This document shows positions 1-64,000 of a stretch of 64,000 nucleotides of DNA, piece by piece. Origin of the DNA: Thermodesulfobacteriota bacterium (lineage in GTDB: Bacteria > Desulfobacterota > Binatia > Bin18); assembly GCA_964291405.2 (NCBI GenBank), contig OZ219926.1:4096001-4160000 (forward strand). The letters are read 5' to 3'. The translations under genes were made by a program, and so were the position numbers. How positions within the stretch are numbered: the first letter of the stretch is position 1; each line of letters opens with the position of its first letter. The notes under the pieces are model-generated. The model was not told the origin of the DNA and did not search any database. It saw only the letters and a list, made by a program, of their open reading frames with translations.

Positions 1-152
1 ACAAGGAAACGATCACGTACTGCGCGGTTGGCATCCGCTCGGCCCATACCTGGTTTGTGCTGACGCAACTGCTCGGCTATCCGGACGTCCGCAGTTTTGA
101 TGCCTCGTGGAATCTGTGGGGTCGGCTGCCGGATACGCCGGTTGAGGCATAA
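1..152 (+). CDS. Sulfurtransferase (rhodanese family), C-terminal fragment
   Basis: Frame 3 reads KETITYCAVGIRSAHTWFVLTQLLGYPDVRSFDASWNLWGRLPDTPVEA*, with a rhodanese active-site YC loop and a (Y/F)DGSW-like C-terminal signature. Truncated by the window start. Confidence 0.8.
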   Translation, partial: KETITYCAVGIRSAHTWFVLTQLLGYPDVRSFDASWNLWGRLPDTPVEA

Positions 153-155
153 CAG

Positions 156-1868
156 CTAAAACTGGTACGTCATCCGCACAACGGTCTCGTCCCGTTTGCG
201 ATACAGCCCGCCCAAACCCCAGCTCTCGTCCACTTGGCCGCCAAAGCCGGGCACGAAGAAATAATTCTGGGCGAGCCGGAAGATCAGCCGGGGCGTGATG
301 TAGTAATCTACTACCCAGCCGAGCTGGGAACTGTAGTGGTTGATCGGGTCAATAACAAAGAAGGCCACCGGCAGGAGCTTGCCTCGCATATAGGTGGTAC
401 TGGCGGCAATCGTGCCGACGGCTTCCCAGTTGCGGACTTTATCCGTGGCTGAAATCTGCCCCTGAAAACGGGACGTGCTGGTCGGAATATACTGCCAGAA
501 GACCTGCGAGGTTAGAAAAAACGTGGAGCGGCGGTTGAGGGTGCGAATCCAGGTCGGTCGGTCAAAGCCGATAAACGCCTGCCAGACATCGCTCTTCTTG
601 ATCCCGAGGAAGCCGCTCTCTATAGGGTTCTCGCCCTCATCCAGAATCATAATGGGCTTGCGTTTATCGGCGAAGGGCTTGCCGAACTCATAAATCGTTT
701 CCATGCGCCACACGCCCTCGGTATAGTCATCGTCCGCATAACTGGCGGAGACGCCGACCGCGTGAGTGTAGGGATAGTAGGCTTCAGCCGGCAGAATACC
801 GCGCCCGAGCAGGGCGGCATTGCTGCGCGCCACATCCGCTATGGTTTCACATCCGACCGTGCCGAGCCGGCACTGGTTGAGGCCGCGCAGAGCGGAGGTG
901 TTGACGCCGTCATCGTGGGCCGTGCGTTGATACAGATAGTTCAGCGTTACGGTCACGCCCTGCGGTGTGGTCGCGCCCAGGCGGAAACCGACCTGGCTGT
1001 TCTCGTCTATGCTTTTGCTATAGTTACCCTGCCGACCCAGGACCGTGCGGTTGAGGAGCTTGAAATTTCCTCCGGTCGGACTCCCTCCAAACGGATTCGC
1101 ACTTGGCGAACTCCAGGGCCGTCCCGGAGAGAAGCCAAACTTGAGCGGCACCCACAGTCCCGGCACCCAATAGGACTCGGTATACACATCGCTCAAATCC
1201 CCAATCCGCCCAAAACGATAGGTGGCGCGTATCATCCAGTACGGAATACGCAGATCGTCCCAGGTCTCCTGGCCGACTCCGCCCCCGTGCCAGGTGGTAT
1301 CCAGCGCATTGGTACGGTCGAGCATACGCAGATTGTCAGACTCTCCCCACACCACCATCTGGCGGCCAAGCCGCAAGGACAGGGGAATCTTGGCAAACTC
1401 GATGTCGGTGAAGACTTCGCGAAACGTACTCTCAAAGCGCAGGGCGTGGGCCGCTTTGTGAGAGAGGTCGGACAGTTTTCCGTCCCGACCGGCCCGACCG
1501 CGATAGGGAAACACGTCCTGGCGCGGACCGGGTTGAAAATCGTACACGCTGTCATACACGCCCCGGTACAGGCCGACAAAGTGGGCGTAGTCTATGCCCG
1601 GCAGGGAGAAGCGGCTGAAAGCCTGGCCGTTTTTGATCCAGTCATATTCCACGCGCGCGCGTATGACGTTGCGCTGCTGAATGATCGACCATTTGTCCGG
1701 TTCCGGATGACGAAAGATCTGCTGCGTTTGCAGATTGCCGGACAGGGAAAGATCACCATAGGTGAAGTCTGCGTGGGCGAAGGAAAAGGGAAGGGCGAGG
1801 GTCAGCACGCCCAGCGCAAGGAAAATACAGCCAGACCGTAAGAGAGCCTTGTAATGAAATATGTTCAT
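156..1868 (-). CDS. DUF1302 family outer-membrane beta-barrel protein
   Basis: Signal peptide ending AHA, LRLGRQMVVWGESD motif, C-terminal YQF; paired with DUF1329. Start moved to ATG 1868. Confidence 0.8.
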   Translation of the reverse strand: MNIFHYKALLRSGCIFLALGVLTLALPFSFAHADFTYGDLSLSGNLQTQQIFRHPEPDKWSIIQQRNVIRARVEYDWIKNGQAFSRFSLPGIDYAHFVGLYRGVYDSVYDFQPGPRQDVFPYRGRAGRDGKLSDLSHKAAHALRFESTFREVFTDIEFAKIPLSLRLGRQMVVWGESDNLRMLDRTNALDTTWHGGGVGQETWDDLRIPYWMIRATYRFGRIGDLSDVYTESYWVPGLWVPLKFGFSPGRPWSSPSANPFGGSPTGGNFKLLNRTVLGRQGNYSKSIDENSQVGFRLGATTPQGVTVTLNYLYQRTAHDDGVNTSALRGLNQCRLGTVGCETIADVARSNAALLGRGILPAEAYYPYTHAVGVSASYADDDYTEGVWRMETIYEFGKPFADKRKPIMILDEGENPIESGFLGIKKSDVWQAFIGFDRPTWIRTLNRRSTFFLTSQVFWQYIPTSTSRFQGQISATDKVRNWEAVGTIAASTTYMRGKLLPVAFFVIDPINHYSSQLGWVVDYYITPRLIFRLAQNYFFVPGFGGQVDESWGLGGLYRKRDETVVRMTYQF

Positions 1869-1939
1869 AACGAAACGGGATTGAGTGGGAAAGCAGGAGG
1901 CCGAGCGGAGCGTACTCAGCGGCCTCTTCACTGGAACCG

Positions 1940-3187
1940 CTAGCGCCCTCTGGCGACAATCTTGTTGAGATTGAAAAAGTCGGCAGGTATGGGCTCATTG
2001 TAGATGATTTTGGTCACTTCAGTGACAGACCCAAACTCGTTCTGATAGTCAATCATGGTCTCACCGGTCCACACCGGCACGCGCACATGTTCGTTGCCGG
2101 GATTGAATTTCGGGTTTCCGTACAACTCGAACATGGTCTTGATATGCGTCCCGGCGTGGTCATACATGAGCGCATAAACGGGCACAAACATCTGGCGGTC
2201 GAGATACAGAACGCGTTTGCCATACGGATGATCGTCGGCCTTGGGCATACCTTCGAGGACCACCATCTCGCGTAACTCCCAGGGATCGACCGGATACCAG
2301 CCGCCGCGCCCGCCAAAGGTCGTTTTTACCGCCTGGACACCGACCGGCGCGAGGAGGGTCTGTATGCCGACCAACTTCCACGTATAGCTGCGGATATAAC
2401 CGGAGAAGCCAAAGTAGTCGTCGTTCAGCATACCCGAGTCGAGCGCAGCATCTTCGTGTTTCACAATGATCTTGCGAATCTTGCGTCCGGCCGGGGAATA
2501 GACCCAGTCGTCATCCTTGGCCTGGTCACGGACATGACGATGCTTCAGACTAATCGTATTTTTTAGATCAAACGGCGCCGTGATGTGGTAATACTCCTTG
2601 TACAGCAAACCCTCTTCCTGCCAGATGTTGGGGTCGGGACCATCCGTTGGCGGTCGATGCATGCCGAAGGCCACGACATAATAGTTTTCGATCTCCCGGT
2701 TGACGGACCCGGACTCTTCGATGAGGCGAAACGTATTCCAAACCTGCATGATATTGCCAAAGTCGCGGTGGCGATAATTCCACGCCGCTTTGAGCCCGGC
2801 TTGTTCATCGGCCGGGTCGAGAATGGGGAAGGGCATGCCGGCCACATAGCCACCGAGTTCGCCGTCGGCGCCAAGTTGCACGTGTTCGGCGTGGTTCTGC
2901 GTGGCCGTGATATAGGCTTCGCTCACCGGCAGGTCGGTCGTTTCCCGGACTTCAAACGCCAGTTCGCCGGCTTTGATCCTGTTGAGGATTTCGACCGGCA
3001 GATAACCCTGGGCCGCCTGCCACGAATCTGGTCCAATCTTCGTTCCGGGAGACAGGCCCTCCACCGACGGCTTGCCGTTGGCATAGGGATGAAACATCGC
3101 CTGTATGGCCGTGGCAGACATCTCTGCCCAGGCAGGCGATGACCAGAGCAGGCCGCAGATACTAAAAACCCAGAGCAATTTTTGCAT
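1940..3187 (-). CDS. DUF1329 family (LolA-like) periplasmic protein
   Basis: Signal peptide MQKLLW...AWA; GMPFP, KAAWN, WELR and HPYGKRVLYLD motifs. Start ATG 3187 follows a GGGGA SD. Confidence 0.8.
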   Translation of the reverse strand: MQKLLWVFSICGLLWSSPAWAEMSATAIQAMFHPYANGKPSVEGLSPGTKIGPDSWQAAQGYLPVEILNRIKAGELAFEVRETTDLPVSEAYITATQNHAEHVQLGADGELGGYVAGMPFPILDPADEQAGLKAAWNYRHRDFGNIMQVWNTFRLIEESGSVNREIENYYVVAFGMHRPPTDGPDPNIWQEEGLLYKEYYHITAPFDLKNTISLKHRHVRDQAKDDDWVYSPAGRKIRKIIVKHEDAALDSGMLNDDYFGFSGYIRSYTWKLVGIQTLLAPVGVQAVKTTFGGRGGWYPVDPWELREMVVLEGMPKADDHPYGKRVLYLDRQMFVPVYALMYDHAGTHIKTMFELYGNPKFNPGNEHVRVPVWTGETMIDYQNEFGSVTEVTKIIYNEPIPADFFNLNKIVARGR

Positions 3188-3367
3188 AATTCCCCCTGTT
3201 GGCCGGCGGTCTCCCTGGCCCGTCAAACCGACCGAGACGCCAACCGATAACGCCGCCTTATACCAGTTCGTTCGATCTCCAGCAACGAAGCCAGCGCAGT
3301 GCTCCTTCTCCTTGTGTCCCAAACGTTTGCCTGCTAGGTGTCGGCTCAGTGCACTGAGGAGGGATCT

Positions 3368-4519
3368 ATGGCCGCTCCAGTCATTATTTCGAGTGATAGT
3401 CATATCGTCGAACCGCCCGATCTCTACACCAAGGGTATGCCCGCAAAGCTGCTGGACCAGGCGCCGGTGATGAAGCGCTATAAAACCGAGGATGGAAGAG
3501 ACGGGGACGCGTGGTTTCTTGGCGACACTCAGGTCGCCACCTTGGGAGGCGTGACCCAAGCGGGTCGGCGCTTTGATGACGGTTCGACCATCGATTTTGT
3601 CAGTATTTGGGAAGACGTGAGAGAAGGGGCGTATGAGCCGCGGGCGATGATTGCCGAGTTGGAGATGGATGGCATCTGGGGAGCTGTGCTGCAGCCGAGT
3701 CAGGGGTTATTCTGGTACCACCTGGAGGACAGCGACCTCCTGTCTGGTATTTGTTACGCCTATAACGACTGGATTGCCGATTTTTGTACCGCCTATCCTG
3801 AACGGTTGCGCGGTATTGGTATGATCAACGTCGATGATCCTGCACAGGCGAGTACCGAGCTCAAGCGCTGTGCTGAGCTCGGGTTAGCCGGAGTATTTAT
3901 TCCCGTTACCCCGCTGCCCGGACGTCCCTACCGCGATCCCCTGTACGAGCCCTTCTGGGCGGTTGCCCAAGAGACGGACATGCCGCTCTTAATGCACTTG
4001 GCGACGCAGCGGGCCAACGTGCCTGGCTGTGAGATCTCGATCAGTTTTTCGACCTTCACGCCAGCCGGACTCCGGCCAACTCAAGATTACTGGGTCCGCT
4101 ATGCGCTGACCGATATTATTTTTGCTGGGGTGTGCGAGCGCTATCCGCGTATCAAGATTGGCTCTGTCGAGCACGAAATCTCATGGGCTCCGCACTGGCT
4201 GCGGCAGATGGATTATACGTATACCGACCGGCCGGTGTACGCGAAATTCAAATCCAAAGAGGGGCTGTTGCCCAGTGACTACTGGCGCCGAAATATGTTT
4301 GCTGTATTTCAGGAAGATGAGGTCGGCGTTCTGCTGCGACACCGGATCGGCATGGACACTATGCTGTGGGGCAACGACTTCCCGCACTCGGAATCGACTT
4401 GGCCGAAATCGATGGAGTTCCTGGAGAAGATGTTTGCCGGGGTACCTGCGGCCGAACGCCGTCAATTGACGCGGGATAATGCTGTGAGGCTCTTTGGGTT
4501 CTCTCCTCCAGAGGCATAA
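3368..4519 (+). CDS. Amidohydrolase family protein (Amidohydro_2)
   Basis: ISSDSHIVEP N-terminus, AYNDW, WGNDFPHSES motif. Confidence 0.85.
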   Translation: MAAPVIISSDSHIVEPPDLYTKGMPAKLLDQAPVMKRYKTEDGRDGDAWFLGDTQVATLGGVTQAGRRFDDGSTIDFVSIWEDVREGAYEPRAMIAELEMDGIWGAVLQPSQGLFWYHLEDSDLLSGICYAYNDWIADFCTAYPERLRGIGMINVDDPAQASTELKRCAELGLAGVFIPVTPLPGRPYRDPLYEPFWAVAQETDMPLLMHLATQRANVPGCEISISFSTFTPAGLRPTQDYWVRYALTDIIFAGVCERYPRIKIGSVEHEISWAPHWLRQMDYTYTDRPVYAKFKSKEGLLPSDYWRRNMFAVFQEDEVGVLLRHRIGMDTMLWGNDFPHSESTWPKSMEFLEKMFAGVPAAERRQLTRDNAVRLFGFSPPEA

Positions 4520-4534
4520 CGTGGGCTACAGAAA

Positions 4535-4556
4535 GGGGCGGTAACGATACCGCCCC
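4535..4556. terminator. GC-rich hairpin after amidohydrolase
   Basis: GGGGCGGTA-acga-TACCGCCCC, perfect 9-bp stem 15 nt after the stop; weak U-tract. Confidence 0.5.
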
Positions 4557-4740
4557 AACTCACCTTTCTCAGCCGCTTATCTCTCGCGCGGTTCGCCATC
4601 ATATTTCTTTCGTTGACTATCATTGGCTCCTTGAGAGCATTGAACTGTACAAGATAACAAGGTAGGGTGTCTCAGTTGTGCAGACGAACCAAGATAAGGG
4701 TTTCCTTCCTCATAACGAGTGGTAGTGAAGGGGCAACAGC

Positions 4741-6744
4741 ATGCGTATGAAAAAAGGACTGCTGATTGCGTCGGAATTTCCGGCTGATTCCTTCTGGAGC
4801 TTTAAGTATGTGATGAAGTACATCCGACGCAAAGCTCCGTTCCCGCCAGTCGGGCTCCTGACCTTTGCGGCACTGATGCCGCAGGACGAATGGGAATTTG
4901 AACTGATTGATCTGAATGTCGAGCGCCTTTCGTCTCAAAAGCTCCGAAAAAAAATTCAGGACAGCGACGCCGTCTTTACCGGAGCGATGAATGTCCAACG
5001 TGACTCCCTCGTTGACCTCCTCAAAGGGCCGGCCCACGGAACGGACACACCCTGGGTTCTTGGCGGGCCCCTGGCCTCGACCTATCGCGACTCCATTATG
5101 AACCCGCGGAACGAAATGGATGAGGTTCTGCATCGGGGGTTCGACTACTTGGTCTGGGGAGAGGCGAGTCCGTGGATTGCCGACCTCAATCGTCGCCTGG
5201 AGGAAGCCCCCAAACATAGCGACGAGTCCCCCTTTCTCTTTATCCCCGAACAGGTTCTTAACGCCCCCGAGGCCTCTCGCAAGTATCTCCAAGATCGTTC
5301 AATTTTCGAGCCGTTTGACGGCTTGGCCAGTCCGCGCTGGGATTTGATTGATGTTGGTGACTATCGCGCCTTGATGTTGCAAACAACCGCTGGCTGCCGC
5401 TTTCGGTGTAATTTCTGTGACATCATTCAGTTCAACGGTGGATTCCCCCGGGCAAAGGGCGGCATCGATGTCACGCGAGAGTTGCAGGCCATCTATGACA
5501 CCGGCTTTCGTGGTGGGGTGTTTACGGTTGACGATAATTTCGTGTCCGAACCCAAGGCCATGGAAGAGATTCTGAACGCGATGACGGAATTCCAACGTCA
5601 ACACGACTATCCCTTTGGATTTTTTACTCAGGCGAGTATTGACCTGGGCAAAGAATCGCTGTCCTATCTGGTACCCCTGATGCAGCAGGCCGGGTTTGCC
5701 ACTGTCTTCTTGGGTATCGAGAATCCCGACCCCGCGGCCCTGCGGCAGATGAATAAGATTCAGAATATCAAGACTGCCCCAAAAGATACGATTGGGTTGC
5801 TACAGAAACATGGCATTGAGGTCCAGGCCGGTTTCATCTTTGGGGCCGATACCGATACCCCACAGACGGCCGACAATATTGTTGACTTTGCCGAAAAGAA
5901 CGGGGTTTTCTCGGCCATGACCGGCACCTTGACCCCGTTGCCGCATACGCCGCTATACGTCGAGCTTAAAGAGCAGGGCCGCCTGCTCGAAGCAGAGTTG
6001 GCGTGTAATAATGTTGACGACACGGTCCAGTTCAAACCCGTGATGGGCCTCGACAATCTACAGAATGGCTTTCTGCATATCCTGGAGTCCCTGTTCAGCC
6101 CACAGGCCATGTATGGACGGGCGGAGCGCCTGATTGGTCGCCTCGATACCCATATTTTTACAAACAGTCATCTTGATATGAGCCACGTCTCGGCGGCCAT
6201 TCGTTCGTTTACCAAGCAGGGCCTGGGCGGATTGTGGGCGAAGGAACAGCGGGGCTACCTCCATCTGCTCAAACGCGCCGTCCAGCTTGATAGACAATTC
6301 CTGCGAGATATCCGCACCGAATCCCGGAATCTGGGTTCCTATTGGGACAAGGTGGGGGCTGCGGCCAAGAATCATGTCGAGTTGGACGGACAAGACGCGA
6401 AGCGGTTTGCCGAGATGCTGTCCTATGCCCAGGATGCGTTGGTGCGCTGCCGGCCCGACATGGGTCTGACGGAAATCCAGGATTTTGTCCAACGCGTGCG
6501 AGAAGAGGTTGCTCAGGGTGTCCTGCCACGTACAGAAGCCCAATCGGTCTATGAAGCCGCCCGCGAATATTTGCTTGCGAAACGTGCCCTGTTTCAGTTT
6601 CCAGGGTCGCATCTTGTGAAGGCAATTGAATTGTCCATTGTCGGCATTCACTATGGAACGGTGGTGGATCACGTCCTCACCAAAATGCGAGCGGGTCGTG
6701 AGGTGACGCTTTCCACCGAGCCCATGAGCGCGAGGCCGGTATAG
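4741..6744 (+). CDS. B12-binding radical SAM protein (DUF4070 / HpnP-like class B methyltransferase family)
   Basis: FWSF...PPVGLLT cobalamin-binding N-terminus, CRFRCNFC motif, FTVDDNF, FFTQAS, GFIFGADTD. Confidence 0.8.
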   Translation: MRMKKGLLIASEFPADSFWSFKYVMKYIRRKAPFPPVGLLTFAALMPQDEWEFELIDLNVERLSSQKLRKKIQDSDAVFTGAMNVQRDSLVDLLKGPAHGTDTPWVLGGPLASTYRDSIMNPRNEMDEVLHRGFDYLVWGEASPWIADLNRRLEEAPKHSDESPFLFIPEQVLNAPEASRKYLQDRSIFEPFDGLASPRWDLIDVGDYRALMLQTTAGCRFRCNFCDIIQFNGGFPRAKGGIDVTRELQAIYDTGFRGGVFTVDDNFVSEPKAMEEILNAMTEFQRQHDYPFGFFTQASIDLGKESLSYLVPLMQQAGFATVFLGIENPDPAALRQMNKIQNIKTAPKDTIGLLQKHGIEVQAGFIFGADTDTPQTADNIVDFAEKNGVFSAMTGTLTPLPHTPLYVELKEQGRLLEAELACNNVDDTVQFKPVMGLDNLQNGFLHILESLFSPQAMYGRAERLIGRLDTHIFTNSHLDMSHVSAAIRSFTKQGLGGLWAKEQRGYLHLLKRAVQLDRQFLRDIRTESRNLGSYWDKVGAAAKNHVELDGQDAKRFAEMLSYAQDALVRCRPDMGLTEIQDFVQRVREEVAQGVLPRTEAQSVYEAAREYLLAKRALFQFPGSHLVKAIELSIVGIHYGTVVDHVLTKMRAGREVTLSTEPMSARPV

Positions 6745-6776
6745 GCGACTCTCCCGCCTGGGGACTATCGTTTACC

Positions 6777-7751
6777 TTGCCGCGTGCGGATCTGCCCGTT
6801 CCCCTTATGCCTCGTCCTGTTGCAGCCCACGCCTGCTCTCTCCCGTTTGCGGAAGCCGAGTATACGCGGACCTTTGAGGCCGAGATTGACAATCTGGTCA
6901 ACTCGGAAATGCGAGTCCGGGGAACGCTTGCCGACCATCGTTGTACCCTGACCGCCGAGTGGATTGTGTGTCTCCCGACCTATGAAATCCGCCAGGCTTC
7001 CGCGACGCATCTCTCCGGTGCCCCCAATGTGCTCTCGCCGGCGTTGATCACGCGTCTTCCCACCATTCAGGGCGCAACAATTGGTCAGGGCTTTAGCCGG
7101 ATCATGGGAGCGACTCTGGGCAATCTGCCGGGTCACAAAGAGCACCGGACGTTAGCAACGGAAATGGCGCGCGTTAGCCTTCAGGCATTCCCGGTTCCCA
7201 AAGACGATCATGAACGGTTTGCGTCGTTTGTGACGGACATGCCGCCCGGACCGAGTCGGCTGGCGCGTATGCTCTGGGAACGGGACCGCGCCGATTTCAG
7301 CATGCTGAAGAACTCGTGTTTTACGTATCGTGATCAGTCGGCCCGACTGTTTGAAGAACGGACGGTTGAGCCTTTCGATCCTGATATGACTGTCCCTGAA
7401 CCGGGGGAGGCACGCTTCTTTTGGCGTACGAAGCGCTTACAGATTACCCCACGCCCTGACCGGGCGGGTTTTCACTGTCAGCATGCACTGGATGATCGCT
7501 TTCAGCAGATGCAGATCGATTTTGATATCGACGTTGAAGGGACGATCACCAACGCTACCAGTCGGCCCGGACGGCTACCCTTCCGCGGGCTATGCGAAGA
7601 GCCTCACTCCCGAACGGGAGGGCTCAACGGCCTCAAGCTCGGAAAAAATTTCACGCCTCCGGTCGTCGATCAGATCGGTGGCTCAACCGGCTGTCGCCAT
7701 TTGTTTGATTTGGCGACGGACTGCCTGCGTCTCTTTACCTGGCGAGAATAG
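6777..7751 (+). CDS. DUF2889 domain protein
   Basis: C-terminal PFRGLC...GGSTGCRHLFDL motif; the N-terminal half looks like a degenerate second copy. Start uncertain (6777 or 6807). Confidence 0.6.
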   Translation: MPRADLPVPLMPRPVAAHACSLPFAEAEYTRTFEAEIDNLVNSEMRVRGTLADHRCTLTAEWIVCLPTYEIRQASATHLSGAPNVLSPALITRLPTIQGATIGQGFSRIMGATLGNLPGHKEHRTLATEMARVSLQAFPVPKDDHERFASFVTDMPPGPSRLARMLWERDRADFSMLKNSCFTYRDQSARLFEERTVEPFDPDMTVPEPGEARFFWRTKRLQITPRPDRAGFHCQHALDDRFQQMQIDFDIDVEGTITNATSRPGRLPFRGLCEEPHSRTGGLNGLKLGKNFTPPVVDQIGGSTGCRHLFDLATDCLRLFTWRE

Positions 7752-7771
7752 CCGGGTCCCTCCACGCCGTT

Positions 7772-8632
7772 TTATGGGAGTACGTCTGCCTGCACGACCC
7801 AGGTTGCGCTCGACAGGTAGACGCTGTCTCCGTCCGCATACGGGAGCAGAGCTGCCCGAATAGACTCGGCAACGCGGCTGCGTGTCTCGGCATCGGATTC
7901 ACGCAACAGGGATGCAACCGGCCCGATGGCGAGAAGGAAGGCGACCGCTCCGTCTACGCCCGTTGCACCGCCGACGCTGATATTCGTTTCATGGGACTGG
8001 CAGCGCACATTGCGAAATCCGGCCGAGTCGAGAATAGCGCGTACGCGGTCAGGGTCGGCCAAGGAAAAGGGACCGGGGGTGCCGGGCTCGGGACGAGGCG
8101 GAAGCGGTACATGTTGAGCCGCGGCTTGAAGCGGAACCCGAACCCAATCGTTCTTCTGCAACTCCTGCCAGCACAGGAAACACAGTCGCCCTCCAGGGCG
8201 GAGTGCAGTCCGTAGATTACCGAAAGCCTGGGCAGCGTCCTCGAAAAACATGACGCCGAAACGAGAAAAGAGCAGATCAACGCTCTCCGGCTCAAAGCGG
8301 TGCGTCTGGGCATCGGCATGCAGGAAGCTCAAGTTCCTAAGCTGTTGTTCCTGTTGACGCTCACGGGCGCGACCCAGCATGGGGCGGGAGACATCAATCC
8401 CCGTCACCGAGCCGTGAGGACCAACCCGGTCTGCCAGAGCGAGCGCGGTGTGTCCGCATCCGCAGCCAACGTCGAGCACGGACTCTTCCGGTTGCGCGGC
8501 CGCTTGCTCCAAGGCGACGAGTCCCAACGGACCGATCTGGGCATCGAGCCGCTCCTGGAGTTTGACCCATTGCGGCCCGCCCCGTTCATTCCAATACTCA
8601 ATCTGCTCTGCGTTGGTCTGTCCGTTTGCCAT
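7772..8632 (-). CDS. Class I SAM-dependent methyltransferase
   Basis: VLDVGCGCG motif I, SRFGVMFF, LRPGGRL, PGPFSLAD. Confidence 0.9.
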   Translation of the reverse strand: MANGQTNAEQIEYWNERGGPQWVKLQERLDAQIGPLGLVALEQAAAQPEESVLDVGCGCGHTALALADRVGPHGSVTGIDVSRPMLGRARERQQEQQLRNLSFLHADAQTHRFEPESVDLLFSRFGVMFFEDAAQAFGNLRTALRPGGRLCFLCWQELQKNDWVRVPLQAAAQHVPLPPRPEPGTPGPFSLADPDRVRAILDSAGFRNVRCQSHETNISVGGATGVDGAVAFLLAIGPVASLLRESDAETRSRVAESIRAALLPYADGDSVYLSSATWVVQADVLP

Positions 8633-8733
8633 ATACTGCTCCAACCGATACCGGGGTGTCTCCTCTAGGGCTGGCGTTCTCGTGTATCAGTCCGAAGGGC
8701 TGCTGGCCAGTGAGAGCCCGGCGTGGTAGTGTA

Positions 8734-9612
8734 TCAGTTTGAATTTCTTTTTTTGTACGGGCCACGCGGACCAGGCTTCGGGGCTCGTGCATCCATCAGC
8801 CCTACGACCCACTCCATGTCGTGTAGCGTATTGTCGATCCCGGCTGCCATTGCTGGGGACATTTGCAGGGTTTTGTGAATTCGGCAGAAGTTGTAGTGCA
8901 GGAAATACAGCGCGATCATATAAAAATGGTGCTCGATCTTTTTTGAAAAAGCATTGGTGAGCCGTGTGAACCGACGCATACTCATTCGCATAGTCAAATT
9001 CTGGCGCTCTACATAGCTGGTTGAAATGTGGTCAGGATCAGGGTTGCCCGAGACTGGCGACGGACGAGCCCCAATACACTCAGCAGGGCTGTAGCGTCGC
9101 TCTGCTTCGGGCGGCACGCCGTACAGCTTCATCAGTTGCGCGTAATCAACCTCACACCCGAACGCATCTTCTACAGCATCCAGATAGGCCCTGTGGCCGT
9201 CCGTTGTGAGTTGAACCCGACGGGCGAGACGCCCGGCCACATCCTGCATGAACTCGTAGGCATAGCCACCATCTCGGCCCCCAAGCAGATATGACACAAT
9301 CAATTTGCTGTCTGCATCTATTGCTGTCCAAGTCCATACGTCGCCAGCTTCATCCGGGGCTGCCTTCGCTTTCGGCACGTTCTTCTCTTTGGCATAGACA
9401 TAGGACCAGATTTCGTCACACTGTACTCGCTGAGACTGCACATTGCGGACATGCTTGTTATGGTACTCAGCGGCTGCCTGCCCAGCTTGAATCAGAAGTT
9501 TTTTGACAGTGTTGATCGAGACATCAGCTACGCGGCTAACTGCCCGCATCGACATCCCCTCAACCAGCATATTGAGAATTTGTACCCGCTTGTGAATTGG
9601 GAGCTTGTTCAT
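8734..9612 (-). CDS. IS1-family DDE transposase (single ORF, N-terminal HTH)
   Basis: EGMSMRAVSR HTH, QCDEIWSYV, LTTDG, STSYVERQNLTMRMSMRRFTRLTNAFSKK; the stop codon lies inside the left IR. Confidence 0.9.
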   Translation of the reverse strand: MNKLPIHKRVQILNMLVEGMSMRAVSRVADVSINTVKKLLIQAGQAAAEYHNKHVRNVQSQRVQCDEIWSYVYAKEKNVPKAKAAPDEAGDVWTWTAIDADSKLIVSYLLGGRDGGYAYEFMQDVAGRLARRVQLTTDGHRAYLDAVEDAFGCEVDYAQLMKLYGVPPEAERRYSPAECIGARPSPVSGNPDPDHISTSYVERQNLTMRMSMRRFTRLTNAFSKKIEHHFYMIALYFLHYNFCRIHKTLQMSPAMAAGIDNTLHDMEWVVGLMDARAPKPGPRGPYKKRNSN

Positions 9613-9619
9613 GCTCCTA

Positions 9620-9648
9620 ATTGTATGAAATTTTATGCTTACTGTCAA
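9620..9648 (-). promoter_or_regulatory. Sigma70-type promoter of the transposase
   Basis: TTGACA (9648-9643), 17-nt spacer, TACAAT (9625-9620); ATG 7 nt downstream. Confidence 0.7.
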
Positions 9649-9712
9649 GTAAAAAGTTCATATAATTATATGTCTAGCGTCAATATTTATGAAAGACTCT
9701 TTTCCCTATAGA

Positions 9713-9756
9713 TAAGAAGAAGCCGCCCCAAGATTCTTCCTGGGGCGGCTTCCTTT
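9713..9756. terminator. Intrinsic terminator between IS cargo and transposase
   Basis: GAAGCCGCCCCA...TGGGGCGGCTTC 12-bp stem flanked by A-rich and T-rich tracts. Confidence 0.7.
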
Positions 9757-9790
9757 GCTGAGGTGAGAGGAAAGAGAAATTGTCGAGAAA

Positions 9791-9976
9791 TCAATAACCT
9801 TCCGGTTCTTTACGCATTGCCGGAGCCTCTACATTACCGTCATTCTCGTGTATGTCTATGTTAGTCGGCGTGAATCCCGTCAGATTCTCCGTCAGGACGA
9901 TCTGGCGTTCCAACTGATGCTGGAGGATTTTTTCCATCTCCTCCCGCGCTTCCTGTTCGGTCGGTCGCTTTGTCAT
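9791..9976 (-). CDS. Small acidic hypothetical protein (61 aa) overlapping the protease 3' end
   Basis: ATG with AAGGAG SD at 7 nt spacing; ends just before the terminator. Confidence 0.45.
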   Translation of the reverse strand: MTKRPTEQEAREEMEKILQHQLERQIVLTENLTGFTPTNIDIHENDGNVEAPAMRKEPEGY

Positions 9977-10859
9977 TTTTGGACTCCTTTCTTTTCGCCG
10001 TGCCACTGAGACAACGAATAATAGGTGTTCGTCTGTTGTCCTTCCTTCTGATCTCGTTCCGTGCCTGTAATCTGAGCTTGTCTACTAGCTGGCGTTCGTT
10101 GGCTGTTAAATCCCGGACATTTTTGAATAGGCTGCTCGCTTCATGGATATCTATAACAAAAGAATGGGACGGATAGGTTTGTGTCAAATGTTCTATTGCT
10201 TTGTCCTTTAGATTTCCTGAGTGTACATTCAGTCTTTGAGCATAATCCGACGCAATGCGCATTGCGCGTAATTTCTCACCAACTTCCATTGGGTCAATCT
10301 GAGAGAATATCGGCGCATAAAGGCCAGTCACTAGTTCAGATGCCGATTGCGTGGCTGTCTTAAAGGAAATGACTGCCTCCGTATCGGTTATTATACCTGA
10401 AAATATATCGGCATGTGTTTCAATTGCTGATTTTATTAGATGGTCTATGGATACCGTGATTGTCAACCCGGATTGGCGTTCAGCCAGGTTATCCGTTTTG
10501 TAAGTCTGAATGTCGATAGGTCCTATTTCACCATAGGGCGCAAAAGCAACACTGTGTGCTCCTACTGCTATCAGGGTACCAGCACTCTTACACAATCCAG
10601 AAACAAGGACGGTGAAATTCTCGTACTTGTTTTGCATATACCTGGCCATCTTATATGCTGCATCAGGATTTCCACCATGCGTGACCAGAATAAGAATTGC
10701 GTTTTTCTTGGCCTTTTGCTTGTGTACCTCTTGAATGAACGTCAGATCAGCGCCTCGTAGAATCTCGCCATTATACAAATAAACATCGCTGTCACTGTCA
10801 TCACTGACTGCCCTAGCGAGTTCCGCAAGTTCTGATTCTGTCACACTGTTATCAGGCAT
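9861..10859 (-). CDS. SDH-family Clp-fold (S49/SppA-like) serine protease, IS passenger
   Basis: LVTHGGNPDAAY, CKSAGTLIAVGA (nucleophile Ser), GEIGPIDIQ, YPSHSFVID. Confidence 0.8.
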   Translation of the reverse strand: MPDNSVTESELAELARAVSDDSDSDVYLYNGEILRGADLTFIQEVHKQKAKKNAILILVTHGGNPDAAYKMARYMQNKYENFTVLVSGLCKSAGTLIAVGAHSVAFAPYGEIGPIDIQTYKTDNLAERQSGLTITVSIDHLIKSAIETHADIFSGIITDTEAVISFKTATQSASELVTGLYAPIFSQIDPMEVGEKLRAMRIASDYAQRLNVHSGNLKDKAIEHLTQTYPSHSFVIDIHEASSLFKNVRDLTANERQLVDKLRLQARNEIRRKDNRRTPIIRCLSGTAKRKESKNDKATDRTGSAGGDGKNPPASVGTPDRPDGESDGIHAD

Positions 10860-10872
10860 CTTAGTGAGGAGC

Positions 10873-11109
10873 CTAGCGGTCTCTACTCTTTTCAGCCCAG
10901 CGTGCAGATGCACCTTGCTTGGCAATCGCGGTACGTTGGGCAGCGGTGAGCTTCAACGCACGCGCACGTCCGCCTAGCCGTCCAAGAGTCTGGCCGGCGG
11001 TTCGTGTTTCGATCTGTTCTGTTTCCTCACCTGTAGCGATCCGCGCGACCGCCACTGCTGCCCCAACCACATCACGCGGACGTACCTGTCCTTGTGGTCC
11101 TCGTGGCAT
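10873..11109 (-). CDS. Small basic protein typical of IS1-family tIS elements (often annotated RNA-binding or histone-like)
   Basis: MPRGPQGQVRPRDVVGAAVAVARIATGE...LGRLGGRARA...RTAIAKQGASARW; AGGAGGT SD; upstream TTGACA-16-TAATAT. Confidence 0.7.
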   Translation of the reverse strand: MPRGPQGQVRPRDVVGAAVAVARIATGEETEQIETRTAGQTLGRLGGRARALKLTAAQRTAIAKQGASARWAEKSRDR

Positions 11110-11261
11110 GCGTTGCACCTCCTGTCCGTCGGTCTGTATATTACGCATAAGTGTGAGCATGTCAACTTATAAATTATAAGTTCGCTGAATGGCGTGTGCG
11201 AGTGTGGATCGAAGAAAGTCTGAAAAAATCAGATTTCAAACTGATACACTACCCCCGGCGT

Positions 11262-11660
11262 TTATGCCGCGGCGATCTTTTGGCGCGTCAGTGTAAGCGG
11301 TTCATGAAAATGCGTTTCCACCAGTGTAATACCAAGACTTTCCGCTATCGCTCGATCCTCGGCGTCCCAGCCATCCTCGACCCACACGATCTTTTTTCCT
11401 GGTCCGACCAGGCCAGCCAACCCCTCAGTTTTTGTAGCCTTCCAGGACAGTGACGGCAGGTGGATATCGAGCGCTGCGAATTCCAGGTGGATGTGGGCCT
11501 GCCACGAAGAGAGGATAAGGACGACGTGGAACTGTTCCTGACACCACGCGACGAATTCCTGGACTCCCTCTTTCCAATCCGTCCCACGTATGGTGCCAGC
11601 AGCACCCTGGAGAGATTTCAGCACACCATCGACATCGAGCAAGAGAATATTTGTCGTCAT
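11262..11660 (-). CDS. Small HAD-superfamily domain protein
   Basis: LLLDVDGVL motif I, LSSW, WVEDG. Confidence 0.65.
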   Translation of the reverse strand: MTTNILLLDVDGVLKSLQGAAGTIRGTDWKEGVQEFVAWCQEQFHVVLILSSWQAHIHLEFAALDIHLPSLSWKATKTEGLAGLVGPGKKIVWVEDGWDAEDRAIAESLGITLVETHFHEPLTLTRQKIAAA

Positions 11661-11668
11661 GGGAAAGT

Positions 11669-12499
11669 TCAGCGGCCGGTGAAGACTGGCGATCTTTTCT
11701 CCTTGAAAGCTCGGATCGCTTCTTGAAAATCCTGTGTCCCAGACGCCCGAATCAGCCGATCCGCTTCCATATCCAGACAGGTATGCAGATCCTGGGTCGT
11801 GGCCCGGTTCAGATTCTCCTTCATATAACGCAAGGCCAACGGCGGGCCGGCGGCAATCCGTTCGGCAAAGGCCAGGGCTTCCGTCTCAAAGGCATCGTCC
11901 GCAAAGACCCGGTTAAAAATGCCTAAACGCTCACATTCTGCGGCGTCGATGCGCTCTGACGTATAGTAGAGTTCCCGCGCCTTGGCGGTGCCAATCAGTT
12001 GGGTCAAAAACCAGCTTCCCCCGTAATCTCCGGGTAGTCCGATCTTCCCGAATCCGGTTGTGACGAACGCTCGTGCCGCAGCAATGCGGATATCGCACGC
12101 CAGGGCGATCGAAAGTCCGGCTCCGGCCGCCGGGCCGGGCAGGGCGGCGATCACGGGTTTTTCGAGTTCGTAAATCATGCCGGTCAGCGTTCTTTGTCGC
12201 CGCCGCAGGAGCTGGATCTTCTCTTCCGGCGTCTGTTCTTCTTTGGACCACGAACCAAAGGTTTTGACGTCACCGCCGGCGCAAAAGGCCGTCCCGGCTC
12301 CGGTGAGCATAATGCAGCCTACATCGGGGCGTATTGCCAGCTCCGGAATGATGGTGCGGAGCGCCGGGGTCAGCGTATCCGACAGCGCGTTACGGACTTC
12401 GGGGCGATTGAACGTCACCACCCCCACACGATCTTCGAGATGGCATAGGAGTTGTTCCGTACCGGTGTCTATGGCTTGTCTGTGCGATTTTTCGGACAT
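11669..12499 (-). CDS. Enoyl-CoA hydratase/isomerase family protein
   Basis: FNRPEVRNA, AFCAGGD, GPAAGAGLSIALACDIR, FKEKRSPVFTGR. Confidence 0.9.
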   Translation of the reverse strand: MSEKSHRQAIDTGTEQLLCHLEDRVGVVTFNRPEVRNALSDTLTPALRTIIPELAIRPDVGCIMLTGAGTAFCAGGDVKTFGSWSKEEQTPEEKIQLLRRRQRTLTGMIYELEKPVIAALPGPAAGAGLSIALACDIRIAAARAFVTTGFGKIGLPGDYGGSWFLTQLIGTAKARELYYTSERIDAAECERLGIFNRVFADDAFETEALAFAERIAAGPPLALRYMKENLNRATTQDLHTCLDMEADRLIRASGTQDFQEAIRAFKEKRSPVFTGR

Positions 12500-12606
12500 G
12501 TTTGCTCCTCGTTCCTAGAGTATTACCGGTCCGCTGTATCCAGAAAAATTCTCGCTTCTTGCAGTGCCTCGGGTACATTTTTGTCACTCCAGCCGGCGAG
12601 CAGCTT

Positions 12607-14142
12607 TTAATAACCTTGGCGTGCAGTGCTGATGTCAGCGCTTTTTGCAGCTGCTCGCGCCAAGCCACGCAGAGAAAGGCGACGGTTCGGAGTACGCTGT
12701 AAGGAGATCTCGAACTGGGCCATCGCCTTTTGCGGCTGGCCAAGCTCAAGCAGGATTTCTCCATACAACTCGTGCGCGGGTTTGATTGGTATGGCTGCTC
12801 CATTGGGTAAACCGAGACTGTTTGCCATAGTCACGGCTTCGTCCATGAGGGCGACCGCTTCGTCGCCCTGGCCCTGTGCCAGACGGACCAGGGCTGCAAC
12901 CTCAAGACGCATAATAGTCAACGCCTGCTGGCGGTGTTTGGAGCGGGACGGCGGATCTTCCTGCTCCATTTCTCTTAACTTGGCTTCCGCCTGTTGAGCG
13001 ATTGCCACATCCCCCATGCGGACAGCACTCATGCCTGTTGCCATCAATTCATGCGCAGTCAGGTTGGAAGAAAGTGGCAGTTGCTCCCACCGTTCGCTTT
13101 CGACAATAGTGCGGGCCGTCATTTCTCCGACACCCTCCTTGACCCACCGGACGGTACTTTTCTCTGCCACCGGCCGCAGAAGCTCAATCGCCTGCTTTGC
13201 CTTGGTCCAGTCCGCCTGTTGCAGCGCCCCGTACTGGCCCCAATCCAAAGCGTGCCAGATATACACATCGTTAAAATAGCGCTGGGTCTCAGAAAAACTG
13301 TCTCGCTGCGGCCACTTTGCAAAAGCGGCGTGATAGGAGGCTTCATTGGAAGCAACCACTTCGGCCCACATGCCGCGCTGAATAAAAATATGCGAGGGCA
13401 TGTGTAAGGCATGGGAGACGTCCGGGGCGATTTGCGCGTAGCGTTCGGCTGCCGTCAGGGCCAGGGGCGCGTGAATAGGGTCATCGAAGGCGTGAATAAT
13501 ATAATGGGCCGCGCCCGGATGGTTCGGGTGTTTGCGAAACACCTCCTGGGCTATCGCACCCGCTTTCATCCGTACCCCAAACGTTGACTCTGCTCCCCAG
13601 GTGTCTCCAAGATAGCGGACCGTCCCCAGTAGAGCCACGGCGTAAAACGCTTGAAGCTCTTCGTCCTCAGGATATTGGGCAGCCAGCCGACCCATCGCCT
13701 CCGCGTAAGCAGATGCGCGCTCGGCACCCTCTCCCTCTCCATACAGAATCTCTACTGCGGCCAGTAAGCCGGCTTCACGTGGGGTAGGGGCTTTGGCTGC
13801 CCGCTCGGCCGGCGAAGAACCAAGACGGGCCAGCACGTTTCTCGGCGTTTCAAGGTCACGCGCAGGTTGGAGAGGATGATTGTGGCTCAGCGCCTCTCCC
13901 CAGTAGGCCAAGGCAAAGCCGGGCTCTATTTTCGCCGCCGCCTGGAACGCCTCCGCAGCGTCCTCGAACCCAAAATTATGCAGATATTTGACGCCCCGAA
14001 GGAAGTGTTCTTGGGCTGCTGCCGAACCGGAGGTCGGGAAATTCAGTTCTCCGAGTTGCTCGGCTCGGGCCTCTGGCGGACCGACAAAGACACTTGCGAG
14101 CAGGAATAGGACGATGACACCGTGCGTGATTCTTTGCCTCAT
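12607..14142 (-). CDS. Exported TPR-repeat protein
   Basis: Signal peptide; FLRGVKYLHNF, HPGAAHYIIHAFD and HALHMPSHIF motifs; helical repeats. Confidence 0.7.
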   Translation of the reverse strand: MRQRITHGVIVLFLLASVFVGPPEARAEQLGELNFPTSGSAAAQEHFLRGVKYLHNFGFEDAAEAFQAAAKIEPGFALAYWGEALSHNHPLQPARDLETPRNVLARLGSSPAERAAKAPTPREAGLLAAVEILYGEGEGAERASAYAEAMGRLAAQYPEDEELQAFYAVALLGTVRYLGDTWGAESTFGVRMKAGAIAQEVFRKHPNHPGAAHYIIHAFDDPIHAPLALTAAERYAQIAPDVSHALHMPSHIFIQRGMWAEVVASNEASYHAAFAKWPQRDSFSETQRYFNDVYIWHALDWGQYGALQQADWTKAKQAIELLRPVAEKSTVRWVKEGVGEMTARTIVESERWEQLPLSSNLTAHELMATGMSAVRMGDVAIAQQAEAKLREMEQEDPPSRSKHRQQALTIMRLEVAALVRLAQGQGDEAVALMDEAVTMANSLGLPNGAAIPIKPAHELYGEILLELGQPQKAMAQFEISLQRTPNRRLSLRGLARAAAKSADISTARQGY

Positions 14143-14235
14143 GATTCACCTTCCTTAACGTCCAGTTGTCTCAAAACATCATAGAGTTCCTCTGATCAAC
14201 CCGCTATATAGGCTAAAAGAGAAAAGGAGAACATC

Positions 14236-14655
14236 ATGGCAGCGGACGTACAGAGTTTGGAAACGGCCTTTCGCGCCTGGAATGCCGGGCTCAATACCAG
14301 CGACTTGGACGCCTTCTGGCAGGCGTTCCACGAGGAGGCGGAAATTCTGGACGAAGACTTTCCGTGGCGTATGGACCTGGACGACTTCAAGGACCATATT
14401 GCCTTCCACGCCGGCGGGAAGGGGATGTGGGAGTCGTTTGAATGGAAGCCGCGCGAAATGCACTTCAAGGTGTTTGGGGATACCGGCCATGTCAGCGGCT
14501 TTTCGACGTTTCGGGGCAAACCGCGCGATGCCGGTTTCCGCCAGCGCTTTATGGGTTTTACCCTGACCTGGGTGTATCGGGATGGAGCCTGGAAGCTGGT
14601 CTGCTGGCACCAGAGCCCCTTAATCGGACGGATACTCGAAGCGTCGCCGAGCTAG
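14236..14655 (+). CDS. NTF2/SnoaL-like (DUF4440) protein
   Basis: Typical size, C-terminal DGAWKLVCWHQS, strong AGGAG SD. Confidence 0.7.
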   Translation: MAADVQSLETAFRAWNAGLNTSDLDAFWQAFHEEAEILDEDFPWRMDLDDFKDHIAFHAGGKGMWESFEWKPREMHFKVFGDTGHVSGFSTFRGKPRDAGFRQRFMGFTLTWVYRDGAWKLVCWHQSPLIGRILEASPS

Positions 14656-14668
14656 GAACAGTCCGGAG

Positions 14669-14710
14669 AACCCACCCCGCCGTTCCGCGGCACCCTTCCC
14701 AAGAGGGGAT
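14669..14710. repeat. REP-like element (CCCACCCC...GAGGGGAT type)
   Basis: Near-identical copy at 34289-34331 and an inverted diverged copy at 34230-34269. Confidence 0.7.
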
Positions 14711-14715
14711 TTCCC

Positions 14716-14743
14716 GTAGGGGCAATTCATGAATTGCCCCTAC
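14716..14743. repeat. GTAG-type REP palindrome
   Basis: Perfect 28-bp palindrome GTAGGGGCAATTCATGAATTGCCCCTAC between convergent genes. Confidence 0.8.
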
Positions 14744-14744
14744 A

Positions 14745-15902
14745 TCAATATATGGCCGCCTCCACCCGTTCCCGCAGGCCGCGCAGACGATTGACGGGCT
14801 CGTTTGAGAAGACAAAGCGGACAAAGTTTGCGCTCCGCTCGCTGCCCCAGCCCGTCATGGCCGTTGCCGCGATTTTTCCTTTCTCCAACAAACGCTGAGA
14901 GGCCTCTGCGCCTGTCAGGCCAAAACCCGAGACATCCAGCAGCATGGACCAGCCGCCTTCGGGCTTGACGATGGGGAAACCCTCAAGTTCGTGCAGAATC
15001 GTATCTCGCCGGTGCTGCCATTCCACACTGGCCGCAGCAATATCAGTGTAGGGTGCTTGCAGCGCCACGGTTGCCGCGGCTTGAGCGATGCCGACCGGGC
15101 AGACCACGTTGGAGATATTCACCAAGCCGATATCATCGATAATGGCGGGTGGGGCAACGATCCAGCCGACCCGCCAGCCTATCATCCGGTACTCCTTGGA
15201 CACCGCACCAACCGTAATGGTCCGCTGGGCCATACCGGGGAACGAGGCCGGGTGCATGGAGTCCAGGCCGTCGAACAGAATGCGTTCCATGGCGCTGTCA
15301 TACAGCAGCCAGGCGTCGGCGTCCCGACAGGCCACGCAGATGCTGTCCCAATCCTGGCGCGTAAAGACGGCGCCGGTCGGCATGGAGGGGCTCATCATCA
15401 GTAGGACTTTTGTTTTGGGGGTCACGACCTGCCGCAACCGGTCACGGTCTAAACGCCAGACGCCGTCTTCAATCCGGTACGGAGCAAAAACCGGGACACC
15501 GCCAGCCAGCCGCACGCGGTTGACCAGACCAATATAGATCGGGTCGGTAAGGATGACCTCATCTCCGGGCTCAAGCAGAGCCAACAGCACGTTGAGAATG
15601 CCGTTCAAGCCGCCGGCACTGACAATGGTGGAATTCTGCCAATTATACTCCACACCCGAGAGGCGACTGACGAGGGCGGCGGCCGCCTGCCGTAGAGTGT
15701 CGGCACCCAGAAACGGCAGATAGCTGTTGGCGTCGTCTTCCCCTACCGCCCGCCGGGTCGCTTCTTCCACTCCGGGCGGCGGCCGCAGGTCGGTGTCGAG
15801 ATTCTCCAGACGCAGTATCGCTCCGTCCTGGGACTGGTCCGCCAGATTACCCATGCGGTCAACCCCAATCCCGGCCATTCCGGCCAATCTGCTCACTGGC
15901 AT
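14745..15902 (-). CDS. PLP-dependent aminotransferase class I/II
   Basis: LEPGDEVILTDP, PSMPTG, AVSKEYRMIGWRVGW (PLP Lys). Confidence 0.9.
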   Translation of the reverse strand: MPVSRLAGMAGIGVDRMGNLADQSQDGAILRLENLDTDLRPPPGVEEATRRAVGEDDANSYLPFLGADTLRQAAAALVSRLSGVEYNWQNSTIVSAGGLNGILNVLLALLEPGDEVILTDPIYIGLVNRVRLAGGVPVFAPYRIEDGVWRLDRDRLRQVVTPKTKVLLMMSPSMPTGAVFTRQDWDSICVACRDADAWLLYDSAMERILFDGLDSMHPASFPGMAQRTITVGAVSKEYRMIGWRVGWIVAPPAIIDDIGLVNISNVVCPVGIAQAAATVALQAPYTDIAAASVEWQHRRDTILHELEGFPIVKPEGGWSMLLDVSGFGLTGAEASQRLLEKGKIAATAMTGWGSERSANFVRFVFSNEPVNRLRGLRERVEAAIY

Positions 15903-16009
15903 ACTGCTCCTCCTATCGCCCTGTAGAGACGACTGTTTGCATAGCGCCTTTTCGGATAGAATACAGCCCGACTGAGCTAAGACTATGGGAAGACGGGAAA
16001 GGATACACC

Positions 16010-17110
16010 ATGAAATTCGGAGGTTCGCTGATTTGTCAGAACTATTTTCGGTCGCCCCGACCGGACCATGAGATTTACGCCGAAGACCTGGCTCTGGCCG
16101 AAATGTACGAGGACCTCGGATTCGATATGGTCTGGTCGGTGGAGCATCACTTCACGGACTATGAACTCATTCCCGACCCGGTGCAGATGCTAAGTTATGT
16201 GTGCGGACGGACCAAGAAGATCGGACTGGGCACGTTTGTGATCGTGCTGCCCTGGCACGACCCGGTGCGGGTCGCCGAGCAGATTGCCATGCTGGATAAT
16301 TTTGCGCGCGGACGCGAGCTGCTGCTGGGCTTCGGGCGCGGTGCCGCCCAGGTGGAGTACGACGGCTTTCGGGTCTCGATGAGCGAGGCGCGCGAGCGTC
16401 TGATCGAGAGTATTGAGGTCGTGAAGTGCGCCCTCGGACAGGACCGTTTTTCCTTTGCAGGCAAATATTTCAATATCCCGGAGATGCGCATTCGCCCGCG
16501 CCCGGTCAGTTCAGACCTGACCGGACGGATGTACGGGGCCATTATCAGCCCCGAGACTGGCGAGATCATGGCGCGGGCTGGCTTGGGCATGCTGATCATC
16601 CCCCAGAAGAGTTGGGCCGACCACCTGAAGGACTATGAGGCATATCAGGCGGCGTGTGCCAGATTCGGCACTACGGCGCGGCGGCCAATTATTACCGCCT
16701 GGATCTATTGCTCCGAGGAGGAGTCGGCCCAGGAAGATGGGCGGAAGTGGATCATGGACTATGCCGACACCGCCGTGCAGCATTACGCCTTTGACGAACC
16801 CGAGCATTTCCGCGCCGCCAAAGGCTACGAGACCTATGCCGAGCTTGCCGAAGCTAGCCAGCAGCAGGCCAACGCCTTTCAGCAGGAGTTTGCCAAAACG
16901 CAGATCTTTGGCACCCCGGAGCAATGTATTGCTGCCATTCAAGAGCTGCGCCAAGCCATGAACCCGAGTCAGTTTGTCGGTGTGTTCAAGTACGGCAGCC
17001 TGCCCAACGACCTGGCCGTCCGCAGCACCGAGTTGTTTGCGTCACAGGTGATGCCGGTTCTCCGGGCGGATGACACTGCAACCCAGGAGCAGCCGGCAGC
17101 CGCCCTCTGA
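16010..17110 (+). CDS. LLM-class flavin-dependent oxidoreductase
   Basis: WSVEHHF, WHDPVRVAEQIAMLD, LGFGRG, IFGTPE. Confidence 0.9.
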   Translation: MKFGGSLICQNYFRSPRPDHEIYAEDLALAEMYEDLGFDMVWSVEHHFTDYELIPDPVQMLSYVCGRTKKIGLGTFVIVLPWHDPVRVAEQIAMLDNFARGRELLLGFGRGAAQVEYDGFRVSMSEARERLIESIEVVKCALGQDRFSFAGKYFNIPEMRIRPRPVSSDLTGRMYGAIISPETGEIMARAGLGMLIIPQKSWADHLKDYEAYQAACARFGTTARRPIITAWIYCSEEESAQEDGRKWIMDYADTAVQHYAFDEPEHFRAAKGYETYAELAEASQQQANAFQQEFAKTQIFGTPEQCIAAIQELRQAMNPSQFVGVFKYGSLPNDLAVRSTELFASQVMPVLRADDTATQEQPAAAL

Positions 17111-17204
17111 GGCCCGGAGACTCCTTCTATTGCCGAGTGGAGAGCCGAATGAACTCTCTAGCGCAGTTTCCTCCGTGGTGTAGCGAGGTGCTCTCCAGAG
17201 TTCC

Positions 17205-17256
17205 GTAGGGTGCATCCCATGCACCACCTTTCCCCGGTGCGCAGGGCGCACCCTAC
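17205..17256. repeat. Inverted pair of GTAG-type REPs (REPIN-like doublet)
   Basis: GTAGGGTGCATCCCATGCACC, 10-nt spacer, GGTGCGCAGGGCGCACCCTAC; each unit is its own hairpin and both point outward from GTAG. Confidence 0.75.
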
Positions 17257-17287
17257 TTATCAGGAAACGCGCGGAGGCCGGTGGACG

Positions 17288-17689
17288 CTACACTAATGTG
17301 AATTTTGCTCTAGGAGGGAGAATCAGGACTCCTCCCACCGTCTGACCGTAATACGACCCGAAGTCTGTTCTGTCTCCGGTAATAAGATAACGACAGTGCG
17401 CGGCTATCGCCGCTGCCAGGATAGGCCGATCTTTTGCCTTGAGATCAATCGTTTTTGGCAGGTCCGGAAACTGGGCTGGATCGCTTATGATCCTCGTTTG
17501 CATGAGGAGATCCTGGAGAGCGGAGAGTCGGTCAGGTTTGGCAAGGGTGATATTCCGAGTTGCTTCTTCTGCTGCACAGGCAGAAGTCACGAACTCCACG
17601 TCTGAGAGATGCCATAACTTGGTCAGCGATGCGTTCGTCTTATAGGCCGCAGAGAAGAGGACGTTGGCATCGAGAAAGGCCCGTTCCAC
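17288..17689 (-). CDS. PIN-domain (VapC-like) toxin
   Basis: FLDANVLFS, KDRPILAAA, LITGDRTDF. Confidence 0.85.
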   Translation of the reverse strand: MERAFLDANVLFSAAYKTNASLTKLWHLSDVEFVTSACAAEEATRNITLAKPDRLSALQDLLMQTRIISDPAQFPDLPKTIDLKAKDRPILAAAIAAHCRYLITGDRTDFGSYYGQTVGGVLILPPRAKFTLV

Positions 17690-17692
17690 GGC

Positions 17693-17992
17693 TCAGTCCG
17701 CTGAGAGCCTGTGATGAGGAATTTTATTCGGGTCAAGACCGAGCTTCCGTACCTCTTGGATCGCCTCTGCATAATCGTCTGCGTCAACGGCGTTTGACAA
17801 CAGGAATTCTGCTCTGCGCTCTGGAGTGTAAATTTCAACGGGAGTCACGACGGCAGGACGAATAAGAATGCCCTCGGCACACTCCTCAGCAATCACAAAG
17901 GAGCCTTCTTCGATCCCAAAACGACGCCGGAGGCGAACCGGCAGGACGACCGTCCCCCGTTTTCCTACTTTGCTGGTTTCAGTAGTTCCCAT
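17693..17992 (-). CDS. AbrB/MazE/SpoVT family antitoxin
   Basis: KVGKRGTVVLPVRLRRRFGIEEG...GILIRP; 3 nt upstream of the PIN gene. Confidence 0.85.
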   Translation of the reverse strand: MGTTETSKVGKRGTVVLPVRLRRRFGIEEGSFVIAEECAEGILIRPAVVTPVEIYTPERRAEFLLSNAVDADDYAEAIQEVRKLGLDPNKIPHHRLSAD

Positions 17993-18159
17993 AATCTTTT
18001 CTCGCCTGATATTCAGACTTTCAGACATTCTATACCTTTCCGAGGAGTATAACAATATAAACCCAACACAACAGCCGTCCGCGCGCTCTGTTTCATCCTC
18101 ACCTTTTTTCGGATCGGTAGGGAATCATTGTGACAAGAAGAAATCATGAGCGGTCTTCA

Positions 18160-19281
18160 TCAAATCCCATAGAACGCAGCGCCATTCGCTCCCAGGATTT
18201 TATCGACCGACTGGGTTGGCAGCGCGGAGAGCAGCTCTCGCATGGTCTCCACCGGTTTGGTAAAGCCCTCGGCGTGGGGGTAGTCCGAGCCCACAAAGAA
18301 TTTCTCGTCCCCGGCAAACTGGACGATATACGGTAGCAGCTTTTCACTTGGGTCGGCGTTGATCCAGATATTGCGGGCCAGATATTCTCGAATCGGACGC
18401 TTCATCTGCGAGGTGTGGCGCATGTATTGGTAGCGGTAGTCAAAACGCTCAATCCACTCCCCAACCCAACTGCCCATAGATTCCACGGTTGCCGCGCGCA
18501 ATGTAGGAAAGCGCTCAAACACGCCGTCATACACCATGGTGCTCAGCGACATGCGGGGGTCCTGGATCACATTCATGGAAATAAACATGAAGCCGGGGTT
18601 GCGATTTTTATACCAGGCGCTACCGAGATACTCCTTGTTGCCGGCCGGGTGAATGCTGACGGCGATATTGCAATCCTGAGCGGCTGCCCAGAGCGGATCG
18701 TAATCCGGGTGGCCGAAACTTTTCCCATTTATGGGCGCGGAGCCGATCATGATTGAATGTGCGCCGAGTTTGGCCACGCGTTGGATCTCCTGCACGGCTA
18801 GCGTTGGCTCACGGAGCGAGATATGGGCCGCGGGAAAGAGGCGGTCACGATGGCCGGCGCTGATCTCAAACGCCCAGGTGTTATAGGCCCGACAGAGGGC
18901 CGCGGCGAGCTGCGGGTCCTGGACTTCGCCTTCCCATAACAGGCCCAGAGTGGGATAGAGGACCTGATAATCAATGCCCTCAGCGTCCAGAAATTGCATA
19001 CGCTTGTCCATGTCCTGCCAGGCACCGCCCTCGTATAGGGACTGGTCAAACTCGTTGAGCGCGCTCCCATCTTCCTTCTGCCCATAACCGACGACGATGC
19101 TGAGCATCTCGTCGATTTCGCTCCCTAACCGCATGGATTTATTATCCACCACCATACGCAGCTTGCCGCTGGCGCTATCCTGCTCCACGTGCATGGCCCG
19201 CTCGCGGTAGGTTGGCTCAATATACTGGAGGTATAAATTCAGCGGTTCGATCAAGTGACTGTCGCCATCGACGATTTTCAT
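18160..19281 (-). CDS. Amidohydrolase family protein
   Basis: IVDGDSHLIEP, CRAYNTW, VGSDYPHAE. Confidence 0.85.
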   Translation of the reverse strand: MKIVDGDSHLIEPLNLYLQYIEPTYRERAMHVEQDSASGKLRMVVDNKSMRLGSEIDEMLSIVVGYGQKEDGSALNEFDQSLYEGGAWQDMDKRMQFLDAEGIDYQVLYPTLGLLWEGEVQDPQLAAALCRAYNTWAFEISAGHRDRLFPAAHISLREPTLAVQEIQRVAKLGAHSIMIGSAPINGKSFGHPDYDPLWAAAQDCNIAVSIHPAGNKEYLGSAWYKNRNPGFMFISMNVIQDPRMSLSTMVYDGVFERFPTLRAATVESMGSWVGEWIERFDYRYQYMRHTSQMKRPIREYLARNIWINADPSEKLLPYIVQFAGDEKFFVGSDYPHAEGFTKPVETMRELLSALPTQSVDKILGANGAAFYGI

Positions 19282-19356
19282 ACTGGGCTCCTCTTCTCTT
19301 TACCGCAGGAACGACTCTACCCTCTTCTAGGACGTGCTGAAAGATAAGGACTCAGC

Positions 19357-20121
19357 TCAAAGCTGCTCCTGCAAAAATCGATTGATGACCGTGGCGACGT
19401 AGACCGGCGCTTCCTGCTGCGGGTAGTGGCCGGCATTGCGGCAGACAGCCATTTCGGCGTTGGGGTACCAGGTGAGAAAGGTCTCTTTTGTTATCGCCTC
19501 GGTGAACGGCTCCATGTCGAACTCGCCAATGATGATGAGCATGGGCGTGGTATTGCCCTTCATCTGGTCGAGAAAGCCTTGGGTGGCCAGGCTCTTCAAA
19601 TAGCCGGCCTGGGCTTCTTTGCTGCGGGTTGAGCGGGTCTGCCGGATTTTGAAGTCGAGCCATTCCCGGCATAGCCGGTTACCGGTCAGGACGTCGAAGG
19701 CTTGGGCCAGGGCGTCGTTGTCGGTGATCGAGTCGGTGATGACGGCCAGGCCCTCGGGAGAAAAACGTAAGCCGGTCGCCGCAACCGGCGTGTTGAGGAT
19801 CGCCGACTTGACGCGCTCGCCGCCGTCCAAGACGACCCTCTGGGCCAGCATGCCGCTCATGGAATGGCCGACGATGTGGAACCGCTGCCAGCCCAGATTG
19901 TCGGCCAGGGCAAGGATGTCGGACGCGGCTTCCACCGGCGTATATTCGCCGGGAATGTGGCGCGACGCGCCGTAGCCGCGTACCTCAACGAACGCGAAAG
20001 TAAAATTCCTGGTGTCAAAAAAATTACGGGCGAACGCCCAGGTGTCCCGGCAGCCGTAGAAGTCGTGCATGACGATAACGCCTTCCGGGCCGCCGCCGTA
20101 CAGTTCGTGACCAATAATCAT
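19357..20121 (-). CDS. Alpha/beta hydrolase (esterase-like)
   Basis: RGYGAS, GHSMSG nucleophile elbow, NAGHYP. Confidence 0.85.
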   Translation of the reverse strand: MIIGHELYGGGPEGVIVMHDFYGCRDTWAFARNFFDTRNFTFAFVEVRGYGASRHIPGEYTPVEAASDILALADNLGWQRFHIVGHSMSGMLAQRVVLDGGERVKSAILNTPVAATGLRFSPEGLAVITDSITDNDALAQAFDVLTGNRLCREWLDFKIRQTRSTRSKEAQAGYLKSLATQGFLDQMKGNTTPMLIIIGEFDMEPFTEAITKETFLTWYPNAEMAVCRNAGHYPQQEAPVYVATVINRFLQEQL

Positions 20122-20158
20122 GAGTGATGCCCTCCTGTGTGTTGCAGATGGATATAGC

Positions 20159-21673
20159 TCACAGTTGCTTCCAGTCGCCAGCCCGCTCAAAGGCATGGGC
20201 CGCACGGTAGACGGTCAGTTCATCGAAATGCCGGCCCACCAGCATCAGCCCCACGGGAAGATCGTTGACCGCCCCGCATGGGAGCGAGAGCGCCGGATGG
20301 CCGGTGAGGTCAAAGGCCGGGGTGTTGGGCACCATTTCAAGAGCGCGGGCGACAATTTCCGATGCGGGAGCGTCCGGTGCCGGAATTGCAGGAGCGGTCA
20401 TGGGGAGCGTTGGCATGAGTAAGAGGTCGTGTTCCTTGAGTACCGCGTCGTAGGCTGCGGTCAGGCGTGGCCGGAGATTTTGGGCCTTCGCATAGTACAG
20501 GCCCCCATAGGCCTGTGTCATATACTCTCCTGTGAGCAGCACCAGTTTCGTTTGGGGTCCGAATTTATGCGTGTGGTCGCGCCAGTGCGCATGGGAGCGC
20601 ATCAGGCTGGGGACATAGCTGCCCGCACGGTTTTTGCCATAGCCGTTGTCGTGCATCATCGAAACGACCAGCCCTTCTACGTAAATCGGCGTCCAAATCG
20701 CAGCGCTCACCCGATGCAGAGGAATCGACACGACGGAGACCGACGCGCCCAGCGCCTCGTATGTCTTGGCTGCGGCCCGGACTTTTTCATCCACCTGCGG
20801 GTCAGAATTCGCATGGCCGAAACCCTCCTGTACGAGCGCGACTTTCAGGCCCGTAACTGGTTCTCCGAGCGCGGTGGTATACCGTTCGGCCGTGCAGTCA
20901 GGTTGCACCGGGTCGAGTCCGTCGGAGCCGGCCAACACTTCGAGGAGGGTGGCATTGTCGGCGACATCTTTCGTCATGGGACCGATGTAATCGATGGTCA
21001 TGTCGATCGGCATTGCCCCGGTATACGGCACAAGGCCAAAGGTGGCCTTCATGCCAACAATGCCGCAGAACGACGCCGGTATACGGCACGAGCCACCATG
21101 GTCTGTCCCGACTGCCAGGTCTACCTCGTCGGCGGCCACGAGCGCGCCGCAGCCCGAGGAGGAGCCCCCGGCCGTATGGCCGTGTTTATACGGGTTATGA
21201 ATTGGCCCGGTGGCATTGGTATGACTCCCGCCCGAGGTGCAAAAATATTCGCTATGCGCCTTACCGGCGACAATCCCGCCAGCATCGAGGACACGGGTGA
21301 CCACCGTGGCGTCGACGTCGGGGATATAGCCTTCAAGCGTCGAGGAACCGTTCATCATGGGAACCCCGGCAACCATGATGTTGTCCTTAAAGACGACTCG
21401 CCGCCCACTCAGCGGACCCTGGGTGGCACCCGAGATATGCGTTTGCCAATACCAGGCGTTATACGGATTATCCTCCGGGCTGGGACGATGGCCGGACGTC
21501 CGAGGATATTTCACCGGCGGAAGATCGTCCGGCAGCGCATCCAGGGCTTCGTAGATGCGGAGGTTGCCGTCGATCAACTCCGCGAACTCCTGGGCCTCGG
21601 CAGCCTCGATATCCATAAAGACGTGCTCGCCTAGGCGTTGTATTTCCTGTGCGCTCGGTCGTGTAATACCCAT
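20159..21673 (-). CDS. Amidase (amidase signature family)
   Basis: FKDNI, GGSSSG and GTDHGGSCRIPAS (Ser-cisSer-Lys triad). Confidence 0.9.
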   Translation of the reverse strand: MGITRPSAQEIQRLGEHVFMDIEAAEAQEFAELIDGNLRIYEALDALPDDLPPVKYPRTSGHRPSPEDNPYNAWYWQTHISGATQGPLSGRRVVFKDNIMVAGVPMMNGSSTLEGYIPDVDATVVTRVLDAGGIVAGKAHSEYFCTSGGSHTNATGPIHNPYKHGHTAGGSSSGCGALVAADEVDLAVGTDHGGSCRIPASFCGIVGMKATFGLVPYTGAMPIDMTIDYIGPMTKDVADNATLLEVLAGSDGLDPVQPDCTAERYTTALGEPVTGLKVALVQEGFGHANSDPQVDEKVRAAAKTYEALGASVSVVSIPLHRVSAAIWTPIYVEGLVVSMMHDNGYGKNRAGSYVPSLMRSHAHWRDHTHKFGPQTKLVLLTGEYMTQAYGGLYYAKAQNLRPRLTAAYDAVLKEHDLLLMPTLPMTAPAIPAPDAPASEIVARALEMVPNTPAFDLTGHPALSLPCGAVNDLPVGLMLVGRHFDELTVYRAAHAFERAGDWKQL

Positions 21674-21778
21674 GCCCGTGCCCCATATACGTGATGAAGG
21701 ATGCAGTGATAGTATCAGCCCTGGTTCTCGGGTCGCTACGGCCCGGGATGGCAATCAACCCCGATGGAGGACGCGCGT

Positions 21779-22165
21779 ATGTCTGACACAAACGAAGTTA
21801 CCCCTGAATTTCTGGCGAATTTCACCCAGGCCTGGAACGACAAAGACCTCGACAAGCTGATGGAGCATATGGCCGACGGCTGTGTGTTCATGGCCTCCGT
21901 CGGCACCGAAACCGAAGGGACCAAGTGGGAGGGGAGAGAAGAAGTCCGCCAGGGCTTTGCCAGTCTATGGGAGGGCTATCCGGATGCCCACTTCGAGCCG
22001 GTGGGTAGAGACTTTATTGTGGGCAATCGGGGGGTATGTGAGTGGATATTTACCGGGACCAGGGTATCAGATGGGATGAAGGTGAGGGCGCGCGGGTGTG
22101 ATGTGCTGACCTTTAAGGACGGTAAAATCCTGGTCAAGAACTCGATGCGCAAACAACGCCCGTAG
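21779..22165 (+). CDS. NTF2/SnoaL-like protein
   Basis: AWNDKDLDKLM, EWIFTGT, RGCDVLTFKDGKI. Confidence 0.75.
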   Translation: MSDTNEVTPEFLANFTQAWNDKDLDKLMEHMADGCVFMASVGTETEGTKWEGREEVRQGFASLWEGYPDAHFEPVGRDFIVGNRGVCEWIFTGTRVSDGMKVRARGCDVLTFKDGKILVKNSMRKQRP

Positions 22166-22234
22166 CCAAAGCTGATATCGACCCTCTCCCACCGGGATGG
22201 GGTATTCGGAGCGGAGCGAAACTCGACCGCTCGC

Positions 22235-23404
22235 CTAGTGAGCAAATTCGGGAATAATTTTCGTCCCCAAAATATCCAACTGCTCTTTCATCTCGTCCCG
22301 AGGCAAGAATCCCTGGTCAGACAGAATCATGAACCAGTCCGGGTTGAGTTTTTCCTTGACCGCTTCCAGCTGTCGCCGGATATCATCGACCGTCCCGACA
22401 AAGGCAATGCCGGCCTCGATAAGCGGCTCAATCGTGGTTGGAATCTCTTGAGCAAACTTGGCGTGGAACTGGCTGAATAAGAAGATCGCCCCGTCGTGCG
22501 CCCGCCGCAGGGCTTCTTCGCGCGTCTTGGCGACATACAAGAGTCTGGCTAGGCCGACGTTCTGGCCGAGCTGTATATCGTGTCCGGCGGCGTTGGCGGC
22601 TTCGGTGTAGACCGCCGCACCCTGGATAGCCAGGTCCGGGAAGGGCAGGAACATCATCGGGACAATCCCTTCGCGGGCGGTCCAGCGGATGGTTTCTTCG
22701 TTTGTCGTTAGGGCCTGGAACAAGGGCGGATGCGGCTTTTGATACGGCTTGGGCACGGGTGATATCTTATGCAGCCAGCCCTTGGCATCCACCTCGCCGG
22801 GTGCGCCGTAACGCCGGGTTGCCTCGTGGGCCGGCCAGTCGTGGCCGCCGGCAGGAAAGGGAGCTTGATAGTATTTGCCGTTAAAAGAGAACGGCTCGTC
22901 TCTCCAGGCGAGTTTCATGACCTCGAACAACTCTTGAAAAACCTCACGGTTACGGAGTTCGGCGTCAGGACCTGAGGTCCCCGGTTCAACGCTATATTTC
23001 TGTCCCAGAACATTTACCCAGCGCGGAAAAAATCCACGCGCGAGACCAACAAAGATGCGACCTTTCGACATATGATCCACCCAGGCAATGTCCTCAGCCA
23101 GGCGAATGGGGTCCCAGGTAGGTAAGACAAAACCGACCGGTCCAACCTGAATACGTTTGGTGTGGTGTATCAGGTTGAGCATATGCGGAATCGGCGTGGC
23201 TCCCGCCTCAAGGCCTTCGGTATAGAAATGATGTTCTGAATAGCTCAGCGCGTCGAACGCCATCTCTTCAGCAAACTGGGCCAGGTCAACCATTTCTTCA
23301 AGCATTTCCTGGGTTTTATCCGTGCGGTGGGCAATGGGAGCCAGGCGTTCTCGTTCCGCCGGGGTGGCGGGAACGACTGGGGTGAGGTGGAGCATGAATT
23401 TCAT
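22235..23404 (-). CDS. LLM-class flavin-dependent oxidoreductase
   Basis: SEHHFYTEG, WDPIRLAEDIAWVD, PKPYQKPHPP, VGTVDD. Confidence 0.9.
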   Translation of the reverse strand: MKFMLHLTPVVPATPAERERLAPIAHRTDKTQEMLEEMVDLAQFAEEMAFDALSYSEHHFYTEGLEAGATPIPHMLNLIHHTKRIQVGPVGFVLPTWDPIRLAEDIAWVDHMSKGRIFVGLARGFFPRWVNVLGQKYSVEPGTSGPDAELRNREVFQELFEVMKLAWRDEPFSFNGKYYQAPFPAGGHDWPAHEATRRYGAPGEVDAKGWLHKISPVPKPYQKPHPPLFQALTTNEETIRWTAREGIVPMMFLPFPDLAIQGAAVYTEAANAAGHDIQLGQNVGLARLLYVAKTREEALRRAHDGAIFLFSQFHAKFAQEIPTTIEPLIEAGIAFVGTVDDIRRQLEAVKEKLNPDWFMILSDQGFLPRDEMKEQLDILGTKIIPEFAH

Positions 23405-23429
23405 GGAAACCTCCAGTGTCGGGCCGATG

Positions 23430-24521
23430 TTACACCAAGTACCGGGCGACCGCGTCCTCGTTCCAGGTGATGCCAGCTCCTGGGGTTGACGAGGGAAAGG
23501 CATCGCCATCTTCAATCTGCGTTGGTTCCTGGAGCACGGGCTCGGCCCAGTCTACATACTCCAGCCAGTGCCGCGTCGGGGTTGCGGCCAGCAAATGAAC
23601 ACTGATTTCCGGGTAGAGATGAGAGGAGATGGGAATCCCGCTTGGCTCGGCCAGTGCGGCGGCACGCAGCCAGCCGGACACGCCGCCGATTTTATTGACA
23701 TCCGGCATGAGAAAATCTCCTGACCCGGCCGCAATAGCTTTGGCCATGTCATGCGGCCCCCAGAAGTTCTCCCCAAGCTGGATGGGCGTATGAGTGGCTT
23801 GGCGAATCTGGGCATAGCCGGCGTAGTCGTCTGCACGCGTTGGCTCCTCGATCCAACACAGCCCTTCGCCGTCAAGAGCGTGGATGCGTTGTATGGCCTC
23901 CGACACGGTCAAGGATTGATTGTAGTCTGACATAAGCGTGATATCGTCCGGCACGGCATTGCGGATTGCCCGTACGATCTCGACATCCGCGCGGGCATCT
24001 TCATAGCCAAGTCGTACCTTTATGGCATCGAAGCCCGGCTCAACCAACTCGCGGGCCTCACTCCGTACCCGGTTTACGTCCGTAATGCTCAGGCCGGTAC
24101 TGTTATAGGCTGGAATGGGTTGTGATTGCCCGCCCAAGAGTTGTACCAGGGGCTGTCCTACCGCCTTGGCGCAGGCGTCCCAGGCCGCCGCATCGATCCC
24201 GGCTGCGGCCATGGCCGTAAAACCCTGCGGGCCGAGCAGCCGAAAAGCCTTGTGGAGCTTTTCTTCCAGGGCGAGCGGGATAACCTTGTCGCCAACAATA
24301 AGCTCGCCCAGATTTTCGAGCAGCTTCACCAGCGGCAGCATGACAAATGGGGCATAGCAGAAGATATAGCTACAACCGCAAATGCCCTCCTCGGCCTCAA
24401 GATCAACCAGGACCATGGGAAATCTCGTGACCGATCCACCCCCGGTATATATCGGGCGATTCATCGGCAAGCTGACCGCGCGGGCGCGGAGGGCGCGAAC
24501 AGTCAGGGCATCGGCAGACAT
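23430..24521 (-). CDS. Mandelate racemase/muconate lactonizing enzyme family protein
   Basis: Metal ligands DYNQ, WIEEP, GENF; DVNKIGG; SSHLYPE. Confidence 0.85.
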   Translation of the reverse strand: MSADALTVRALRARAVSLPMNRPIYTGGGSVTRFPMVLVDLEAEEGICGCSYIFCYAPFVMLPLVKLLENLGELIVGDKVIPLALEEKLHKAFRLLGPQGFTAMAAAGIDAAAWDACAKAVGQPLVQLLGGQSQPIPAYNSTGLSITDVNRVRSEARELVEPGFDAIKVRLGYEDARADVEIVRAIRNAVPDDITLMSDYNQSLTVSEAIQRIHALDGEGLCWIEEPTRADDYAGYAQIRQATHTPIQLGENFWGPHDMAKAIAAGSGDFLMPDVNKIGGVSGWLRAAALAEPSGIPISSHLYPEISVHLLAATPTRHWLEYVDWAEPVLQEPTQIEDGDAFPSSTPGAGITWNEDAVARYLV

Positions 24522-24683
24522 ACAGTCCTCCTTTATATTTCAGGACATTCCTGCGGAACGCTGCGGCGTAAGTATAGCGAATGGATTGGGAGAAAGATAA
24601 TCTTGCTTGCCGCGTGGCAATTTATTATTGATATTCACTATTGCTGGGTTCCGGCAGGTTCGTGATGGAGGAGAGAAATTTGC

Positions 24684-25880
24684 ATGCAACGCAGCACTGA
24701 TCGTGTTCTCACCACTCATGCTGGCAGTCTGCCACGTAGTGCAAGGCTCCTTCAGATGTTGGTCGATCGAGAAGCCCGTCACGAGGTCGATGAAGCCGCA
24801 TTTGAAAAACAGGTCGAGCACGACCTCGATTATGTGTTGCAAAAACAGAAGGCGGTGGGGGTCGATATTGTCTGCGATGGCGAACTGCCCCGGCTCGGAT
24901 TCTCTTTTTATGTCAAAGACCGCATGTCAGGCTTTGGGGGCCACTCGCCACGTGGTACGGTGACTGATTTTGCAAAATTTCCAGGCTATGCCAAACTCAA
25001 GCAACAACAAGCGTCAAGGGGAGACGAGATTTCCAAGAGCGCAACCTTATACGCTATGCCGGAATGCCAATACGCCGTGAAATACGACACAGAGCAGCAC
25101 GCCGCGCAGCAAGAGCTGCGGCTCTTCAAAGCATCCCTGGAACGCACGGGGATCGGGAACCACGTAGCAGAGACGTTTGTGACCGCCGCCACTCCGGGCA
25201 TTGTCTCTACCACTCTGTTGCGCAATCCAAACAATCTCGACTACACCACTGACCGGGACTATGTGATGGCCTTGGCCAAGGAGTTGCGCGGTGAGTATGA
25301 ACTCATTGTAGAGCACGGCCATATTCTTCAGGTCGATGGACCCGACCTGGCCTTAGAGCGCCAGATTCTGTATGTGAATAAACCGCTCGACGCCTTTCTC
25401 AAACGGGTCGAACTGCATATTGAGGCGCTCAACGCCGCCCTGATCAACATCCCCAAAGACCGCGTGCGGCTGCACGTGTGCTGGGGGAACTGGGACGGTC
25501 CCCATATCGACGATATGGATTTGGAGCCCCTGTTGCCGCTCCTCTATCAGGCCAAGGTGGGCGGGTTGAGCATTCCCTTTGCCAATCCGCGCCATCAGCA
25601 TGAGGGCGAGCTGTTTGTGTCCTACCCGCTCCCGGATGATATGCTGCTCTTTCCTGGTGTGGTGGATGTGACGACGAATTATCTCGAACACCCCGAGGTC
25701 GTTGCTGAACGCATTGCGCGGCTGATCGACGTGGTTGGCGAGCGGGAACGTATTATCGCCAGTACGGACTGTGGGTTTTCAACTTTTGCCGGCTATACCA
25801 TGGTCGCTGACGATGTGGTATGGGCGAAACTACAGGTGCTGAGCCAAGGCGCGGCCTTAGCGTCTCAACGTTTATGGTAA
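24684..25880 (+). CDS. Cobalamin-independent methionine synthase II family protein (MetE C-terminal / epoxyalkane:CoM transferase-like)
   Basis: TTHAGSLPR, RLHVCWGN, PGVVD, STDCGF. Confidence 0.85.
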   Translation: MQRSTDRVLTTHAGSLPRSARLLQMLVDREARHEVDEAAFEKQVEHDLDYVLQKQKAVGVDIVCDGELPRLGFSFYVKDRMSGFGGHSPRGTVTDFAKFPGYAKLKQQQASRGDEISKSATLYAMPECQYAVKYDTEQHAAQQELRLFKASLERTGIGNHVAETFVTAATPGIVSTTLLRNPNNLDYTTDRDYVMALAKELRGEYELIVEHGHILQVDGPDLALERQILYVNKPLDAFLKRVELHIEALNAALINIPKDRVRLHVCWGNWDGPHIDDMDLEPLLPLLYQAKVGGLSIPFANPRHQHEGELFVSYPLPDDMLLFPGVVDVTTNYLEHPEVVAERIARLIDVVGERERIIASTDCGFSTFAGYTMVADDVVWAKLQVLSQGAALASQRLW

Positions 25881-25907
25881 GACCACGAGTCTGAAGGAGA
25901 GGGAGCA

Positions 25908-26480
25908 ATGGCAAATCGCAACATGACCAAAGAGGAAATTGCCCGGCGAGTGGCCCGGTTTGATCAGCTCCAGCCCATGTCCACGTCAAAAGATATGGCG
26001 GACGTGTCGCAGGACGCGATGGATGTCATCTTTGCGCGCACCCTCATGCCGGTCCTTCTGGAGAAGACCAAGAATCCGTTTGGTGAGACTGCCGCGATAT
26101 TTGGAGCGGCGGGAACAACAATGCACGTTTCCGTTTGCCCGCCAGGACAAGGGCCATGCCTCCACTCGCACAACAATACCTATGAGACCTTCATGGTCCT
26201 CGACGGTGCGTTTGAGTTTTCGGTTGGCGAGGAAGGCCAGGAAACCGTCACGCTCAATAAATGGGACGTGTTCTCCTGCCCGCCAGGTGTATATCGCGGC
26301 TTCCGCAACAGCGCGCCCAAAGACAGCGTGTTGCTGACTGTTATTAGCGGTGCAGCCGATGCCCGGGATGACGTGGGGGTACCACCGAAGGTCACCGAAC
26401 AGATTCGTGCCGATTACGGGGAGGACGTACTCCGCAAGTTTCGGACGATCATGACGTTTGACGATCGGGAGCAGGCATAG
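25908..26480 (+). CDS. Cupin domain protein
   Basis: PPGQGPCLHSH...ETFMVLDG, PPGVYRGFRN. Confidence 0.8.
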   Translation: MANRNMTKEEIARRVARFDQLQPMSTSKDMADVSQDAMDVIFARTLMPVLLEKTKNPFGETAAIFGAAGTTMHVSVCPPGQGPCLHSHNNTYETFMVLDGAFEFSVGEEGQETVTLNKWDVFSCPPGVYRGFRNSAPKDSVLLTVISGAADARDDVGVPPKVTEQIRADYGEDVLRKFRTIMTFDDREQA

Positions 26481-26532
26481 CCGAGCGCAGACTCTTCACC
26501 TGACCCGCATGGAATAAGGAAGGAAGACATTC

Positions 26533-26976
26533 ATGGATGCCGAGCAAAAACAAAAACTCGCAGACCTGTGCGCGCAGCAGCACGTGGCAATCCTCACAAC
26601 TCAAGGGGAAGCCTGGCCGACGGCCCATATGCAAGCGTTTGGGCAGACCGACGAGCTGGATTTGATCTTCATTATGCTGGCCGATGCGGAAAAGTATCAC
26701 AATCTGCTCGCGCGTCCTCAAGCGACCGTTGTGGTTGATAATAGAGACACGGGTGATGTCTCAACCTTTCAAGTGGCCCGCGCGACGATACAGGGACTGG
26801 CCAAAGAGGTCGCTCGGGACAGCGCCGAATGGGACGAGTTAAAAGAGCGTTTCCTGACAAAGAACCCGTTTGAAGAACCGTTCTTTGGCTATGACAGCTT
26901 ACGCATGATGCGCCTGACTCCCAAGCGGGTCTCGTATGCCAACGGCCTGACAGATACATTCAAGGCTGAACTGTAG
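26533..26976 (+). CDS. Pyridoxamine 5'-phosphate oxidase-like (split-barrel flavin/F420-binding) protein
   Basis: VAILTT, KYHNLLARPQATVVVD, ATIQGLA. Confidence 0.65.
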   Translation: MDAEQKQKLADLCAQQHVAILTTQGEAWPTAHMQAFGQTDELDLIFIMLADAEKYHNLLARPQATVVVDNRDTGDVSTFQVARATIQGLAKEVARDSAEWDELKERFLTKNPFEEPFFGYDSLRMMRLTPKRVSYANGLTDTFKAEL

Positions 26977-27031
26977 GCAAAAGACAGGTCGGCATATCTG
27001 CTCCGCGTTTCATGTACTACAGAGCCGCGAA

Positions 27032-28036
27032 CTACGGAGCCATGGCGCCGTCCGCAAAGTATTTGGTAGCCAAGTCTCTGGCCTGCTCCCGGCTGAGGCC
27101 GTGCGACTCCCAGGCGTCACGTGAACGATCCAGGATGTCTTCCAGGTCGGTGGTCTTCTTGAAATCGCCGAGCTGATCGTGCTCGGTCTCAAGCCCCAGG
27201 GCTTCGGCAACGAAAGAGATATAATTGCGGACGGTGAGCCGCGTGTCGCCGATGTCGCACCACTCGCGATGACAGGCGTGTGAGATCGTTGCCAGTGTAT
27301 CCGCCTGACTCGTACTCTTGAGCGAGCGGACCAGTTCAGCCCGGATGGCCTGAAAGTGCTGCGGCGGCAGACGCAGGCCGGCCGCCCCGCAGTCGTAGTC
27401 CAACTCCGGTGGAGACTGAAGTTCGTCGAGCAGTTCGATACCAGGAATCGAATCCAGGAGGGCGGCTGCGGCCTCTCGGTCCCGCTTGGCCCGCCGCTGT
27501 CCCTCTTCATGCCCGGTGCGGCCCACGTGGGTATGCAGCGCGACCTTACCGGAAACCGCGCGTTCCCACGCGATCTCCCCGCGCCGGACCATCTCGGCCA
27601 GGAACTGGGTGGTATGAGTGATCTCGAACTGGGGATGACGGCTGTCGCGGCCAATGACGATGTCCTTGAAATGAACGTTGCAGGACGGACACCACATGAC
27701 CACTTGCTTGGGCTGATAGGATTCCAAGCGTTCAACCGTCCGATCAGAAACCTGACTGCCTCGCTTGGGACCGTCAAATTTGTCCCACACGATGCCGCAG
27801 CAGAACTGCACCCCGCCGACGGGAATAAAATCGATCCCCAGGTGTGTGAACACGTCAATGACCTGCTTGGCGATATGTGGCGTGCGTAAAATATTGCAGC
27901 CCAGATACAGCACGGTATCGTAGGCGCGGTCGGGCGTCTGGTGCTTCTCGATCCACGAGACATCCTCCGCCCTGATCTGCAACTGCTTGAGGTCTTGAAT
28001 CCGGCGAAAAAAAGCCGAGTAGTTAAACTCTGCCAT
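27032..28036 (-). CDS. Stand-alone CCG-domain (heterodisulfide reductase-related) Fe-S protein
   Basis: YLGCN, FCCG, WCPSC, DCG, SHACHRE cysteine pattern. Confidence 0.7.
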   Translation of the reverse strand: MAEFNYSAFFRRIQDLKQLQIRAEDVSWIEKHQTPDRAYDTVLYLGCNILRTPHIAKQVIDVFTHLGIDFIPVGGVQFCCGIVWDKFDGPKRGSQVSDRTVERLESYQPKQVVMWCPSCNVHFKDIVIGRDSRHPQFEITHTTQFLAEMVRRGEIAWERAVSGKVALHTHVGRTGHEEGQRRAKRDREAAAALLDSIPGIELLDELQSPPELDYDCGAAGLRLPPQHFQAIRAELVRSLKSTSQADTLATISHACHREWCDIGDTRLTVRNYISFVAEALGLETEHDQLGDFKKTTDLEDILDRSRDAWESHGLSREQARDLATKYFADGAMAP

Positions 28037-28048
28037 AAGGGCCGCTCC

Positions 28049-28894
28049 TCAATACGTCACCCCTTCGACATCTTCGAACATTTCAAGTGGGGTTTCGCGG
28101 GTTTGCAGTTCACTATCCCGGCCATCAACCCAGCCGAGAAAGGTGTCGTGTGCCCGATAGCCGAGCAACTGCTGCAAACGTTCCGGCAGTTCTTTCGCGA
28201 TATCAACCGGGACGGCTAAATACTGATTCTCTTCCTGCCGCAGCCAACCCACGCTAAAGGAAAAAAACAGACCAGTGCGCGGGGTGTCGGTGGTATTCGT
28301 ACCCAGCCCGTGCAGCGTTTTGCCAAGCCACACCACCGCGGAGCCTTGTGGCATGGCGGCCTGGCAGACTTCCTCTTCGGCTGCACACCGGTCTGCCGGC
28401 CAGCGATGGCTGCCCGGCACGAGCCGGGTTGCGCCGTTCTCAGCGGTAAAGTCGCTACCGGCAAACATGAAAAAGAGGATGTATTCCGGGTCGTCCGGAT
28501 TGAGCTTGATAAACGGCGTATAGGCGTCGAGTTCCCGGTGCAGCGGTTGGTTCTGTCCACCGCCCCAGACCTGTATCGATCCGGTGGCATGGAGCTGGTA
28601 GGCCTTACAGCTTGGACCAAGCACCTGGTCTGCGAGTGATTGAACGATCGGGTTGAGGGGGAGTTGGCTCAGCTCCGGTCCGTGAGAGAACAACGCGCCT
28701 ATACTGCGTTTGCGATACCCGAAAAACTTCCCACCGCCCGTTTTGCGCTCGGCGAGTCTGGGCTCGACCTTGCCCATAATGTCTTGCATGGCGGCCCGAT
28801 CAATCAACTCCCGGATGATGACCACCCCGTCTCGTTTGAGAATGGCAAGGATATCGTCCGGCGCAGCCGTGCGCTCTACGCTTTGAATCGGCAT
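28049..28894 (-). CDS. Phytanoyl-CoA dioxygenase (PhyH) family Fe(II)/2OG enzyme
   Basis: QPLHRE, DFTAENGATRLVPGSH, TLHGLG, GWLRQEENQYL. Confidence 0.85.
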   Translation of the reverse strand: MPIQSVERTAAPDDILAILKRDGVVIIRELIDRAAMQDIMGKVEPRLAERKTGGGKFFGYRKRSIGALFSHGPELSQLPLNPIVQSLADQVLGPSCKAYQLHATGSIQVWGGGQNQPLHRELDAYTPFIKLNPDDPEYILFFMFAGSDFTAENGATRLVPGSHRWPADRCAAEEEVCQAAMPQGSAVVWLGKTLHGLGTNTTDTPRTGLFFSFSVGWLRQEENQYLAVPVDIAKELPERLQQLLGYRAHDTFLGWVDGRDSELQTRETPLEMFEDVEGVTY

Positions 28895-29022
28895 GGGCTC
28901 CCTCCCTCAATTAGTGCCGTACCCTTCCCGCCATACCACTTCGGGCCGGTTGAGGAAAGGCTTGGGCGTAGCGGGTGTTGGTCCGGGTGGGAAAGTGGGC
29001 ACGGGCGCAACGCCCGTGCCGT

Positions 29023-29805
29023 TTACTGCAGAAAGGTCGTCACTGCCTGAACAAACTCTTCCGGCTGTTCGTAGGGAAGCATGTGTCCGGCTTTTTCGAT
29101 TTCAATAATTTCGGCGTTGGCAATCTGCGCTTTGAACTGCTCCGCGTAGACCGGAGGAATGAGCGCGTCACTCTTCCCCCATACCAGCAGCGTTGGCGCG
29201 CTGAGGCGGTATAGGCGTTTTGAAAGTCGTCGGTTGGGAACCGGGAAAAGAATTTTTCCGGCCATACTCAACCGGCGGGAATTGCCAATATAGAACTCTT
29301 TGAGCGCCTCGGGGTTTTTGAGATCAAGGCCACCGGTCAACATGGCCTCACCCTGAGACCGGTCGTGGAACAGATATTGCGCGAACTCATGCGGCAGAAA
29401 GGAAAAAATGTCCGGGATTGGATGCTCCGCCAGCCACAGACCGGCTGAGGCGACCAGGACGAGCTTGGAAACGTCGTTCGGTGTCAGGGCTGCCATTTCC
29501 GCCGCAATCATGCCGCCCATCGAATGACCGACAATATGCGGCTTGGTCAAGTCCAACTCGTGCACCACATCCCAGCCGTGCAGGGCGAAGTCCAGCATAT
29601 CTTCCAGCAGGGCTTCGCCGGTTGAATCGCCAAAACCTGGGAATTCAGGGGCGAACACATGGTAATGTTGGGCCAGTTGGTCGAGGAACGGATTCTCCGG
29701 AAACAAGCCGCCGGCGCCGTGCATAAAGACCAATGGCTCGCCGCTGCCCGCGTCGAGGACGTGGACCTTGGTTCCACGTCCCGTCTCGATCATGCGGCTG
29801 TTCAT
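29023..29805 (-). CDS. Alpha/beta hydrolase
   Basis: HGAGG, PGFGDS, GHSMGG, AGHML; ATGA overlap with the upstream LLM gene. Confidence 0.85.
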   Translation of the reverse strand: MNSRMIETGRGTKVHVLDAGSGEPLVFMHGAGGLFPENPFLDQLAQHYHVFAPEFPGFGDSTGEALLEDMLDFALHGWDVVHELDLTKPHIVGHSMGGMIAAEMAALTPNDVSKLVLVASAGLWLAEHPIPDIFSFLPHEFAQYLFHDRSQGEAMLTGGLDLKNPEALKEFYIGNSRRLSMAGKILFPVPNRRLSKRLYRLSAPTLLVWGKSDALIPPVYAEQFKAQIANAEIIEIEKAGHMLPYEQPEEFVQAVTTFLQ

Positions 29806-31064
29806 AGCGGCATCCTTGCGTCCTGACGCGCCTGCTCAATACCGGTCTCGGGTTGCAGCCGTTCGTCGAGCGGCTTGCACCACCAGCGATTGTCATCCTT
29901 CCACTCCGGCCACATATCGCGCAGGTGGGGCATGACCTGTTCGGCAAACAGCTTGGTCGAGTAGCGGGTTTTCCAGTCGGGCATATTGCCGATATGGATC
30001 AGGCAGAAGATATGTCCCACGCGCAGAGACTTAATGAGGTCTTCCATGCGTTCGCGAACCGTGGCCGGGCTGCCGGCAATGATATAGCCCTCGTCAACCA
30101 GTTCCTTCCAGGTCAGGTTCGGAAACAGGCTTTGCATCTCCTCGCTCAAAGCGTTGAGCACATCGGCCTTGATGGTCTTAATCGTACGATAGCCCGGCGC
30201 GTCGGCAAAACCGCCGTGGACGTGTAAGCAGCGGTTATAGAAATAGTTGACGTGCTCGGCGTACATCTCTTCGGCCTGCTGGTCCGTATCGGCAACACAA
30301 ATGGTCTGGGCAAAGGCCGCCCGGTAGGGGGATTCGTCTTTGCCGCGGGCGGCCACGCGATCCCAATAGCCGTCCAGCAATTTTTTCCCGCGCAGATAAC
30401 CGGTGAAGGACAGGTAGGAGTAGTTGTAGTCGTTATCCAGGCAGAAATCCCAGGTTTCGACCGAACCGCCGCCGGGGATATAGATCGGCGGATTCGGCTT
30501 TTGAATCGGCTTGGGCCACAGGTTGACATAGCGCAGTTGGTTGTATTTACCGTCAAAGGCAAACGGCTCGTCCTCGTGCCAGGCCCGCATGACCAACTCG
30601 TGCGCTTCGGCATATTTATCGCGGGTCAGACCGGGAATCTGGCCGTAGCAATAATTGGTGTCCATCGAAGTCCCGACCGGAAAGCCGGCCAGCAGGCGAC
30701 CGCCGGAAATGACGTCCAGCATGGCAAATTCTTCGGCAACCCGAAGCGGCGGGTTGTATAGGGCCAGTGAGTTGCCGATCACCGCCAGTGCGGCCTGGGA
30801 CGTGCGCCGGGCCAGACCGGCGGCAATGATATTTGGAGAGGGCATCAGGCCGTAGCCGTTCTGGTGATGCTCGTTGACGCCGATGCCATCATAGCCGAGC
30901 GAGTCGGCGTATTCGAGTTGATCCATATACTCGTGGTAGACAAAGTGACCCTTGTTGGGGTCATACAGCGTGTTGGGAATATCCACCCATACGGAGTGGT
31001 GTTTTTCGCGAAAATTATCCGGCAGGGTCGGCCACGGCATAAGGTTAAACCACGTGAATTTCAT
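29802..31064 (-). CDS. LLM-class flavin-dependent oxidoreductase
   Basis: GVNEHHQ, PLRVAEEFAMLDVISGGRL, WPKPIQKPNPP. Confidence 0.9.
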   Translation of the reverse strand: MKFTWFNLMPWPTLPDNFREKHHSVWVDIPNTLYDPNKGHFVYHEYMDQLEYADSLGYDGIGVNEHHQNGYGLMPSPNIIAAGLARRTSQAALAVIGNSLALYNPPLRVAEEFAMLDVISGGRLLAGFPVGTSMDTNYCYGQIPGLTRDKYAEAHELVMRAWHEDEPFAFDGKYNQLRYVNLWPKPIQKPNPPIYIPGGGSVETWDFCLDNDYNYSYLSFTGYLRGKKLLDGYWDRVAARGKDESPYRAAFAQTICVADTDQQAEEMYAEHVNYFYNRCLHVHGGFADAPGYRTIKTIKADVLNALSEEMQSLFPNLTWKELVDEGYIIAGSPATVRERMEDLIKSLRVGHIFCLIHIGNMPDWKTRYSTKLFAEQVMPHLRDMWPEWKDDNRWWCKPLDERLQPETGIEQARQDARMPL

Positions 31065-31158
31065 TGCTTCCTCCGTTTCGTAGGCGGTGTGTTTCCGACA
31101 GTTTCCTTTCCCGAATCTAGCCGACCTTGGCGGATAATTCTAGGCCGAACGTCTTCCC

Positions 31159-33339
31159 CTACGCCGCTTGTACCTTCCGTGGAGCGGTCAGTGTCTCCAC
31201 CACATTATGCATCAAACGCAGACCCAGATCTTCTTGAAGCGTCAAGATGGACTCCGGATGAAACTGCACTGCGGCGATGGGCAGGTCGGCATGCTCAACC
31301 GCCATGACAACGCCATCGTCGCTCTCGGCGGTGACGCACAGGCAGGCGGGCAGGCTGTCCTGCAGGGCAAACAGCGAGTGGTAACGCGCCGCCCGAAACG
31401 CTCCGGGGAGATTGTCGTACAGCCCGTGCCTATTGAGGACGTGAATGCGGGACGGTTTGCCGTGCATTGGGTAGGAGAGCGTTGCGAGTTTGCCACCAAA
31501 GTACTCGACAATCCCCTGGAGGCCCAGACACACGCCAAAGATCGGCAGGTGTCGTTTCAGGATAGCGTTGAGCGTCTCCGAGAGGTTGAAATCTCCAGGT
31601 TCCCCCGGACCAGGCGAGAGGACAACCAAGTCGGGACGGTAGGTATCAAATTCGCGCTCGGGAAAACCGGTCCGCAGGGTGAGGACCTCGGCTCCGGTTT
31701 GGCGCAAATAATTGGCCAGGGTATGGACAAAGGAATCCTGATGGTCGATCAGCAGAATTTTCTTATTCCGGCCAACAGGGGCTAAAGGCATACCTTTTTC
31801 TAGAGTAAAGCCACGCGGGCGGCGGATAGCGTCGAGAAAAGCGGAGGCTTTGATGTGGGTTTCTTCCTCCTCCGCCTGCGGGTCGGAGTCGTAGAGCAGG
31901 GTGGCGCCGGCCCGGACTTGGGCCACTCCGTCTTTCAGACGAATAGTCCGCAGCGTCAGGCCGGTATTCAGGCTGCCGTTAAACCCAATCAGACCCACCG
32001 CGCCACCGTACCAGGCGCGGGGCGATTTTTCGTGGTCCTCAATAAACTGCATGGCCCAGGCTTTGGGAGCGCCGGTGACGGTCACGGCCCAGGTGTGGGC
32101 CAAAAAGGCGTCGAGCGCGTCAAACTCTTCTCTGAGATAGCCCTCCACATGATCAACGGTATGGATCAGCCGGGAGTATATTTCGATTTGACGCCGCCCA
32201 ATTACGCGGACGCTGCCCGGCTCACAAATGCGAGACTTGTCATTGCGGTCCACGTCCGTGCACATGGTCAGCTCGGACTCGTCTTTCTTTGAGGTCAGCA
32301 GTTCAAGAATCCGGTCGGCATCGGTGATCGCGTCCTGCCCGCGGGCAATGGTGCCCGATATGGGGCAGGTCTCGACACGCCTGCCTTCAACCCGAACGTA
32401 CATCTCGGGCGAGGCCCCCACCAAGTATTCGTCCTGTCCGAGGTTGATAAGAAAGCCGTACGGCGACGGGTTGCGTTCCCGGAGGCGTCGGAACAGTTCC
32501 GCGGGCGAGGCCGTGCAGCCTTCAAAAAACGTTTGTCCGGGCACCACCTCAAACAGGTCTCCCTTTTTGAAGGCCTCTTTGGCCACGGTGACCCCCGTGG
32601 CATACTCCCCCGGCTCGTGGTCGCAGCCTTGGTCCACCTGGGGGTTTCCCTGATACGCCTGGCTTTTGCCGGTGCGGGGTATGCCATGCGTCGAGTGTCC
32701 GTCTACTTCAAATTCATAGCTGCGTCGCATCGCCCGCTCGCGTCGATGGTCAACCACGATCAGTTCGTCAGGGAGATAGAGTACCAGATCGCGCTGATCG
32801 GCCGGACGTTCCAAACGCAGCCGTATCGGCTCAAACTGAAAGGCGAGGTCGTAACCAAACGCACCATACAGGCCCAGATGAGGCTCCGCGGTGCTATAAA
32901 AGAGCTGCACCAGCACGCGCAGCACGGAAAAAAGCGACGCTTGCTGACTGCGCTGCTCCTCCGGGAAACGCTCACGCGTTGGTGTGACAGAGCCAATCAG
33001 GTCCTGCCCCTGGACCTCCAACGAGGTGACGGCGGAGAGCTGCTCGACCCCTGCGGTGATGGCCGGTAAGAGCAGGGCGCCGCGCTCGTTCAGGGCTGAC
33101 ACACAAAAATTCAAACCACGCCCTCCGATCGCCAGAGGCGGGTTGATAAAGCCCATATCCCAGCGGGTGTAGCGTCCGGGATATTCATAGCTTGAGGCAA
33201 ACAGGGCCCCCCGCTGGCTGTCGAGCGCGTCCAGAACGGGCTCGATGGTGTCTGCCGCAGGCAGGTCGTCAATCACTCGATGAACGGTGATCCCTCCACG
33301 GGTATGGTAATGGTCTGTGTGTTGGAGCAGGGATGTCAT
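31159..33339 (-). CDS. trpE: Fused anthranilate synthase component I/II, TrpE(G)
   Basis: SSYEYPGRY, GASPE, CPISGT, ELTMCTDVDRND; C-terminal GATase DHQDSF, SPGPG, GVCLG, QFHPES; Trp attenuator upstream. Confidence 0.93.
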   Translation of the reverse strand: MTSLLQHTDHYHTRGGITVHRVIDDLPAADTIEPVLDALDSQRGALFASSYEYPGRYTRWDMGFINPPLAIGGRGLNFCVSALNERGALLLPAITAGVEQLSAVTSLEVQGQDLIGSVTPTRERFPEEQRSQQASLFSVLRVLVQLFYSTAEPHLGLYGAFGYDLAFQFEPIRLRLERPADQRDLVLYLPDELIVVDHRRERAMRRSYEFEVDGHSTHGIPRTGKSQAYQGNPQVDQGCDHEPGEYATGVTVAKEAFKKGDLFEVVPGQTFFEGCTASPAELFRRLRERNPSPYGFLINLGQDEYLVGASPEMYVRVEGRRVETCPISGTIARGQDAITDADRILELLTSKKDESELTMCTDVDRNDKSRICEPGSVRVIGRRQIEIYSRLIHTVDHVEGYLREEFDALDAFLAHTWAVTVTGAPKAWAMQFIEDHEKSPRAWYGGAVGLIGFNGSLNTGLTLRTIRLKDGVAQVRAGATLLYDSDPQAEEEETHIKASAFLDAIRRPRGFTLEKGMPLAPVGRNKKILLIDHQDSFVHTLANYLRQTGAEVLTLRTGFPEREFDTYRPDLVVLSPGPGEPGDFNLSETLNAILKRHLPIFGVCLGLQGIVEYFGGKLATLSYPMHGKPSRIHVLNRHGLYDNLPGAFRAARYHSLFALQDSLPACLCVTAESDDGVVMAVEHADLPIAAVQFHPESILTLQEDLGLRLMHNVVETLTAPRKVQAA

Positions 33340-33381
33340 ACTGGCCTCACTATCCTCCGTTAATGGAGCCGGGCCTATACG

Positions 33382-33415
33382 AAAAAGGCCGCAACCTTGG
33401 GAGAGGCGGCGGCCT
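33382..33415 (-). terminator. Second terminator-like hairpin of the trp leader
   Basis: mRNA AGGCCGC...GCGGCCU followed by a U-run. Confidence 0.55.
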
Positions 33416-33417
33416 AG

Positions 33418-33453
33418 CAAAAGAAGAGCCGCCTCTCAGCGAAAAGGCGGCTC
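33418..33453 (-). terminator. trp attenuator terminator
   Basis: mRNA GAGCCGCCU...AGGCGGCUC followed by UUCUUUU, 17 nt after the leader stop. Confidence 0.75.
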
Positions 33454-33470
33454 CGATTTCAGTCGTTATC

Positions 33471-33551
33471 CTACGTCCGGGCCACCTCCTCAGGCAGCCA
33501 CCACCAATTCCGGCTATGCTGGAATAGATAATGGTTCGGACGACTCATCAT
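33471..33551 (-). CDS. trpL: trp leader peptide MMSRPNHYLFQHSRNWWWLPEEVART
   Basis: Three consecutive TGG codons in a short ORF upstream of trpE(G); TATAAT at 33566-33561 with a TTGTCT -35 box. Confidence 0.85.
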   Translation of the reverse strand: MMSRPNHYLFQHSRNWWWLPEEVART

Positions 33552-33648
33552 AGATGAATCATTATACCTGGCGCGAACAAAAAGACAATTGCTCCTGAGA
33601 GCACTGGGTTATGAGACGTTTGCGCGCACGTTGTGGAAGGTCTAGGAC

Positions 33649-34226
33649 GTGAGTGAGAGGCAAACTATGACCGGGAGCCAAGTCTACCTTCGACCGCTGA
33701 CAGGCGAGGATGCGGCAGCCTTTGTGCCGTGGATCAACGATGCTGAGGTGACCCGCACCCTGGCCGTCGGAGCGGCGGTCATGGACAGACAAGCGGAGCA
33801 GACCTGGATTGAGAAGACGAATGCCAGTGGGCATGATGTGCTCTTCGGCATTGTCGTTCAGGGACCGACCAGCTTATAGGTTCGATCGGGCTAAATCAGA
33901 TCGACTTTCGACACCAGAGCGCCAGTCTGGGCATGATGATTGGCGAGAAAAGTATGTGGGGCAAAGGGTATGGAACGGAGGCGACAAGGCTGGTGGTGCG
34001 CTATGCTTTCGAAGAACTCCATTTGAATCGAGTCCAACTCCACGTGTACGAATATAATCTGCGCGGAATTCGCGTATACGAAAAAGTCGGTTTCCGGTGG
34101 GAAGGCGTGCTGCGACAGGAGCATGTGTACGCCGGTCATTTTTGGGACACGGTCGTCATGGCGATTCTGCGCGAGGAATGGGAGAAAGGACCAGCTTTGC
34201 CTGCGTCCGAGTCGAGCAAAACCTAA
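33649..34226 (+). pseudogene. RimJ/RimL-type GNAT acetyltransferase, frameshifted (pseudogene or read error)
   Basis: ORFs 33649-33879 and 33933-34226 join if one G is added at the GGG at 33861-33863, restoring VQGTDQLIGSIGLNQIDFRHQSASLG; WGKGYGTEA motif. Confidence 0.75.
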
Positions 34227-34229
34227 AAA

Positions 34230-34331
34230 ATCCCCTCCTCGGAAGGGTGGCCGAATGCCGGAATGGGTTCCCCTAGTTAGCCAGACAAAACCCACCCCGC
34301 CGCTCGCGCGGCACCCCTCCCAAGAGGGGAT
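34230..34331. repeat. Inverted pair of REP-like elements
   Basis: 34230-34269 is the approximate reverse complement of 34289-34331; both match 14669-14710. Confidence 0.65.
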
Positions 34332-34343
34332 ATGTAATGAGTA

Positions 34344-34883
34344 ATGCGCAACCCCTTCCGTATAGGCACAGACGTCTATCTCCGCCCGCTGGAGCCTGAG
34401 GATGTTCCCAGCCTGACCGACTGGACAACTCAGCCAGCAATACGGACTGCGTTAGACCTCTTTTACCGTCTCCTGGACCAGTCCGCCGTAGAGCTGTTTC
34501 TGGAACGCACCAAAAGTGACGCACACGATATTGCTCTTGGTATTGTCGCGCAGGAAACGGATAGCTTGATCGGCTTCATTGGTCTCAATTGCATTGACCA
34601 GGAAAATAGTCACGTCCAATTAGGATTTTTTCTCGGCAAGCAGAAGACAGACGGCGAGCGCTGTCTGTCTGAAGCCGTCGACCTGATGACACGCCATGTG
34701 TTTAAAGTCCTCGGTATGAACCGTCTGTGGCTGTACGTGGATGCCGCGGAAGTCCAGACCATCAACCTGCTGGAACAGCAGGACTTTGCCCATGAAGCAA
34801 CCCTGCGACAGGACCGCTGTCTGAACGGACGATATGCCGACACGGTCGTGATGGGGCAATTAAAGGGAGATGGGAGAGCCTAA
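34344..34883 (+). CDS. RimJ/RimL-type GNAT family protein (diverged tandem paralog)
   Basis: VYLRPLEPED, LIGFIGL, LGMNRLWL, EATLRQD; the acetyl-CoA loop looks degenerate. Confidence 0.7.
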   Translation: MRNPFRIGTDVYLRPLEPEDVPSLTDWTTQPAIRTALDLFYRLLDQSAVELFLERTKSDAHDIALGIVAQETDSLIGFIGLNCIDQENSHVQLGFFLGKQKTDGERCLSEAVDLMTRHVFKVLGMNRLWLYVDAAEVQTINLLEQQDFAHEATLRQDRCLNGRYADTVVMGQLKGDGRA

Positions 34884-34923
34884 CGTATAGGAGCAAGCTT
34901 CCCGCCCAGTATGTTTCGTCCTT

Positions 34924-36114
34924 TTATCCCTTCGGCAACCCCAACACCCGCTCACCCATGATATTCTTCTGAATCTCGCTCGTTCCGCCGGCAATCGTGT
35001 ACTGCCGGGCGCTGAGAACACGGTTAAACCAGCGCGGGGCGTCGGGGACGACGTCGGTCGCCTGCTCGGCAATGGCTGCACCGGCGAGGAGTTCGCTGGC
35101 AAACGTGGCAATATCGATACCCAACTCCGAGCCGCACAGCTTCAGCATGGAGCCTTCCGGGCCTGGGGGCAAACCCTTGAGCAGCTTGGTCAGGCCGCGT
35201 AAGCGGGTGTATTTCAGGGCCTGGCTTTCAATGTGAAATTGGGTCAGCTTCTGCCGTACCCAGGACTGTTCCCAGGCCGGGCTTCCGTCGACGTGAACCT
35301 GTTGGGACAGTTCCACCAAACGTCCAATCTGGTCGTCATAATTTGCGACTCCGGCATAGGCGCGCTCGAACATTAACGTCGTCATGGCGACCTTCCAGCC
35401 CTGATTGAGCGGGCCAACCAGGTTGGCTTTGGGCACACGTACATCCTCAAAAAACACTTCGTTGAAATGCGAATGGCCGTTCATCAGGACCAAGGGCCGA
35501 ACCGTCACGCCGGGGGTTTTCATATTGACCAGTATATAGCTGATGCCACGATGTTTGGGCGCGTCCGGGTCGGTCCGGACCAGCATGAAAATCCAGTCCG
35601 CGTACTGCGCGCCCGAGGTCCAGACCTTCTGGCCGTTAATGATGAAATCGTCTCCCTCGGCCACGGCCTTGGTTTGCAGGCCGGCCAGGTCCGAACCCGC
35701 GCCGGGCTCGGAATACCCCTGACACCAGACATCATCGCCGTTCAGTATCCGCTTGAGGAAGCGTCCCTTTTGTTCATCCGTGCCCCAGTGCATGAGCGTC
35801 GGACCGCACAGGGCAATGCCGGAGTAGCCGGGTAAGACCGGCGCGTGGGCGTTGGTGTATTCTTCGTCAAAAATGACCTGTTCCAGCAGACCGGCGCCGC
35901 GTCCGCCGTATTCTTTGGGCCAGGCAATACCGACCCAGCCGCTGGCGTACATGGTGCGCTGCCAGATACGGCGTTTTTCAAACGTTTCCCGGTCCGGGGC
36001 AACCCGCTCGTCTTTAGGGTCGTCGACACACAGAGCGGGGTCCAAATTCGTGGCCAACCAGCCGCGGACTTCAGCCCGAAGGGCGTCCTGTTCAGGCGTG
36101 TATTGAAAATCCAT
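34924..36114 (-). CDS. Acyl-CoA dehydrogenase family protein
   Basis: WCQGYSEPGAGSDLA, NGQKVWTS, FNEVFFEDVRVP, TIAGGTSEIQKN. Confidence 0.92.
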   Translation of the reverse strand: MDFQYTPEQDALRAEVRGWLATNLDPALCVDDPKDERVAPDRETFEKRRIWQRTMYASGWVGIAWPKEYGGRGAGLLEQVIFDEEYTNAHAPVLPGYSGIALCGPTLMHWGTDEQKGRFLKRILNGDDVWCQGYSEPGAGSDLAGLQTKAVAEGDDFIINGQKVWTSGAQYADWIFMLVRTDPDAPKHRGISYILVNMKTPGVTVRPLVLMNGHSHFNEVFFEDVRVPKANLVGPLNQGWKVAMTTLMFERAYAGVANYDDQIGRLVELSQQVHVDGSPAWEQSWVRQKLTQFHIESQALKYTRLRGLTKLLKGLPPGPEGSMLKLCGSELGIDIATFASELLAGAAIAEQATDVVPDAPRWFNRVLSARQYTIAGGTSEIQKNIMGERVLGLPKG

Positions 36115-36147
36115 ATGCGTTCCCTCTTCGTTTTGTACTGAGGCCGT

Positions 36148-37188
36148 TTACGCTAGCGTCTTGAGGGCGGGCAAGACTTCTTCGCCCAGCCGTTGGATGC
36201 ATTCGATGATCTGCTCCGGCTTGGGCCCCATGGGTACCCGGCAGCGCAGCACGAAATGCTCGACTCCGAGTTCTTTTTGCCACAGGTCGAGGTGTTCGAG
36301 CCAGTCGTCTTTTGTGCCCATCACCAGATAGGGGCGGACTTTATCTAGGGTGAAATCCGCTTCTGAGCGGAAATCTTTGGTCGGCGTGAGCATGCCCATA
36401 CGCAGATAAAACTTGCACTCCTCAAGCCAGAGCCGGCCAAACGTCTCTTCGGCTTCTTCCATGCTGGAGGCCAGCCAGCCGTCCCGGAGTAGTGCCACAT
36501 GCGGCGTTTTCCCGGCCTTGATTGCCGCCTCCTGATAGATTTCCAGTTGGCCTTTGAGAGTATCAAAGGTGTCAAAAAACGGCGCCATCGACCAGACATC
36601 GCCCAAGCGCCCGGCCCGCGCGATGGACTTCGGGCCAAACGCGCCTATCCAAATGGGAGGGCGGGGTTTCTGGTAGGGTTTGGGCGTAATGTGGATCGCG
36701 TCGTAATCGTAATACCGGCCGTGGTGGGCAAGCGGCCCCGGTGTGGTCCAGGCCTTGTGCATGATGTCGAGACACTCTTCAAAGCGGCCCTCGCGTTGCC
36801 GAATCGATACGCCAAAATGGTTGAAGTAATCAATATGATAGCCCACGCCCACGCCCATGATGAGACGACCACGTGACAGAACATCAATCATGGCGGCCTG
36901 CTCGGCCAGATGGACCGGGTGATACAGGGGTGGCATGATGACGTAGGAGCCGATCTTGACACGCTCGGTGCGGGCGGCCAGCGCGGCCATGAGCGTCAGG
37001 GTCGAGGGAAACATGCATTCCGTGCGGGCGTGTCGTTCGGGCACAAACAGGGCGTCAAAGCCGGCCTGTTCTGCCTGCTCGGCCTCGTGCAGCAACTGCT
37101 GGGCAAAATCGGCCGAACGCTCCGGGTCGGGTTCTGGCTGTTGATACGGGCCACCGTGGGTATCGGGAACATAGCCGACCGAAATCAT
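36148..37188 (-). CDS. LLM-class flavin-dependent oxidoreductase
   Basis: VPERH, HPVHLAEQAAMIDVLSRGRL, PKPYQKPRPPIW. Confidence 0.9.
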   Translation of the reverse strand: MISVGYVPDTHGGPYQQPEPDPERSADFAQQLLHEAEQAEQAGFDALFVPERHARTECMFPSTLTLMAALAARTERVKIGSYVIMPPLYHPVHLAEQAAMIDVLSRGRLIMGVGVGYHIDYFNHFGVSIRQREGRFEECLDIMHKAWTTPGPLAHHGRYYDYDAIHITPKPYQKPRPPIWIGAFGPKSIARAGRLGDVWSMAPFFDTFDTLKGQLEIYQEAAIKAGKTPHVALLRDGWLASSMEEAEETFGRLWLEECKFYLRMGMLTPTKDFRSEADFTLDKVRPYLVMGTKDDWLEHLDLWQKELGVEHFVLRCRVPMGPKPEQIIECIQRLGEEVLPALKTLA

Positions 37189-37359
37189 GCTGCCTCCTTA
37201 TGCCGTTCCGCCGCATTCGATGGAACGCTCAACTTTTATACGCGCTTGGTCTGGCAGACTCAATGCAAAGGGATTGGCTTGACCGGTGACAGTGGTGTCC
37301 AATAGGTAAGGGAAGGGCAGTGCGTATACACGTAGCATCTACCAAGGAAAGGGCGAGGT

Positions 37360-38031
37360 ATGATCAAACTCATGTCATTTTTTAAGCGGAAACCGGGCAT
37401 GTCGGTCGAAGCCTTCCAGGAGTACTGGCGGATGAAACACGCCGACGTGGTCGTCAAGCTGCCGGGCATTCAGCGCTATGTGCAGTCGCATACGCTGCTG
37501 TCCGGCTACCGCAAGGGAGAGCCGGTCTACGATGGCGTAGCCGAGGTGTGGGTCGAGGACACCCAGGTGCTGCGGGCCCAGGCCGATACGCCGGAATACG
37601 CCGCGGTTCGGGCTGACGAGCCGAATTTCATCGACCTCTCAACCATGGGCAGCATTATCACCCAGGAGCATACGATTAAGGCTGAGAGTGTCCCGGCCAA
37701 CGCGGTCAAGAATATGGAGTTTGTCACCCATCGGGCCGACCTGTCGATTGAGGCGTTTCAGCAGCACTGGCGGGAAGTCCACGGCCCGCTCGGTGCGGCC
37801 ATTCCGGTGGTCAGACGCTATGTGCAGAGCCATACCCGACTCTCCGCGTATCGGGCCGGAAAAACGCCCATCTATGACGGGGTGGCCATTACCTGGTTTG
37901 CTGACACGCAGGCTATGCGGACCTCAGCAAGTTTGCCCGAATACACGGCCACCCGGGCGGATGAAGCCAATTTCATTGATGGCACCAAACTGCCGTTTAT
38001 CATTACCCGCGAACACGTCATCGTAGGATAA
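37360..38031 (+). CDS. Tandem EthD-domain protein
   Basis: Two repeats of EAFQxxWRxxH...RYVQSHT...YDGVA...RADExNFID. Confidence 0.85.
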   Translation: MIKLMSFFKRKPGMSVEAFQEYWRMKHADVVVKLPGIQRYVQSHTLLSGYRKGEPVYDGVAEVWVEDTQVLRAQADTPEYAAVRADEPNFIDLSTMGSIITQEHTIKAESVPANAVKNMEFVTHRADLSIEAFQQHWREVHGPLGAAIPVVRRYVQSHTRLSAYRAGKTPIYDGVAITWFADTQAMRTSASLPEYTATRADEANFIDGTKLPFIITREHVIVG

Positions 38032-38061
38032 GGGTGACATCGCAGGACCGATTTTTCACAG

Positions 38062-39303
38062 TTAGGGGGAGGCGCTGGTTTTTTGCTGTTTTTGGAGGGT
38101 AACCAGGGAGGCGAGTTTGCCAACGGGCGGCAGACCCCGGATGATCCGCCCGTTCACCACTAGGGTGGGCGTGGCTTCGATCTCAAGGCGGAGGGCCTCG
38201 TCAATATCGTTCTTGACCAGCGCCTCAGTACGCCCGTCATCCATACACGCGTTGAACTGCTCGAAATCCAATCGAGCGGTCCTGGCATGGGCGTCAAAGT
38301 CGGTCCGCTTGAATTTGGTTTGATCCGCAAACAAGAGGTCGGCATACTCCCAGAATTTTCCCTGTTCCGCCGCGCACTCGGCAGCCATTGACGCCGCACA
38401 AGCACCCGGATGAACTTGGCTCTTCATGCCGGTGTTACACTGCTGGTCAAGCGGATAGTGCCGAAACACGATGCGGACATCATCCGGGTTGGCATGCTGA
38501 AATTTCAGCAGAGTGTCTCGGGCTCTGGCACATTGTGGACAGCGGAAATCAACGAACTCGTGAATGGTGAGCACGGCGCCCGCGGGGCCCTCGACGTGCC
38601 GTTCCGACCCACGCAGCACGACGGCGGGCTGGTCGTAGTAATAGCGCACAAAACCCATGTCCATCTCTGCTGGAGGAGGCGCGAGATATTCCTGAAGGGG
38701 GGTGACGTGTGCGGCGTCCTCTGTCTGGGTCAGCCCGATGCCCAACAACACGACGGAAAAGCCCAGCGCGGCGTAAGCAAGCCGAGGGAGGGTCATCGTA
38801 TGGTCTGCCCGCCCCTGCACAACGGCACTCACGAAGAGGCCCAGGTTCACCAGATACAGAGCGGTACATAGGGGACAGACCGCTCCTATCGTGAAGAATG
38901 AAATCGCCGCCATATACAGCGAGAAGACAAACATCCAGCCACACAGCAGGGCGGTCAGCCCAGGCACTGCCAGGAACGTGCTAGCGAGGAGGATCGCATA
39001 GCTACCAGCGGCCAGGACGGCAACAGGAACCCCAAAGAGGGTGGCATAGGCGCTGCTCAAGACCAGGCTACAGTTGACCGTGGTCCCGGTGCCGCAAAAA
39101 GCCGATTCAATACTACCGCTTGCCCCCGCCTGATAGTGGAGGACCGAGAGGTAGACTCCGAGGACAAGGCCGAGCGCTCCAAAGACACGTATGGCGAGCG
39201 GTGGCCAACTGGGAGTGGAGCGTTCGGCGTGACGCGTTGTCTGTAAGGCCGGGTCGTGTGTGGCTGCCTTACGGCGGGCAGCTTTTGCTTTCTTTGCTGA
39301 CAT
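38062..39303 (-). CDS. VKOR - DsbA/thioredoxin fusion
   Basis: VKOR FC-x7-NC and CPLC with TM helices; DsbA EFVDFRCPQC, FRHYPL, TPTLVVNGR. Confidence 0.88.
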   Translation of the reverse strand: MSAKKAKAARRKAATHDPALQTTRHAERSTPSWPPLAIRVFGALGLVLGVYLSVLHYQAGASGSIESAFCGTGTTVNCSLVLSSAYATLFGVPVAVLAAGSYAILLASTFLAVPGLTALLCGWMFVFSLYMAAISFFTIGAVCPLCTALYLVNLGLFVSAVVQGRADHTMTLPRLAYAALGFSVVLLGIGLTQTEDAAHVTPLQEYLAPPPAEMDMGFVRYYYDQPAVVLRGSERHVEGPAGAVLTIHEFVDFRCPQCARARDTLLKFQHANPDDVRIVFRHYPLDQQCNTGMKSQVHPGACAASMAAECAAEQGKFWEYADLLFADQTKFKRTDFDAHARTARLDFEQFNACMDDGRTEALVKNDIDEALRLEIEATPTLVVNGRIIRGLPPVGKLASLVTLQKQQKTSASP

Positions 39304-39419
39304 GGGCTGAAGCATTACCACACCCCTTTCTGAATCGCCAATAGGGGCAGGGTTGCCTTGCGCGACATGGGGAAAGCGGGTAGGGAGCGAACAGATCGCT
39401 GTGCGGAAAGGGAACGGGT

Positions 39420-39668
39420 ATGGAGACGGATGATCTTGGCTGGATTCCCCGCTCTGTTCGAGACAAGCTCGACCACGTCGGCATCAAACTCCATTTAAAG
39501 GAATGGCAGGCCTTCCCCCTGGAGGACCGTCAGGCATTGTGCGCTTTGTCCTACCAGACGGCGGTTGAAAAAAAGGCGTTCCTGGAACGCCTTGATGCCT
39601 TAGCCCTACAGCACTGCGGAGCGCTGCCGCGACGGCTGTCTCCAGACAGATTGGGTGGGAAAGACTAG
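39420..39668 (+). CDS. Nitrate reductase-associated (NarM-like) small protein
   Basis: WIPRSVRDKLDHVGIKLHLKEWQ resembles the IPMxVRxKLDxxGIKLxLxxW family signature. Confidence 0.6.
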   Translation: METDDLGWIPRSVRDKLDHVGIKLHLKEWQAFPLEDRQALCALSYQTAVEKKAFLERLDALALQHCGALPRRLSPDRLGGKD

Positions 39669-39696
39669 GGGCGACCGGCAAGTCACTCCCTATGGA

Positions 39697-40722
39697 TTAC
39701 TGCGTTGCCAGCATTTCCTCAATCAATTCGGCAAACGCCGAGTAGGGTTGCGAACCGGACAGAAAGCGACCGTTCACAAAAAAGGCCGGCGTTCCGCTCA
39801 CCCCAAGTTGGGTGCCGAGCGCCAGGTCCTTACTGACCGCCGCAGTATAGGCGTTATTGTCCAGGCAGGCCGCAAACTGTGCTGTGTCCAGTTTGAGGTC
39901 GGCGGCATATTGTTTCAGTTCCTCGGACTGTAAGGCTTTAATATTGGCGAACAGGATGTCGTGGTACTCCCAGTATTTGCCCTGATCTCCGGCACAGCGC
40001 GCCGCCTCTGCCGCTTTATAGGCCTGGGGATGGATCCGGGTTAACGGGAAATCCCGGAATACGAACTGGACTTTATCCTTGTATTTTTCCTGAATTTGGG
40101 AGAGTGCAGACTGCACTCGGGCACAGTACGGTCATTGATAGTCGGAGAACTCTACCAGCGTAATGGGCGCATCCTGTGGCCCTTTTGTGGGTGCTCCGGC
40201 GGTCGGAACGTCAACAATGGGCGGTGTCAGCTTAAAGTCGATCGTGGCGGCTTTGCGCAGTTCGGCGGCAAATGCCTGTTGGCGCTGTTGCTGCTTGCGG
40301 GCCTGGAGGGATTGTTTGAGCTGAGCTTGCACCTCCTCCAGTTTTTTCTCTCCAAACCGGGTTTTGTTCTTAGTATAGTAATTCTCGACCTCCGCGTCGC
40401 TGACCGGTTCTGTTTTGTCGGTCACTTCCTGCTGGCGGAGTTGTTGGCGGGTGATCCCCCGTTTCTTTGCTTCCTGCTCTTGCAGGTGTGCGTTGATGAT
40501 CGAGTCGACCGCTTGCTTTTTGAGCGAGTAGATTTGATTGTTCAAACGGAGCATCTGGCCTTTGATCTGGTTTTCAATCTCTGCCTCGGTAATGCTTCTC
40601 TCGCCGACCGTGGCCAGTACCGTGCCGGTGGCCTCGGCTCTGAGTAAGCCCGGAGCTAGCACAACTCCTGCTAGTAAAAAGGCCCGGACAAGGCCGAGGC
40701 TTTTCTGCCCGTGTGGTTTCAT
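39697..40722 (-). CDS. DsbA-family oxidoreductase with SurA-like N-domain; predicted selenoprotein (UxxC)
   Basis: ORFs 40132-40722 and 39697-40116 are in frame; the TGA at 40134-40132 gives EFSDYQ-U-PYC; SECIS-like hairpin at 40102-40118. Confidence 0.85.
40102..40118 (-). promoter_or_regulatory. Putative bacterial SECIS element
   Basis: mRNA GAGUGCA-GUC-UGCACUC; the apical loop starts with G about 21 nt after the UGA. Confidence 0.7.
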
Positions 40723-40745
40723 CGTTGCTCCTTCTCTGAGTTCTG

Positions 40746-40844
40746 CTAGCCAGTAAAGGTCAAAATAAGAAAGAAGAGCAGCAAGGGGGCGAGCATCCAG
40801 ATCAGAAAAACCACCCAGGCCGGTCCTTGTCCCTGATTTTCCAT
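40746..40844 (-). CDS. 32-aa single-pass membrane peptide MENQGQGPAWVVFLIWMLAPLLLFFLILTFTG
   Basis: GGAGGAG SD 5 nt upstream of ATG; one long hydrophobic stretch; ends 23 nt before the DsbA start. Confidence 0.6.
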   Translation of the reverse strand: MENQGQGPAWVVFLIWMLAPLLLFFLILTFTG

Positions 40845-40955
40845 GTCATCTCCTCCAGCTGAAACGGTTTGATTTCAGGTTCCTACCATACGGAAAACCT
40901 CGCGCTGACTCAATGCGGTCGGTCGTGACGCAAGAGGGCGGTTCACGCATCGCCT

Positions 40956-41591
40956 CTATTGGGGCTGGTCGAAAAGGGACTGCCGGGTGATCCAGAACCG
41001 GATGAGGCTCCAGACAATAACAGCGACAAGCAGCAGGCCCCACGCAACGTGCCCAAGACGCTGGATAGAAACGAGGGCGGCGTCAATCTCGGCTCCAAAG
41101 GAATAGGCCAGCGTGAAAATGATCGGCACGTAGACGGCGATGGCAATCAGAGAAATTCGCACATAGATAGGCGTCGGCATCCCGTGGGCGCCAACAATAA
41201 TATGGGCGGGGAGGCGCAGGCCGGGCAGGAAGCGGGTCAAAAAAAGTGCCCGATTCCGATGCCGGTCAAGCCAGGTCTTAAATCGCTCGACCCATTTGCT
41301 GCGATGGAGAAAGGGAAACGCCGAACGCGGACTTCTGCCCCTCCAATGTCGTCCTACCCAAAAACCAACAAAATCGCCGCAAAAAACGCCAAGGCCGAGC
41401 AGCATGAGCATAGTGGTCAGCTGAACCTGGTCCGAGTAGTAGAGATAGCCGGCGGCAACGAGGGCAATTTCTTCGGCGAGCGGAATGAACCATATCCCCG
41501 CAATAAGCAGCAGAAAGATGGTGATATAGGGTGAGTACGTGAGGTAAGAAACCCAGTGATCAATAGCGGATGCTGAGAACAATTCAAACAC
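40956..41591 (-). CDS. DedA family membrane protein
   Basis: PLAEEIALVAAG, GDFVGFWVGR, TRFLPGLR; start approximate. Confidence 0.85.
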   Translation of the reverse strand: MFELFSASAIDHWVSYLTYSPYITIFLLLIAGIWFIPLAEEIALVAAGYLYYSDQVQLTTMLMLLGLGVFCGDFVGFWVGRHWRGRSPRSAFPFLHRSKWVERFKTWLDRHRNRALFLTRFLPGLRLPAHIIVGAHGMPTPIYVRISLIAIAVYVPIIFTLAYSFGAEIDAALVSIQRLGHVAWGLLLVAVIVWSLIRFWITRQSLFDQPQ

Positions 41592-41815
41592 GGGAGCAGA
41601 GACTTCCTTACAATGATACTGCCTGGCGCTCAACAAGAAAAACAGCGCGGCGCATTCCAGGAGAATGTAAGCCTTATTATACCGAGATCAAGTCCGGTGG
41701 AAGAGACCGAGGGCGAGACCACACTCCTCAACATCGTAACGGGGCATTATTCTTTCCTTCTCGGGCCGTTCTGCGTATATTGAAACCTGACTTCAGCAAT
41801 GCTGGAGGATGTAGA

Positions 41816-43024
41816 ATGACATGGTGGATAGTATTTCTGAGCGGTTTGCTCTGGGTGCAGTCAGCATGGGCGACGGCGGACATCTCTCCTGCTCTCTTGG
41901 GCATGTACCGTAAGACCATTGAGATCGAGCGTGAACTCTACATCCATGCCGCCCGCTACGGGGTAGACCATCGGCTCGCTCGGGCCGTGATGCTACAGGA
42001 ATCGGGCGGGAATGCGGAGTGGGTTTCCCCGGGCGGAGGTGTCGGGTATTTCCAAATGCCCCCCGGACTCGTCCGGTTACTTGGCAGTCCAACCCAGATT
42101 GAAGCCGGCATCAAATACTTGGCGCAGTTGCAAAACCAGTTCGCGCGTGAGGACTATGTACTGGCCGCCTATAAGCTTGGTCCCGATCGGGTACAAGAAG
42201 ACGAGCCCATCCACTTCAAGACGCTGCAATACGTGGTGAGCATTGGGTACTATAAATCCGTTTTGCAGGAATATGAGCCCGAAGTACGTCGCCGAGCAGA
42301 ACAGCTTGAGCTGAGAAAAGTTCAACCCGAGGAGTCATGGGAATCCGTCGCCCAGGCCCTTCGGCTCACGCCAACCATCCTGCGCTTGTACAATCCCATG
42401 CTAGCGAAGCGTTTTCTTCAAAGAGGCTCGACTGTTGTCTATCCTGTGGAGATACCTGCGGATCTGGTCGGTGTGGGGGAAAAGCCGGTGTATGTGGTCC
42501 GTATTGGAGACACGCCCGAGCTGCTGGCCAACGTCTTTCAGGTTGATTCGCAGACGTTTCGTCAGCAGCACCAGCTGTGGTATTTACATCCCCTTGCGGC
42601 CGGGAAAGAACTCTCCCTTCCAATATCCCCAGCGGCAGCGCCGGATAGACAGACGGTAGCGTCCCTGCCGACACCGCTGCCCTCTGCCGCGGGACGTGGC
42701 GTTGAAGAAAAGAAAAACGAGCAAGACCTCCGGCATACCGTGCGTCGCGGAGATTCCCTGGAGAGAATCGCTCGGCGTTACGGGACGACGGTGCGTGCTC
42801 TGAGGACGGCAAACAGTCTACGCGGGACCCAGATTAATATAGGCGCGGTCCTGCGGATTCCCACCGGCCGGACCGAGACGACGCTCTACCGGGTCCGTTG
42901 GGGGGATACCCTGGGGGAGATTGCTCTACGCTACAATACCACGATTGCGACCTTGGTCCGGCTCAACAACCTCCGCAATCACCACATTCAGGCGGGCAAG
43001 GTGCTCCGTATCCCCGCGTCATAA
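41816..43024 (+). CDS. Lytic transglycosylase (SLT) with LysM domains
   Basis: MLQESGGN, GVGYFQ, LAAY; C-terminal LysM repeats HTVRRGDSL and YRVRWGDTL. Confidence 0.85.
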   Translation: MTWWIVFLSGLLWVQSAWATADISPALLGMYRKTIEIERELYIHAARYGVDHRLARAVMLQESGGNAEWVSPGGGVGYFQMPPGLVRLLGSPTQIEAGIKYLAQLQNQFAREDYVLAAYKLGPDRVQEDEPIHFKTLQYVVSIGYYKSVLQEYEPEVRRRAEQLELRKVQPEESWESVAQALRLTPTILRLYNPMLAKRFLQRGSTVVYPVEIPADLVGVGEKPVYVVRIGDTPELLANVFQVDSQTFRQQHQLWYLHPLAAGKELSLPISPAAAPDRQTVASLPTPLPSAAGRGVEEKKNEQDLRHTVRRGDSLERIARRYGTTVRALRTANSLRGTQINIGAVLRIPTGRTETTLYRVRWGDTLGEIALRYNTTIATLVRLNNLRNHHIQAGKVLRIPAS

Positions 43025-43050
43025 AGGTAGGAGACATGGACGATCAGTTT

Positions 43051-44043
43051 TTACTCAGAGGTGTTAAGCCGTGCGGAGTAATCGTCCTCTATGGCTCTGA
43101 CCGCACGATAGGCAAACTCGGTATAGGGAACGGGAATGCCGAGGCGCTGACCTTCCTTGAAGACGTGTCCGACGGTCTCTTCAATCTCCGTTTTTTTCCC
43201 TGCCAGGACATCTTGGAGCATGGACGGAATAATCTGCGTCCGCCCGCTCTGTGCCACCCGTTGTCCCACCCGGACGAGCATCTGCACGGCCTCGTCGAAG
43301 GGAGCGTCCCGGAGCGTCTGCTGATTGAACAGGCTCCAGGCCGCATGGTCGGATAGGGGAATGCCGAGGGCATCCGCAACGGCCGCAACTTCTCGAAACA
43401 TATGGACTGAGAGGGTCGCCAGTTCCGGGCTCGACCAGACCAAATGGACCGGCAGGCGGGTCAGGGCAGCCAGCGGGGCAAAGGGGTTTTGGATGGCTTG
43501 TTTCGTCCATTCGATCGAGACGATATTCTCGACCGCGGCCGCCTTAAGCCCGGCGTCAACAAACGTCTGAGCAAGATGATCAACCCGCGTTGAGTGCGTG
43601 CCGTCCGGTTCGCCAAAGAACGTAATCCCGTCCAGGGTATAATGGGCCTCGCCATCGCGGACGAGGGTCGCGCCGATCATGGTGGTCGCGCCAACGACGC
43701 TGTCCGCGCCAAAAACGCGAGCCATCTGGGCGTTCTTCACTACGCCATTCTGAAGTGAGGCGACACTGTTGGTCCGCAGATGTTTGACGCTGGCCAAGGC
43801 GCGCGGCATGTCCTTGGTCTTCACGGTAATCAACAGGACATCGGCCGTGTCGAGGGCTGAAGCATCGGTGTATGCTGGCAGCCGGACCCGAAAGTCGGAC
43901 AGTCCGGTGAGGCGGAGACCGTTTTGCTGGACAGCCCGTGCGTGACCTGGCCGGGCAATCATGACGGCGTCTACCCCATGCCGGGCGAGATGCCCGGCGA
44001 CAACCGAACCCACACCACCGGCACCGAGAATCACAACCCGCAT
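43051..44043 (-). CDS. Ketopantoate reductase family protein (PanE/ApbA-like)
   Basis: ILGAGGVG, ITVK, SLQNG, PSMLQD...KTEIE. Confidence 0.85.
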   Translation of the reverse strand: MRVVILGAGGVGSVVAGHLARHGVDAVMIARPGHARAVQQNGLRLTGLSDFRVRLPAYTDASALDTADVLLITVKTKDMPRALASVKHLRTNSVASLQNGVVKNAQMARVFGADSVVGATTMIGATLVRDGEAHYTLDGITFFGEPDGTHSTRVDHLAQTFVDAGLKAAAVENIVSIEWTKQAIQNPFAPLAALTRLPVHLVWSSPELATLSVHMFREVAAVADALGIPLSDHAAWSLFNQQTLRDAPFDEAVQMLVRVGQRVAQSGRTQIIPSMLQDVLAGKKTEIEETVGHVFKEGQRLGIPVPYTEFAYRAVRAIEDDYSARLNTSE

Positions 44044-44119
44044 ATCCGCCCTCCCTTACTTTTATTGGCACGGGATTATGGCGGGTCCGGCTCGATATTG
44101 TCAACGAAGGCGCTGATGT

Positions 44120-44716
44120 CTAGGGGTGCTCCGGGAATCGGACCCGATACACCCGCGACAGATGGATGAAATACCCCTCTCCCTGTTTCAACGCGGCCAG
44201 ATTTTCGGCCGCGACCTTTCTGCCGACGGTCTGACTGATCGCCTCAGCCTCAGTTCCTTCTCTGCGCAAGAGCAGCGTTGTTTCGTACCGCCCAAAAACG
44301 AGGCGGGATGGGTGTGGAAGGAATTCGACTACCACCATTCCGGTGCGTAAGAAGAAAGTCAGTGTGTGCTCCCAGTCGGCCGTCTCTTGGGCACCATCAA
44401 CGATGAGAAGGGGGGGCAGGGAAGGCGTCCTACCCAGACCGGTCTGCAGCGTCTGAAGCACCTGCTGAGCGATATCGTCCGAAATCGTCCCCTCTGTCGG
44501 TAGGGGAATATAGGCAGCGTCTTCACGCAGCAGGAGACGAAAGGGCATTTCGAGTTGCTGACGACCGTGGGCGTCCAGACACACCACCACGCCGTGTTGA
44601 CTCGCTTGACGCAGGGCGAGGCTCAGGCATAACTCGGTCCGGTCGCGCGGCTGCCCCCCCAGCACGGCTAGACGGCCGCTGAGGTCGGGCAGCGGAAAGA
44701 GACGCTCCTGGGCCAT
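44120..44716 (-). CDS. Hypothetical protein with degenerate P-loop NTPase-like fold
   Basis: LAVLGGQPRDRT at the Walker A position, VVVCLDAHG, LLIVD (Walker B-like), LKQGEGYF. Confidence 0.45.
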   Translation of the reverse strand: MAQERLFPLPDLSGRLAVLGGQPRDRTELCLSLALRQASQHGVVVCLDAHGRQQLEMPFRLLLREDAAYIPLPTEGTISDDIAQQVLQTLQTGLGRTPSLPPLLIVDGAQETADWEHTLTFFLRTGMVVVEFLPHPSRLVFGRYETTLLLRREGTEAEAISQTVGRKVAAENLAALKQGEGYFIHLSRVYRVRFPEHP

Positions 44717-44831
44717 GGAGCGAAGAGCATAGCGTCTCTCCCGCTGCGGGGAAAGCTGACCAACTCCCGGTCGCGCGCTATCTCCTCCCCTACTCAGGCC
44801 GTGCCGAACCGCGTATAAGGTGGGCATGGCA

Positions 44832-45281
44832 ATGGCGCGCTCGTACAAAGGCGTTTTCCTGGTGATAGGACTCCTGACCATAGGTGTGGTGGCGGTGACG
44901 ATTACCTATCGCCATCGCCCCCTACCCAAAGAGACAGTGCAGAGTGTCCTGCAAGCCCGCGGGATGCCTGCGGCAAAACGGGGAATGCGACTTTCCCAAG
45001 CCGGTCGCCAGCTTTTACCACCCGACGAGCGGGCCGAAATGGACGCGATCTATGCCGAGGCCCTCCGGTCGTTACCCGAGCAGGAGCGACTGAAACTGGA
45101 GGAGCTGAGAAAGCATGGCGCCCAGCCCAGCGGACGGGAGGTGACGGAGATGGGCCGGTTGGTCCAAAAGGCGCTTCGGGCGTTGCCACCGGAAAAAAAT
45201 CAACGCCTGTTTGCTTTGGTCGAAAAGGCGGTTGCCCTCCAGCTTGCCAAACAACAACAAGCCGCTCCCCAGCCGAAGTAA
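44832..45281 (+). CDS. Hypothetical membrane-anchored helical protein
   Basis: N-terminal TM segment followed by LPP/LPE helical repeats; co-oriented with the next two genes. Confidence 0.55.
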   Translation: MARSYKGVFLVIGLLTIGVVAVTITYRHRPLPKETVQSVLQARGMPAAKRGMRLSQAGRQLLPPDERAEMDAIYAEALRSLPEQERLKLEELRKHGAQPSGREVTEMGRLVQKALRALPPEKNQRLFALVEKAVALQLAKQQQAAPQPK

Positions 45282-45285
45282 TGGT

Positions 45286-45774
45286 ATGCCGTTCTCAGCC
45301 CACCGTGCCGCCGTCCGCATACTGTGTCTGCTCGTCTGTCTGGTCTGGCCCACCCCGGTTGCCGGCATCCGATCCGACGCTACGACGCTGTTCGGGATCG
45401 AGGGTTTTCGGGTGGCTATTGTGACCATTAGCCCTCCGGCGCGCAGACTGGGATTTTCGGAAACGCAGCTCAACATGCTGGCTGCCACTCACCTACGCCG
45501 TAACGCGCTGACGGTCGGGGACTTTCCAGCCGTGCTGAATATCTCTCTCCGGGTCGTGGAACACCCGGCCTCGGTGTTGGCCTATTCGCTCGAACTGCAA
45601 GTACAACAAGTCGTCCATTTGAAACGAACGGAGCAGGTCCACTTAATGGCCCCAACCTGGACGGAAGGGACGCTGACCATGGTGCCGCGAGCAGGGCTGA
45701 GGCGCAGCGTTGAAAGTGCCCTGGCCGAACTCTTTGACTCGTTGGGTCGCGATTATCGCCTGGTCAACTCATGA
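45286..45774 (+). CDS. Hypothetical exported protein
   Basis: Signal-like N-terminus; ATGA overlap with the next gene. Confidence 0.55.
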   Translation: MPFSAHRAAVRILCLLVCLVWPTPVAGIRSDATTLFGIEGFRVAIVTISPPARRLGFSETQLNMLAATHLRRNALTVGDFPAVLNISLRVVEHPASVLAYSLELQVQQVVHLKRTEQVHLMAPTWTEGTLTMVPRAGLRRSVESALAELFDSLGRDYRLVNS

Positions 45775-46496
45775 AGCCTCTCGTCAACCCAAAAGATGGT
45801 AGTCTGCTCGTCCGCATCCCCGCGGGCGAATATTGCATGGGAAGCGAGAGCGGGACGCCGCCCGAACGTCCGGCCCACCGGGTCTCGCTGGGGAGTTTTT
45901 ATATTGCCCAACACCCGGTGACGAATGCCCAGTACCGGCAGTTTGTCATCGACACTGGCCATCGTGCACCCTATCTCGATGATGCCCGGGTGGAACGTGA
46001 GAATTGGGACCAGGAGCGCCACGCTCCGCCGGCGGGGCGAGAAGCCCATCCGGTGGTCTTGGTCAGCTGGCATGATGCCCAGGCCTACTGCGCCTGGGCC
46101 GAGGGCCGGCTGCCAACCGAGGCCGAATGGGAAAGCGCGGCCCGTGGCGGGTTAGAAGACAAGCCCTATCCGTGGGGAGATGGGATCAGTCGGGAGTTGG
46201 CAAATTATGATAATCGGGCCGGGACCACCCCGGTCGGGAGCTATCCGTCCAATCCCTATGGTCTGTATGACATGGCCGGTAACGTCTGGGAGTGGGTGGC
46301 CGACTGGTACGACCCGCAGTACTATACAGTCTCCCCGACCGAGGACCCGCAGGGCTCGGCGACCGGAACGGTTAAGGTGTTGCGCGGAGGAGCCTGGCTG
46401 CTCTTCCCCGAGTTTTGCCGGGTTGCCTACCGCTTCCGCAACAACCCCAATTTTCGCTTCAATCTGATTGGCTTTCGTCTGGCGAAATCGGCCTGA
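45771..46496 (+). CDS. Formylglycine-generating enzyme (FGE/SUMF1)-fold protein
   Basis: PVTNAQY, HPVVLVSW, RLPTEAEWE, YGLYDMAGNVWEW, RGGAW, GFRLA. Confidence 0.88.
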   Translation: MKPLVNPKDGSLLVRIPAGEYCMGSESGTPPERPAHRVSLGSFYIAQHPVTNAQYRQFVIDTGHRAPYLDDARVERENWDQERHAPPAGREAHPVVLVSWHDAQAYCAWAEGRLPTEAEWESAARGGLEDKPYPWGDGISRELANYDNRAGTTPVGSYPSNPYGLYDMAGNVWEWVADWYDPQYYTVSPTEDPQGSATGTVKVLRGGAWLLFPEFCRVAYRFRNNPNFRFNLIGFRLAKSA

Positions 46497-47952
46497 GCAG
46501 ACCCTCTTGATACAACTGGGCCAGGACCTGACGGACCTGGGCAGGCGGGCTCTGCCGCCCGTCGGGATGCCGCTGATAGGCGGCCAGGATATCCACAACG
46601 GCACGCTGCGTCTGCACGCAGCGCAGCAGGGTCGGGACATTGACTCCGGACAGAAAGCGCAGGCCGCGTGGGTAACGTGGAGTCACAACCGCGGGCCGGA
46701 GCTCAACATACGAGCCTTCGATAACAGGCCGCTCCTGGATACGCAGGTCAGGCGTTACCATTACGTGTGAAACCGGCTGGGAATCAAATGGAGAAAAGGC
46801 CGTGGACGGCTGCTGCGGAGCGGCGGGACCCGCGTCGGGCTCAAGGCGCAGGCAACGGTGCTGCCAAAAGGGACGGTCCGGCCAGCGACCCTCTTCCGCG
46901 TAATAGCGGGCCGATTGTTGATAGTGGCTGCGATAGGTGTCTCGCTGACCGGCTTCGTACAGCTCGGCAGCCTGGGACTGCATGACGGGCCGCTGGAGTA
47001 TGGTGTTGACAACCACGGCGCCGGTAATGGCGGATGCCATGGCTTTCCGGACTCCCTCCGAGGACAAGGGATCAATGAACAGGCCGGCGTCACCGACGAG
47101 GAGGGTGCGGCCGGCGACAAACTGCCGCGCGGTATACAGGCTGGCATCAAAAACCTGAGGTGGGTGGGGAAGGTGCGCGTCAGCCAGAAAACCCGAGACA
47201 TAGGCCGCCTTGCGGAGCTCCTCGATATAAAAGCGCTGTAGTCCGACCCGCTTTATGGCGTGGCTGTGTCGCCAGTCAAGCAGCAGCGTGACATTCCGCT
47301 CGCCCGTGTGCAGCGGGACTGACCAGACCATGCCGTCCGCATAGGCTTCAAGCAGGGTGTTGGCGAAGTCTACGCCGGGTGGATTCCCCGCGTTTTGCCA
47401 ATAGCCCGTCAGGGCCAGGGTCTGGAAGACACTGTCCCGCTGGCGCAGGTTGTGGCGGGCGTATATGCCCGCGTGGCCGGTCGCATCAACACAGAATTCC
47501 GCCCGAATGCGCTCTCTCGAACCATAGCGGACGGTCACGCCGTGTTCCCCGTCAGGCCGGACGTCTCGCACCGGTTGTCCTTCCACAACCCGGACACCGG
47601 CCTGGCGAGCCTGATTGAGCAGAATCAGGTCAAAGTCGGCGCGCACAGACTGAAACCCGCGCCGGTGGTGATCCGAGCTGTAATACGCGGTACGCGGTCG
47701 AGGCGAGCCCCAACACACGCTGTGGCCAGACATCCGCAGAAAGCCGGCCTGTTCCACCTGCGTCCGGACACCCAGAAAGTCGAGCAGGGGGAGGATACTC
47801 GGGGTCAGGGACTCTCCAATCTGGTGCCGTGGAAAACGGCGCTTCTCAATAAGCACGACCCGATAGCCGAAGCCCGCGAGTTGGTGGGCGATAGTCGCTC
47901 CGGCCGGACCGCCGCCAGCAACTACGATGTCTGCTGCGGAAGGGAGTGTCAC
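46459..47952 (-). CDS. qhpG: FAD-dependent monooxygenase, QhpG-like (CTQ biogenesis Trp hydroxylase)
   Basis: GGGPAG, DATG, GDAGLFIDPLSSEG; C-terminal RPVIEG...VVTPRYPRG...QLYQEGL domain like QhpG; adjacent to the qhp cluster. Confidence 0.75.
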   Translation of the reverse strand: MTLPSAADIVVAGGGPAGATIAHQLAGFGYRVVLIEKRRFPRHQIGESLTPSILPLLDFLGVRTQVEQAGFLRMSGHSVCWGSPRPRTAYYSSDHHRRGFQSVRADFDLILLNQARQAGVRVVEGQPVRDVRPDGEHGVTVRYGSRERIRAEFCVDATGHAGIYARHNLRQRDSVFQTLALTGYWQNAGNPPGVDFANTLLEAYADGMVWSVPLHTGERNVTLLLDWRHSHAIKRVGLQRFYIEELRKAAYVSGFLADAHLPHPPQVFDASLYTARQFVAGRTLLVGDAGLFIDPLSSEGVRKAMASAITGAVVVNTILQRPVMQSQAAELYEAGQRDTYRSHYQQSARYYAEEGRWPDRPFWQHRCLRLEPDAGPAAPQQPSTAFSPFDSQPVSHVMVTPDLRIQERPVIEGSYVELRPAVVTPRYPRGLRFLSGVNVPTLLRCVQTQRAVVDILAAYQRHPDGRQSPPAQVRQVLAQLYQEGLLRPISPDESQSD

Positions 47953-48099
47953 GTCAGACTGCCAATGGCGAATCGTAGAATTGTTGCTTGGAGCTTATGC
48001 CGTCGGATCAGGAAGAGCAACACGAGGGCCGTGTCTATTTCGTCTCCGGCCAAGCTGCTGTACAGTCGGCCTGGTATTCGTCCTCTCAGGACTGTCGCT

Positions 48100-49839
48100 A
48101 TGCATATTGCCTCGGTACTCTCCCGTTTCTATCGGCTGTCGCCCTTTGTGAAGCCGTATGTGCGCAGAATCGGTTTCATCTTCCTCCTGTCCTCCTTTGG
48201 CACCGTTCTCGGTCTGCTCTGGCCGTTGTTTACCAAAATCCTGATTGACGATGTTTTGCTCGCACGCAACATATCGCTCTTGGTGACGCTGTGCGGGATC
48301 ATGCTGGGTGTCACGCTGCTCGGTTATGGGGTAGGGGCGATCAATCGCTATCTCTACACCCAGGTTACGGCACGCGTTTTATTTGCGCTCAGACAGCACC
48401 TCTTCGCCCATTTGCAGAAGCTCTCTCTCCGCTTCCATACCCAGGTCAAAGTGGGCGATCTCCTGTCGCGCCTGAATACCGATATTGCCGAGATTCAGTC
48501 CGTCCTCACCGACGCGGCCTTCACCTTTGTCACCAATATCTTCGTCCTGCTGGCAACCGTGGGATTTCTCATCTGGCTCAACTGGCGGCTCTTTCTGGTC
48601 AGCCTGCTCGTTATCCCGCTCCAAATATATGGGGTACGCAAAATACAGCCGTATATGGTCGAGGAAACCCGCAAGGTGCGCGAGTTGAACGCCTCGATTT
48701 CCGCCTTTCTGGTTGAGTCCCTGTCGGCCATCAAATTCGTCAAGCAGTTTGGTGCGGAGCCTACCCAATTGGGGCGTTTGGGCCGACTGGGTCAACGCTT
48801 TGTTGCGCTGGTGACACGGTTTGAAATGATCGGCTATATCGGCAGCACGACCGCGACGGCTACGACGTTTCTGGGCAGTACCCTGGTCACCCTCTACGGG
48901 GGCTATCTGGTGATTGAGGGCCAGATGAGTATTGGCAGTCTGGTTGCCTTCGCCGCCTACCAGTCGCGCGCCTTCAGTCCTATCCAGGTTCTAATGGACC
49001 TGTACCTACGCATCGAGCGGGCTGGCGTGTCCGTGGACCGGGTGTTCGAGTTTCTGGATATCGGACAGGAATATACCGAGCCGTCCGGCGGGACCTTACG
49101 CCCCGAAGGGCTACACGGGGAGATCGAATTTCGTGACGTATCGTTCGGCTATCAGACCAACGCTCCGGCCAGTCAGCCGGTGTTGCGTCAGGTGAGTTTT
49201 CTGGTGGGGGCCGGGCAGCGCCTGACCGTTCTGGGACCGAGCGGAACGGGCAAGTCCACGCTCGTCGACCTCCTGATACGGCTGTATGAGCCCCAGGCCG
49301 GGACCATCTGCCTGGACGGTCATGACGTGAGGGAGTTGGACCTGGTATGGCTACGTCAACATGTGGTCGTCATCGGCCACGAGCCCTTTCTATTTCACGC
49401 CTCGATTCTGGAAAACGTGTCGTACGCCAGCCCGGAGGCAAGCCGCGAAGAGATCGTTGCGGCGGTCACAGCAGTTGGCCTGCACGAGTATGTGACCACG
49501 TTGCCTGACGGTTACGAGACCACTGTGGGCGAACGGGGCACGCGCCTGTCGGCCGGACAGCGTCAGCGCATTGCCCTGGCCCGCGCCCTGCTCAAAAAGC
49601 CCCGGATTCTGGTGCTGGACGAAGCCCTGTCCGGCCTTGATGTCGAAAGCGAAGCCGACCTCCGTCAGACCTTGTCTGCGGTGATGCGAGGCTGCACGAC
49701 ACTCGTGGTGACCCATCGGTTGAGCTCTCTCCACGCCGACGATGCGGTTGTCGTGCTTAAGCACGGCGCGGTCGAGTGGCAGGGAACTTACCGGGAACTG
49801 ATCCGAGCGCCTGACATCTTACAGGCCGCCACCGGGTAG
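48100..49839 (+). CDS. qhpF: ABC exporter (TMD+NBD), QhpF-like
   Basis: TM domain, GPSGTGKST, LSAGQRQR, LVLDE; qhp context. The start is ATG 48100, not 47395. Confidence 0.75.
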   Translation: MHIASVLSRFYRLSPFVKPYVRRIGFIFLLSSFGTVLGLLWPLFTKILIDDVLLARNISLLVTLCGIMLGVTLLGYGVGAINRYLYTQVTARVLFALRQHLFAHLQKLSLRFHTQVKVGDLLSRLNTDIAEIQSVLTDAAFTFVTNIFVLLATVGFLIWLNWRLFLVSLLVIPLQIYGVRKIQPYMVEETRKVRELNASISAFLVESLSAIKFVKQFGAEPTQLGRLGRLGQRFVALVTRFEMIGYIGSTTATATTFLGSTLVTLYGGYLVIEGQMSIGSLVAFAAYQSRAFSPIQVLMDLYLRIERAGVSVDRVFEFLDIGQEYTEPSGGTLRPEGLHGEIEFRDVSFGYQTNAPASQPVLRQVSFLVGAGQRLTVLGPSGTGKSTLVDLLIRLYEPQAGTICLDGHDVRELDLVWLRQHVVVIGHEPFLFHASILENVSYASPEASREEIVAAVTAVGLHEYVTTLPDGYETTVGERGTRLSAGQRQRIALARALLKKPRILVLDEALSGLDVESEADLRQTLSAVMRGCTTLVVTHRLSSLHADDAVVVLKHGAVEWQGTYRELIRAPDILQAATG

Positions 49840-49861
49840 TGTTCGCACTTTTTCTCGCCTC

Positions 49862-50575
49862 TCACGTGTGACTCGTCTGTTGGAGATAGGTCCGGGCGGT
49901 TTCTGGCGTCAAGTCTGGGTGGCGCTCGGCCCGGAGGGCGAGCGTAGCGGCAATATGCGCTGAGGCAAAACTATGGCCGTAAAAGTTCTGCGTCTGGGCC
50001 GGGCCGGGCAGGGGGCGTGGATAGGGATGGGCACGAAAGGGAACCGGGCTGTCTGTGAGGGCGCGGTATTCGTCCCACGCGCAGCTTTCATCTGCGGCCA
50101 CGCCTATGACGCCGGGTAAGGTTGCGGGTAACACATCCGAGCGGTCCGGGGGAGAAGACGCAATCAGGATGAGCTTTGCTTCTTGTGCTTGGGCGACCAG
50201 GGCCGAGAGCGGCTGGCGATGCTGCGCGTTAATCATTCCCAGACTCAGACTGATGATTTTCATGCGCTGTCCAATGGCCCAGCCCAAGGCCGCTTCCAGA
50301 ACCGGAAATGAAGTGGCCAGATGGTCCGTAAAAATCTTAACCGCGTAGAGCTCGGCTTGGGGAGCTTTGGCACGGACCACCCCGGCGAGGGCGGTCCCGT
50401 GCCCGATGTGATCGGGGTACTCCGGGCTGGTCTGGACCTCGTTCTCCTCGTTCAAGAAAAAATGGATGCCGCCCGCGACGCTGCCAACATGCGAATGCTG
50501 GGCATTCACCCCGCTGTCGATAAGCGCGACTTTAACCCCCGCCCCGGTCGGCGCCCCGTCCCTGTCCTGACCCAT
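49862..50575 (-). CDS. qhpE: Short S8 subtilisin-like leader peptidase, QhpE-like
   Basis: VALIDSGV (Asp), HIGHGT (His), GHSFAS (Ser); no pro-domain or signal peptide. Confidence 0.8.
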   Translation of the reverse strand: MGQDRDGAPTGAGVKVALIDSGVNAQHSHVGSVAGGIHFFLNEENEVQTSPEYPDHIGHGTALAGVVRAKAPQAELYAVKIFTDHLATSFPVLEAALGWAIGQRMKIISLSLGMINAQHRQPLSALVAQAQEAKLILIASSPPDRSDVLPATLPGVIGVAADESCAWDEYRALTDSPVPFRAHPYPRPLPGPAQTQNFYGHSFASAHIAATLALRAERHPDLTPETARTYLQQTSHT

Positions 50576-50660
50576 GCCTTGTCCCTTGTAAGCAAAGCAT
50601 ACCAAATATGCCCGTTTATGCGAGGGAGAAAATGGTATCTACAACTCCGGTTCTTTCCAT

Positions 50661-50688
50661 TTGACTCTCACTCAGAGAGGTATAGAAT
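50661..50688 (+). promoter_or_regulatory. Putative sigma70 promoter of qhpA1
   Basis: TTGACT, 16-nt spacer, TAGAAT; a CTCTC-n5-GAGAG inverted repeat overlaps the spacer. Confidence 0.45.
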
Positions 50689-50744
50689 CCGGCTACTGCG
50701 TCAGAGATGGAGACCAGTGTTTCAGCCTGGAGGAGAGGACAGGT

Positions 50745-52424
50745 ATGACGACCGGAAAAACATGGAAACGTATGAGAAGGCACATCTGGGTATTGCTCGT
50801 GTTGGCGGGGCTCGTTGGCACGACCCATGATGTCAAGGCTGCGGAACACCAGGCGACGCCTTCCGCCCGAGAAACGTTGGTGATCCGCTGTATACGTTGC
50901 CACGCGCCGCAAGGAGAGAATGGCAAGCTTGACGCGATTGAAGCCCAGCGCAAGTCACCCGAAGGCTGGAGCATGACGCTCAGCCGTATGGTCCGAACGC
51001 ACGGGGTCGAATTGCAGGACGGAGATGCCCGCATTCTGGTCAAATATCTGAGCGATCACTACGGGCTGGCTCCCAAAGAAGTCGAGCCCTATCGCTTTAT
51101 TCTCGAACAGCGCAATACCCGCACCACGCAGGACGTGCCCAAGCCCCTCCAGGCTGGCTGTATCCAGTGCCATACCTACGCACGGATCGCCTTGCAGCGC
51201 CGGACGCAGGACTCGTGGGAGCGGCTGCCGGACGCCAAGGTCGCACTCATGGCGAATATCGGCAGTGAGACCGCCTCCGCCGGCCAGTTGAAGGATTATT
51301 GGTTTGATGATGCAAAGAAAGCTGCGGTGCCCCATCTGATCGAGCACCAGCCGTTTGAGACCGAAGCCTGGACGGCCTGGCAGGCGGCCAAAAAGCCGAG
51401 CTATGCCGGTACTTGGCTGGTGGTTGGCCATGACCCCGGCCGCGGCGGGGATTACACCGGGCAACTCACGCTGACCGCCGGGGAGGACGATCAATACACT
51501 GGCACATTTTCCTACACGTTTGCCGACGGCTCTCGGATGGAAGGCTCCACGACCGGGACGATATACACCGGCTTCCAGTGGCGCGGCGTTGCCCAAGCCA
51601 AGGAAAGTGGACCGGCCGGCCGGGAGATGCGACAGCGCGAGATTTTCTTTGCCTCCGAAGACGGGAACACCGTTTCCGGCCGGCGCTTGCTGACCAACCT
51701 CGGCGACCTGGGCATGAATGAAACCTGGTATCGCCGCCGGGGCGGGGCGCAGCTGCTGACGGTCAGTCCAGCCATGATCCAAACCGGCTCTCCCCAGACA
51801 GTAAATATTTTCGGGATGGGCTTCTCCGGGGACACGCTGTCGGCGGATAAAATTTCTTTTGGCGAGGGCGTGGGGGTGTTGTCCCTGCGGCTCGATGGCA
51901 ACCAGACGATTGTGGCGGAAGTCTTTGCCAAGGCTGGCGTGGCAGAAGGGCTGCGCACGGTCTCCATTCAAGGGGTGGCGGGAACGGGGCAGGTCGCGGT
52001 CTACGAGGCGGTCGATTACATCCGCATCACGCCGGAACGGGGCTTCGCCCGGCCCGGCGGCATTCGGACGCCAAAAATTTTTCAGCAGTACGAAGTGGTA
52101 GGCTATGCGAACGGCCCGGATAACGCCAAGGGCACGGACGACGATGTCAAGCTGGGACGGATCGGCCCGGTCAAGTGGAATCTGGAAGAGTACGTGAAAC
52201 GTCCGAACGACGACGATATTCAGTATGTCGGTGCGGTCGACCAAACCGGCCTGTTTCACCCCAACGAGGATGGGCCGAATCCCAAACGCCACCTGATGGA
52301 AGGTAATGTGGGCGATGTCTGGGTGGAAGCCTGGTATACGCCCGAGGGCGAAAAACGACCCATGGGCGCGCGCGCCCACTTATTAGTGATGCCGGCCAAG
52401 TTTGTCTTCCCACCGATTGAATAG
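50745..52424 (+). CDS. qhpA: Quinohemoprotein amine dehydrogenase alpha subunit (diheme c), copy 1
   Basis: CIRCH and CIQCH, QRKSPEGWSMTLSRM, YTGFQWRG, GPNPKR, PPIE; AGGAGAGG SD. Confidence 0.92.
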   Translation: MTTGKTWKRMRRHIWVLLVLAGLVGTTHDVKAAEHQATPSARETLVIRCIRCHAPQGENGKLDAIEAQRKSPEGWSMTLSRMVRTHGVELQDGDARILVKYLSDHYGLAPKEVEPYRFILEQRNTRTTQDVPKPLQAGCIQCHTYARIALQRRTQDSWERLPDAKVALMANIGSETASAGQLKDYWFDDAKKAAVPHLIEHQPFETEAWTAWQAAKKPSYAGTWLVVGHDPGRGGDYTGQLTLTAGEDDQYTGTFSYTFADGSRMEGSTTGTIYTGFQWRGVAQAKESGPAGREMRQREIFFASEDGNTVSGRRLLTNLGDLGMNETWYRRRGGAQLLTVSPAMIQTGSPQTVNIFGMGFSGDTLSADKISFGEGVGVLSLRLDGNQTIVAEVFAKAGVAEGLRTVSIQGVAGTGQVAVYEAVDYIRITPERGFARPGGIRTPKIFQQYEVVGYANGPDNAKGTDDDVKLGRIGPVKWNLEEYVKRPNDDDIQYVGAVDQTGLFHPNEDGPNPKRHLMEGNVGDVWVEAWYTPEGEKRPMGARAHLLVMPAKFVFPPIE

Positions 52425-52462
52425 CATGGTAGGGGTATAGGGACGGACTCTGGGAGGGCATA

Positions 52463-53926
52463 ATGGAATTACACTTCCGTGCGGAAAACGCCCACGCTAT
52501 AACGGAGGGCAACCAGAACATTCTGGTTGCGGCCAAAAGCATGTCCATGTTTGTCATGGACCCGGTCTCCCAGGCCGTCCTCGATTATGTGCAGGCGCAT
52601 CCGCACGCGATCCAGGAAGAGCTGACCGCCAGTCTGGCCGAGCACTTCCCGCTGGCCGAAATAACCGAGACGATCCAGGAATTTATCACCTTAGAAATCC
52701 TGCAAACCCAGGAGCGTTCCGCTACTCCCGCTCCCCTGCCGGTGCTCGACGTCGAGCATTTCCCGGTGAGTTCGCTCGTTGTCAACGTGGCCAATAAGTG
52801 TAACCTCCACTGCACCTACTGCTACGAACCCGAGGGGGCGAAATACGGCCCGTCGCCGGTCCAGATGGACTGGGAGACCGCGCGCGACAGCGTCGATTTT
52901 CTGTTCAAGAAGTCCGGCGCCAGCAAAGAGGTCAATTTGATTTTCTTTGGCGGAGAGGCGCTGCTGAACTTCAAGCTCATGCGTCGGACCGTCGCCTATG
53001 CGGAAGAAAAGGCCCAGGCCGAAGACAAGGTCGTCGACTTTTCGCTCACGACCAACGGAACGCTCTTAACCGACGAGGTAATCGACTTTTTCCAGGCCCA
53101 TCGCTTTGGCGTGACCATCAGCATTGATGGTCCCAAAGACCTGCACGACAAGCGGCGCGTTTTTCTTACAAAGCGGGGCGAACAGAAAGGCTCGTACGAT
53201 CTCTTACGGCCCCGCCTGGAACGCCTGCTGGAACGCTATACGGTCAGGCCGGTGGTCGCCCGGGTCACGGTCACAAAAGACGCCATCGATATCGTGCGCA
53301 CCTACGAGCATCTCACGCAGCTCGGTTTTTTTGAGGTTGGCTTTTCGCCGGTCACCGCCCAGGCCGAGACCGACTATGGCTTGGAGCCGGCCGATTTGCG
53401 TGAATTGCTGCGGCAGTTTCGCGAGCTTGGCGCGGTGTATATCGAGCGGGCGCTCAACCAGCAGTACACCGGGTTTTCAAATTTGAGCACCATGCTGACC
53501 GACATTCACCTGGGCACAAACAAGCTCTTTCCGTGCGGGGCCGGCCTGGGCCTGTTGGACGTGGACGGCAACGGTGATGTGTATTTATGTCATCGGTTTC
53601 CGGGCACCGAGGAACAAAAATACGGCAATGTCAAAGACGGCATTCAGTACGACCGGCTGAACGCCTTTATCAACGGTGCCCATCTGGGCAATAAGCCGGT
53701 ATGTCAGACCTGTTGGATTCGGGGCCTGTGCGGCGGCGGGTGCTACCACGAAGCCATGACCGAGTTTGGGGACACGGCACTGCCGAATCTGCACTACTGC
53801 GATTTCTTGCGGGAATGGACGGAATACGGCATTGGCGTGTATATGCAGTTGCAAGAACAAACCCCTGGGTTTGTCGAGCAGTATGTGTTACGCGGGCGTG
53901 GAGACGCCCCAAAAGAATTAACCTAA
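52463..53926 (+). CDS. qhpD: Radical SAM/SPASM thioether-forming maturase
   Basis: N-terminal RRE-like region, CNLHCTYC, FFGGE, SPASM CGAG...CH...CQTCWIRGLCGGGCYHE...YC. Confidence 0.92.
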   Translation: MELHFRAENAHAITEGNQNILVAAKSMSMFVMDPVSQAVLDYVQAHPHAIQEELTASLAEHFPLAEITETIQEFITLEILQTQERSATPAPLPVLDVEHFPVSSLVVNVANKCNLHCTYCYEPEGAKYGPSPVQMDWETARDSVDFLFKKSGASKEVNLIFFGGEALLNFKLMRRTVAYAEEKAQAEDKVVDFSLTTNGTLLTDEVIDFFQAHRFGVTISIDGPKDLHDKRRVFLTKRGEQKGSYDLLRPRLERLLERYTVRPVVARVTVTKDAIDIVRTYEHLTQLGFFEVGFSPVTAQAETDYGLEPADLRELLRQFRELGAVYIERALNQQYTGFSNLSTMLTDIHLGTNKLFPCGAGLGLLDVDGNGDVYLCHRFPGTEEQKYGNVKDGIQYDRLNAFINGAHLGNKPVCQTCWIRGLCGGGCYHEAMTEFGDTALPNLHYCDFLREWTEYGIGVYMQLQEQTPGFVEQYVLRGRGDAPKELT

Positions 53927-53939
53927 GGGAGAGTGTGGG

Positions 53940-54281
53940 ATGAAACACCTCAAGGCAGCGAACTCCAAGGCCCGGGCCGTCACCGCCAGTGTGGCACAAG
54001 CGACTTCCACCGAGGAAGACGTTATCGGGATGGCCCAACCCATCGGTTGTACGACGATCTTCAATCCGGGCTGGGAGGCGAATCCGTGGGGTGGAGCCAG
54101 CAGCATGTGCGCCCCCATGGAGGCCGACCTGCTGAGCTGTGCGAATCTGTGCTGGTGGCCGGCTCAGGTGCCGGACAGCCTCCAGAGTGCTCCCGAGTGG
54201 GCGAAAGGCTGCTCGGGCATGAATCAGGAAGACTGGCGCAACCTCGACGTTGTTTTCCCCAAGACCGATACGTCCGGATAA
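53940..54281 (+). CDS. qhpC: QHNDH gamma subunit (CTQ precursor), copy 1
   Basis: MKHLK leader (30 aa); core GC...PGWE...C-x-PMEADL..C...CWWPAQVPD with C7/E16, C27/D33, C37/W43 and C41/D49 conserved. Confidence 0.95.
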   Translation: MKHLKAANSKARAVTASVAQATSTEEDVIGMAQPIGCTTIFNPGWEANPWGGASSMCAPMEADLLSCANLCWWPAQVPDSLQSAPEWAKGCSGMNQEDWRNLDVVFPKTDTSG

Positions 54282-54306
54282 ACGCAGCGGGCGGAAGGAG
54301 CCGGTG

Positions 54307-55398
54307 GTGCACGGGAAAAACAGGCCGCTGCTGGGGGGTGTGCTCTTTGTGTTCGGACTGCTGGTCCTGCCGCAGACGACCTGGGCCAAGTGGTACCTCC
54401 TGGCCAGCACGCATCCCAACAACCTGGTCGTCGTCGATACCGAAACCGACACGGTGGTCAAAGACATTGCCCTTGAGGGTCGTGGGCCGGCGCTCTATAT
54501 CGCGCCAAACCCGGCCCAGCCGCAGTTCGCCTATGTCGTAAATAATCTGGCCAAAAGCGTTGCCATGGTCGATCTGGACGAGGGCAAGCAGGTCAAAAGC
54601 TTTGACTTGTCGAGCGACAACGAGCTCGTACGCACCATGGCGATCGATGTGAACATGCAGGGCACCCGGCTGTTCGTGCACGAAATGCCGGTTCAGCAAG
54701 ACATGGGCCGCTATACGGCCCGGGACAACCGGATACGGGTCATTGACCTGGAGACCAATGAGACGCTGACCACGTTTACCGCTCCCCGCCAGGTGATGGG
54801 ATTAGCCTCTTCAAAAGACGGCAAACGCCTCTATCTGTTCAGCGTCGGTCAGGACATTTTTGTGCACAGCACGGAAGACGGCAGCCTACTCGATGTCATT
54901 CCGCTGGCAAACCGCAACATCAGCGGCATTGCGAGAACCGACGGCCTGCCGCTCGGCGGGACCTATCAGGAAAGCGGCCACCTCGTCTCTTTCGGGACCT
55001 TCACCACCGATTCCATCACCAATCAGGTGACGCTCGGTATCGGCTCTCTCGACCTGACTCAGGAAGACCCGGAACTGAAGGTCGTTGAATTGCAGCCTTT
55101 TGTCGAAGGCGATTATGTGCTCACGGGTGCGCTGTCGCCGCATACGAACAAGGCCTATTTCGCATACAACAGTTTGTGGAAGGTTGACCCGAAAACCCGT
55201 CACATTGAGAAAAAGGTGTCGCTGTCCAACACCTATTTTGCGCCGCTCGTTCACCCCGAAGGCAAGAAGGTCTACTGCGGCAGCAACTGGCACGATGTCG
55301 CGGTCTACGACGCGGAATCACTCGACCTGATCACCAAAGTCCCCCTGGGCCATTCGCAGACCGGAGGGGTCAGTGTCTTGCGGTTTGTGAATCGTTAG
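54307..55398 (+). CDS. qhpB: QHNDH beta subunit (beta-propeller), copy 1
   Basis: Signal peptide, HPNNLVVVD, PRQV, propeller repeats; follows qhpC. GTG start after AAGGAG. Confidence 0.85.
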   Translation: MHGKNRPLLGGVLFVFGLLVLPQTTWAKWYLLASTHPNNLVVVDTETDTVVKDIALEGRGPALYIAPNPAQPQFAYVVNNLAKSVAMVDLDEGKQVKSFDLSSDNELVRTMAIDVNMQGTRLFVHEMPVQQDMGRYTARDNRIRVIDLETNETLTTFTAPRQVMGLASSKDGKRLYLFSVGQDIFVHSTEDGSLLDVIPLANRNISGIARTDGLPLGGTYQESGHLVSFGTFTTDSITNQVTLGIGSLDLTQEDPELKVVELQPFVEGDYVLTGALSPHTNKAYFAYNSLWKVDPKTRHIEKKVSLSNTYFAPLVHPEGKKVYCGSNWHDVAVYDAESLDLITKVPLGHSQTGGVSVLRFVNR

Positions 55399-55406
55399 CG
55401 CCCGGT

Positions 55407-56039
55407 ATGTCTCGGACGATACTTACCCGCCGAAATGTTCTCCAGGGGATCGGCACCGCCGCCCTTCTCGGCCAGGCGTACAGTCTGGCGCATGCCGTTG
55501 AAAAAGGCGACGCCGCCAGCTTCGCCTCGGTTGTGAAACGCCGGCGCATGATCCGTAAGTACGAGGACAGGCCGGTCCCTGAAGAAGAGATCCGAGCGCT
55601 GCTGCGCTACGCCGTGCGTGCGCCCAGCGCGGGGAATCTACAGCCGTGGGAGTTTATTCTGGTGCGTGACACCGAGGTCCGAGACCAACTCGCCAAGGCG
55701 GCGATGAATCAGAACTCGGTTGCCACCGCGCCGATTATTGTTGCCACCTGTGCCGATATCCAACGCATGGGTGAGAAATACGGCACGCGCGGCGCTTTTT
55801 ATAGTTTAGTGGATACCGCGTTTGCCTCATTACTCATTTTGTTAGGCGCAACCGAGCGCGGGCTCGGGGCCTGCTTTGTTGGCGCGTACAATCCGGAAGA
55901 AGTCGCCAAGATATTGCAACTGCCCAGCCACGTCCGTCCGGTCGGACTCATCACCCTCGGTTATCCTGCGGAAAAGCCACGCAAACCGACGAACAAGAAA
56001 ATCCCGCTCGAGAACCTGATCCACGAGAATACGTGGTAG
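55407..56039 (+). CDS. Nitroreductase-family flavoprotein with Tat-like signal
   Basis: TRRNVL...AHA signal; RRMIRKY, APSAGNLQPWEF, GLGACFVG, LGYP. Confidence 0.85.
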   Translation: MSRTILTRRNVLQGIGTAALLGQAYSLAHAVEKGDAASFASVVKRRRMIRKYEDRPVPEEEIRALLRYAVRAPSAGNLQPWEFILVRDTEVRDQLAKAAMNQNSVATAPIIVATCADIQRMGEKYGTRGAFYSLVDTAFASLLILLGATERGLGACFVGAYNPEEVAKILQLPSHVRPVGLITLGYPAEKPRKPTNKKIPLENLIHENTW

Positions 56040-56190
56040 GCGCGGGAATCGTATCCCTCTTATTTTTTGTTACACAGGAGGCTTGTCTGTTGACAGTGCT
56101 TTTTGTAGTGGACTATAGGCGGTAGTAGGTGTTGAGCACAGGTGAGGACGAGCGAAGAGTGATTGCAGGGCTGTAATGGAGGGCATGATC

Positions 56191-57840
56191 ATGAACGCTA
56201 TATGGGGGAGACGTGGTCGACTAAGCGGATACCTCTTGAGCCTCTTCTTGGGCTTCACGCTCTGTTTTGCAGGACAACCCGCGTGGAGCCAGGAGATGAC
56301 CGGGCCGGCTTTGCTGGAGACGCGTTGCTCGGGTTGTCATCCTCCTCATGAAGAAGGGGGCAAGCTTGACGCGATCGAACATCAGCGCAAGCCCCCCGAA
56401 GCCTGGGAGATGACTATCTATCGCATGTTGCGCACCCACGGAGCGAATCTGGAAGCGGGTGAGGCTCGCATCCTGATCAAATACCTGAGCGATCAGTATG
56501 GCCTGGCACCGGCGGAAGTCAAACCCTTTCGGTATGCCTTAGAGAAACGGAACAATACGATAGAAAAACATGTTCCCAAGGAAGTGAAGGGCACCTGTGT
56601 GGCCTGTCACTCCTATGCGCGGATCGCCCTGCAGCGCCGTACGCCCGAATCGTGGGGGCGTCTGCCGGACCTGACCGCGGCCTTGCTGCCGAATATCGAA
56701 AACCAGGTCGCCTCAACGGGGCTGCTGGGCGACTTCTGGTACACGCTGGTGCGGAAGGATACCGTCCCCTATCTGGCGCAGACCTATCCGTTTGACTCAG
56801 CCTCTTGGAGGCAGTGGCAGGCCAAGCCCAAACCGGACTACGCCGGGGTCTGGAATGTGGTCGGTCACGACCCTGGAAAGGGCGGGGCCTACACCGGCCG
56901 GATGACGCTGACCGCGTCGGGGAACGATAACTACGAGGGCCAGCTCGCGTATGACTTTGCCGATGGGTCGCGTATGACCGGGAAAAACACTGTGACGATG
57001 TATACCGGCTTCCAGTGGCGGGGTGTGGCCGAGGTCGAGGGCGGCAAGACCCACAAAGAAATCTTTTTTGCCAATGAGGACGGAACGGTCGTAAGCGGGA
57101 GGCGGTTGCTGACGCTTGTTGGCGATCTGGGCATGGAAGAGACCTTATACCGGAATACGGGCCAGGCAAAATTTTTGGCCGTCAGCCCGGCCGCGCTCAA
57201 AGTCGGCGAGCGCTCCACGCTCAGGCTGTTTGGCATGAACCTCCCCGAGTCCCTGACCGCGGCTTCGATCTCTCTGGGAACGGGTGTGACGGTTCAGTCT
57301 CTGCGGAGGGTTGATGCTGATACGGTCATGGCCGACGTGGTAGTGGGGAAAAAGGCAAAAGTAGGCGCTCGACAGGCTCGGATTCGGGGAGTTGATGGGG
57401 AACAGTCGCTGGCCGTCTACGATACGGTTGACTATATCCGTCTCTCTCCGGAACAGGCGTTTTCTCGGCCTGGTGGCATTCGCACCCCCAAAATTTTTCA
57501 GCAGTTTGAGGCGGTCGGATATACAAATGGTCCGGACGGACGAAAGGGAACTGACGACGATATGAAGCTGGGACGTGTCGGTCCGGTGACGTGGAAGCTG
57601 AACGAGTACGTGCGGCGCGTCAATGATGACGATGTGCGCTTTGTCGGTGCCATGGATGCCCACGGTCTTTTTACGCCGGCCGAGGACGGTCCAAATCCAA
57701 AACGGCACTTGCAGCAGGGCAATGTCGGCGATGTCTGGGTGGAGGCCTGGTATCGGCCAAATGGCGCCCGTCGGCCTATGGGAGCGCGCGCCCACCTGCT
57801 GGTCATGCCGGCAAAGTATAATTTTCAACCGATTGAATAG
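56191..57840 (+). CDS. qhpA: Quinohemoprotein amine dehydrogenase alpha subunit, copy 2
   Basis: CSGCH and CVACH, QRKPPEAWEMTIYRM; colinear with copy 1. Start could be 56176, 56185 or 56191. Confidence 0.92.
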   Translation: MNAIWGRRGRLSGYLLSLFLGFTLCFAGQPAWSQEMTGPALLETRCSGCHPPHEEGGKLDAIEHQRKPPEAWEMTIYRMLRTHGANLEAGEARILIKYLSDQYGLAPAEVKPFRYALEKRNNTIEKHVPKEVKGTCVACHSYARIALQRRTPESWGRLPDLTAALLPNIENQVASTGLLGDFWYTLVRKDTVPYLAQTYPFDSASWRQWQAKPKPDYAGVWNVVGHDPGKGGAYTGRMTLTASGNDNYEGQLAYDFADGSRMTGKNTVTMYTGFQWRGVAEVEGGKTHKEIFFANEDGTVVSGRRLLTLVGDLGMEETLYRNTGQAKFLAVSPAALKVGERSTLRLFGMNLPESLTAASISLGTGVTVQSLRRVDADTVMADVVVGKKAKVGARQARIRGVDGEQSLAVYDTVDYIRLSPEQAFSRPGGIRTPKIFQQFEAVGYTNGPDGRKGTDDDMKLGRVGPVTWKLNEYVRRVNDDDVRFVGAMDAHGLFTPAEDGPNPKRHLQQGNVGDVWVEAWYRPNGARRPMGARAHLLVMPAKYNFQPIE

Positions 57841-57930
57841 GGATTGAACAAACCCTGGCGTTAGAGCGAGCAGTATGCTACGAGGCTGGGAGGAGACGCG
57901 AGAGTTTCCGGTCAGCGCAAGGAGGGCGTG

Positions 57931-58263
57931 ATGAAACACCTCAAGGCCGCGAACCATAAAGCGCATAGAGTCGAGACCGCCCCCGCGGCCAAACGGCAGG
58001 TGCCGGAAGACGTTCTGGGCATGGCCCAGCCGATGGGCTGCACCACGATTTTTAACCCCGGCTGGGAGGCGAACCCCTGGGGCGGCACCGCGGGCATGTG
58101 CGCGCCAATGGAGGCTGACCTGCTCGGCTGTGCCAATGTGTGTTGGTGGCCGGCTCAGGTGCCCGACAGCCTGCAAAACTACCCGGAGTGGGCCAGTGCC
58201 TGTTCGGGTGTCAACGCCGAGGACTGGCGTAGCTTGGAGCTGGTCTTCCCCGAGAAGAAATAG
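57931..58263 (+). CDS. qhpC: QHNDH gamma subunit (CTQ precursor), copy 2
   Basis: MKHLKAAN leader (30 aa); same Cys/Asp/Glu/Trp pattern as copy 1; AAGGAGG SD. Confidence 0.95.
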   Translation: MKHLKAANHKAHRVETAPAAKRQVPEDVLGMAQPMGCTTIFNPGWEANPWGGTAGMCAPMEADLLGCANVCWWPAQVPDSLQNYPEWASACSGVNAEDWRSLELVFPEKK

Positions 58264-58315
58264 CCGCAGAGTACCGTCTCAAAATCCGTGCGGTGAATAA
58301 CGAGGGGTTTCCAGT

Positions 58316-59140
58316 ATGAACCCTGGGCAAAGACAGCGTCTGTGGAGCCGAGGCGTTTTCTTTGCGGGACTGTTCCTGCTCCTGCACGGGTTCCCTCCGC
58401 TCGTTGAGGCGGACTGGTATATCGCCTCGACAACCATCCCACCGAACTCCTCCGCTTCTGCTTGGCGTCCTCCTCAGGTTGTGACGCGTGTTGCCCGGAA
58501 CCGACTGACCTACGAGACCCGAGCCTGGACGCAAATTATCGACCTCAACACGCAGCAGCTCTCGATTATCAGCCATCTGGGACAGGTGTACTGGCAGGGA
58601 CCAATCGAGGCCTACGCCACGGTTATGGCAGCGCGCACCCAGGAACGGCGGGCGCAGGCGGAACGCTTGATGAACCAGCTCCCTCATGGGCCACAACAAT
58701 TCGTGACAAGACGAGCCGGTCCGTTTGATAGCCTGAGCCCCAGGCTGACGATTACGATCACCCCGATGTCGGAGACCGAGTCGGTCGCCGGGTATACGGC
58801 TCACAAATATCGTATCCAGCGGAACGGCATCGCGTATGAAGAAACCTGGTTGGCTGAGAAGATCAAGCTGGGGACGGATGTTGATATGTCCCGGCTGAAC
58901 GCGTTTATCGACAAGCTGCAAACTTCTCGAACGACGCCGCCAGGAGCTGTGCTCGCCGAATTAACCGAGCTGATCAATATAGGCTACCCAGTCAGGACCG
59001 TGAACCTGGTCACCCAGGTGGTCAAGGAAGTGGTCCAGGCCGAGCAGCGGCCGATTCGGGCTGAGGTATTTATGGTGCCGGATGGCTATACCAAAAAGGC
59101 GCTGGTCGAGATCATGTTTCCAACAAGGAGGCGTTTATGA
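58316..59140 (+). CDS. Exported DUF4412-like protein
   Basis: Signal peptide ending VEA; ETESVAGYTAHKY...EETWL, GYPVR, FMVPDGY; ATGA overlap with qhpB2. Confidence 0.6.
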   Translation: MNPGQRQRLWSRGVFFAGLFLLLHGFPPLVEADWYIASTTIPPNSSASAWRPPQVVTRVARNRLTYETRAWTQIIDLNTQQLSIISHLGQVYWQGPIEAYATVMAARTQERRAQAERLMNQLPHGPQQFVTRRAGPFDSLSPRLTITITPMSETESVAGYTAHKYRIQRNGIAYEETWLAEKIKLGTDVDMSRLNAFIDKLQTSRTTPPGAVLAELTELINIGYPVRTVNLVTQVVKEVVQAEQRPIRAEVFMVPDGYTKKALVEIMFPTRRRL

Positions 59141-60240
59141 AGGGCAAGAGTCTGTTATGGGCAGTGTCAACGCTGAGTGCGCTGGTCCTCGTTTGTAGTC
59201 TACCCGGCCTGGTGTGGGCCAAATGGTATATCCTGACCGGCGCCCATCCGAACTCCGTGTATGTGATTGATGCGGAAACCGATACGGTCGTGAAGACCAT
59301 CCCGCTTGAGGGAAAAGGGCCCATCTTTACCGTGGCGCCGAATCCAGCCCGACCCCAGTTCGCCTATGCGGTCACCAACCTCAGCCAAAGCGTGGCCCTG
59401 GTTGACCTGGACGAGGGAAAAGAGGTCCTGCGCTTTAATCTCTCCAACGACAACGAACTGGTCAGGACCATGGCCATTGATGTCAACCCGCAGGGCAATC
59501 GCCTCTACATCCATGAAATGCCGTTGAAGAAAGACCTGGGCAAATACGAGATACTGGAGACCCGCATCCGAGTCATCGATCTGGACACCAATACGGTCGC
59601 CAATGTGTTCCCCGCCCCCCGTCAGGTGATGGCGCTGGCGTCGTCCCAAGACGGGAAAAAGCTGTACGCCTTTAGCGTGGGCAGAGATATCTCGGTGCTG
59701 AATCCAGAGACGGGTCAGGTCGAGGACGTTATCCCCATGGCGGACTGGAACGTGACCGGCGCCGGCAAGCTGGAGGGACTGCCCTTGTGGAACCCCTATC
59801 AGGAAAACGACTACCTGGCCTCGTTTGCCGTGTATATGACGGACACGATTACCCAGCATGCCACCGTTGGAGTAGCCACCCTTGACCTCAAGCAGGCCAA
59901 TCCGGAGCTGCAAGTGGTTGAGCTTCAGCCCTATGAGGCCGAATGGTGGACGGCCCACGGGGCGGTATCGGCCAAAACCCAGAAGGCCTATCTCGGCTGG
60001 GACAAGCTGTGGAAGATGGATATCGCGACGCGCCAGATGGAAGAAGTGAGGCAGTTCGACACCAACAGTGTCTTCGGCTCTTTTCTCCATCCCGATGGGA
60101 CCAAAGTCTACTGCGGTGGAAACTGGAGTGCGTTGTCCGTGTTTGACGCCGACACGCTCAAGCCTCTCAAGAAGATTGATCTGGGGCACTCCCAAGCCGG
60201 TGCGGGTATCCGGTTTGTCAACCGCGAGAATGGGTTCTAA
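59137..60240 (+). CDS. qhpB: QHNDH beta subunit, copy 2
   Basis: Signal peptide, HPNSVYVID, PRQVMAL; clear paralog of 54307-55398. Confidence 0.85.
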   Translation: MKGKSLLWAVSTLSALVLVCSLPGLVWAKWYILTGAHPNSVYVIDAETDTVVKTIPLEGKGPIFTVAPNPARPQFAYAVTNLSQSVALVDLDEGKEVLRFNLSNDNELVRTMAIDVNPQGNRLYIHEMPLKKDLGKYEILETRIRVIDLDTNTVANVFPAPRQVMALASSQDGKKLYAFSVGRDISVLNPETGQVEDVIPMADWNVTGAGKLEGLPLWNPYQENDYLASFAVYMTDTITQHATVGVATLDLKQANPELQVVELQPYEAEWWTAHGAVSAKTQKAYLGWDKLWKMDIATRQMEEVRQFDTNSVFGSFLHPDGTKVYCGGNWSALSVFDADTLKPLKKIDLGHSQAGAGIRFVNRENGF

Positions 60241-60282
60241 CCGGAACACGCCGCAGCCCCCTGGGTAGCGCGGTAGACGGGA

Positions 60283-61449
60283 GTGCTGATGCAATACGAT
60301 CTACTCCTCAAAGGCGGTCAGGTCATTGACCCCGGCTGGCCGCAGTACCACACACTCCAGCCCGCAGATGTGGCGATTCGGAACGGCAAGATAGCGGCCG
60401 TCGCCGCCGACATCCCCGCAGACCAAGCGGCCCGCGTGCGCGAGGTGTCCGGTCATATTGTCTGTCCTGGGTTGATCGACATTCACGCCCACACCTTTGT
60501 GAACGCCCACGATATGGGCGCCGAAACCGATCGGCGCTGTGCCGCGAGTGGGGTGACCACGCTGATTGACGCCGGCAGCGCCGGTTCAGCCACCTTCCCC
60601 GGACTGCGGCAGTATGTGGCCAATACGAGCGAAGTCCGGCTGCGCTGTTTCATTCATCTGTCAGCCCTGGGTCTGATTCACCTTCGGGTCGGAGAGCTGA
60701 TGCATATGGACTATGCCGACCCTGAGGGCTGTGCGCGCACGATTGCGGACAACCGCGACCTTGCCATAGGCGTCAAGCTGCGCTTCAGCAATAACGTCGT
60801 GCCGGACGCCGCCGGGACCGAACCGCTGCGTCTCGCCCGCCAGGCGGCCGATATGGCAGGCGTGCCATTGATGGTGCATATTACCGACGCGCTGCTGCCG
60901 GTCCCGCGGATTTTAGAATTCCTCAAGCCGGGCGATGTGGTGACCCACTGCTTCCACGGGTTTGCATACGGCATCATGGGACCGGAAAAGAAAGCCATTC
61001 TCAAAGAAGTCTGGGCGGCCCAGAAAGAGGGGATTATTTTTGACTGCGCGCACGGGCGCATGCACTTTCCGTTTCCGTTTGTCCGGCAGGCCCTGGACGC
61101 GGGATTTTTGCCCGACACGATCGCGACCGACCTGACGCTCCCCAGCGCGACCAGAGGGCCGGTCTTTGATCTGCCGACGACCATGTCCAAGCTCCTCAAC
61201 CTGGGCATGAGTCTGGAAGACGTGATCCGCTGCGTTACCACCAATCCCGCCCGCGTGATCGGGGAGGCTGAGCAAATTGGAACGCTCAGGCCCGGTGCCA
61301 CTGCCGATGTCGCCGTGCTCAGCCTTGAACAGGGAGAATTCGACTTTGTCGATACCGACCAGAACCATATGACCGGCGAGAAAAAGCTAGTCGCCCAGCT
61401 AACGGTCAAAGATGGACGGGTGTGGTATCAGGCCGACCGAGCGAGATAA
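60283..61449 (+). CDS. Amidohydrolase/deacetylase family metallohydrolase (dihydroorotase-like)
   Basis: PGLIDIHAH, DAGSAG, GVKLR, MVH, THCFH, TIATD. Confidence 0.85.
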   Translation: MLMQYDLLLKGGQVIDPGWPQYHTLQPADVAIRNGKIAAVAADIPADQAARVREVSGHIVCPGLIDIHAHTFVNAHDMGAETDRRCAASGVTTLIDAGSAGSATFPGLRQYVANTSEVRLRCFIHLSALGLIHLRVGELMHMDYADPEGCARTIADNRDLAIGVKLRFSNNVVPDAAGTEPLRLARQAADMAGVPLMVHITDALLPVPRILEFLKPGDVVTHCFHGFAYGIMGPEKKAILKEVWAAQKEGIIFDCAHGRMHFPFPFVRQALDAGFLPDTIATDLTLPSATRGPVFDLPTTMSKLLNLGMSLEDVIRCVTTNPARVIGEAEQIGTLRPGATADVAVLSLEQGEFDFVDTDQNHMTGEKKLVAQLTVKDGRVWYQADRAR

Positions 61450-61658
61450 GGTGGTCTGGCGGGGGCCATCCAGGGTAAGCCTGCTGGCTGTCGTTATCGC
61501 TCTTCTGGCCATGCTGCACTGACTCCCCCTATCGTCCCTAATGAAGTTCGTTGACGGCCCCTCTCATACGCCTTTCGCTGGCACGACTGTGGCGGACATG
61601 GTAAGCAGACATCCACGCCAGCCCGTGTTTAAGCGGGCTGTACTGTAAGGAGGACCGC

Positions 61659-62120
61659 ATGGCCGGAAAGCATTTTGAAGAACTGAACGTTGGGGATGTC
61701 TTTCAGCATCAACCCGGACGCACGATTACCGAGACGGATAACCTGTTGTTCTCGACCATGACCCACAACCCCCAGCCGCTCCATCTGGATGAAGAGTTCT
61801 CCAAGAAAGCCGAGTTTGGCCAACGCCTGGTGAACAGTATCTACACCCTGGGGCTTGCGGTCGGCCTGTCTGTCGGCGATACCACCCTGGGAACGACGGT
61901 CGGTAATCTGGGCTTTGAAAAAGTCGTCTTCCCCAAGCCTGTTTTTATTGGGGATACCCTGTACGCCGAGTCCGAAGTTGTCGAGAAGCGAGAATCGCGT
62001 TCCCGTCCGCAGTGGGGGATCGTGACCTTCGAGCACCGGGCCAGGAACCAGCGGGGCGAGATTGTGATGAGCTGCCGCCGGGGTGCCATGATGCGCAAAA
62101 AAGAGGCCCAGATTTCATAG
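61659..62120 (+). CDS. MaoC family dehydratase
   Basis: [24 protein letters not shown]. Confidence 0.88.
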
Positions 62121-62136
62121 CGAGAGAGGGGAGAGT

Positions 62137-63039
62137 ATGACCCGCTTACGCCGTGCCGTCCATTTCGTGCCTGGGGCCAATGAAAAAATGCTCAATAAAT
62201 CGCTGGCGCTGGAAGCGGACACGCTCGTGCTGGACCTCGAAGACGCGGTCACCCCGGACAATAAGGACGCGGCTCGGGAGACGGTGACAGACTGGCTCAG
62301 GCATGTGGATTTTGGTCGTCAGGAACGCATGGTCCGCATGAACCCGCTGGATACTCCCTGGGGGGTGGCTGATCTGGAAGCGACGATGCAGGGGCGACCC
62401 GACTCCTACCTCGTCCCCAAGGTGCGAACCCGGGATGATGTGCTGAAGATTCATACGATTATCAGCCGCATGGAAAAGGCGTGCGGCTATCCGCCGGGTG
62501 AGGTCAAGCTGGTGGTATTAGCCACAGAGACGCCCGAGGGCTTACTGAATATCAAGGATTTTGGTTCCTGCCCGCGGGTCGATGCCCTGTCGTGGGGGGC
62601 CGAGGACTTGTCGGCCGCCATTGGCGCCAGGCGGAACCGGGCCGAGGACGGCAGCTTTCTCGAAGTGTTCCGTTATGCCCGGATTATGACCCTGCTGGCG
62701 GCAACGGCCGCAGGTGTCCAACCGCTGGATACGGTCTTCGTCGATATTCGAGATAGCGCAGGGCTCCGCCAGGAATGTATCGAAGGGGCGTGGATGGGCT
62801 TTACCGGAAAGATCACCATCCATCCCAACCAGGTAGACATCGTCAACGAGGTGTTCACCCCCTCGGCGGAAGAGGTCGCGGAAAGCCAGGAACTGTTGGC
62901 GGCTTTTGAAGAAAACCAAAAGGCCGGGAAAATGGCGTTCAGCTTCAAAGGCCAGATGGTCGATGTGCCGCATCTCACGCGGGCGCGGACCATTCTTGAA
63001 CGGGCCAGGCAGGCCGGGCTGGCAGAGGCCGGACGATGA
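62137..63039 (+). CDS. CitE/HpcH-family CoA ester lyase
   Basis: LDLEDAV, VRMN, ETPEG, WGAEDL, GKITIHPNQ, MVDVP. Confidence 0.88.
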   Translation: MTRLRRAVHFVPGANEKMLNKSLALEADTLVLDLEDAVTPDNKDAARETVTDWLRHVDFGRQERMVRMNPLDTPWGVADLEATMQGRPDSYLVPKVRTRDDVLKIHTIISRMEKACGYPPGEVKLVVLATETPEGLLNIKDFGSCPRVDALSWGAEDLSAAIGARRNRAEDGSFLEVFRYARIMTLLAATAAGVQPLDTVFVDIRDSAGLRQECIEGAWMGFTGKITIHPNQVDIVNEVFTPSAEEVAESQELLAAFEENQKAGKMAFSFKGQMVDVPHLTRARTILERARQAGLAEAGR

Positions 63040-64000
63040 TCGGCATTACCGGCTGCGGCTATCATGTGCCCTTCTGTCGCCTGGAGCGGGCGCACTTCGC
63101 TCAGGCCTGGAATCGCCGGGTCGGCAAGGGCGAGCGGGCCGCAATCTATTTCGACGAAGACGCCCTGACCCTCGGATTTGAGGCGGCCCAGCGCTGTTTG
63201 GAATACACCGGCAATAAAAAAGTCGATGCCCTTTTCTTTGCCTCAACCTCCGCCCCGTTCTGGCAGCGCTCGGCCGCCAGCTTTCTGGCTGCGGCCTGCG
63301 ATCTCTCGGCAGCGTGCGAAACCTCGGACTTCGGGGGTAGTTTACGCTCAGCCACCGCGGCTCTGCGCGCCGGTGTTGATGCGCTCAACAGCCGCCGCCT
63401 GTCCACGCTCTTGATATCAGTCGGCGAGGTGCGCGACGGCCAGCCGGGAGAAACCGAAGAAGAGTGGTTCGGTGACGCCGGCAGTGCGCTCACCCTTGGG
63501 CGGGAGAATGTGCTGGCCGAAATTATGGGTCTGGCGACCCACTCCAGCGACTTTTGGGATGAGTGGCGACGCGACGGAGATGAGTTTATCCGGACCCAGG
63601 CGTCCCGCTTTTCAACCGAGCGAGGCTACCAGAAAAACCTCGTCGCGGTCAGCAAAGCGCTGCTTGAAAAGCATGGCGTGCCAGCCCAGCAGGTGGCCAA
63701 GGTGATCCTCCCCTCCCCGGATGGTCGGGCCCATAGCGCGACCGCCCGGCATCTCGGCTTTCAGGACGCGCAGCTTCTCGACCCGTGCTTTGGGGAGATT
63801 GGCGCACCCGGTAGCGCCGCTCCTTTTCTCTTGCTGGCAGCCGCCTTGGAAGGGGCCAATCCGGGGGACCTGCTGCTGCTGCTCAACTATGGTGACGGTG
63901 CGGACGGCGTCCTGCTGCGTGTGACCGAGGCCATTCGAAAGCGTCCGCTTCCGTCCTCGCTCTCTGACCATCTCAGCGAGAAACGGCTGTATTCCTCCTA
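63036..64000 (+). CDS. HMG-CoA synthase/thiolase-fold protein (family usually fused to a DUF35 OB-fold), partial
   Basis: Frame from ATG 63036 appears open to the window end: MIGITGCGYHVP, DEDALTLGFEAA, FASTSAP, DFGGSLRS, GDAG, LNYGDG. Confidence 0.75.
   Translation, partial: MIGITGCGYHVPFCRLERAHFAQAWNRRVGKGERAAIYFDEDALTLGFEAAQRCLEYTGNKKVDALFFASTSAPFWQRSAASFLAAACDLSAACETSDFGGSLRSATAALRAGVDALNSRRLSTLLISVGEVRDGQPGETEEEWFGDAGSALTLGRENVLAEIMGLATHSSDFWDEWRRDGDEFIRTQASRFSTERGYQKNLVAVSKALLEKHGVPAQQVAKVILPSPDGRAHSATARHLGFQDAQLLDPCFGEIGAPGSAAPFLLLAAALEGANPGDLLLLLNYGDGADGVLLRVTEAIRKRPLPSSLSDHLSEKRLYSS

Follow-up and report, generated by a model that had tools for sequence, protein, structure and literature searches.

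The closest described relatives of the locus studied here are the QHNDH (quinohemoprotein amine dehydrogenase) systems of Paracoccus denitrificans (qhpADCBEFGR; structures 1JJU and 1PBY), with three subunits and four maturation/export genes, and of Pseudomonas putida (1JMX and 1JMZ), with the same architecture. We looked at the corresponding genes in the window (the whole stretch of 64,000 nucleotides that was analyzed), which belongs to a Candidatus Binatia MAG (uncultured) with a genome 97.5% complete. The same three subunits and four maturation/export genes are encoded at positions 46459 to 60240, in the order qhpG, qhpF, qhpE, then qhpA1-qhpD-qhpC1-qhpB1-nitroreductase (module 1) and qhpA2-qhpC2-DUF4412-like-qhpB2 (module 2). 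In contrast to Paracoccus, this twin locus holds two alpha/beta/gamma sets for one qhpD/E/F/G set. Gene content and order agree with the original prediction, and NCBIfam or Pfam families matched its parts (Table 1).

Table 1. Features of the twin locus and its neighbors, with positions in the window.
Feature	Position	Strand	Model match or sequence read	Remark
FGE-sulfatase-domain protein, 241 aa	45771..46496	+	PF03781, 233.8 bits	Convergent with qhpG, overlapping its 3' end
qhpG, flavin monooxygenase (predicted to dihydroxylate the CTQ-precursor Trp)	46459..47952	-	NF049967, 287 bits (cut-off 240)	
Putative qhpF, ABC exporter (permease + ATPase)	48082..49839	+	PF00664 + PF00005, generic models only	ORF open from 47395; likely start 48082
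qhpE, subtilisin-like leader protease	49862..50605	-	NF049966, 168.5 bits (cut-off 165)	
qhpA1, diheme alpha, module 1	50661..52424	+	TIGR03908, 419 bits; four Pfam QHNDH alpha domains	Likely start ATG at 50745
qhpD, radical SAM/SPASM thioether maturase	52463..53926	+	TIGR03906, 549 bits (cut-off 453)	
qhpC1, gamma precursor 1 (leader + CTQ core)	53940..54281	+	NF037958, 130 bits	
qhpB1, beta-propeller, module 1	54250..55398	+	TIGR03907, 173 bits (below cut-off 223)	Likely start GTG near 54307
Nitroreductase-family flavoprotein, Tat signal	55407..56039	+	PF00881, 113 bits	
Spacer between modules	56040..56175	+	TTGACA, 18 nt, TATAGG read in sequence	Failed the promoter scan's own rule
qhpA2, diheme alpha, module 2	56176..57840	+	TIGR03908, 450 bits	
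qhpC2, gamma precursor 2	57928..58263	+	NF037958, 135 bits	ATG at 57931
DUF4412-like periplasmic protein, N-terminal signal sequence	58316..59140	+	PF14371, 26 bits (cut-off 21.6)	
qhpB2, beta-propeller, module 2	59137..60240	+	TIGR03907, 181 bits (below cut-off 223)	Start overlaps the DUF4412-like stop by 4 nt
Amidohydrolase/deacetylase-family metallohydrolase	60283..61449	+	NF006689, 384 bits (cut-off 371)	

We then searched the whole genome with the family models and found two genes each for gamma and alpha and a single gene each for QhpD, QhpG, and QhpE over cut-off. The runner-up to the single-copy qhpD scored 71 bits, qhpG was the sole match above the NF049967 cut-off, and no other match to NF049966 accompanied qhpE; the predicted single maturation set for two gammas was thus borne out genome-wide for these three genes. 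The identity of qhpF is probable from its position and its synteny with qhp loci, and since QhpF is a generic ABC exporter, its uniqueness is not demonstrable by model search. The arrangement is not unique to the twin locus: fewer QhpD than gamma genes were found in 8 of the 10 multi-gamma genomes checked (Binatia, another family of the same phylum, and one Bryobacterales genome), which argues that sharing is workable, and A-C-B modules devoid of qhpD are present in loci L027, L035, L036, and L088. Oozeki 2021 reports that QhpD, QhpE, and QhpG act in single turnover; on this basis, the stoichiometry of a single gene set acting on two substrates would be awkward.

Next, we analyzed the two gamma precursors, which are 72% identical and align with the solved chain 1JJU_C (E=6e-26 for QhpC1, with every crosslink residue aligned, and E=1.7e-27 for QhpC2). 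As predicted, both leaders start with MKHLKAAN and end in EDV(I/L)G before a Met; when they are aligned with the mature 1JJU and 1JMX chains, this Met falls on mature residue 1, which makes the leaders 30 residues long (28 in Paracoccus). The N-terminal motif of the leader (consensus MxHxKxxNxKA) is found again in the diverse gammas of the alignment, so that a single QhpD would be able to act on more than one of them. The crosslink and CTQ residues are all retained in both gammas and in 111/111 sampled gamma ORFs. Two gamma features proposed as departures of the twin locus were not supported as such. The extra Cys, at the position of Paracoccus Ala61, is the majority state family-wide (80/111 gamma ORFs of the loci and 32/43 cluster representatives spanning the site) and is absent mainly from the proteobacterial, i.e., crystallized, type. 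The Asp-to-Asn changes occur at variable positions (Paracoccus 12, 18, and 39), none of them a crosslink residue.

We propose that the locus encodes two periplasmic QHNDH isoenzymes, both matured by one shared cytoplasmic pathway, with a probability of about 75%. QhpD would recognize the leaders of QhpC1 and QhpC2 and install three Cys-to-Asp/Glu thioethers (C7-E16, C27-D33, and C41-D49 in Paracoccus numbering), QhpG would dihydroxylate Trp43, QhpE would cleave behind EDV(I/L)G to release the leader, and export of the peptide would be through QhpF. Once in the periplasm, each gamma would assemble with its own diheme alpha and its own beta-propeller, and CTQ would be completed there. Judging from sequence homology, each enzyme would convert primary amines into aldehyde and ammonium, with the electrons leaving via the hemes.

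The alpha subunits, 56% identical to each other, matched solved structures (1JJU_A for QhpA1, E=1.5e-68; 1JMX_A as the best match of QhpA2, E=3e-80), as did the betas, which share 53% identity and both match 1JJU_B (E=1.3e-35 for QhpB2). A promoter-like site is located at qhpA1 (50661-50688). All 103 alphas have kept the two CxxCH motifs as well as the Met of "RM". At position W+7 after the second CxxCH, 65/103 alphas have a His, neither QhpA1 nor QhpA2 being among them; in 20 alphas, namely the A1 clade plus L028 and L040, the residue is Lys, and in the 12 of the A2 clade it is Thr. The first heme subdomain has a Met at its equivalent position in all 103. We take the W+7 His to be the distal ligand of heme II, on the basis of repeat symmetry and of His/Met and bis-His ligation. 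The predicted change of heme ligand therefore holds in that this His is truly replaced, but it differs by module, Lys in A1 and Thr in A2. Of the "same kinds of departure" that the original prediction saw in both modules, the loss of the heme II His stands, whereas the extra Cys is common in the family, the Asn sites are variable positions, and the heme residue is not shared. With the presumed distal His missing from both alphas, electron transfer may deviate from the Paracoccus scheme.

A heme II devoid of its distal His, together with a dedicated periplasmic accessory protein per module, may also go along with a different reaction or electron sink, in which case the Binatia-clade enzymes would not be ordinary amine dehydrogenases; for example, a reductive step by the Tat-exported flavoprotein may draw its electrons from CTQ, or the open-coordination heme of A2 may be catalytic. 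We consider this unlikely. The distribution of residues at W+7 and the invariant Met at the first heme speak in its favor, and so does the nitroreductase, a conserved partner of module 1 that is present in 24/24 congeners and linked to it across Binatia genera, with a Tat motif, (S/T)RRx(V/I/L/F)LQ, in those orthologues that have a called ORF extending to the N terminus (including L039, L040, and L047). Oozeki 2021 further suggests a possible role of the alpha hemes in the final oxidation of CTQ. However, the active-site frame of gamma is unchanged (Asp33, CTQ Cys37/Trp43, and all crosslinks), and nitroreductase homologues with 47 to 50% identity are also found in G029 and G039, two genomes that lack QHNDH. 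The role assigned to the W+7 His, moreover, is a presumed one, derived from repeat symmetry and from His/Met and bis-His ligation.

Phylogeny indicates that the two modules of our proposed isoenzyme pair are old paralogs. Both fall within a Binatia-specific QHNDH clade in the beta tree (38 rows, SH-aLRT 99, stem 0.75) and in the alpha tree (36 rows, support 100), in keeping with the distinct subfamily that had been predicted. Within this clade, A1/B1 and A2/B2 separate, each group including other Binatia genera or families; QhpB1 is placed in the B1 clade, and support reaches 99 for the A2 clade (alpha tree) and 100 for the B2 clade (beta tree). By gamma count, module 2 is present in 12 of the 24 congeners and absent from 12. 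It is eroded in two congeners, G021, which retains DUF4412 and qhpB2 as sole module 2 genes, and G022, whose qhpA2 is internally deleted (225 aa), and a DNA methyltransferase cassette is inserted at the module junction in many relatives. These observations would suit a redundant duplicate in the course of being lost, with module 1 working alone and the twin state being transient, an explanation that we rate as slightly less probable still than a different chemistry. Against it, none of the four module 2 ORFs is disrupted in the window or in the twin loci read (L014-L017, L019, L020, L033, and L034; L048 repeats the stretch of L017), and among the 12 congeners with two gammas, the qhpA2 of G022 is the only module 2 gene that is not intact. 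Module 2 is under purifying selection: dN/dS is 0.13-0.14 in A2, 0.15-0.21 in DUF4412, and about 0.05 in B2, just as low as in the module 1 genes measured, and the presence of other genera and another family in the A2/B2 clade argues for long retention. RNA-library contigs (four runs from three studies) lie on both modules, with A2, C2, DUF4412, and B2 covered in all four runs; qhpG/F/E and the flanks, included in the same comparison, are almost uncovered. Such contigs neither prove transcription nor rank expression, and the runs were also picked using 50661-60240 as the query. It is very improbable that subunits of the two modules mix into hybrid trimers, a combinatorial set instead of two enzymes: the gammas are indeed more alike than the alphas and betas, and both modules are present in the same RNA libraries, but alpha, beta, and gamma of each module share their tree pattern and are lost together, as expected of cognate sets.

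In the proposed scheme of two isoenzymes, the modules would derive from one duplication early in Binatia, after which the distal residue of heme II would have diverged and each module would have gained its own accessory, the Tat-exported nitroreductase in the case of module 1 and a LolA-like DUF4412 protein in that of module 2. In their distribution, the accessory genes follow the respective modules. The DUF4412-like family is narrow (29 matches) and was found only in genomes with module 2 or a remnant of it; its modeled fold appears weakly LolA/RseB-like. Given the divergence at heme II and the different accessory proteins, we predict that substrate range, electron output, or both most likely distinguish the modules, module 1 being the core enzyme of the genus and module 2 an accessory isoenzyme in about half of the species. 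Two flanking genes are conserved neighbors and, at most, putative members of the system: the FGE-sulfatase gene, which adjoins qhpG in Binatia loci L016, L022, L024-L026, L032, and L042-L044, and the amidohydrolase gene, located directly after the nitroreductase gene where module 2 is absent (L031, L032, L039, and L040).

As for similarities with Paracoccus, the gamma thioether and CTQ residues align, and alpha has the four domains as well as both CxxCH motifs. The Binatia locus differs by the extra Cys and the Asn residues in gamma, by Lys or Thr in place of the "NFH" His in alpha, by betas that are at most 30-35% identical and score below the NCBIfam cut-off, and by two additional accessory genes, and no AraC-type QhpR was found beside it among the ORFs scanned. 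The same differences apply to P. putida, and the Pseudomonas nitroreducens genome checked contains one gamma and one QhpD. Like the twin locus, Binatia G336 and G025, phylum relatives G274 and G329, and Bryobacterales G333 have several gammas and fewer QhpD, although G336 has a D-less module 1.7 Mb from the maturation genes, whereas the modules of the twin locus are adjacent. Acidobacteriia G334 and Amphritea G335 also have several gammas, but their QhpD is duplicated too.

Among RiPPs, one maturase commonly serves several leader-bearing substrates, and the PapB model of the ranthipeptide (PapB/CteB-type) clusters, in which one radical SAM/SPASM maturase goes with several precursors, gives QhpD a score of 309 bits. 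According to a 2026 paper, QhpD is homologous to ranthisynthases and engages the QhpC leader through an RRE. In contrast to ranthipeptide clusters, the QHNDH products are enzyme subunits, not secreted peptides, and the single turnover reported for QhpD, QhpE, and QhpG is a further difference. Methylamine dehydrogenase (TTQ)/MauG and LodA/GoxA (CTQ)/LodB/GoxB are also tryptophylquinone enzymes with dedicated maturation proteins, and qhpG matches the LodB (147 bits) and GoxB (109 bits) models as well, yet methylamine dehydrogenase and LodA/GoxA have another subunit architecture and maturation chemistry than QHNDH, being described in Oozeki 2021 as free of radical SAM thioethers. Set beside these systems, the twin locus is a real but just moderately unusual variant of the known QHNDH system.

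The qhp genes of this uncultured Binatia bacterium form a genuine twin locus for a quinohemoprotein amine dehydrogenase (QHNDH, with a CTQ cofactor), in which two alpha/beta/gamma modules have a common maturation set. NCBIfam equivalog models were passed by QhpG (monooxygenase; 287 bits, cut-off 240), QhpE (protease; 168.5 bits, cut-off 165), QhpD (radical SAM; 549 bits, cut-off 453), both alphas (QH_alpha; 419 and 450 bits against TIGR03908, cut-off 274) and both gammas (QH_gamma; 130 and 135 bits against NF037958, cut-off 50). Each alpha also carries the four QHNDH alpha domains of Pfam (PF09098, PF14930, PF09099, and PF09100), and an ABC exporter gene, qhpF, adjoins the maturation genes. 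The betas scored 173 and 181 bits against TIGR03907, the model of the seven-bladed beta-propeller subunit, which is under its curated cut-off of 223, and residues 31 to 363 of QhpB2 still align to 1JJU_B (E=1.3e-35). Alpha, beta, and gamma can all be aligned to the solved enzymes of Paracoccus denitrificans (1JJU) and Pseudomonas putida (1JMX). Compared with 1JJU_C and 1JMX_G, both gammas retain all eight residues of the thioethers (Cys7, Glu16, Cys27, Asp33, Cys41, and Asp49) and of CTQ (Cys37 and Trp43), as do 111/111 gamma open reading frames (ORFs) of the sampled loci. Since the family models matched and the subunits align to solved enzymes, the gene map and coordinates of the original prediction are correct.

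Features of the twin locus and its flanks (window coordinates)
Feature	Position	Arrangement	Remark
Twin locus	46459-60240	qhpG (-), qhpF (+), qhpE (-), qhpA1-qhpD-qhpC1-qhpB1, nitroreductase-family gene, spacer, qhpA2-qhpC2, DUF4412-like gene, qhpB2	136-bp spacer between modules 1 and 2
qhpC1	53940-54281	module 1	gamma precursor
qhpC2	57928-58263	module 2	gamma precursor
FGE-sulfatase-domain gene	45771-46496	convergent, overlaps the qhpG 3' end	conserved neighbour in Binatia
Amidohydrolase gene		after the twin locus	conserved neighbour in Binatia
VKOR-DsbA fusion and second DsbA-like thioredoxin	38062-40116	about 6 kb upstream of the qhp genes	
MaoC-like hydratase (mesaconyl-CoA hydratase match) and HpcH/citrate-lyase-beta-like aldolase	61659-63039	downstream	possibly part of a C2/C4 assimilation route

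The 26 flanking ORFs (24.7 to 45.8 kb and 61.7 to 64 kb) contained no HTH or AraC domain that would point to the AraC-type regulator QhpR, a cluster member in QHNDH that goes with induction by amines. The FGE-sulfatase-domain protein has no signal peptide and occupies the same position in distant Binatia loci (L042 to L044), and weaker relatives lie 3' of qhpE in two Blastocatellia loci (L081 and L094); it might conceivably take part in making CTQ.

We then looked for family members in the whole source genome (4.95 Mb in 3 contigs, estimated 97.5% complete). There were two gamma and two alpha genes, every one within the twin locus, and one QhpD (549 bits; runner-up, 71 bits), while QhpG and QhpE were each found once above the cut-off. 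One maturation set for two gammas, as predicted, is therefore borne out for QhpD, QhpE, and QhpG, to which the single-copy check applies, QhpF being a generic ABC exporter. Alignment to the mature crystallised chains likewise confirmed the predicted leaders of the two gamma precursors: both have 30 residues, start with MKHLKAAN and end with EDV(I/L)G, followed by Met. An N-terminal leader motif with the consensus MxHxKxxNxKA recurs across diverse aligned gammas, a plausible reason why one QhpD could serve more than one gamma.

Sharing of one maturation set by several gammas is not unique to this locus and is common among multi-copy genomes. Ten genomes with at least two gamma matches were compared, and eight of them had fewer QhpD than gamma genes. 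Two gammas accompany one QhpD in G000, G001, G006, G025, and G336, and also in G274 and G329, where that QhpD is under the cut-off; the Bryobacterales genome G333 has four full gammas and a split one versus two full QhpD and a fragment, and G334 and G335 have two of each. Among the best 80 related loci, A-C-B modules lacking qhpD were found in other Binatia (L035 and L036) and, beside a second module, in the Bryobacterales locus L088, which belongs to G333. An Acidobacteriia locus (L093) holds two sets with a QhpD in each, and two Amphritea loci (L071 and L100) have a second alpha downstream, followed in L100 by a QhpD. With six gamma-model matches (four full-length genes and one gene split by a frameshift), G333 has the largest QHNDH family seen here. 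G025, from another family of Binatia, combines an A-C-B module without qhpD (L027, C15), outside the Binatia-specific clade in both trees described below, with a Binatia-type A-D-C-B-F-DUF4412 locus (L028, C22). The G025 genome has one QhpD for these two module types, so that a single maturase may act on gammas with only about 55% and 72% identity to QhpC2.

We next examined how the two modules are related. Their gammas are 72% identical, their alphas 56%, and their betas 53%. In a beta tree of 102 rows (quick IQ-TREE run, with SH-aLRT support only), the Binatia-type betas formed a single clade of 38 rows (support 99, stem 0.75), containing two subclades. The B1 subclade (21 rows, support 99) takes in L039, L040, and L047; the B2 subclade (13 rows, support 100) extends to another family (G025) and to a different genus (L035 and L036). 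An alpha tree of 50 rows gave the same pattern. Both modules thus fall within one Binatia clade apart from other QHNDHs, in agreement with the distinct subfamily that had been proposed, and since the subclades span other genera and another family, the duplication is older than the genus and took place inside Binatia.

Module 1 is present in 24/24 other species of the genus, and 12/24 have two gammas, judged by gamma count. By tblastn synteny, the full twin layout was found in L014 to L017, L019, L020, and L034 (L048 and L017 being one stretch), and the gammas of the near-identical loci L033, L048, and L034 are 98%, 96%, and 95% identical to QhpC2, respectively. Module 2 is decaying in two congeners. 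G021 keeps a remnant with the DUF4412-like gene (219 aa) and qhpB2 only (L025, 6315-8074), and qhpA2 of G022 is internally deleted to 225 aa, which leaves the first heme subdomain fused in frame to domain IV (L018, 9134-9811). The dN/dS ratios against six congeners, computed for 8/14 genes after an identity filter removed qhpG, qhpE, qhpA1, qhpB1, qhpC2, and the amidohydrolase gene, were 0.13 to 0.14 for qhpA2, about 0.05 for qhpB2, 0.15 to 0.21 for the DUF4412-like gene, 0.10 to 0.16 for the nitroreductase gene, and 0.05 to 0.08 for qhpD. From the synteny losses and these ratios, we therefore regard module 2 as a maintained but dispensable isoenzyme.

The original prediction was to be refuted if one module were not expressed. 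RNA-library contigs lay on both modules in four runs from three studies, labelled sponge or marine metagenome; the runs were picked with 50661-60240 as the query, and the contigs neither prove transcription nor rank genes. With these cautions, the prediction is not refuted on this point. In runs X1 and X2 they were mostly at least 99% identical. Runs X1 and X6 had nothing on 45.5 to 50.3 kb (the upstream flank and qhpG, -F, and -E), which does not show those genes to be silent, and all four runs covered the downstream flank slightly or not at all. Promoter and terminator sites in our scan were no commoner than in shuffled sequence (5 versus 4.6 and 17 versus 14.4), and a TTGACA-18-TATAGG motif in the spacer failed the scan's own rule. 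Many relatives have a DNA methyltransferase cassette (PF01555, with an N-terminal HTH) directly after the nitroreductase gene, which places it between modules 1 and 2 if both exist (L017, 12124-14125; L018, 9962-11744; also L016, L019, L020, L022, L026, L033, and L034). It is accompanied by an ORF of 171 to 214 aa on the opposite strand, of no known family, and no copy of the cassette was found in the window. The cassette at the junction and the spacer motif suggest a separate promoter for module 2.

We then analyzed the heme-binding part of the alphas. The Met of the "RM" motif and the two CxxCH motifs are invariant in 103/103 alphas. The two heme subdomains are internal repeats of each other and can be aligned between CxxCH and the Trp of the motif R(K/R)xPExW; the CxxCH motifs were in register in 100/103 local alignments, most of which end near that Trp. 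The residue seven after this Trp (W+7) is an invariant Met in subdomain 1. In subdomain 2 it is His in 65 of the 103 alphas, Lys in 20 (the A1 clade, L028, and L040), Thr in 12 (the A2 clade), and Leu in 1, with five unparsed. The axial ligands of the canonical QHNDH hemes are His/Met in one and His/His in the other. On account of this ligation and of the symmetry of the repeat, we infer that heme II of known enzymes has the W+7 His of subdomain 2 as its distal ligand. If so, both modules would depart from the canonical heme II, each in its own way. The predicted heme-ligand departure thus holds insofar as the His is replaced in both alphas, but the departures are not of the same kind, being Lys in A1 and Thr in A2.

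The sequences of the gammas led to a different view of the other two proposed departures. The extra (fifth) Cys of both gammas aligns to Ala61 of the P. denitrificans protein. It is present in 80/111 gamma ORFs from loci L014 to L112, a sample rich in close relatives, and in 32/43 representatives of the 50%-identity clusters spanning the site. This Cys is therefore the majority state of the family, absent mainly from the crystallised proteobacterial type, and not a departure of this locus. Asn at P. denitrificans positions 12, 18, and 39 (37 to 44 of 111 gamma ORFs), the claimed Asp-to-Asn change, does mark the Binatia type, but all three positions vary among family members and lie outside the residues of the crosslinks and of CTQ.

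As to the function of the extra Cys, a disulfide with a beta Cys was considered. The Cys of the "VYCGG" motif occurs in 40/108 betas, all of Binatia type, and is Leu in the Paracoccus and Pseudomonas betas. The 82 gamma-beta pairs included 31 Cys/Cys and 25 Cys/Ile combinations, and because there was no family-wide covariation we dropped this disulfide as a general explanation; within Binatia it is possible. Alternatively, the extra Cys lies 6 or 7 residues ahead of the Asp of a "DW" motif, a spacing within the range of 6 to 9 for the three known Cys-to-Asp/Glu bridges, and this Asp is present in 80/80 Cys-bearing gammas. We hypothesize from this spacing that the extra Cys could form a fourth thioether. 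A search for an acidic partner specific to the Cys-bearing group found none, the "DW" Asp being also present in 25/31 Cys-less gammas.

Two accessory proteins are encoded with the modules. The nitroreductase-family protein belongs to the nitroreductase superfamily (FMN-binding fold; PF00881, 113 bits), and uncharacterised nitroreductases (4DN2, for example, at E=4e-28) are its nearest relatives of solved structure; no equivalog model was above its cut-off (BluB, 83 bits versus 150). It has a twin-arginine signal, (S/T)RRx(V/I/L/F)LQ, which is shared by the orthologues with their N terminus in the called ORF, other genera included. All Binatia B1-type loci seen have its gene 3' of qhpB1, and 24/24 congeners possess the gene; two genomes without QHNDH encode homologues as well, at 47 to 50% identity. 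The DUF4412-like protein, which has a signal sequence, comes from a narrow family (29 hits, down to 37 to 39% identity). Only its C-terminal part matches PF14371 (26.3 bits, cut-off 21.6), its Atlas neighbours are DUF4412 clusters at 0.94, and a sequence search of the PDB gave no match. In Foldseek, its AF2 model (pLDDT 73.7) showed only a weak resemblance, with TM scores of 0.28 to 0.41, to LolA, RseB, VioE, and the aligned portion of PNGF-II. At E≤1e-10, the protein was found in 13/24 congeners, namely, the 12 two-gamma genomes and the G021 remnant, as well as in G025, beside a module-2-like locus; one weak match (27% identity) was in a genome without QHNDH. A complex prediction for QhpB2 (27-367) and the DUF4412-like protein (33-274) scored 0.01 versus a mark of 0.32, which speaks neither for nor against binding.

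Altogether, the locus is part of a distinct Binatia clade with a heme II site that appears altered and accessory proteins that appear lineage specific. A bolder but unlikely reading is that most non-proteobacterial gammas, these two included, may carry a fourth thioether installed by QhpD and that the Binatia clade changed the ligand of heme II, from His to Lys and later to Thr, and took on a Tat-exported flavoprotein and a LolA-like protein as helpers in the periplasm; to this joint reading we give a probability of roughly 15%. A fourth thioether, a religated heme II, and such helpers would mean that the twin enzymes may depart from the textbook enzyme in their crosslinks, their redox output, and perhaps the reaction itself; a different substrate or chemistry is a candidate claim. 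The predicted metabolism of Binatia would gain periplasmic amine oxidation, releasing ammonium and electrons, and our literature search pairing Binatota or Binatia with "amine dehydrogenase" or "quinohemoprotein" found no paper.

According to passages of Oozeki 2021, the qhp operon occurs in >1300 species with variable gene order; these passages make no mention of multi-gamma loci. QHNDH biogenesis has been elucidated in a single organism, whose maturation set has one gamma to serve, and QhpD, QhpE, and QhpG are reported to be single-turnover enzymes, acting only once (Oozeki 2021). Here, one QhpD/E/F/G set serving two diverged gammas makes it possible to study directly how leader recognition copes with divergence, how the stoichiometry of maturation is met, and whether the conserved fifth gamma Cys is modified.

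Follow-up and report, generated by a model that had tools for sequence, protein, structure and literature searches.

A putative second quinohemoprotein amine dehydrogenase of Candidatus Binatia with threonine at the position of the distal haem histidine

The alpha subunit of quinohemoprotein amine dehydrogenase (QHNDH), QhpA, is a di-haem protein, and its bis-His second haem may be the one nearer CTQ. Here, we analysed a window of 64,000 nt from a Thermodesulfobacteriota bacterium (contig OZ219926.1, positions 4,096,001 to 4,160,000 of the forward strand) that encodes two paralogs of this subunit. One of them, QhpA2, has a Thr residue in the alignment column in which the QhpA family has its distal His. 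Threonine is unable to ligate haem iron, whereas lysine, which occupies this column in the neighbouring paralog QhpA1, is able to do so. The locus raises the question of how haem 2 of QhpA2 is coordinated, and whether the protein belongs to a second amine dehydrogenase, acts in cofactor maturation or is a duplicate that is being lost.

Thr167 and the conserved histidine of the QhpA family

The qhpA2 gene (56176..57840, plus strand) is an intact ORF of 554 codons, and its 554 aa product appears to be the di-haem alpha subunit, of the Thr type, of a second QHNDH. The Pfam scan of QhpA2 returned the full QHNDH alpha architecture, consisting of the di-haem domain and alpha domains II, III and IV (PF09098, 2.9e-46; PF14930, 2.8e-19; PF09099, 2.5e-11; PF09100, 2.6e-34), and only these four families, PF03150 (CCP/MauG) being absent. 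Of the solved alpha chains, phmmer matched 1jmx_A at E 3e-80 and 1jju_A at E 1.2e-79, in both cases over the whole protein, and the AlphaFold2 (AF2) model computed from a 69-row alignment (mean pLDDT 91.9) had the same two chains as its best PDB matches in Foldseek (target-normalised TM 0.94 for 1jmx_A and 0.93 for 1jju_A, rmsd 2.2-2.3 A).

The haem 1 motif, C51SGCH55 (56326..56340, plus strand), is invariant in the 69-row alignment, and Met84 of the 'RM' pair (56425..56427, plus strand) is, judging by its conservation, the probable sixth ligand of the His/Met haem. The second CXXCH, C141VACH145 (56596..56610, plus strand), is read directly from the sequence as the haem 2 motif, and Thr167 (ACC; 56674..56676, plus strand) lies 26 residues past Cys141, so that the stretch reads CVACH…RLPDL-T. 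The original prediction, which had pointed to a Thr codon at this place and to a following helix free of His, Met and Lys, was exact in coordinates and peptide upon re-reading, and none of the three residues occurs between His145 and Arg192. The phmmer alignments to 1jmx_A and 1jju_A are gap-free from the haem 2 motif to residue 167 and place Thr167 opposite the His of 'NFHLGQ' (residue 126, chain index) in both 1JJU_A and 1JMX_A. Among the matches listed, the attachment residues C141, C144 and H145 are kept in 14/14 Thr-type and 106/106 Lys-type sequences; as the intact CXXCH motif shows, haem 2 is still attached to QhpA2.

To see how this column behaves across the family, we searched 1.84 billion representatives, which gave 761 matches, and examined the best 150 of these. 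Two CXXCH motifs spaced 75-120 residues apart were present in 86 of the 150, which were aligned, and the 64 fragments or partial matches were dropped. The His position of the original prediction was supported by this tabulation: among these 86 representatives (from the best 150 of 761), column 167 is H in 80, K in 2, L in 2, A in 1 and a gap in 1, and the rows with A and with the gap appear truncated or garbled. In the same 86 representatives, column 84 is equally distinct (M 83, H 2, T 1), while column 162, where the solved proteins have a further His, varies (L 26, K 24, R 13, others), as does column 88. A near-invariant Met and a near-invariant His, beyond the two CXXCH His residues, form the pattern expected of one His/Met and one His/His haem. 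Column 167 is thus supported by conservation as a haem ligand position, and the conserved His is probably the ligand itself. In the literature that we searched, apart from primary structure papers and subscription journals, we found neither a statement of how the QHNDH haems are ligated nor one of their distances from CTQ.

Two structural modules and a single maturation set

In the window, the gene order is qhpG (minus strand), qhpF, qhpE (minus strand), qhpA1, qhpD, qhpC1, qhpB1, a nitroreductase-family gene, qhpA2, qhpC2, a DUF4412 gene, qhpB2 and an amidohydrolase gene. There are thus two sets of structural genes, and a single maturation set (qhpD/E/F/G, 46459-53926) is common to both modules. 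The maturation set comprises the FAD monooxygenase gene qhpG (46459..47952, minus strand; PF04820 and PF01494), the function of which is given as Trp dihydroxylation in PMC7876137, the ABC exporter gene qhpF (47395..49839, plus strand; PF00664 and PF00005), the subtilisin-like leader peptidase gene qhpE (49862..50605, minus strand; PF00082) and qhpD (52463..53926, plus strand; PF04055), which encodes the radical-SAM maturase forming the thioethers. The N-terminal residues 1-230 of the qhpF ORF are far less conserved, and the real start is probably downstream of the ORF start. The qhpD gene is the only copy in the cluster and sits between qhpA1 and qhpC1, as it does in relatives.

The first module consists of qhpA1 (50661..52424, plus strand), encoding the Lys-type alpha subunit, the gamma subunit gene qhpC1 (53940..54281, plus strand; PF08992; 1jju_C, E 6.3e-26) and the beta subunit gene qhpB1 (54250..55398, plus strand). 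It is followed by the nitroreductase-family gene (55407..56039, plus strand; PF00881), the position of which after qhpB is conserved in Binatia operons and the product of which has a twin-arginine-like N-terminus, with the motif TRRNVL in the translation. In the second module, qhpA2 is followed by qhpC2 (57928..58263, plus strand; PF08992, E 1.1e-30; 1jju_C, E 1.7e-27), which encodes the gamma subunit and putative CTQ carrier of this module, by the DUF4412 gene (58316..59140, plus strand; PF14371, E 7.6e-6) between qhpC2 and qhpB2, and by qhpB2 (59137..60240, plus strand) for the beta-propeller beta subunit, which gave weak beta-propeller Pfam matches. The amidohydrolase gene (60283..61449, plus strand; PF07969 and PF01979) is the last gene of the operon. 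The CWW motif and the four Cys residues that characterise the solved gamma chains are present in both QhpC1 and QhpC2, and QhpC2 retains every residue of CTQ and of the cross-links. QhpB2 is 53-55% identical to the QhpB1 orthologs in tblastn comparisons with the loci of relatives.

The same arrangement was seen in a context sample of 118 related loci that contain a QhpA-like ORF. Of the 22 Thr-type genes found in these loci, 14 share their locus with a Lys-type operon that precedes them, and 8 are alone on theirs. Seven of the lone genes are within 2.3 kb of a contig end, and for three of these contig-end cases (L008, L011 and L024) the assembly has a Lys-type operon on a different contig (L035, L034 and L019); for the eighth (L059), a Lys-type operon (L086) is found elsewhere on its contig. 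Wherever the context is visible, a genome with a Thr-type gene also carries a Lys-type qhp operon with maturation genes. Wherever the DNA downstream of a Thr-type gene is visible, it holds a qhpC2 and a qhpB2 belonging to that module (18 modules), with the DUF4412 gene between them in 16 of the 18, and two Thr modules (L059 and L060) have their own qhpD as well. In eight single-module loci, the nitroreductase-family gene is directly followed by the amidohydrolase gene, an adjacency that marks the insertion point of the second module. The module has also been damaged in places: in one locus (L040), A2 is missing residues 109-429, C2 carries a frameshift and B2 is cut short, and in another (L044), A2 and C2 are deleted. 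Because it is deleted or decayed in some relatives, the A2 module is dispensable.

At the level of genomes, 63 of the 401 in a sample of the class had a match; this sample was scored by identity, and the residue in column 167 was read only in the fetched loci. A match was present in 26 of the 27 other genomes of the window's genus (g1). In fourteen of these 26, a copy with 89% identity or more to A2 occurs alongside one of 53-61% identity, and 12 have no full-length copy at 89% identity or above. In a sister genus, two genomes carry a copy of 71% identity in addition to one of 57-59%. A DNA pattern for 'LPDLTA[AG]LLPN' gave 0 matches in metagenome contigs, which were then scanned with a protein seed, and qhpA2 is present in runs labelled sponge metagenome.

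Lysine and threonine forms in Candidatus Binatia

The relatives without the His in column 167 belong to Candidatus Binatia. A search for close relatives scored 307 proteins at E <= 0.001, and among the best 120 of these 307, column 167 of the cluster representatives is K in 105, T in 13, L in 1 and M in 1. Throughout this clade, as aligned here, the distal His is lost and is mostly replaced by Lys. Leu was found in P0014, P0121 and P0127, and Met in P0036. In QhpA1 of the window, Lys193 (AAG, 51237-51239) sits in the column of Thr167. The original prediction had singled out this position as exactly where the two paralogs diverge; the difference itself stands, but the wording was too strong, as QhpA1 and QhpA2 are only 57% identical overall. 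In the literature searched, again apart from primary structure papers and subscription journals, we found no description of the clade-wide change from His to Lys or Thr, and no paper on amine dehydrogenase in Binatota was found.

The two replacements differ in what their conservation can tell. Among the matches listed, the Lys is invariant in 106/106 Lys-type sequences with pairwise identities down to 48%, and in the haem domain of these sequences only 33 of 175 columns are invariant, including the Lys and the haem-site Cys, His and Met. That the Lys is kept in all 106 argues that column 167 is still an axial position in the Binatia clade, and haem 2 of QhpA1 is presumed to be His/Lys. Thr167 is likewise present in 14/14 Thr-type sequences among the matches listed (61-98% pairwise identity) and in the 22/22 Thr-type ORFs of the fetched loci, where it is encoded by ACC in 19, ACA in 2 and ACT in 1. 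However, 236 of 514 columns (46%) are invariant within the Thr group, so the invariance of Thr alone is weak evidence, and the strong evidence is the family-wide His.

The qhpA2 gene is under purifying selection, with dN/dS values against five relatives of 0.10-0.12, compared with 0.08-0.14 for qhpA1 and 0.03-0.05 for qhpB2. Metatranscriptome contigs from two studies map on both modules, including A2, C2 and B2, and one RNA-library contig of 416 bases covers 56271-56686 with the Thr codon unchanged. These contigs are consistent with transcription of the second module, given that DNA can occur in such libraries. The qhpG/F/E region (46400-49423) had no contig cover in any of the four RNA-library runs, where gaps between contigs are not evidence of silence.

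In trees rooted on His-type sequences, the Thr-type rows form a deep grade within which the main Lys clade is nested, with both FastTree and IQ-TREE and with short internodes. Earlier branches lead to one Leu-type sequence and to a small clade in which one Met-type sequence groups with two of the Lys type. Monophyly of the Thr type was not rejected in the AU test (p 0.173). On these trees, the Thr lineage is old and not a recent defect, whichever of Thr and Lys came first.

Coordination of haem 2 and the role of the second module

A ligand lost at column 167 might have been replaced from elsewhere, and we compared 14 Thr-type with 106 Lys-type alpha sequences over residues 40-554. The only alpha columns specific to the Thr lineage are T140, L166, T167 and Q177, none of which is an iron-ligating residue. 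Across alpha, gamma and beta, the Thr lineage has no His, Met, Lys, Cys or Tyr of its own except for three weak positions in beta, the ligand-capable and Thr-module-specific Tyr42, Met201 and Lys290 of QhpB2. Most of the residues that are specific to the Thr module in the partner subunits (G67 and Y85 of QhpC2; T54, T80, Y124, W270 and W288 of QhpB2) are ancestral and common to His-type operons. A fifth Cys of gamma was also considered as a haem ligand and rejected, as it is common to Thr-, Lys- and His-type Binatia operons. As no replacement ligand specific to the Thr lineage is found in alpha, an open or solvent-bound haem 2 can fairly be inferred, and the five-coordinate haem of the original prediction, which placed it tentatively beside CTQ, appears reasonable on this basis.

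We give about an even chance to QhpA2 belonging, as alpha subunit, to a second amine dehydrogenase isoenzyme in which the protein supplies no sixth ligand to haem 2. A2-C2-B2 would then be a second complete quinohemoprotein amine dehydrogenase, derived from a duplication within Candidatus Binatia and matured via the qhpD/E/F/G genes of the neighbouring Lys-type operon. Amines would still be oxidised at its CTQ, with the electrons leaving through both haems. Haem 2 would be five-coordinate or would bind water, hydroxide or an exogenous small ligand, and its potential and spin state would be shifted with respect to the classical His/His haem and the presumed His/Lys haem of QhpA1; a Lys amine probably fills in QhpA1 the position that is vacant in QhpA2. 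The status as a second isoenzyme is suggested by the presence of own C2 and B2 genes in 18 modules, the CTQ residues of QhpC2, the predicted fold, the dN/dS values and the RNA-library contigs. What speaks against this reading is that a high-spin haem within an electron relay is unusual and that the module is dispensable.

Haem 2 may instead be six-coordinate after all. Its ligand would then come from alpha (Met79, His231 or Met544) or from one of the proteins encoded alongside it (QhpB2, QhpC2 or the DUF4412 protein), or would have been relocated in the whole clade, and Lys versus Thr would amount to second-sphere tuning only. We regard this as a serious possibility, to which we nevertheless incline less than to a vacant site. 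Met79, His231 and Met544 stand out when the Thr and Lys types are compared with the His type: His231 and Met544 are conserved in the clade, and Met79 is found in 14/14 Thr-type and 106/106 Lys-type sequences but is Met in only 36/80 of the His type, among the matches listed. Moreover, the single sequence with Met167 (P0036) carries Leu79, the Thr module has Met201, Lys290 and Tyr42 of QhpB2 to offer, and K, T, L and M are all tolerated in column 167 within one clade; a column tolerating Leu and Met may mean that the ligand has moved elsewhere. However, all of the alpha candidates occur beyond the Thr lineage, and Met79 is five residues from Met84 in what AF2 predicts to be the same helix. Both crystallised proteins, which are of the His type and have the conserved His, carry Met at this place too. 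The Lys in 106/106 Lys-type sequences is furthermore hard to explain without an axial role.

The remaining alternatives question whether QhpA2 is a dehydrogenase subunit, or a functional protein, at all. The quinol-to-quinone oxidation that ends CTQ formation is ordinary electron transfer, for which an open iron site is unnecessary; this bears on the suggestion of the original prediction that QhpA2 might be a MauG-like maturation enzyme whose open haem oxidises a CTQ precursor, for instance that of QhpC1. Activation of an oxidant would suit an open haem, and PMC7876137 speculates that the alpha-subunit haems may perform this last step, from quinol to quinone. Yet A2 is invariably accompanied by its own gamma and beta genes and retains the full four-domain alpha architecture, with no match to the CCP/MauG family. 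Many genomes moreover have the Lys type only (12 of the 26 other matching g1 genomes were without a full-length copy at 89% identity or above, and 8 loci have no second module), and the module is lost or decayed in some relatives, so a role of A2 in maturing C1 is very unlikely. The damaged loci (L040 and L044) and the patchy distribution within the genus would fit a redundant duplicate that is being lost, in which Thr is a tolerated loss of function. This, too, we consider improbable, though somewhat less so than a maturation enzyme, since dN/dS is ~0.1 and on par with A1, Thr, the CXXCH motifs and Met84 are retained down to 61% pairwise identity, the Thr-type rows form a deep grade in the trees and the sequence is found in RNA libraries.

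Returning to an isoenzyme with a vacant sixth position, its likeness to the systems of Paracoccus denitrificans and Pseudomonas putida (1JJU/1PBY, 1JMX/1JMZ) extends from the four Pfam domains, the two CXXCH motifs, the Met and the fold (TM 0.93-0.94) to the operon partners qhpC, qhpB, qhpD, qhpE, qhpF and qhpG. In contrast to these proteins, to which it is 33% identical, QhpA2 has Thr for their His126, and it is encoded in a duplicated module without maturation genes of its own. The Lys-type Binatia alphas, including QhpA1, are closer: they belong to the same clade, are alike in Met79, Met84, both CXXCH motifs and the missing distal His, and are 57% identical, the value for QhpA1. They differ in having a ligating-capable Lys (106/106), in adjoining qhpD/E/F/G and in being the sole type in many genomes. 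The bacterial di-haem cytochrome c peroxidases, some of which are constitutively five-coordinate, and MauG (both PF03150) offer an analogy only, namely that of a di-haem c-type protein with one haem whose distal site is open or can be opened; they have no sequence or family relation to QhpA2 and a different fold, whereas QhpA2 keeps three beta-sandwich domains.

A haem 2 that is constitutively open in QhpA2 and used for chemistry or sensing seems unlikely to us, albeit less so than decay or a maturation role. If it were open, one version would be that amine oxidation is coupled directly to the reduction of H2O2, O2, NO or nitrite at this haem, making the second QHNDH a self-contained amine:X oxidoreductase. 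In the other version, free amine substrate or ammonia would fill the vacancy and thereby gate the haem potential and the electron flow.

QHNDH is a textbook quinoprotein, and to our knowledge its two haems have so far been treated solely as a wire for electrons. The large uncultured clade described here has lost the distal His, more than 100 of its sequence clusters having Lys instead and an old lineage of paralogs having Thr. The Lys and Thr forms, present in one operon, would constitute a natural swap of the axial ligand on a common scaffold, from His to Lys to none. Should the Thr form prove to have an open haem 2, no QHNDH before it would have had a haem accessible to ligands, and a role of the alpha-subunit haems beyond electron relay would become testable.

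Genes flanking the dehydrogenase modules

The last gene of the operon encodes an amidohydrolase (60283-61449) and holds this terminal position in single- and double-module relatives alike (74-97% identity); its product may free the amine substrate by amide cleavage. At qhpF, the ABC exporter gene, the longest open reading frame overlaps the opposite-strand FAD monooxygenase gene qhpG by ~550 bases (47395-47952), and the true start probably lies further downstream, because conservation among relatives is much lower over residues 1 to ~190-230 of this frame than over the remainder. Directly 3' of qhpB, in a position kept in the Lys-type Binatia qhp operons, is a nitroreductase-family gene (PF00881, 55407-56039), the product of which has an N-terminus resembling a twin-arginine signal (TRRNVLQG) and may be a periplasmic flavoprotein that serves as a partner to the dehydrogenase.

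The second module and the gamma subunits

A DUF4412 gene (58316-59140) lies between qhpC2 and qhpB2, and this arrangement was found in 16 of the 18 Thr-type modules. Remoter DUF4412 copies (39-43% identity) were also noticed between qhpG and qhpF at two loci from related genomes, L080 and L082. The second module is decaying in two related genomes: at L040 (15262-19864), A2 is internally deleted with ~1.9 kb of unidentified DNA upstream, C2 carries a frameshift and B2 is truncated, while at L044 (15175-17119) A2 and C2 are deleted and DUF4412 and qhpB2 are retained. The gamma subunits of the Binatia operons, common to the Thr, Lys and Binataceae His types, have a fifth Cys within an A/G-C-S/T-G motif (Cys92 of QhpC2, codon at 58201-58203, with an equivalent in QhpC1); neither of the two solved gamma chains has a Cys at this position. 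The fifth Cys could form an additional cross-link.

The distal position of haem 2

Elsewhere in the genome, PF09098 gives a weak hit (E 5.8e-4, 21 bits) that does not reach the family cut-off. It lies in a 144-aa open frame (G000:C3:3986819-3987103, locus L003), and this frame probably encodes a small, unrelated cytochrome c. Among the QhpA homologs, Leu was observed instead of the distal His of haem 2 in P0121, P0014 and P0127, the last being 37% identical and outside the Binatia clade, and Met, paired with Leu at column 79, in P0036; there has therefore been more than one loss of the His. QhpA1 has Lys193 (codon at 51237-51239) where the family has this His. Within the Binatia clade, the same replacement was found in 105 of the 120 close cluster representatives (the best 120 of 307), and the Lys is kept in all 106 Lys-type sequences (QhpA1 and homologs within the range P0015-P0120). 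This conservation suggests a c-type haem with His/Lys ligation throughout a clade of QHNDH enzymes.
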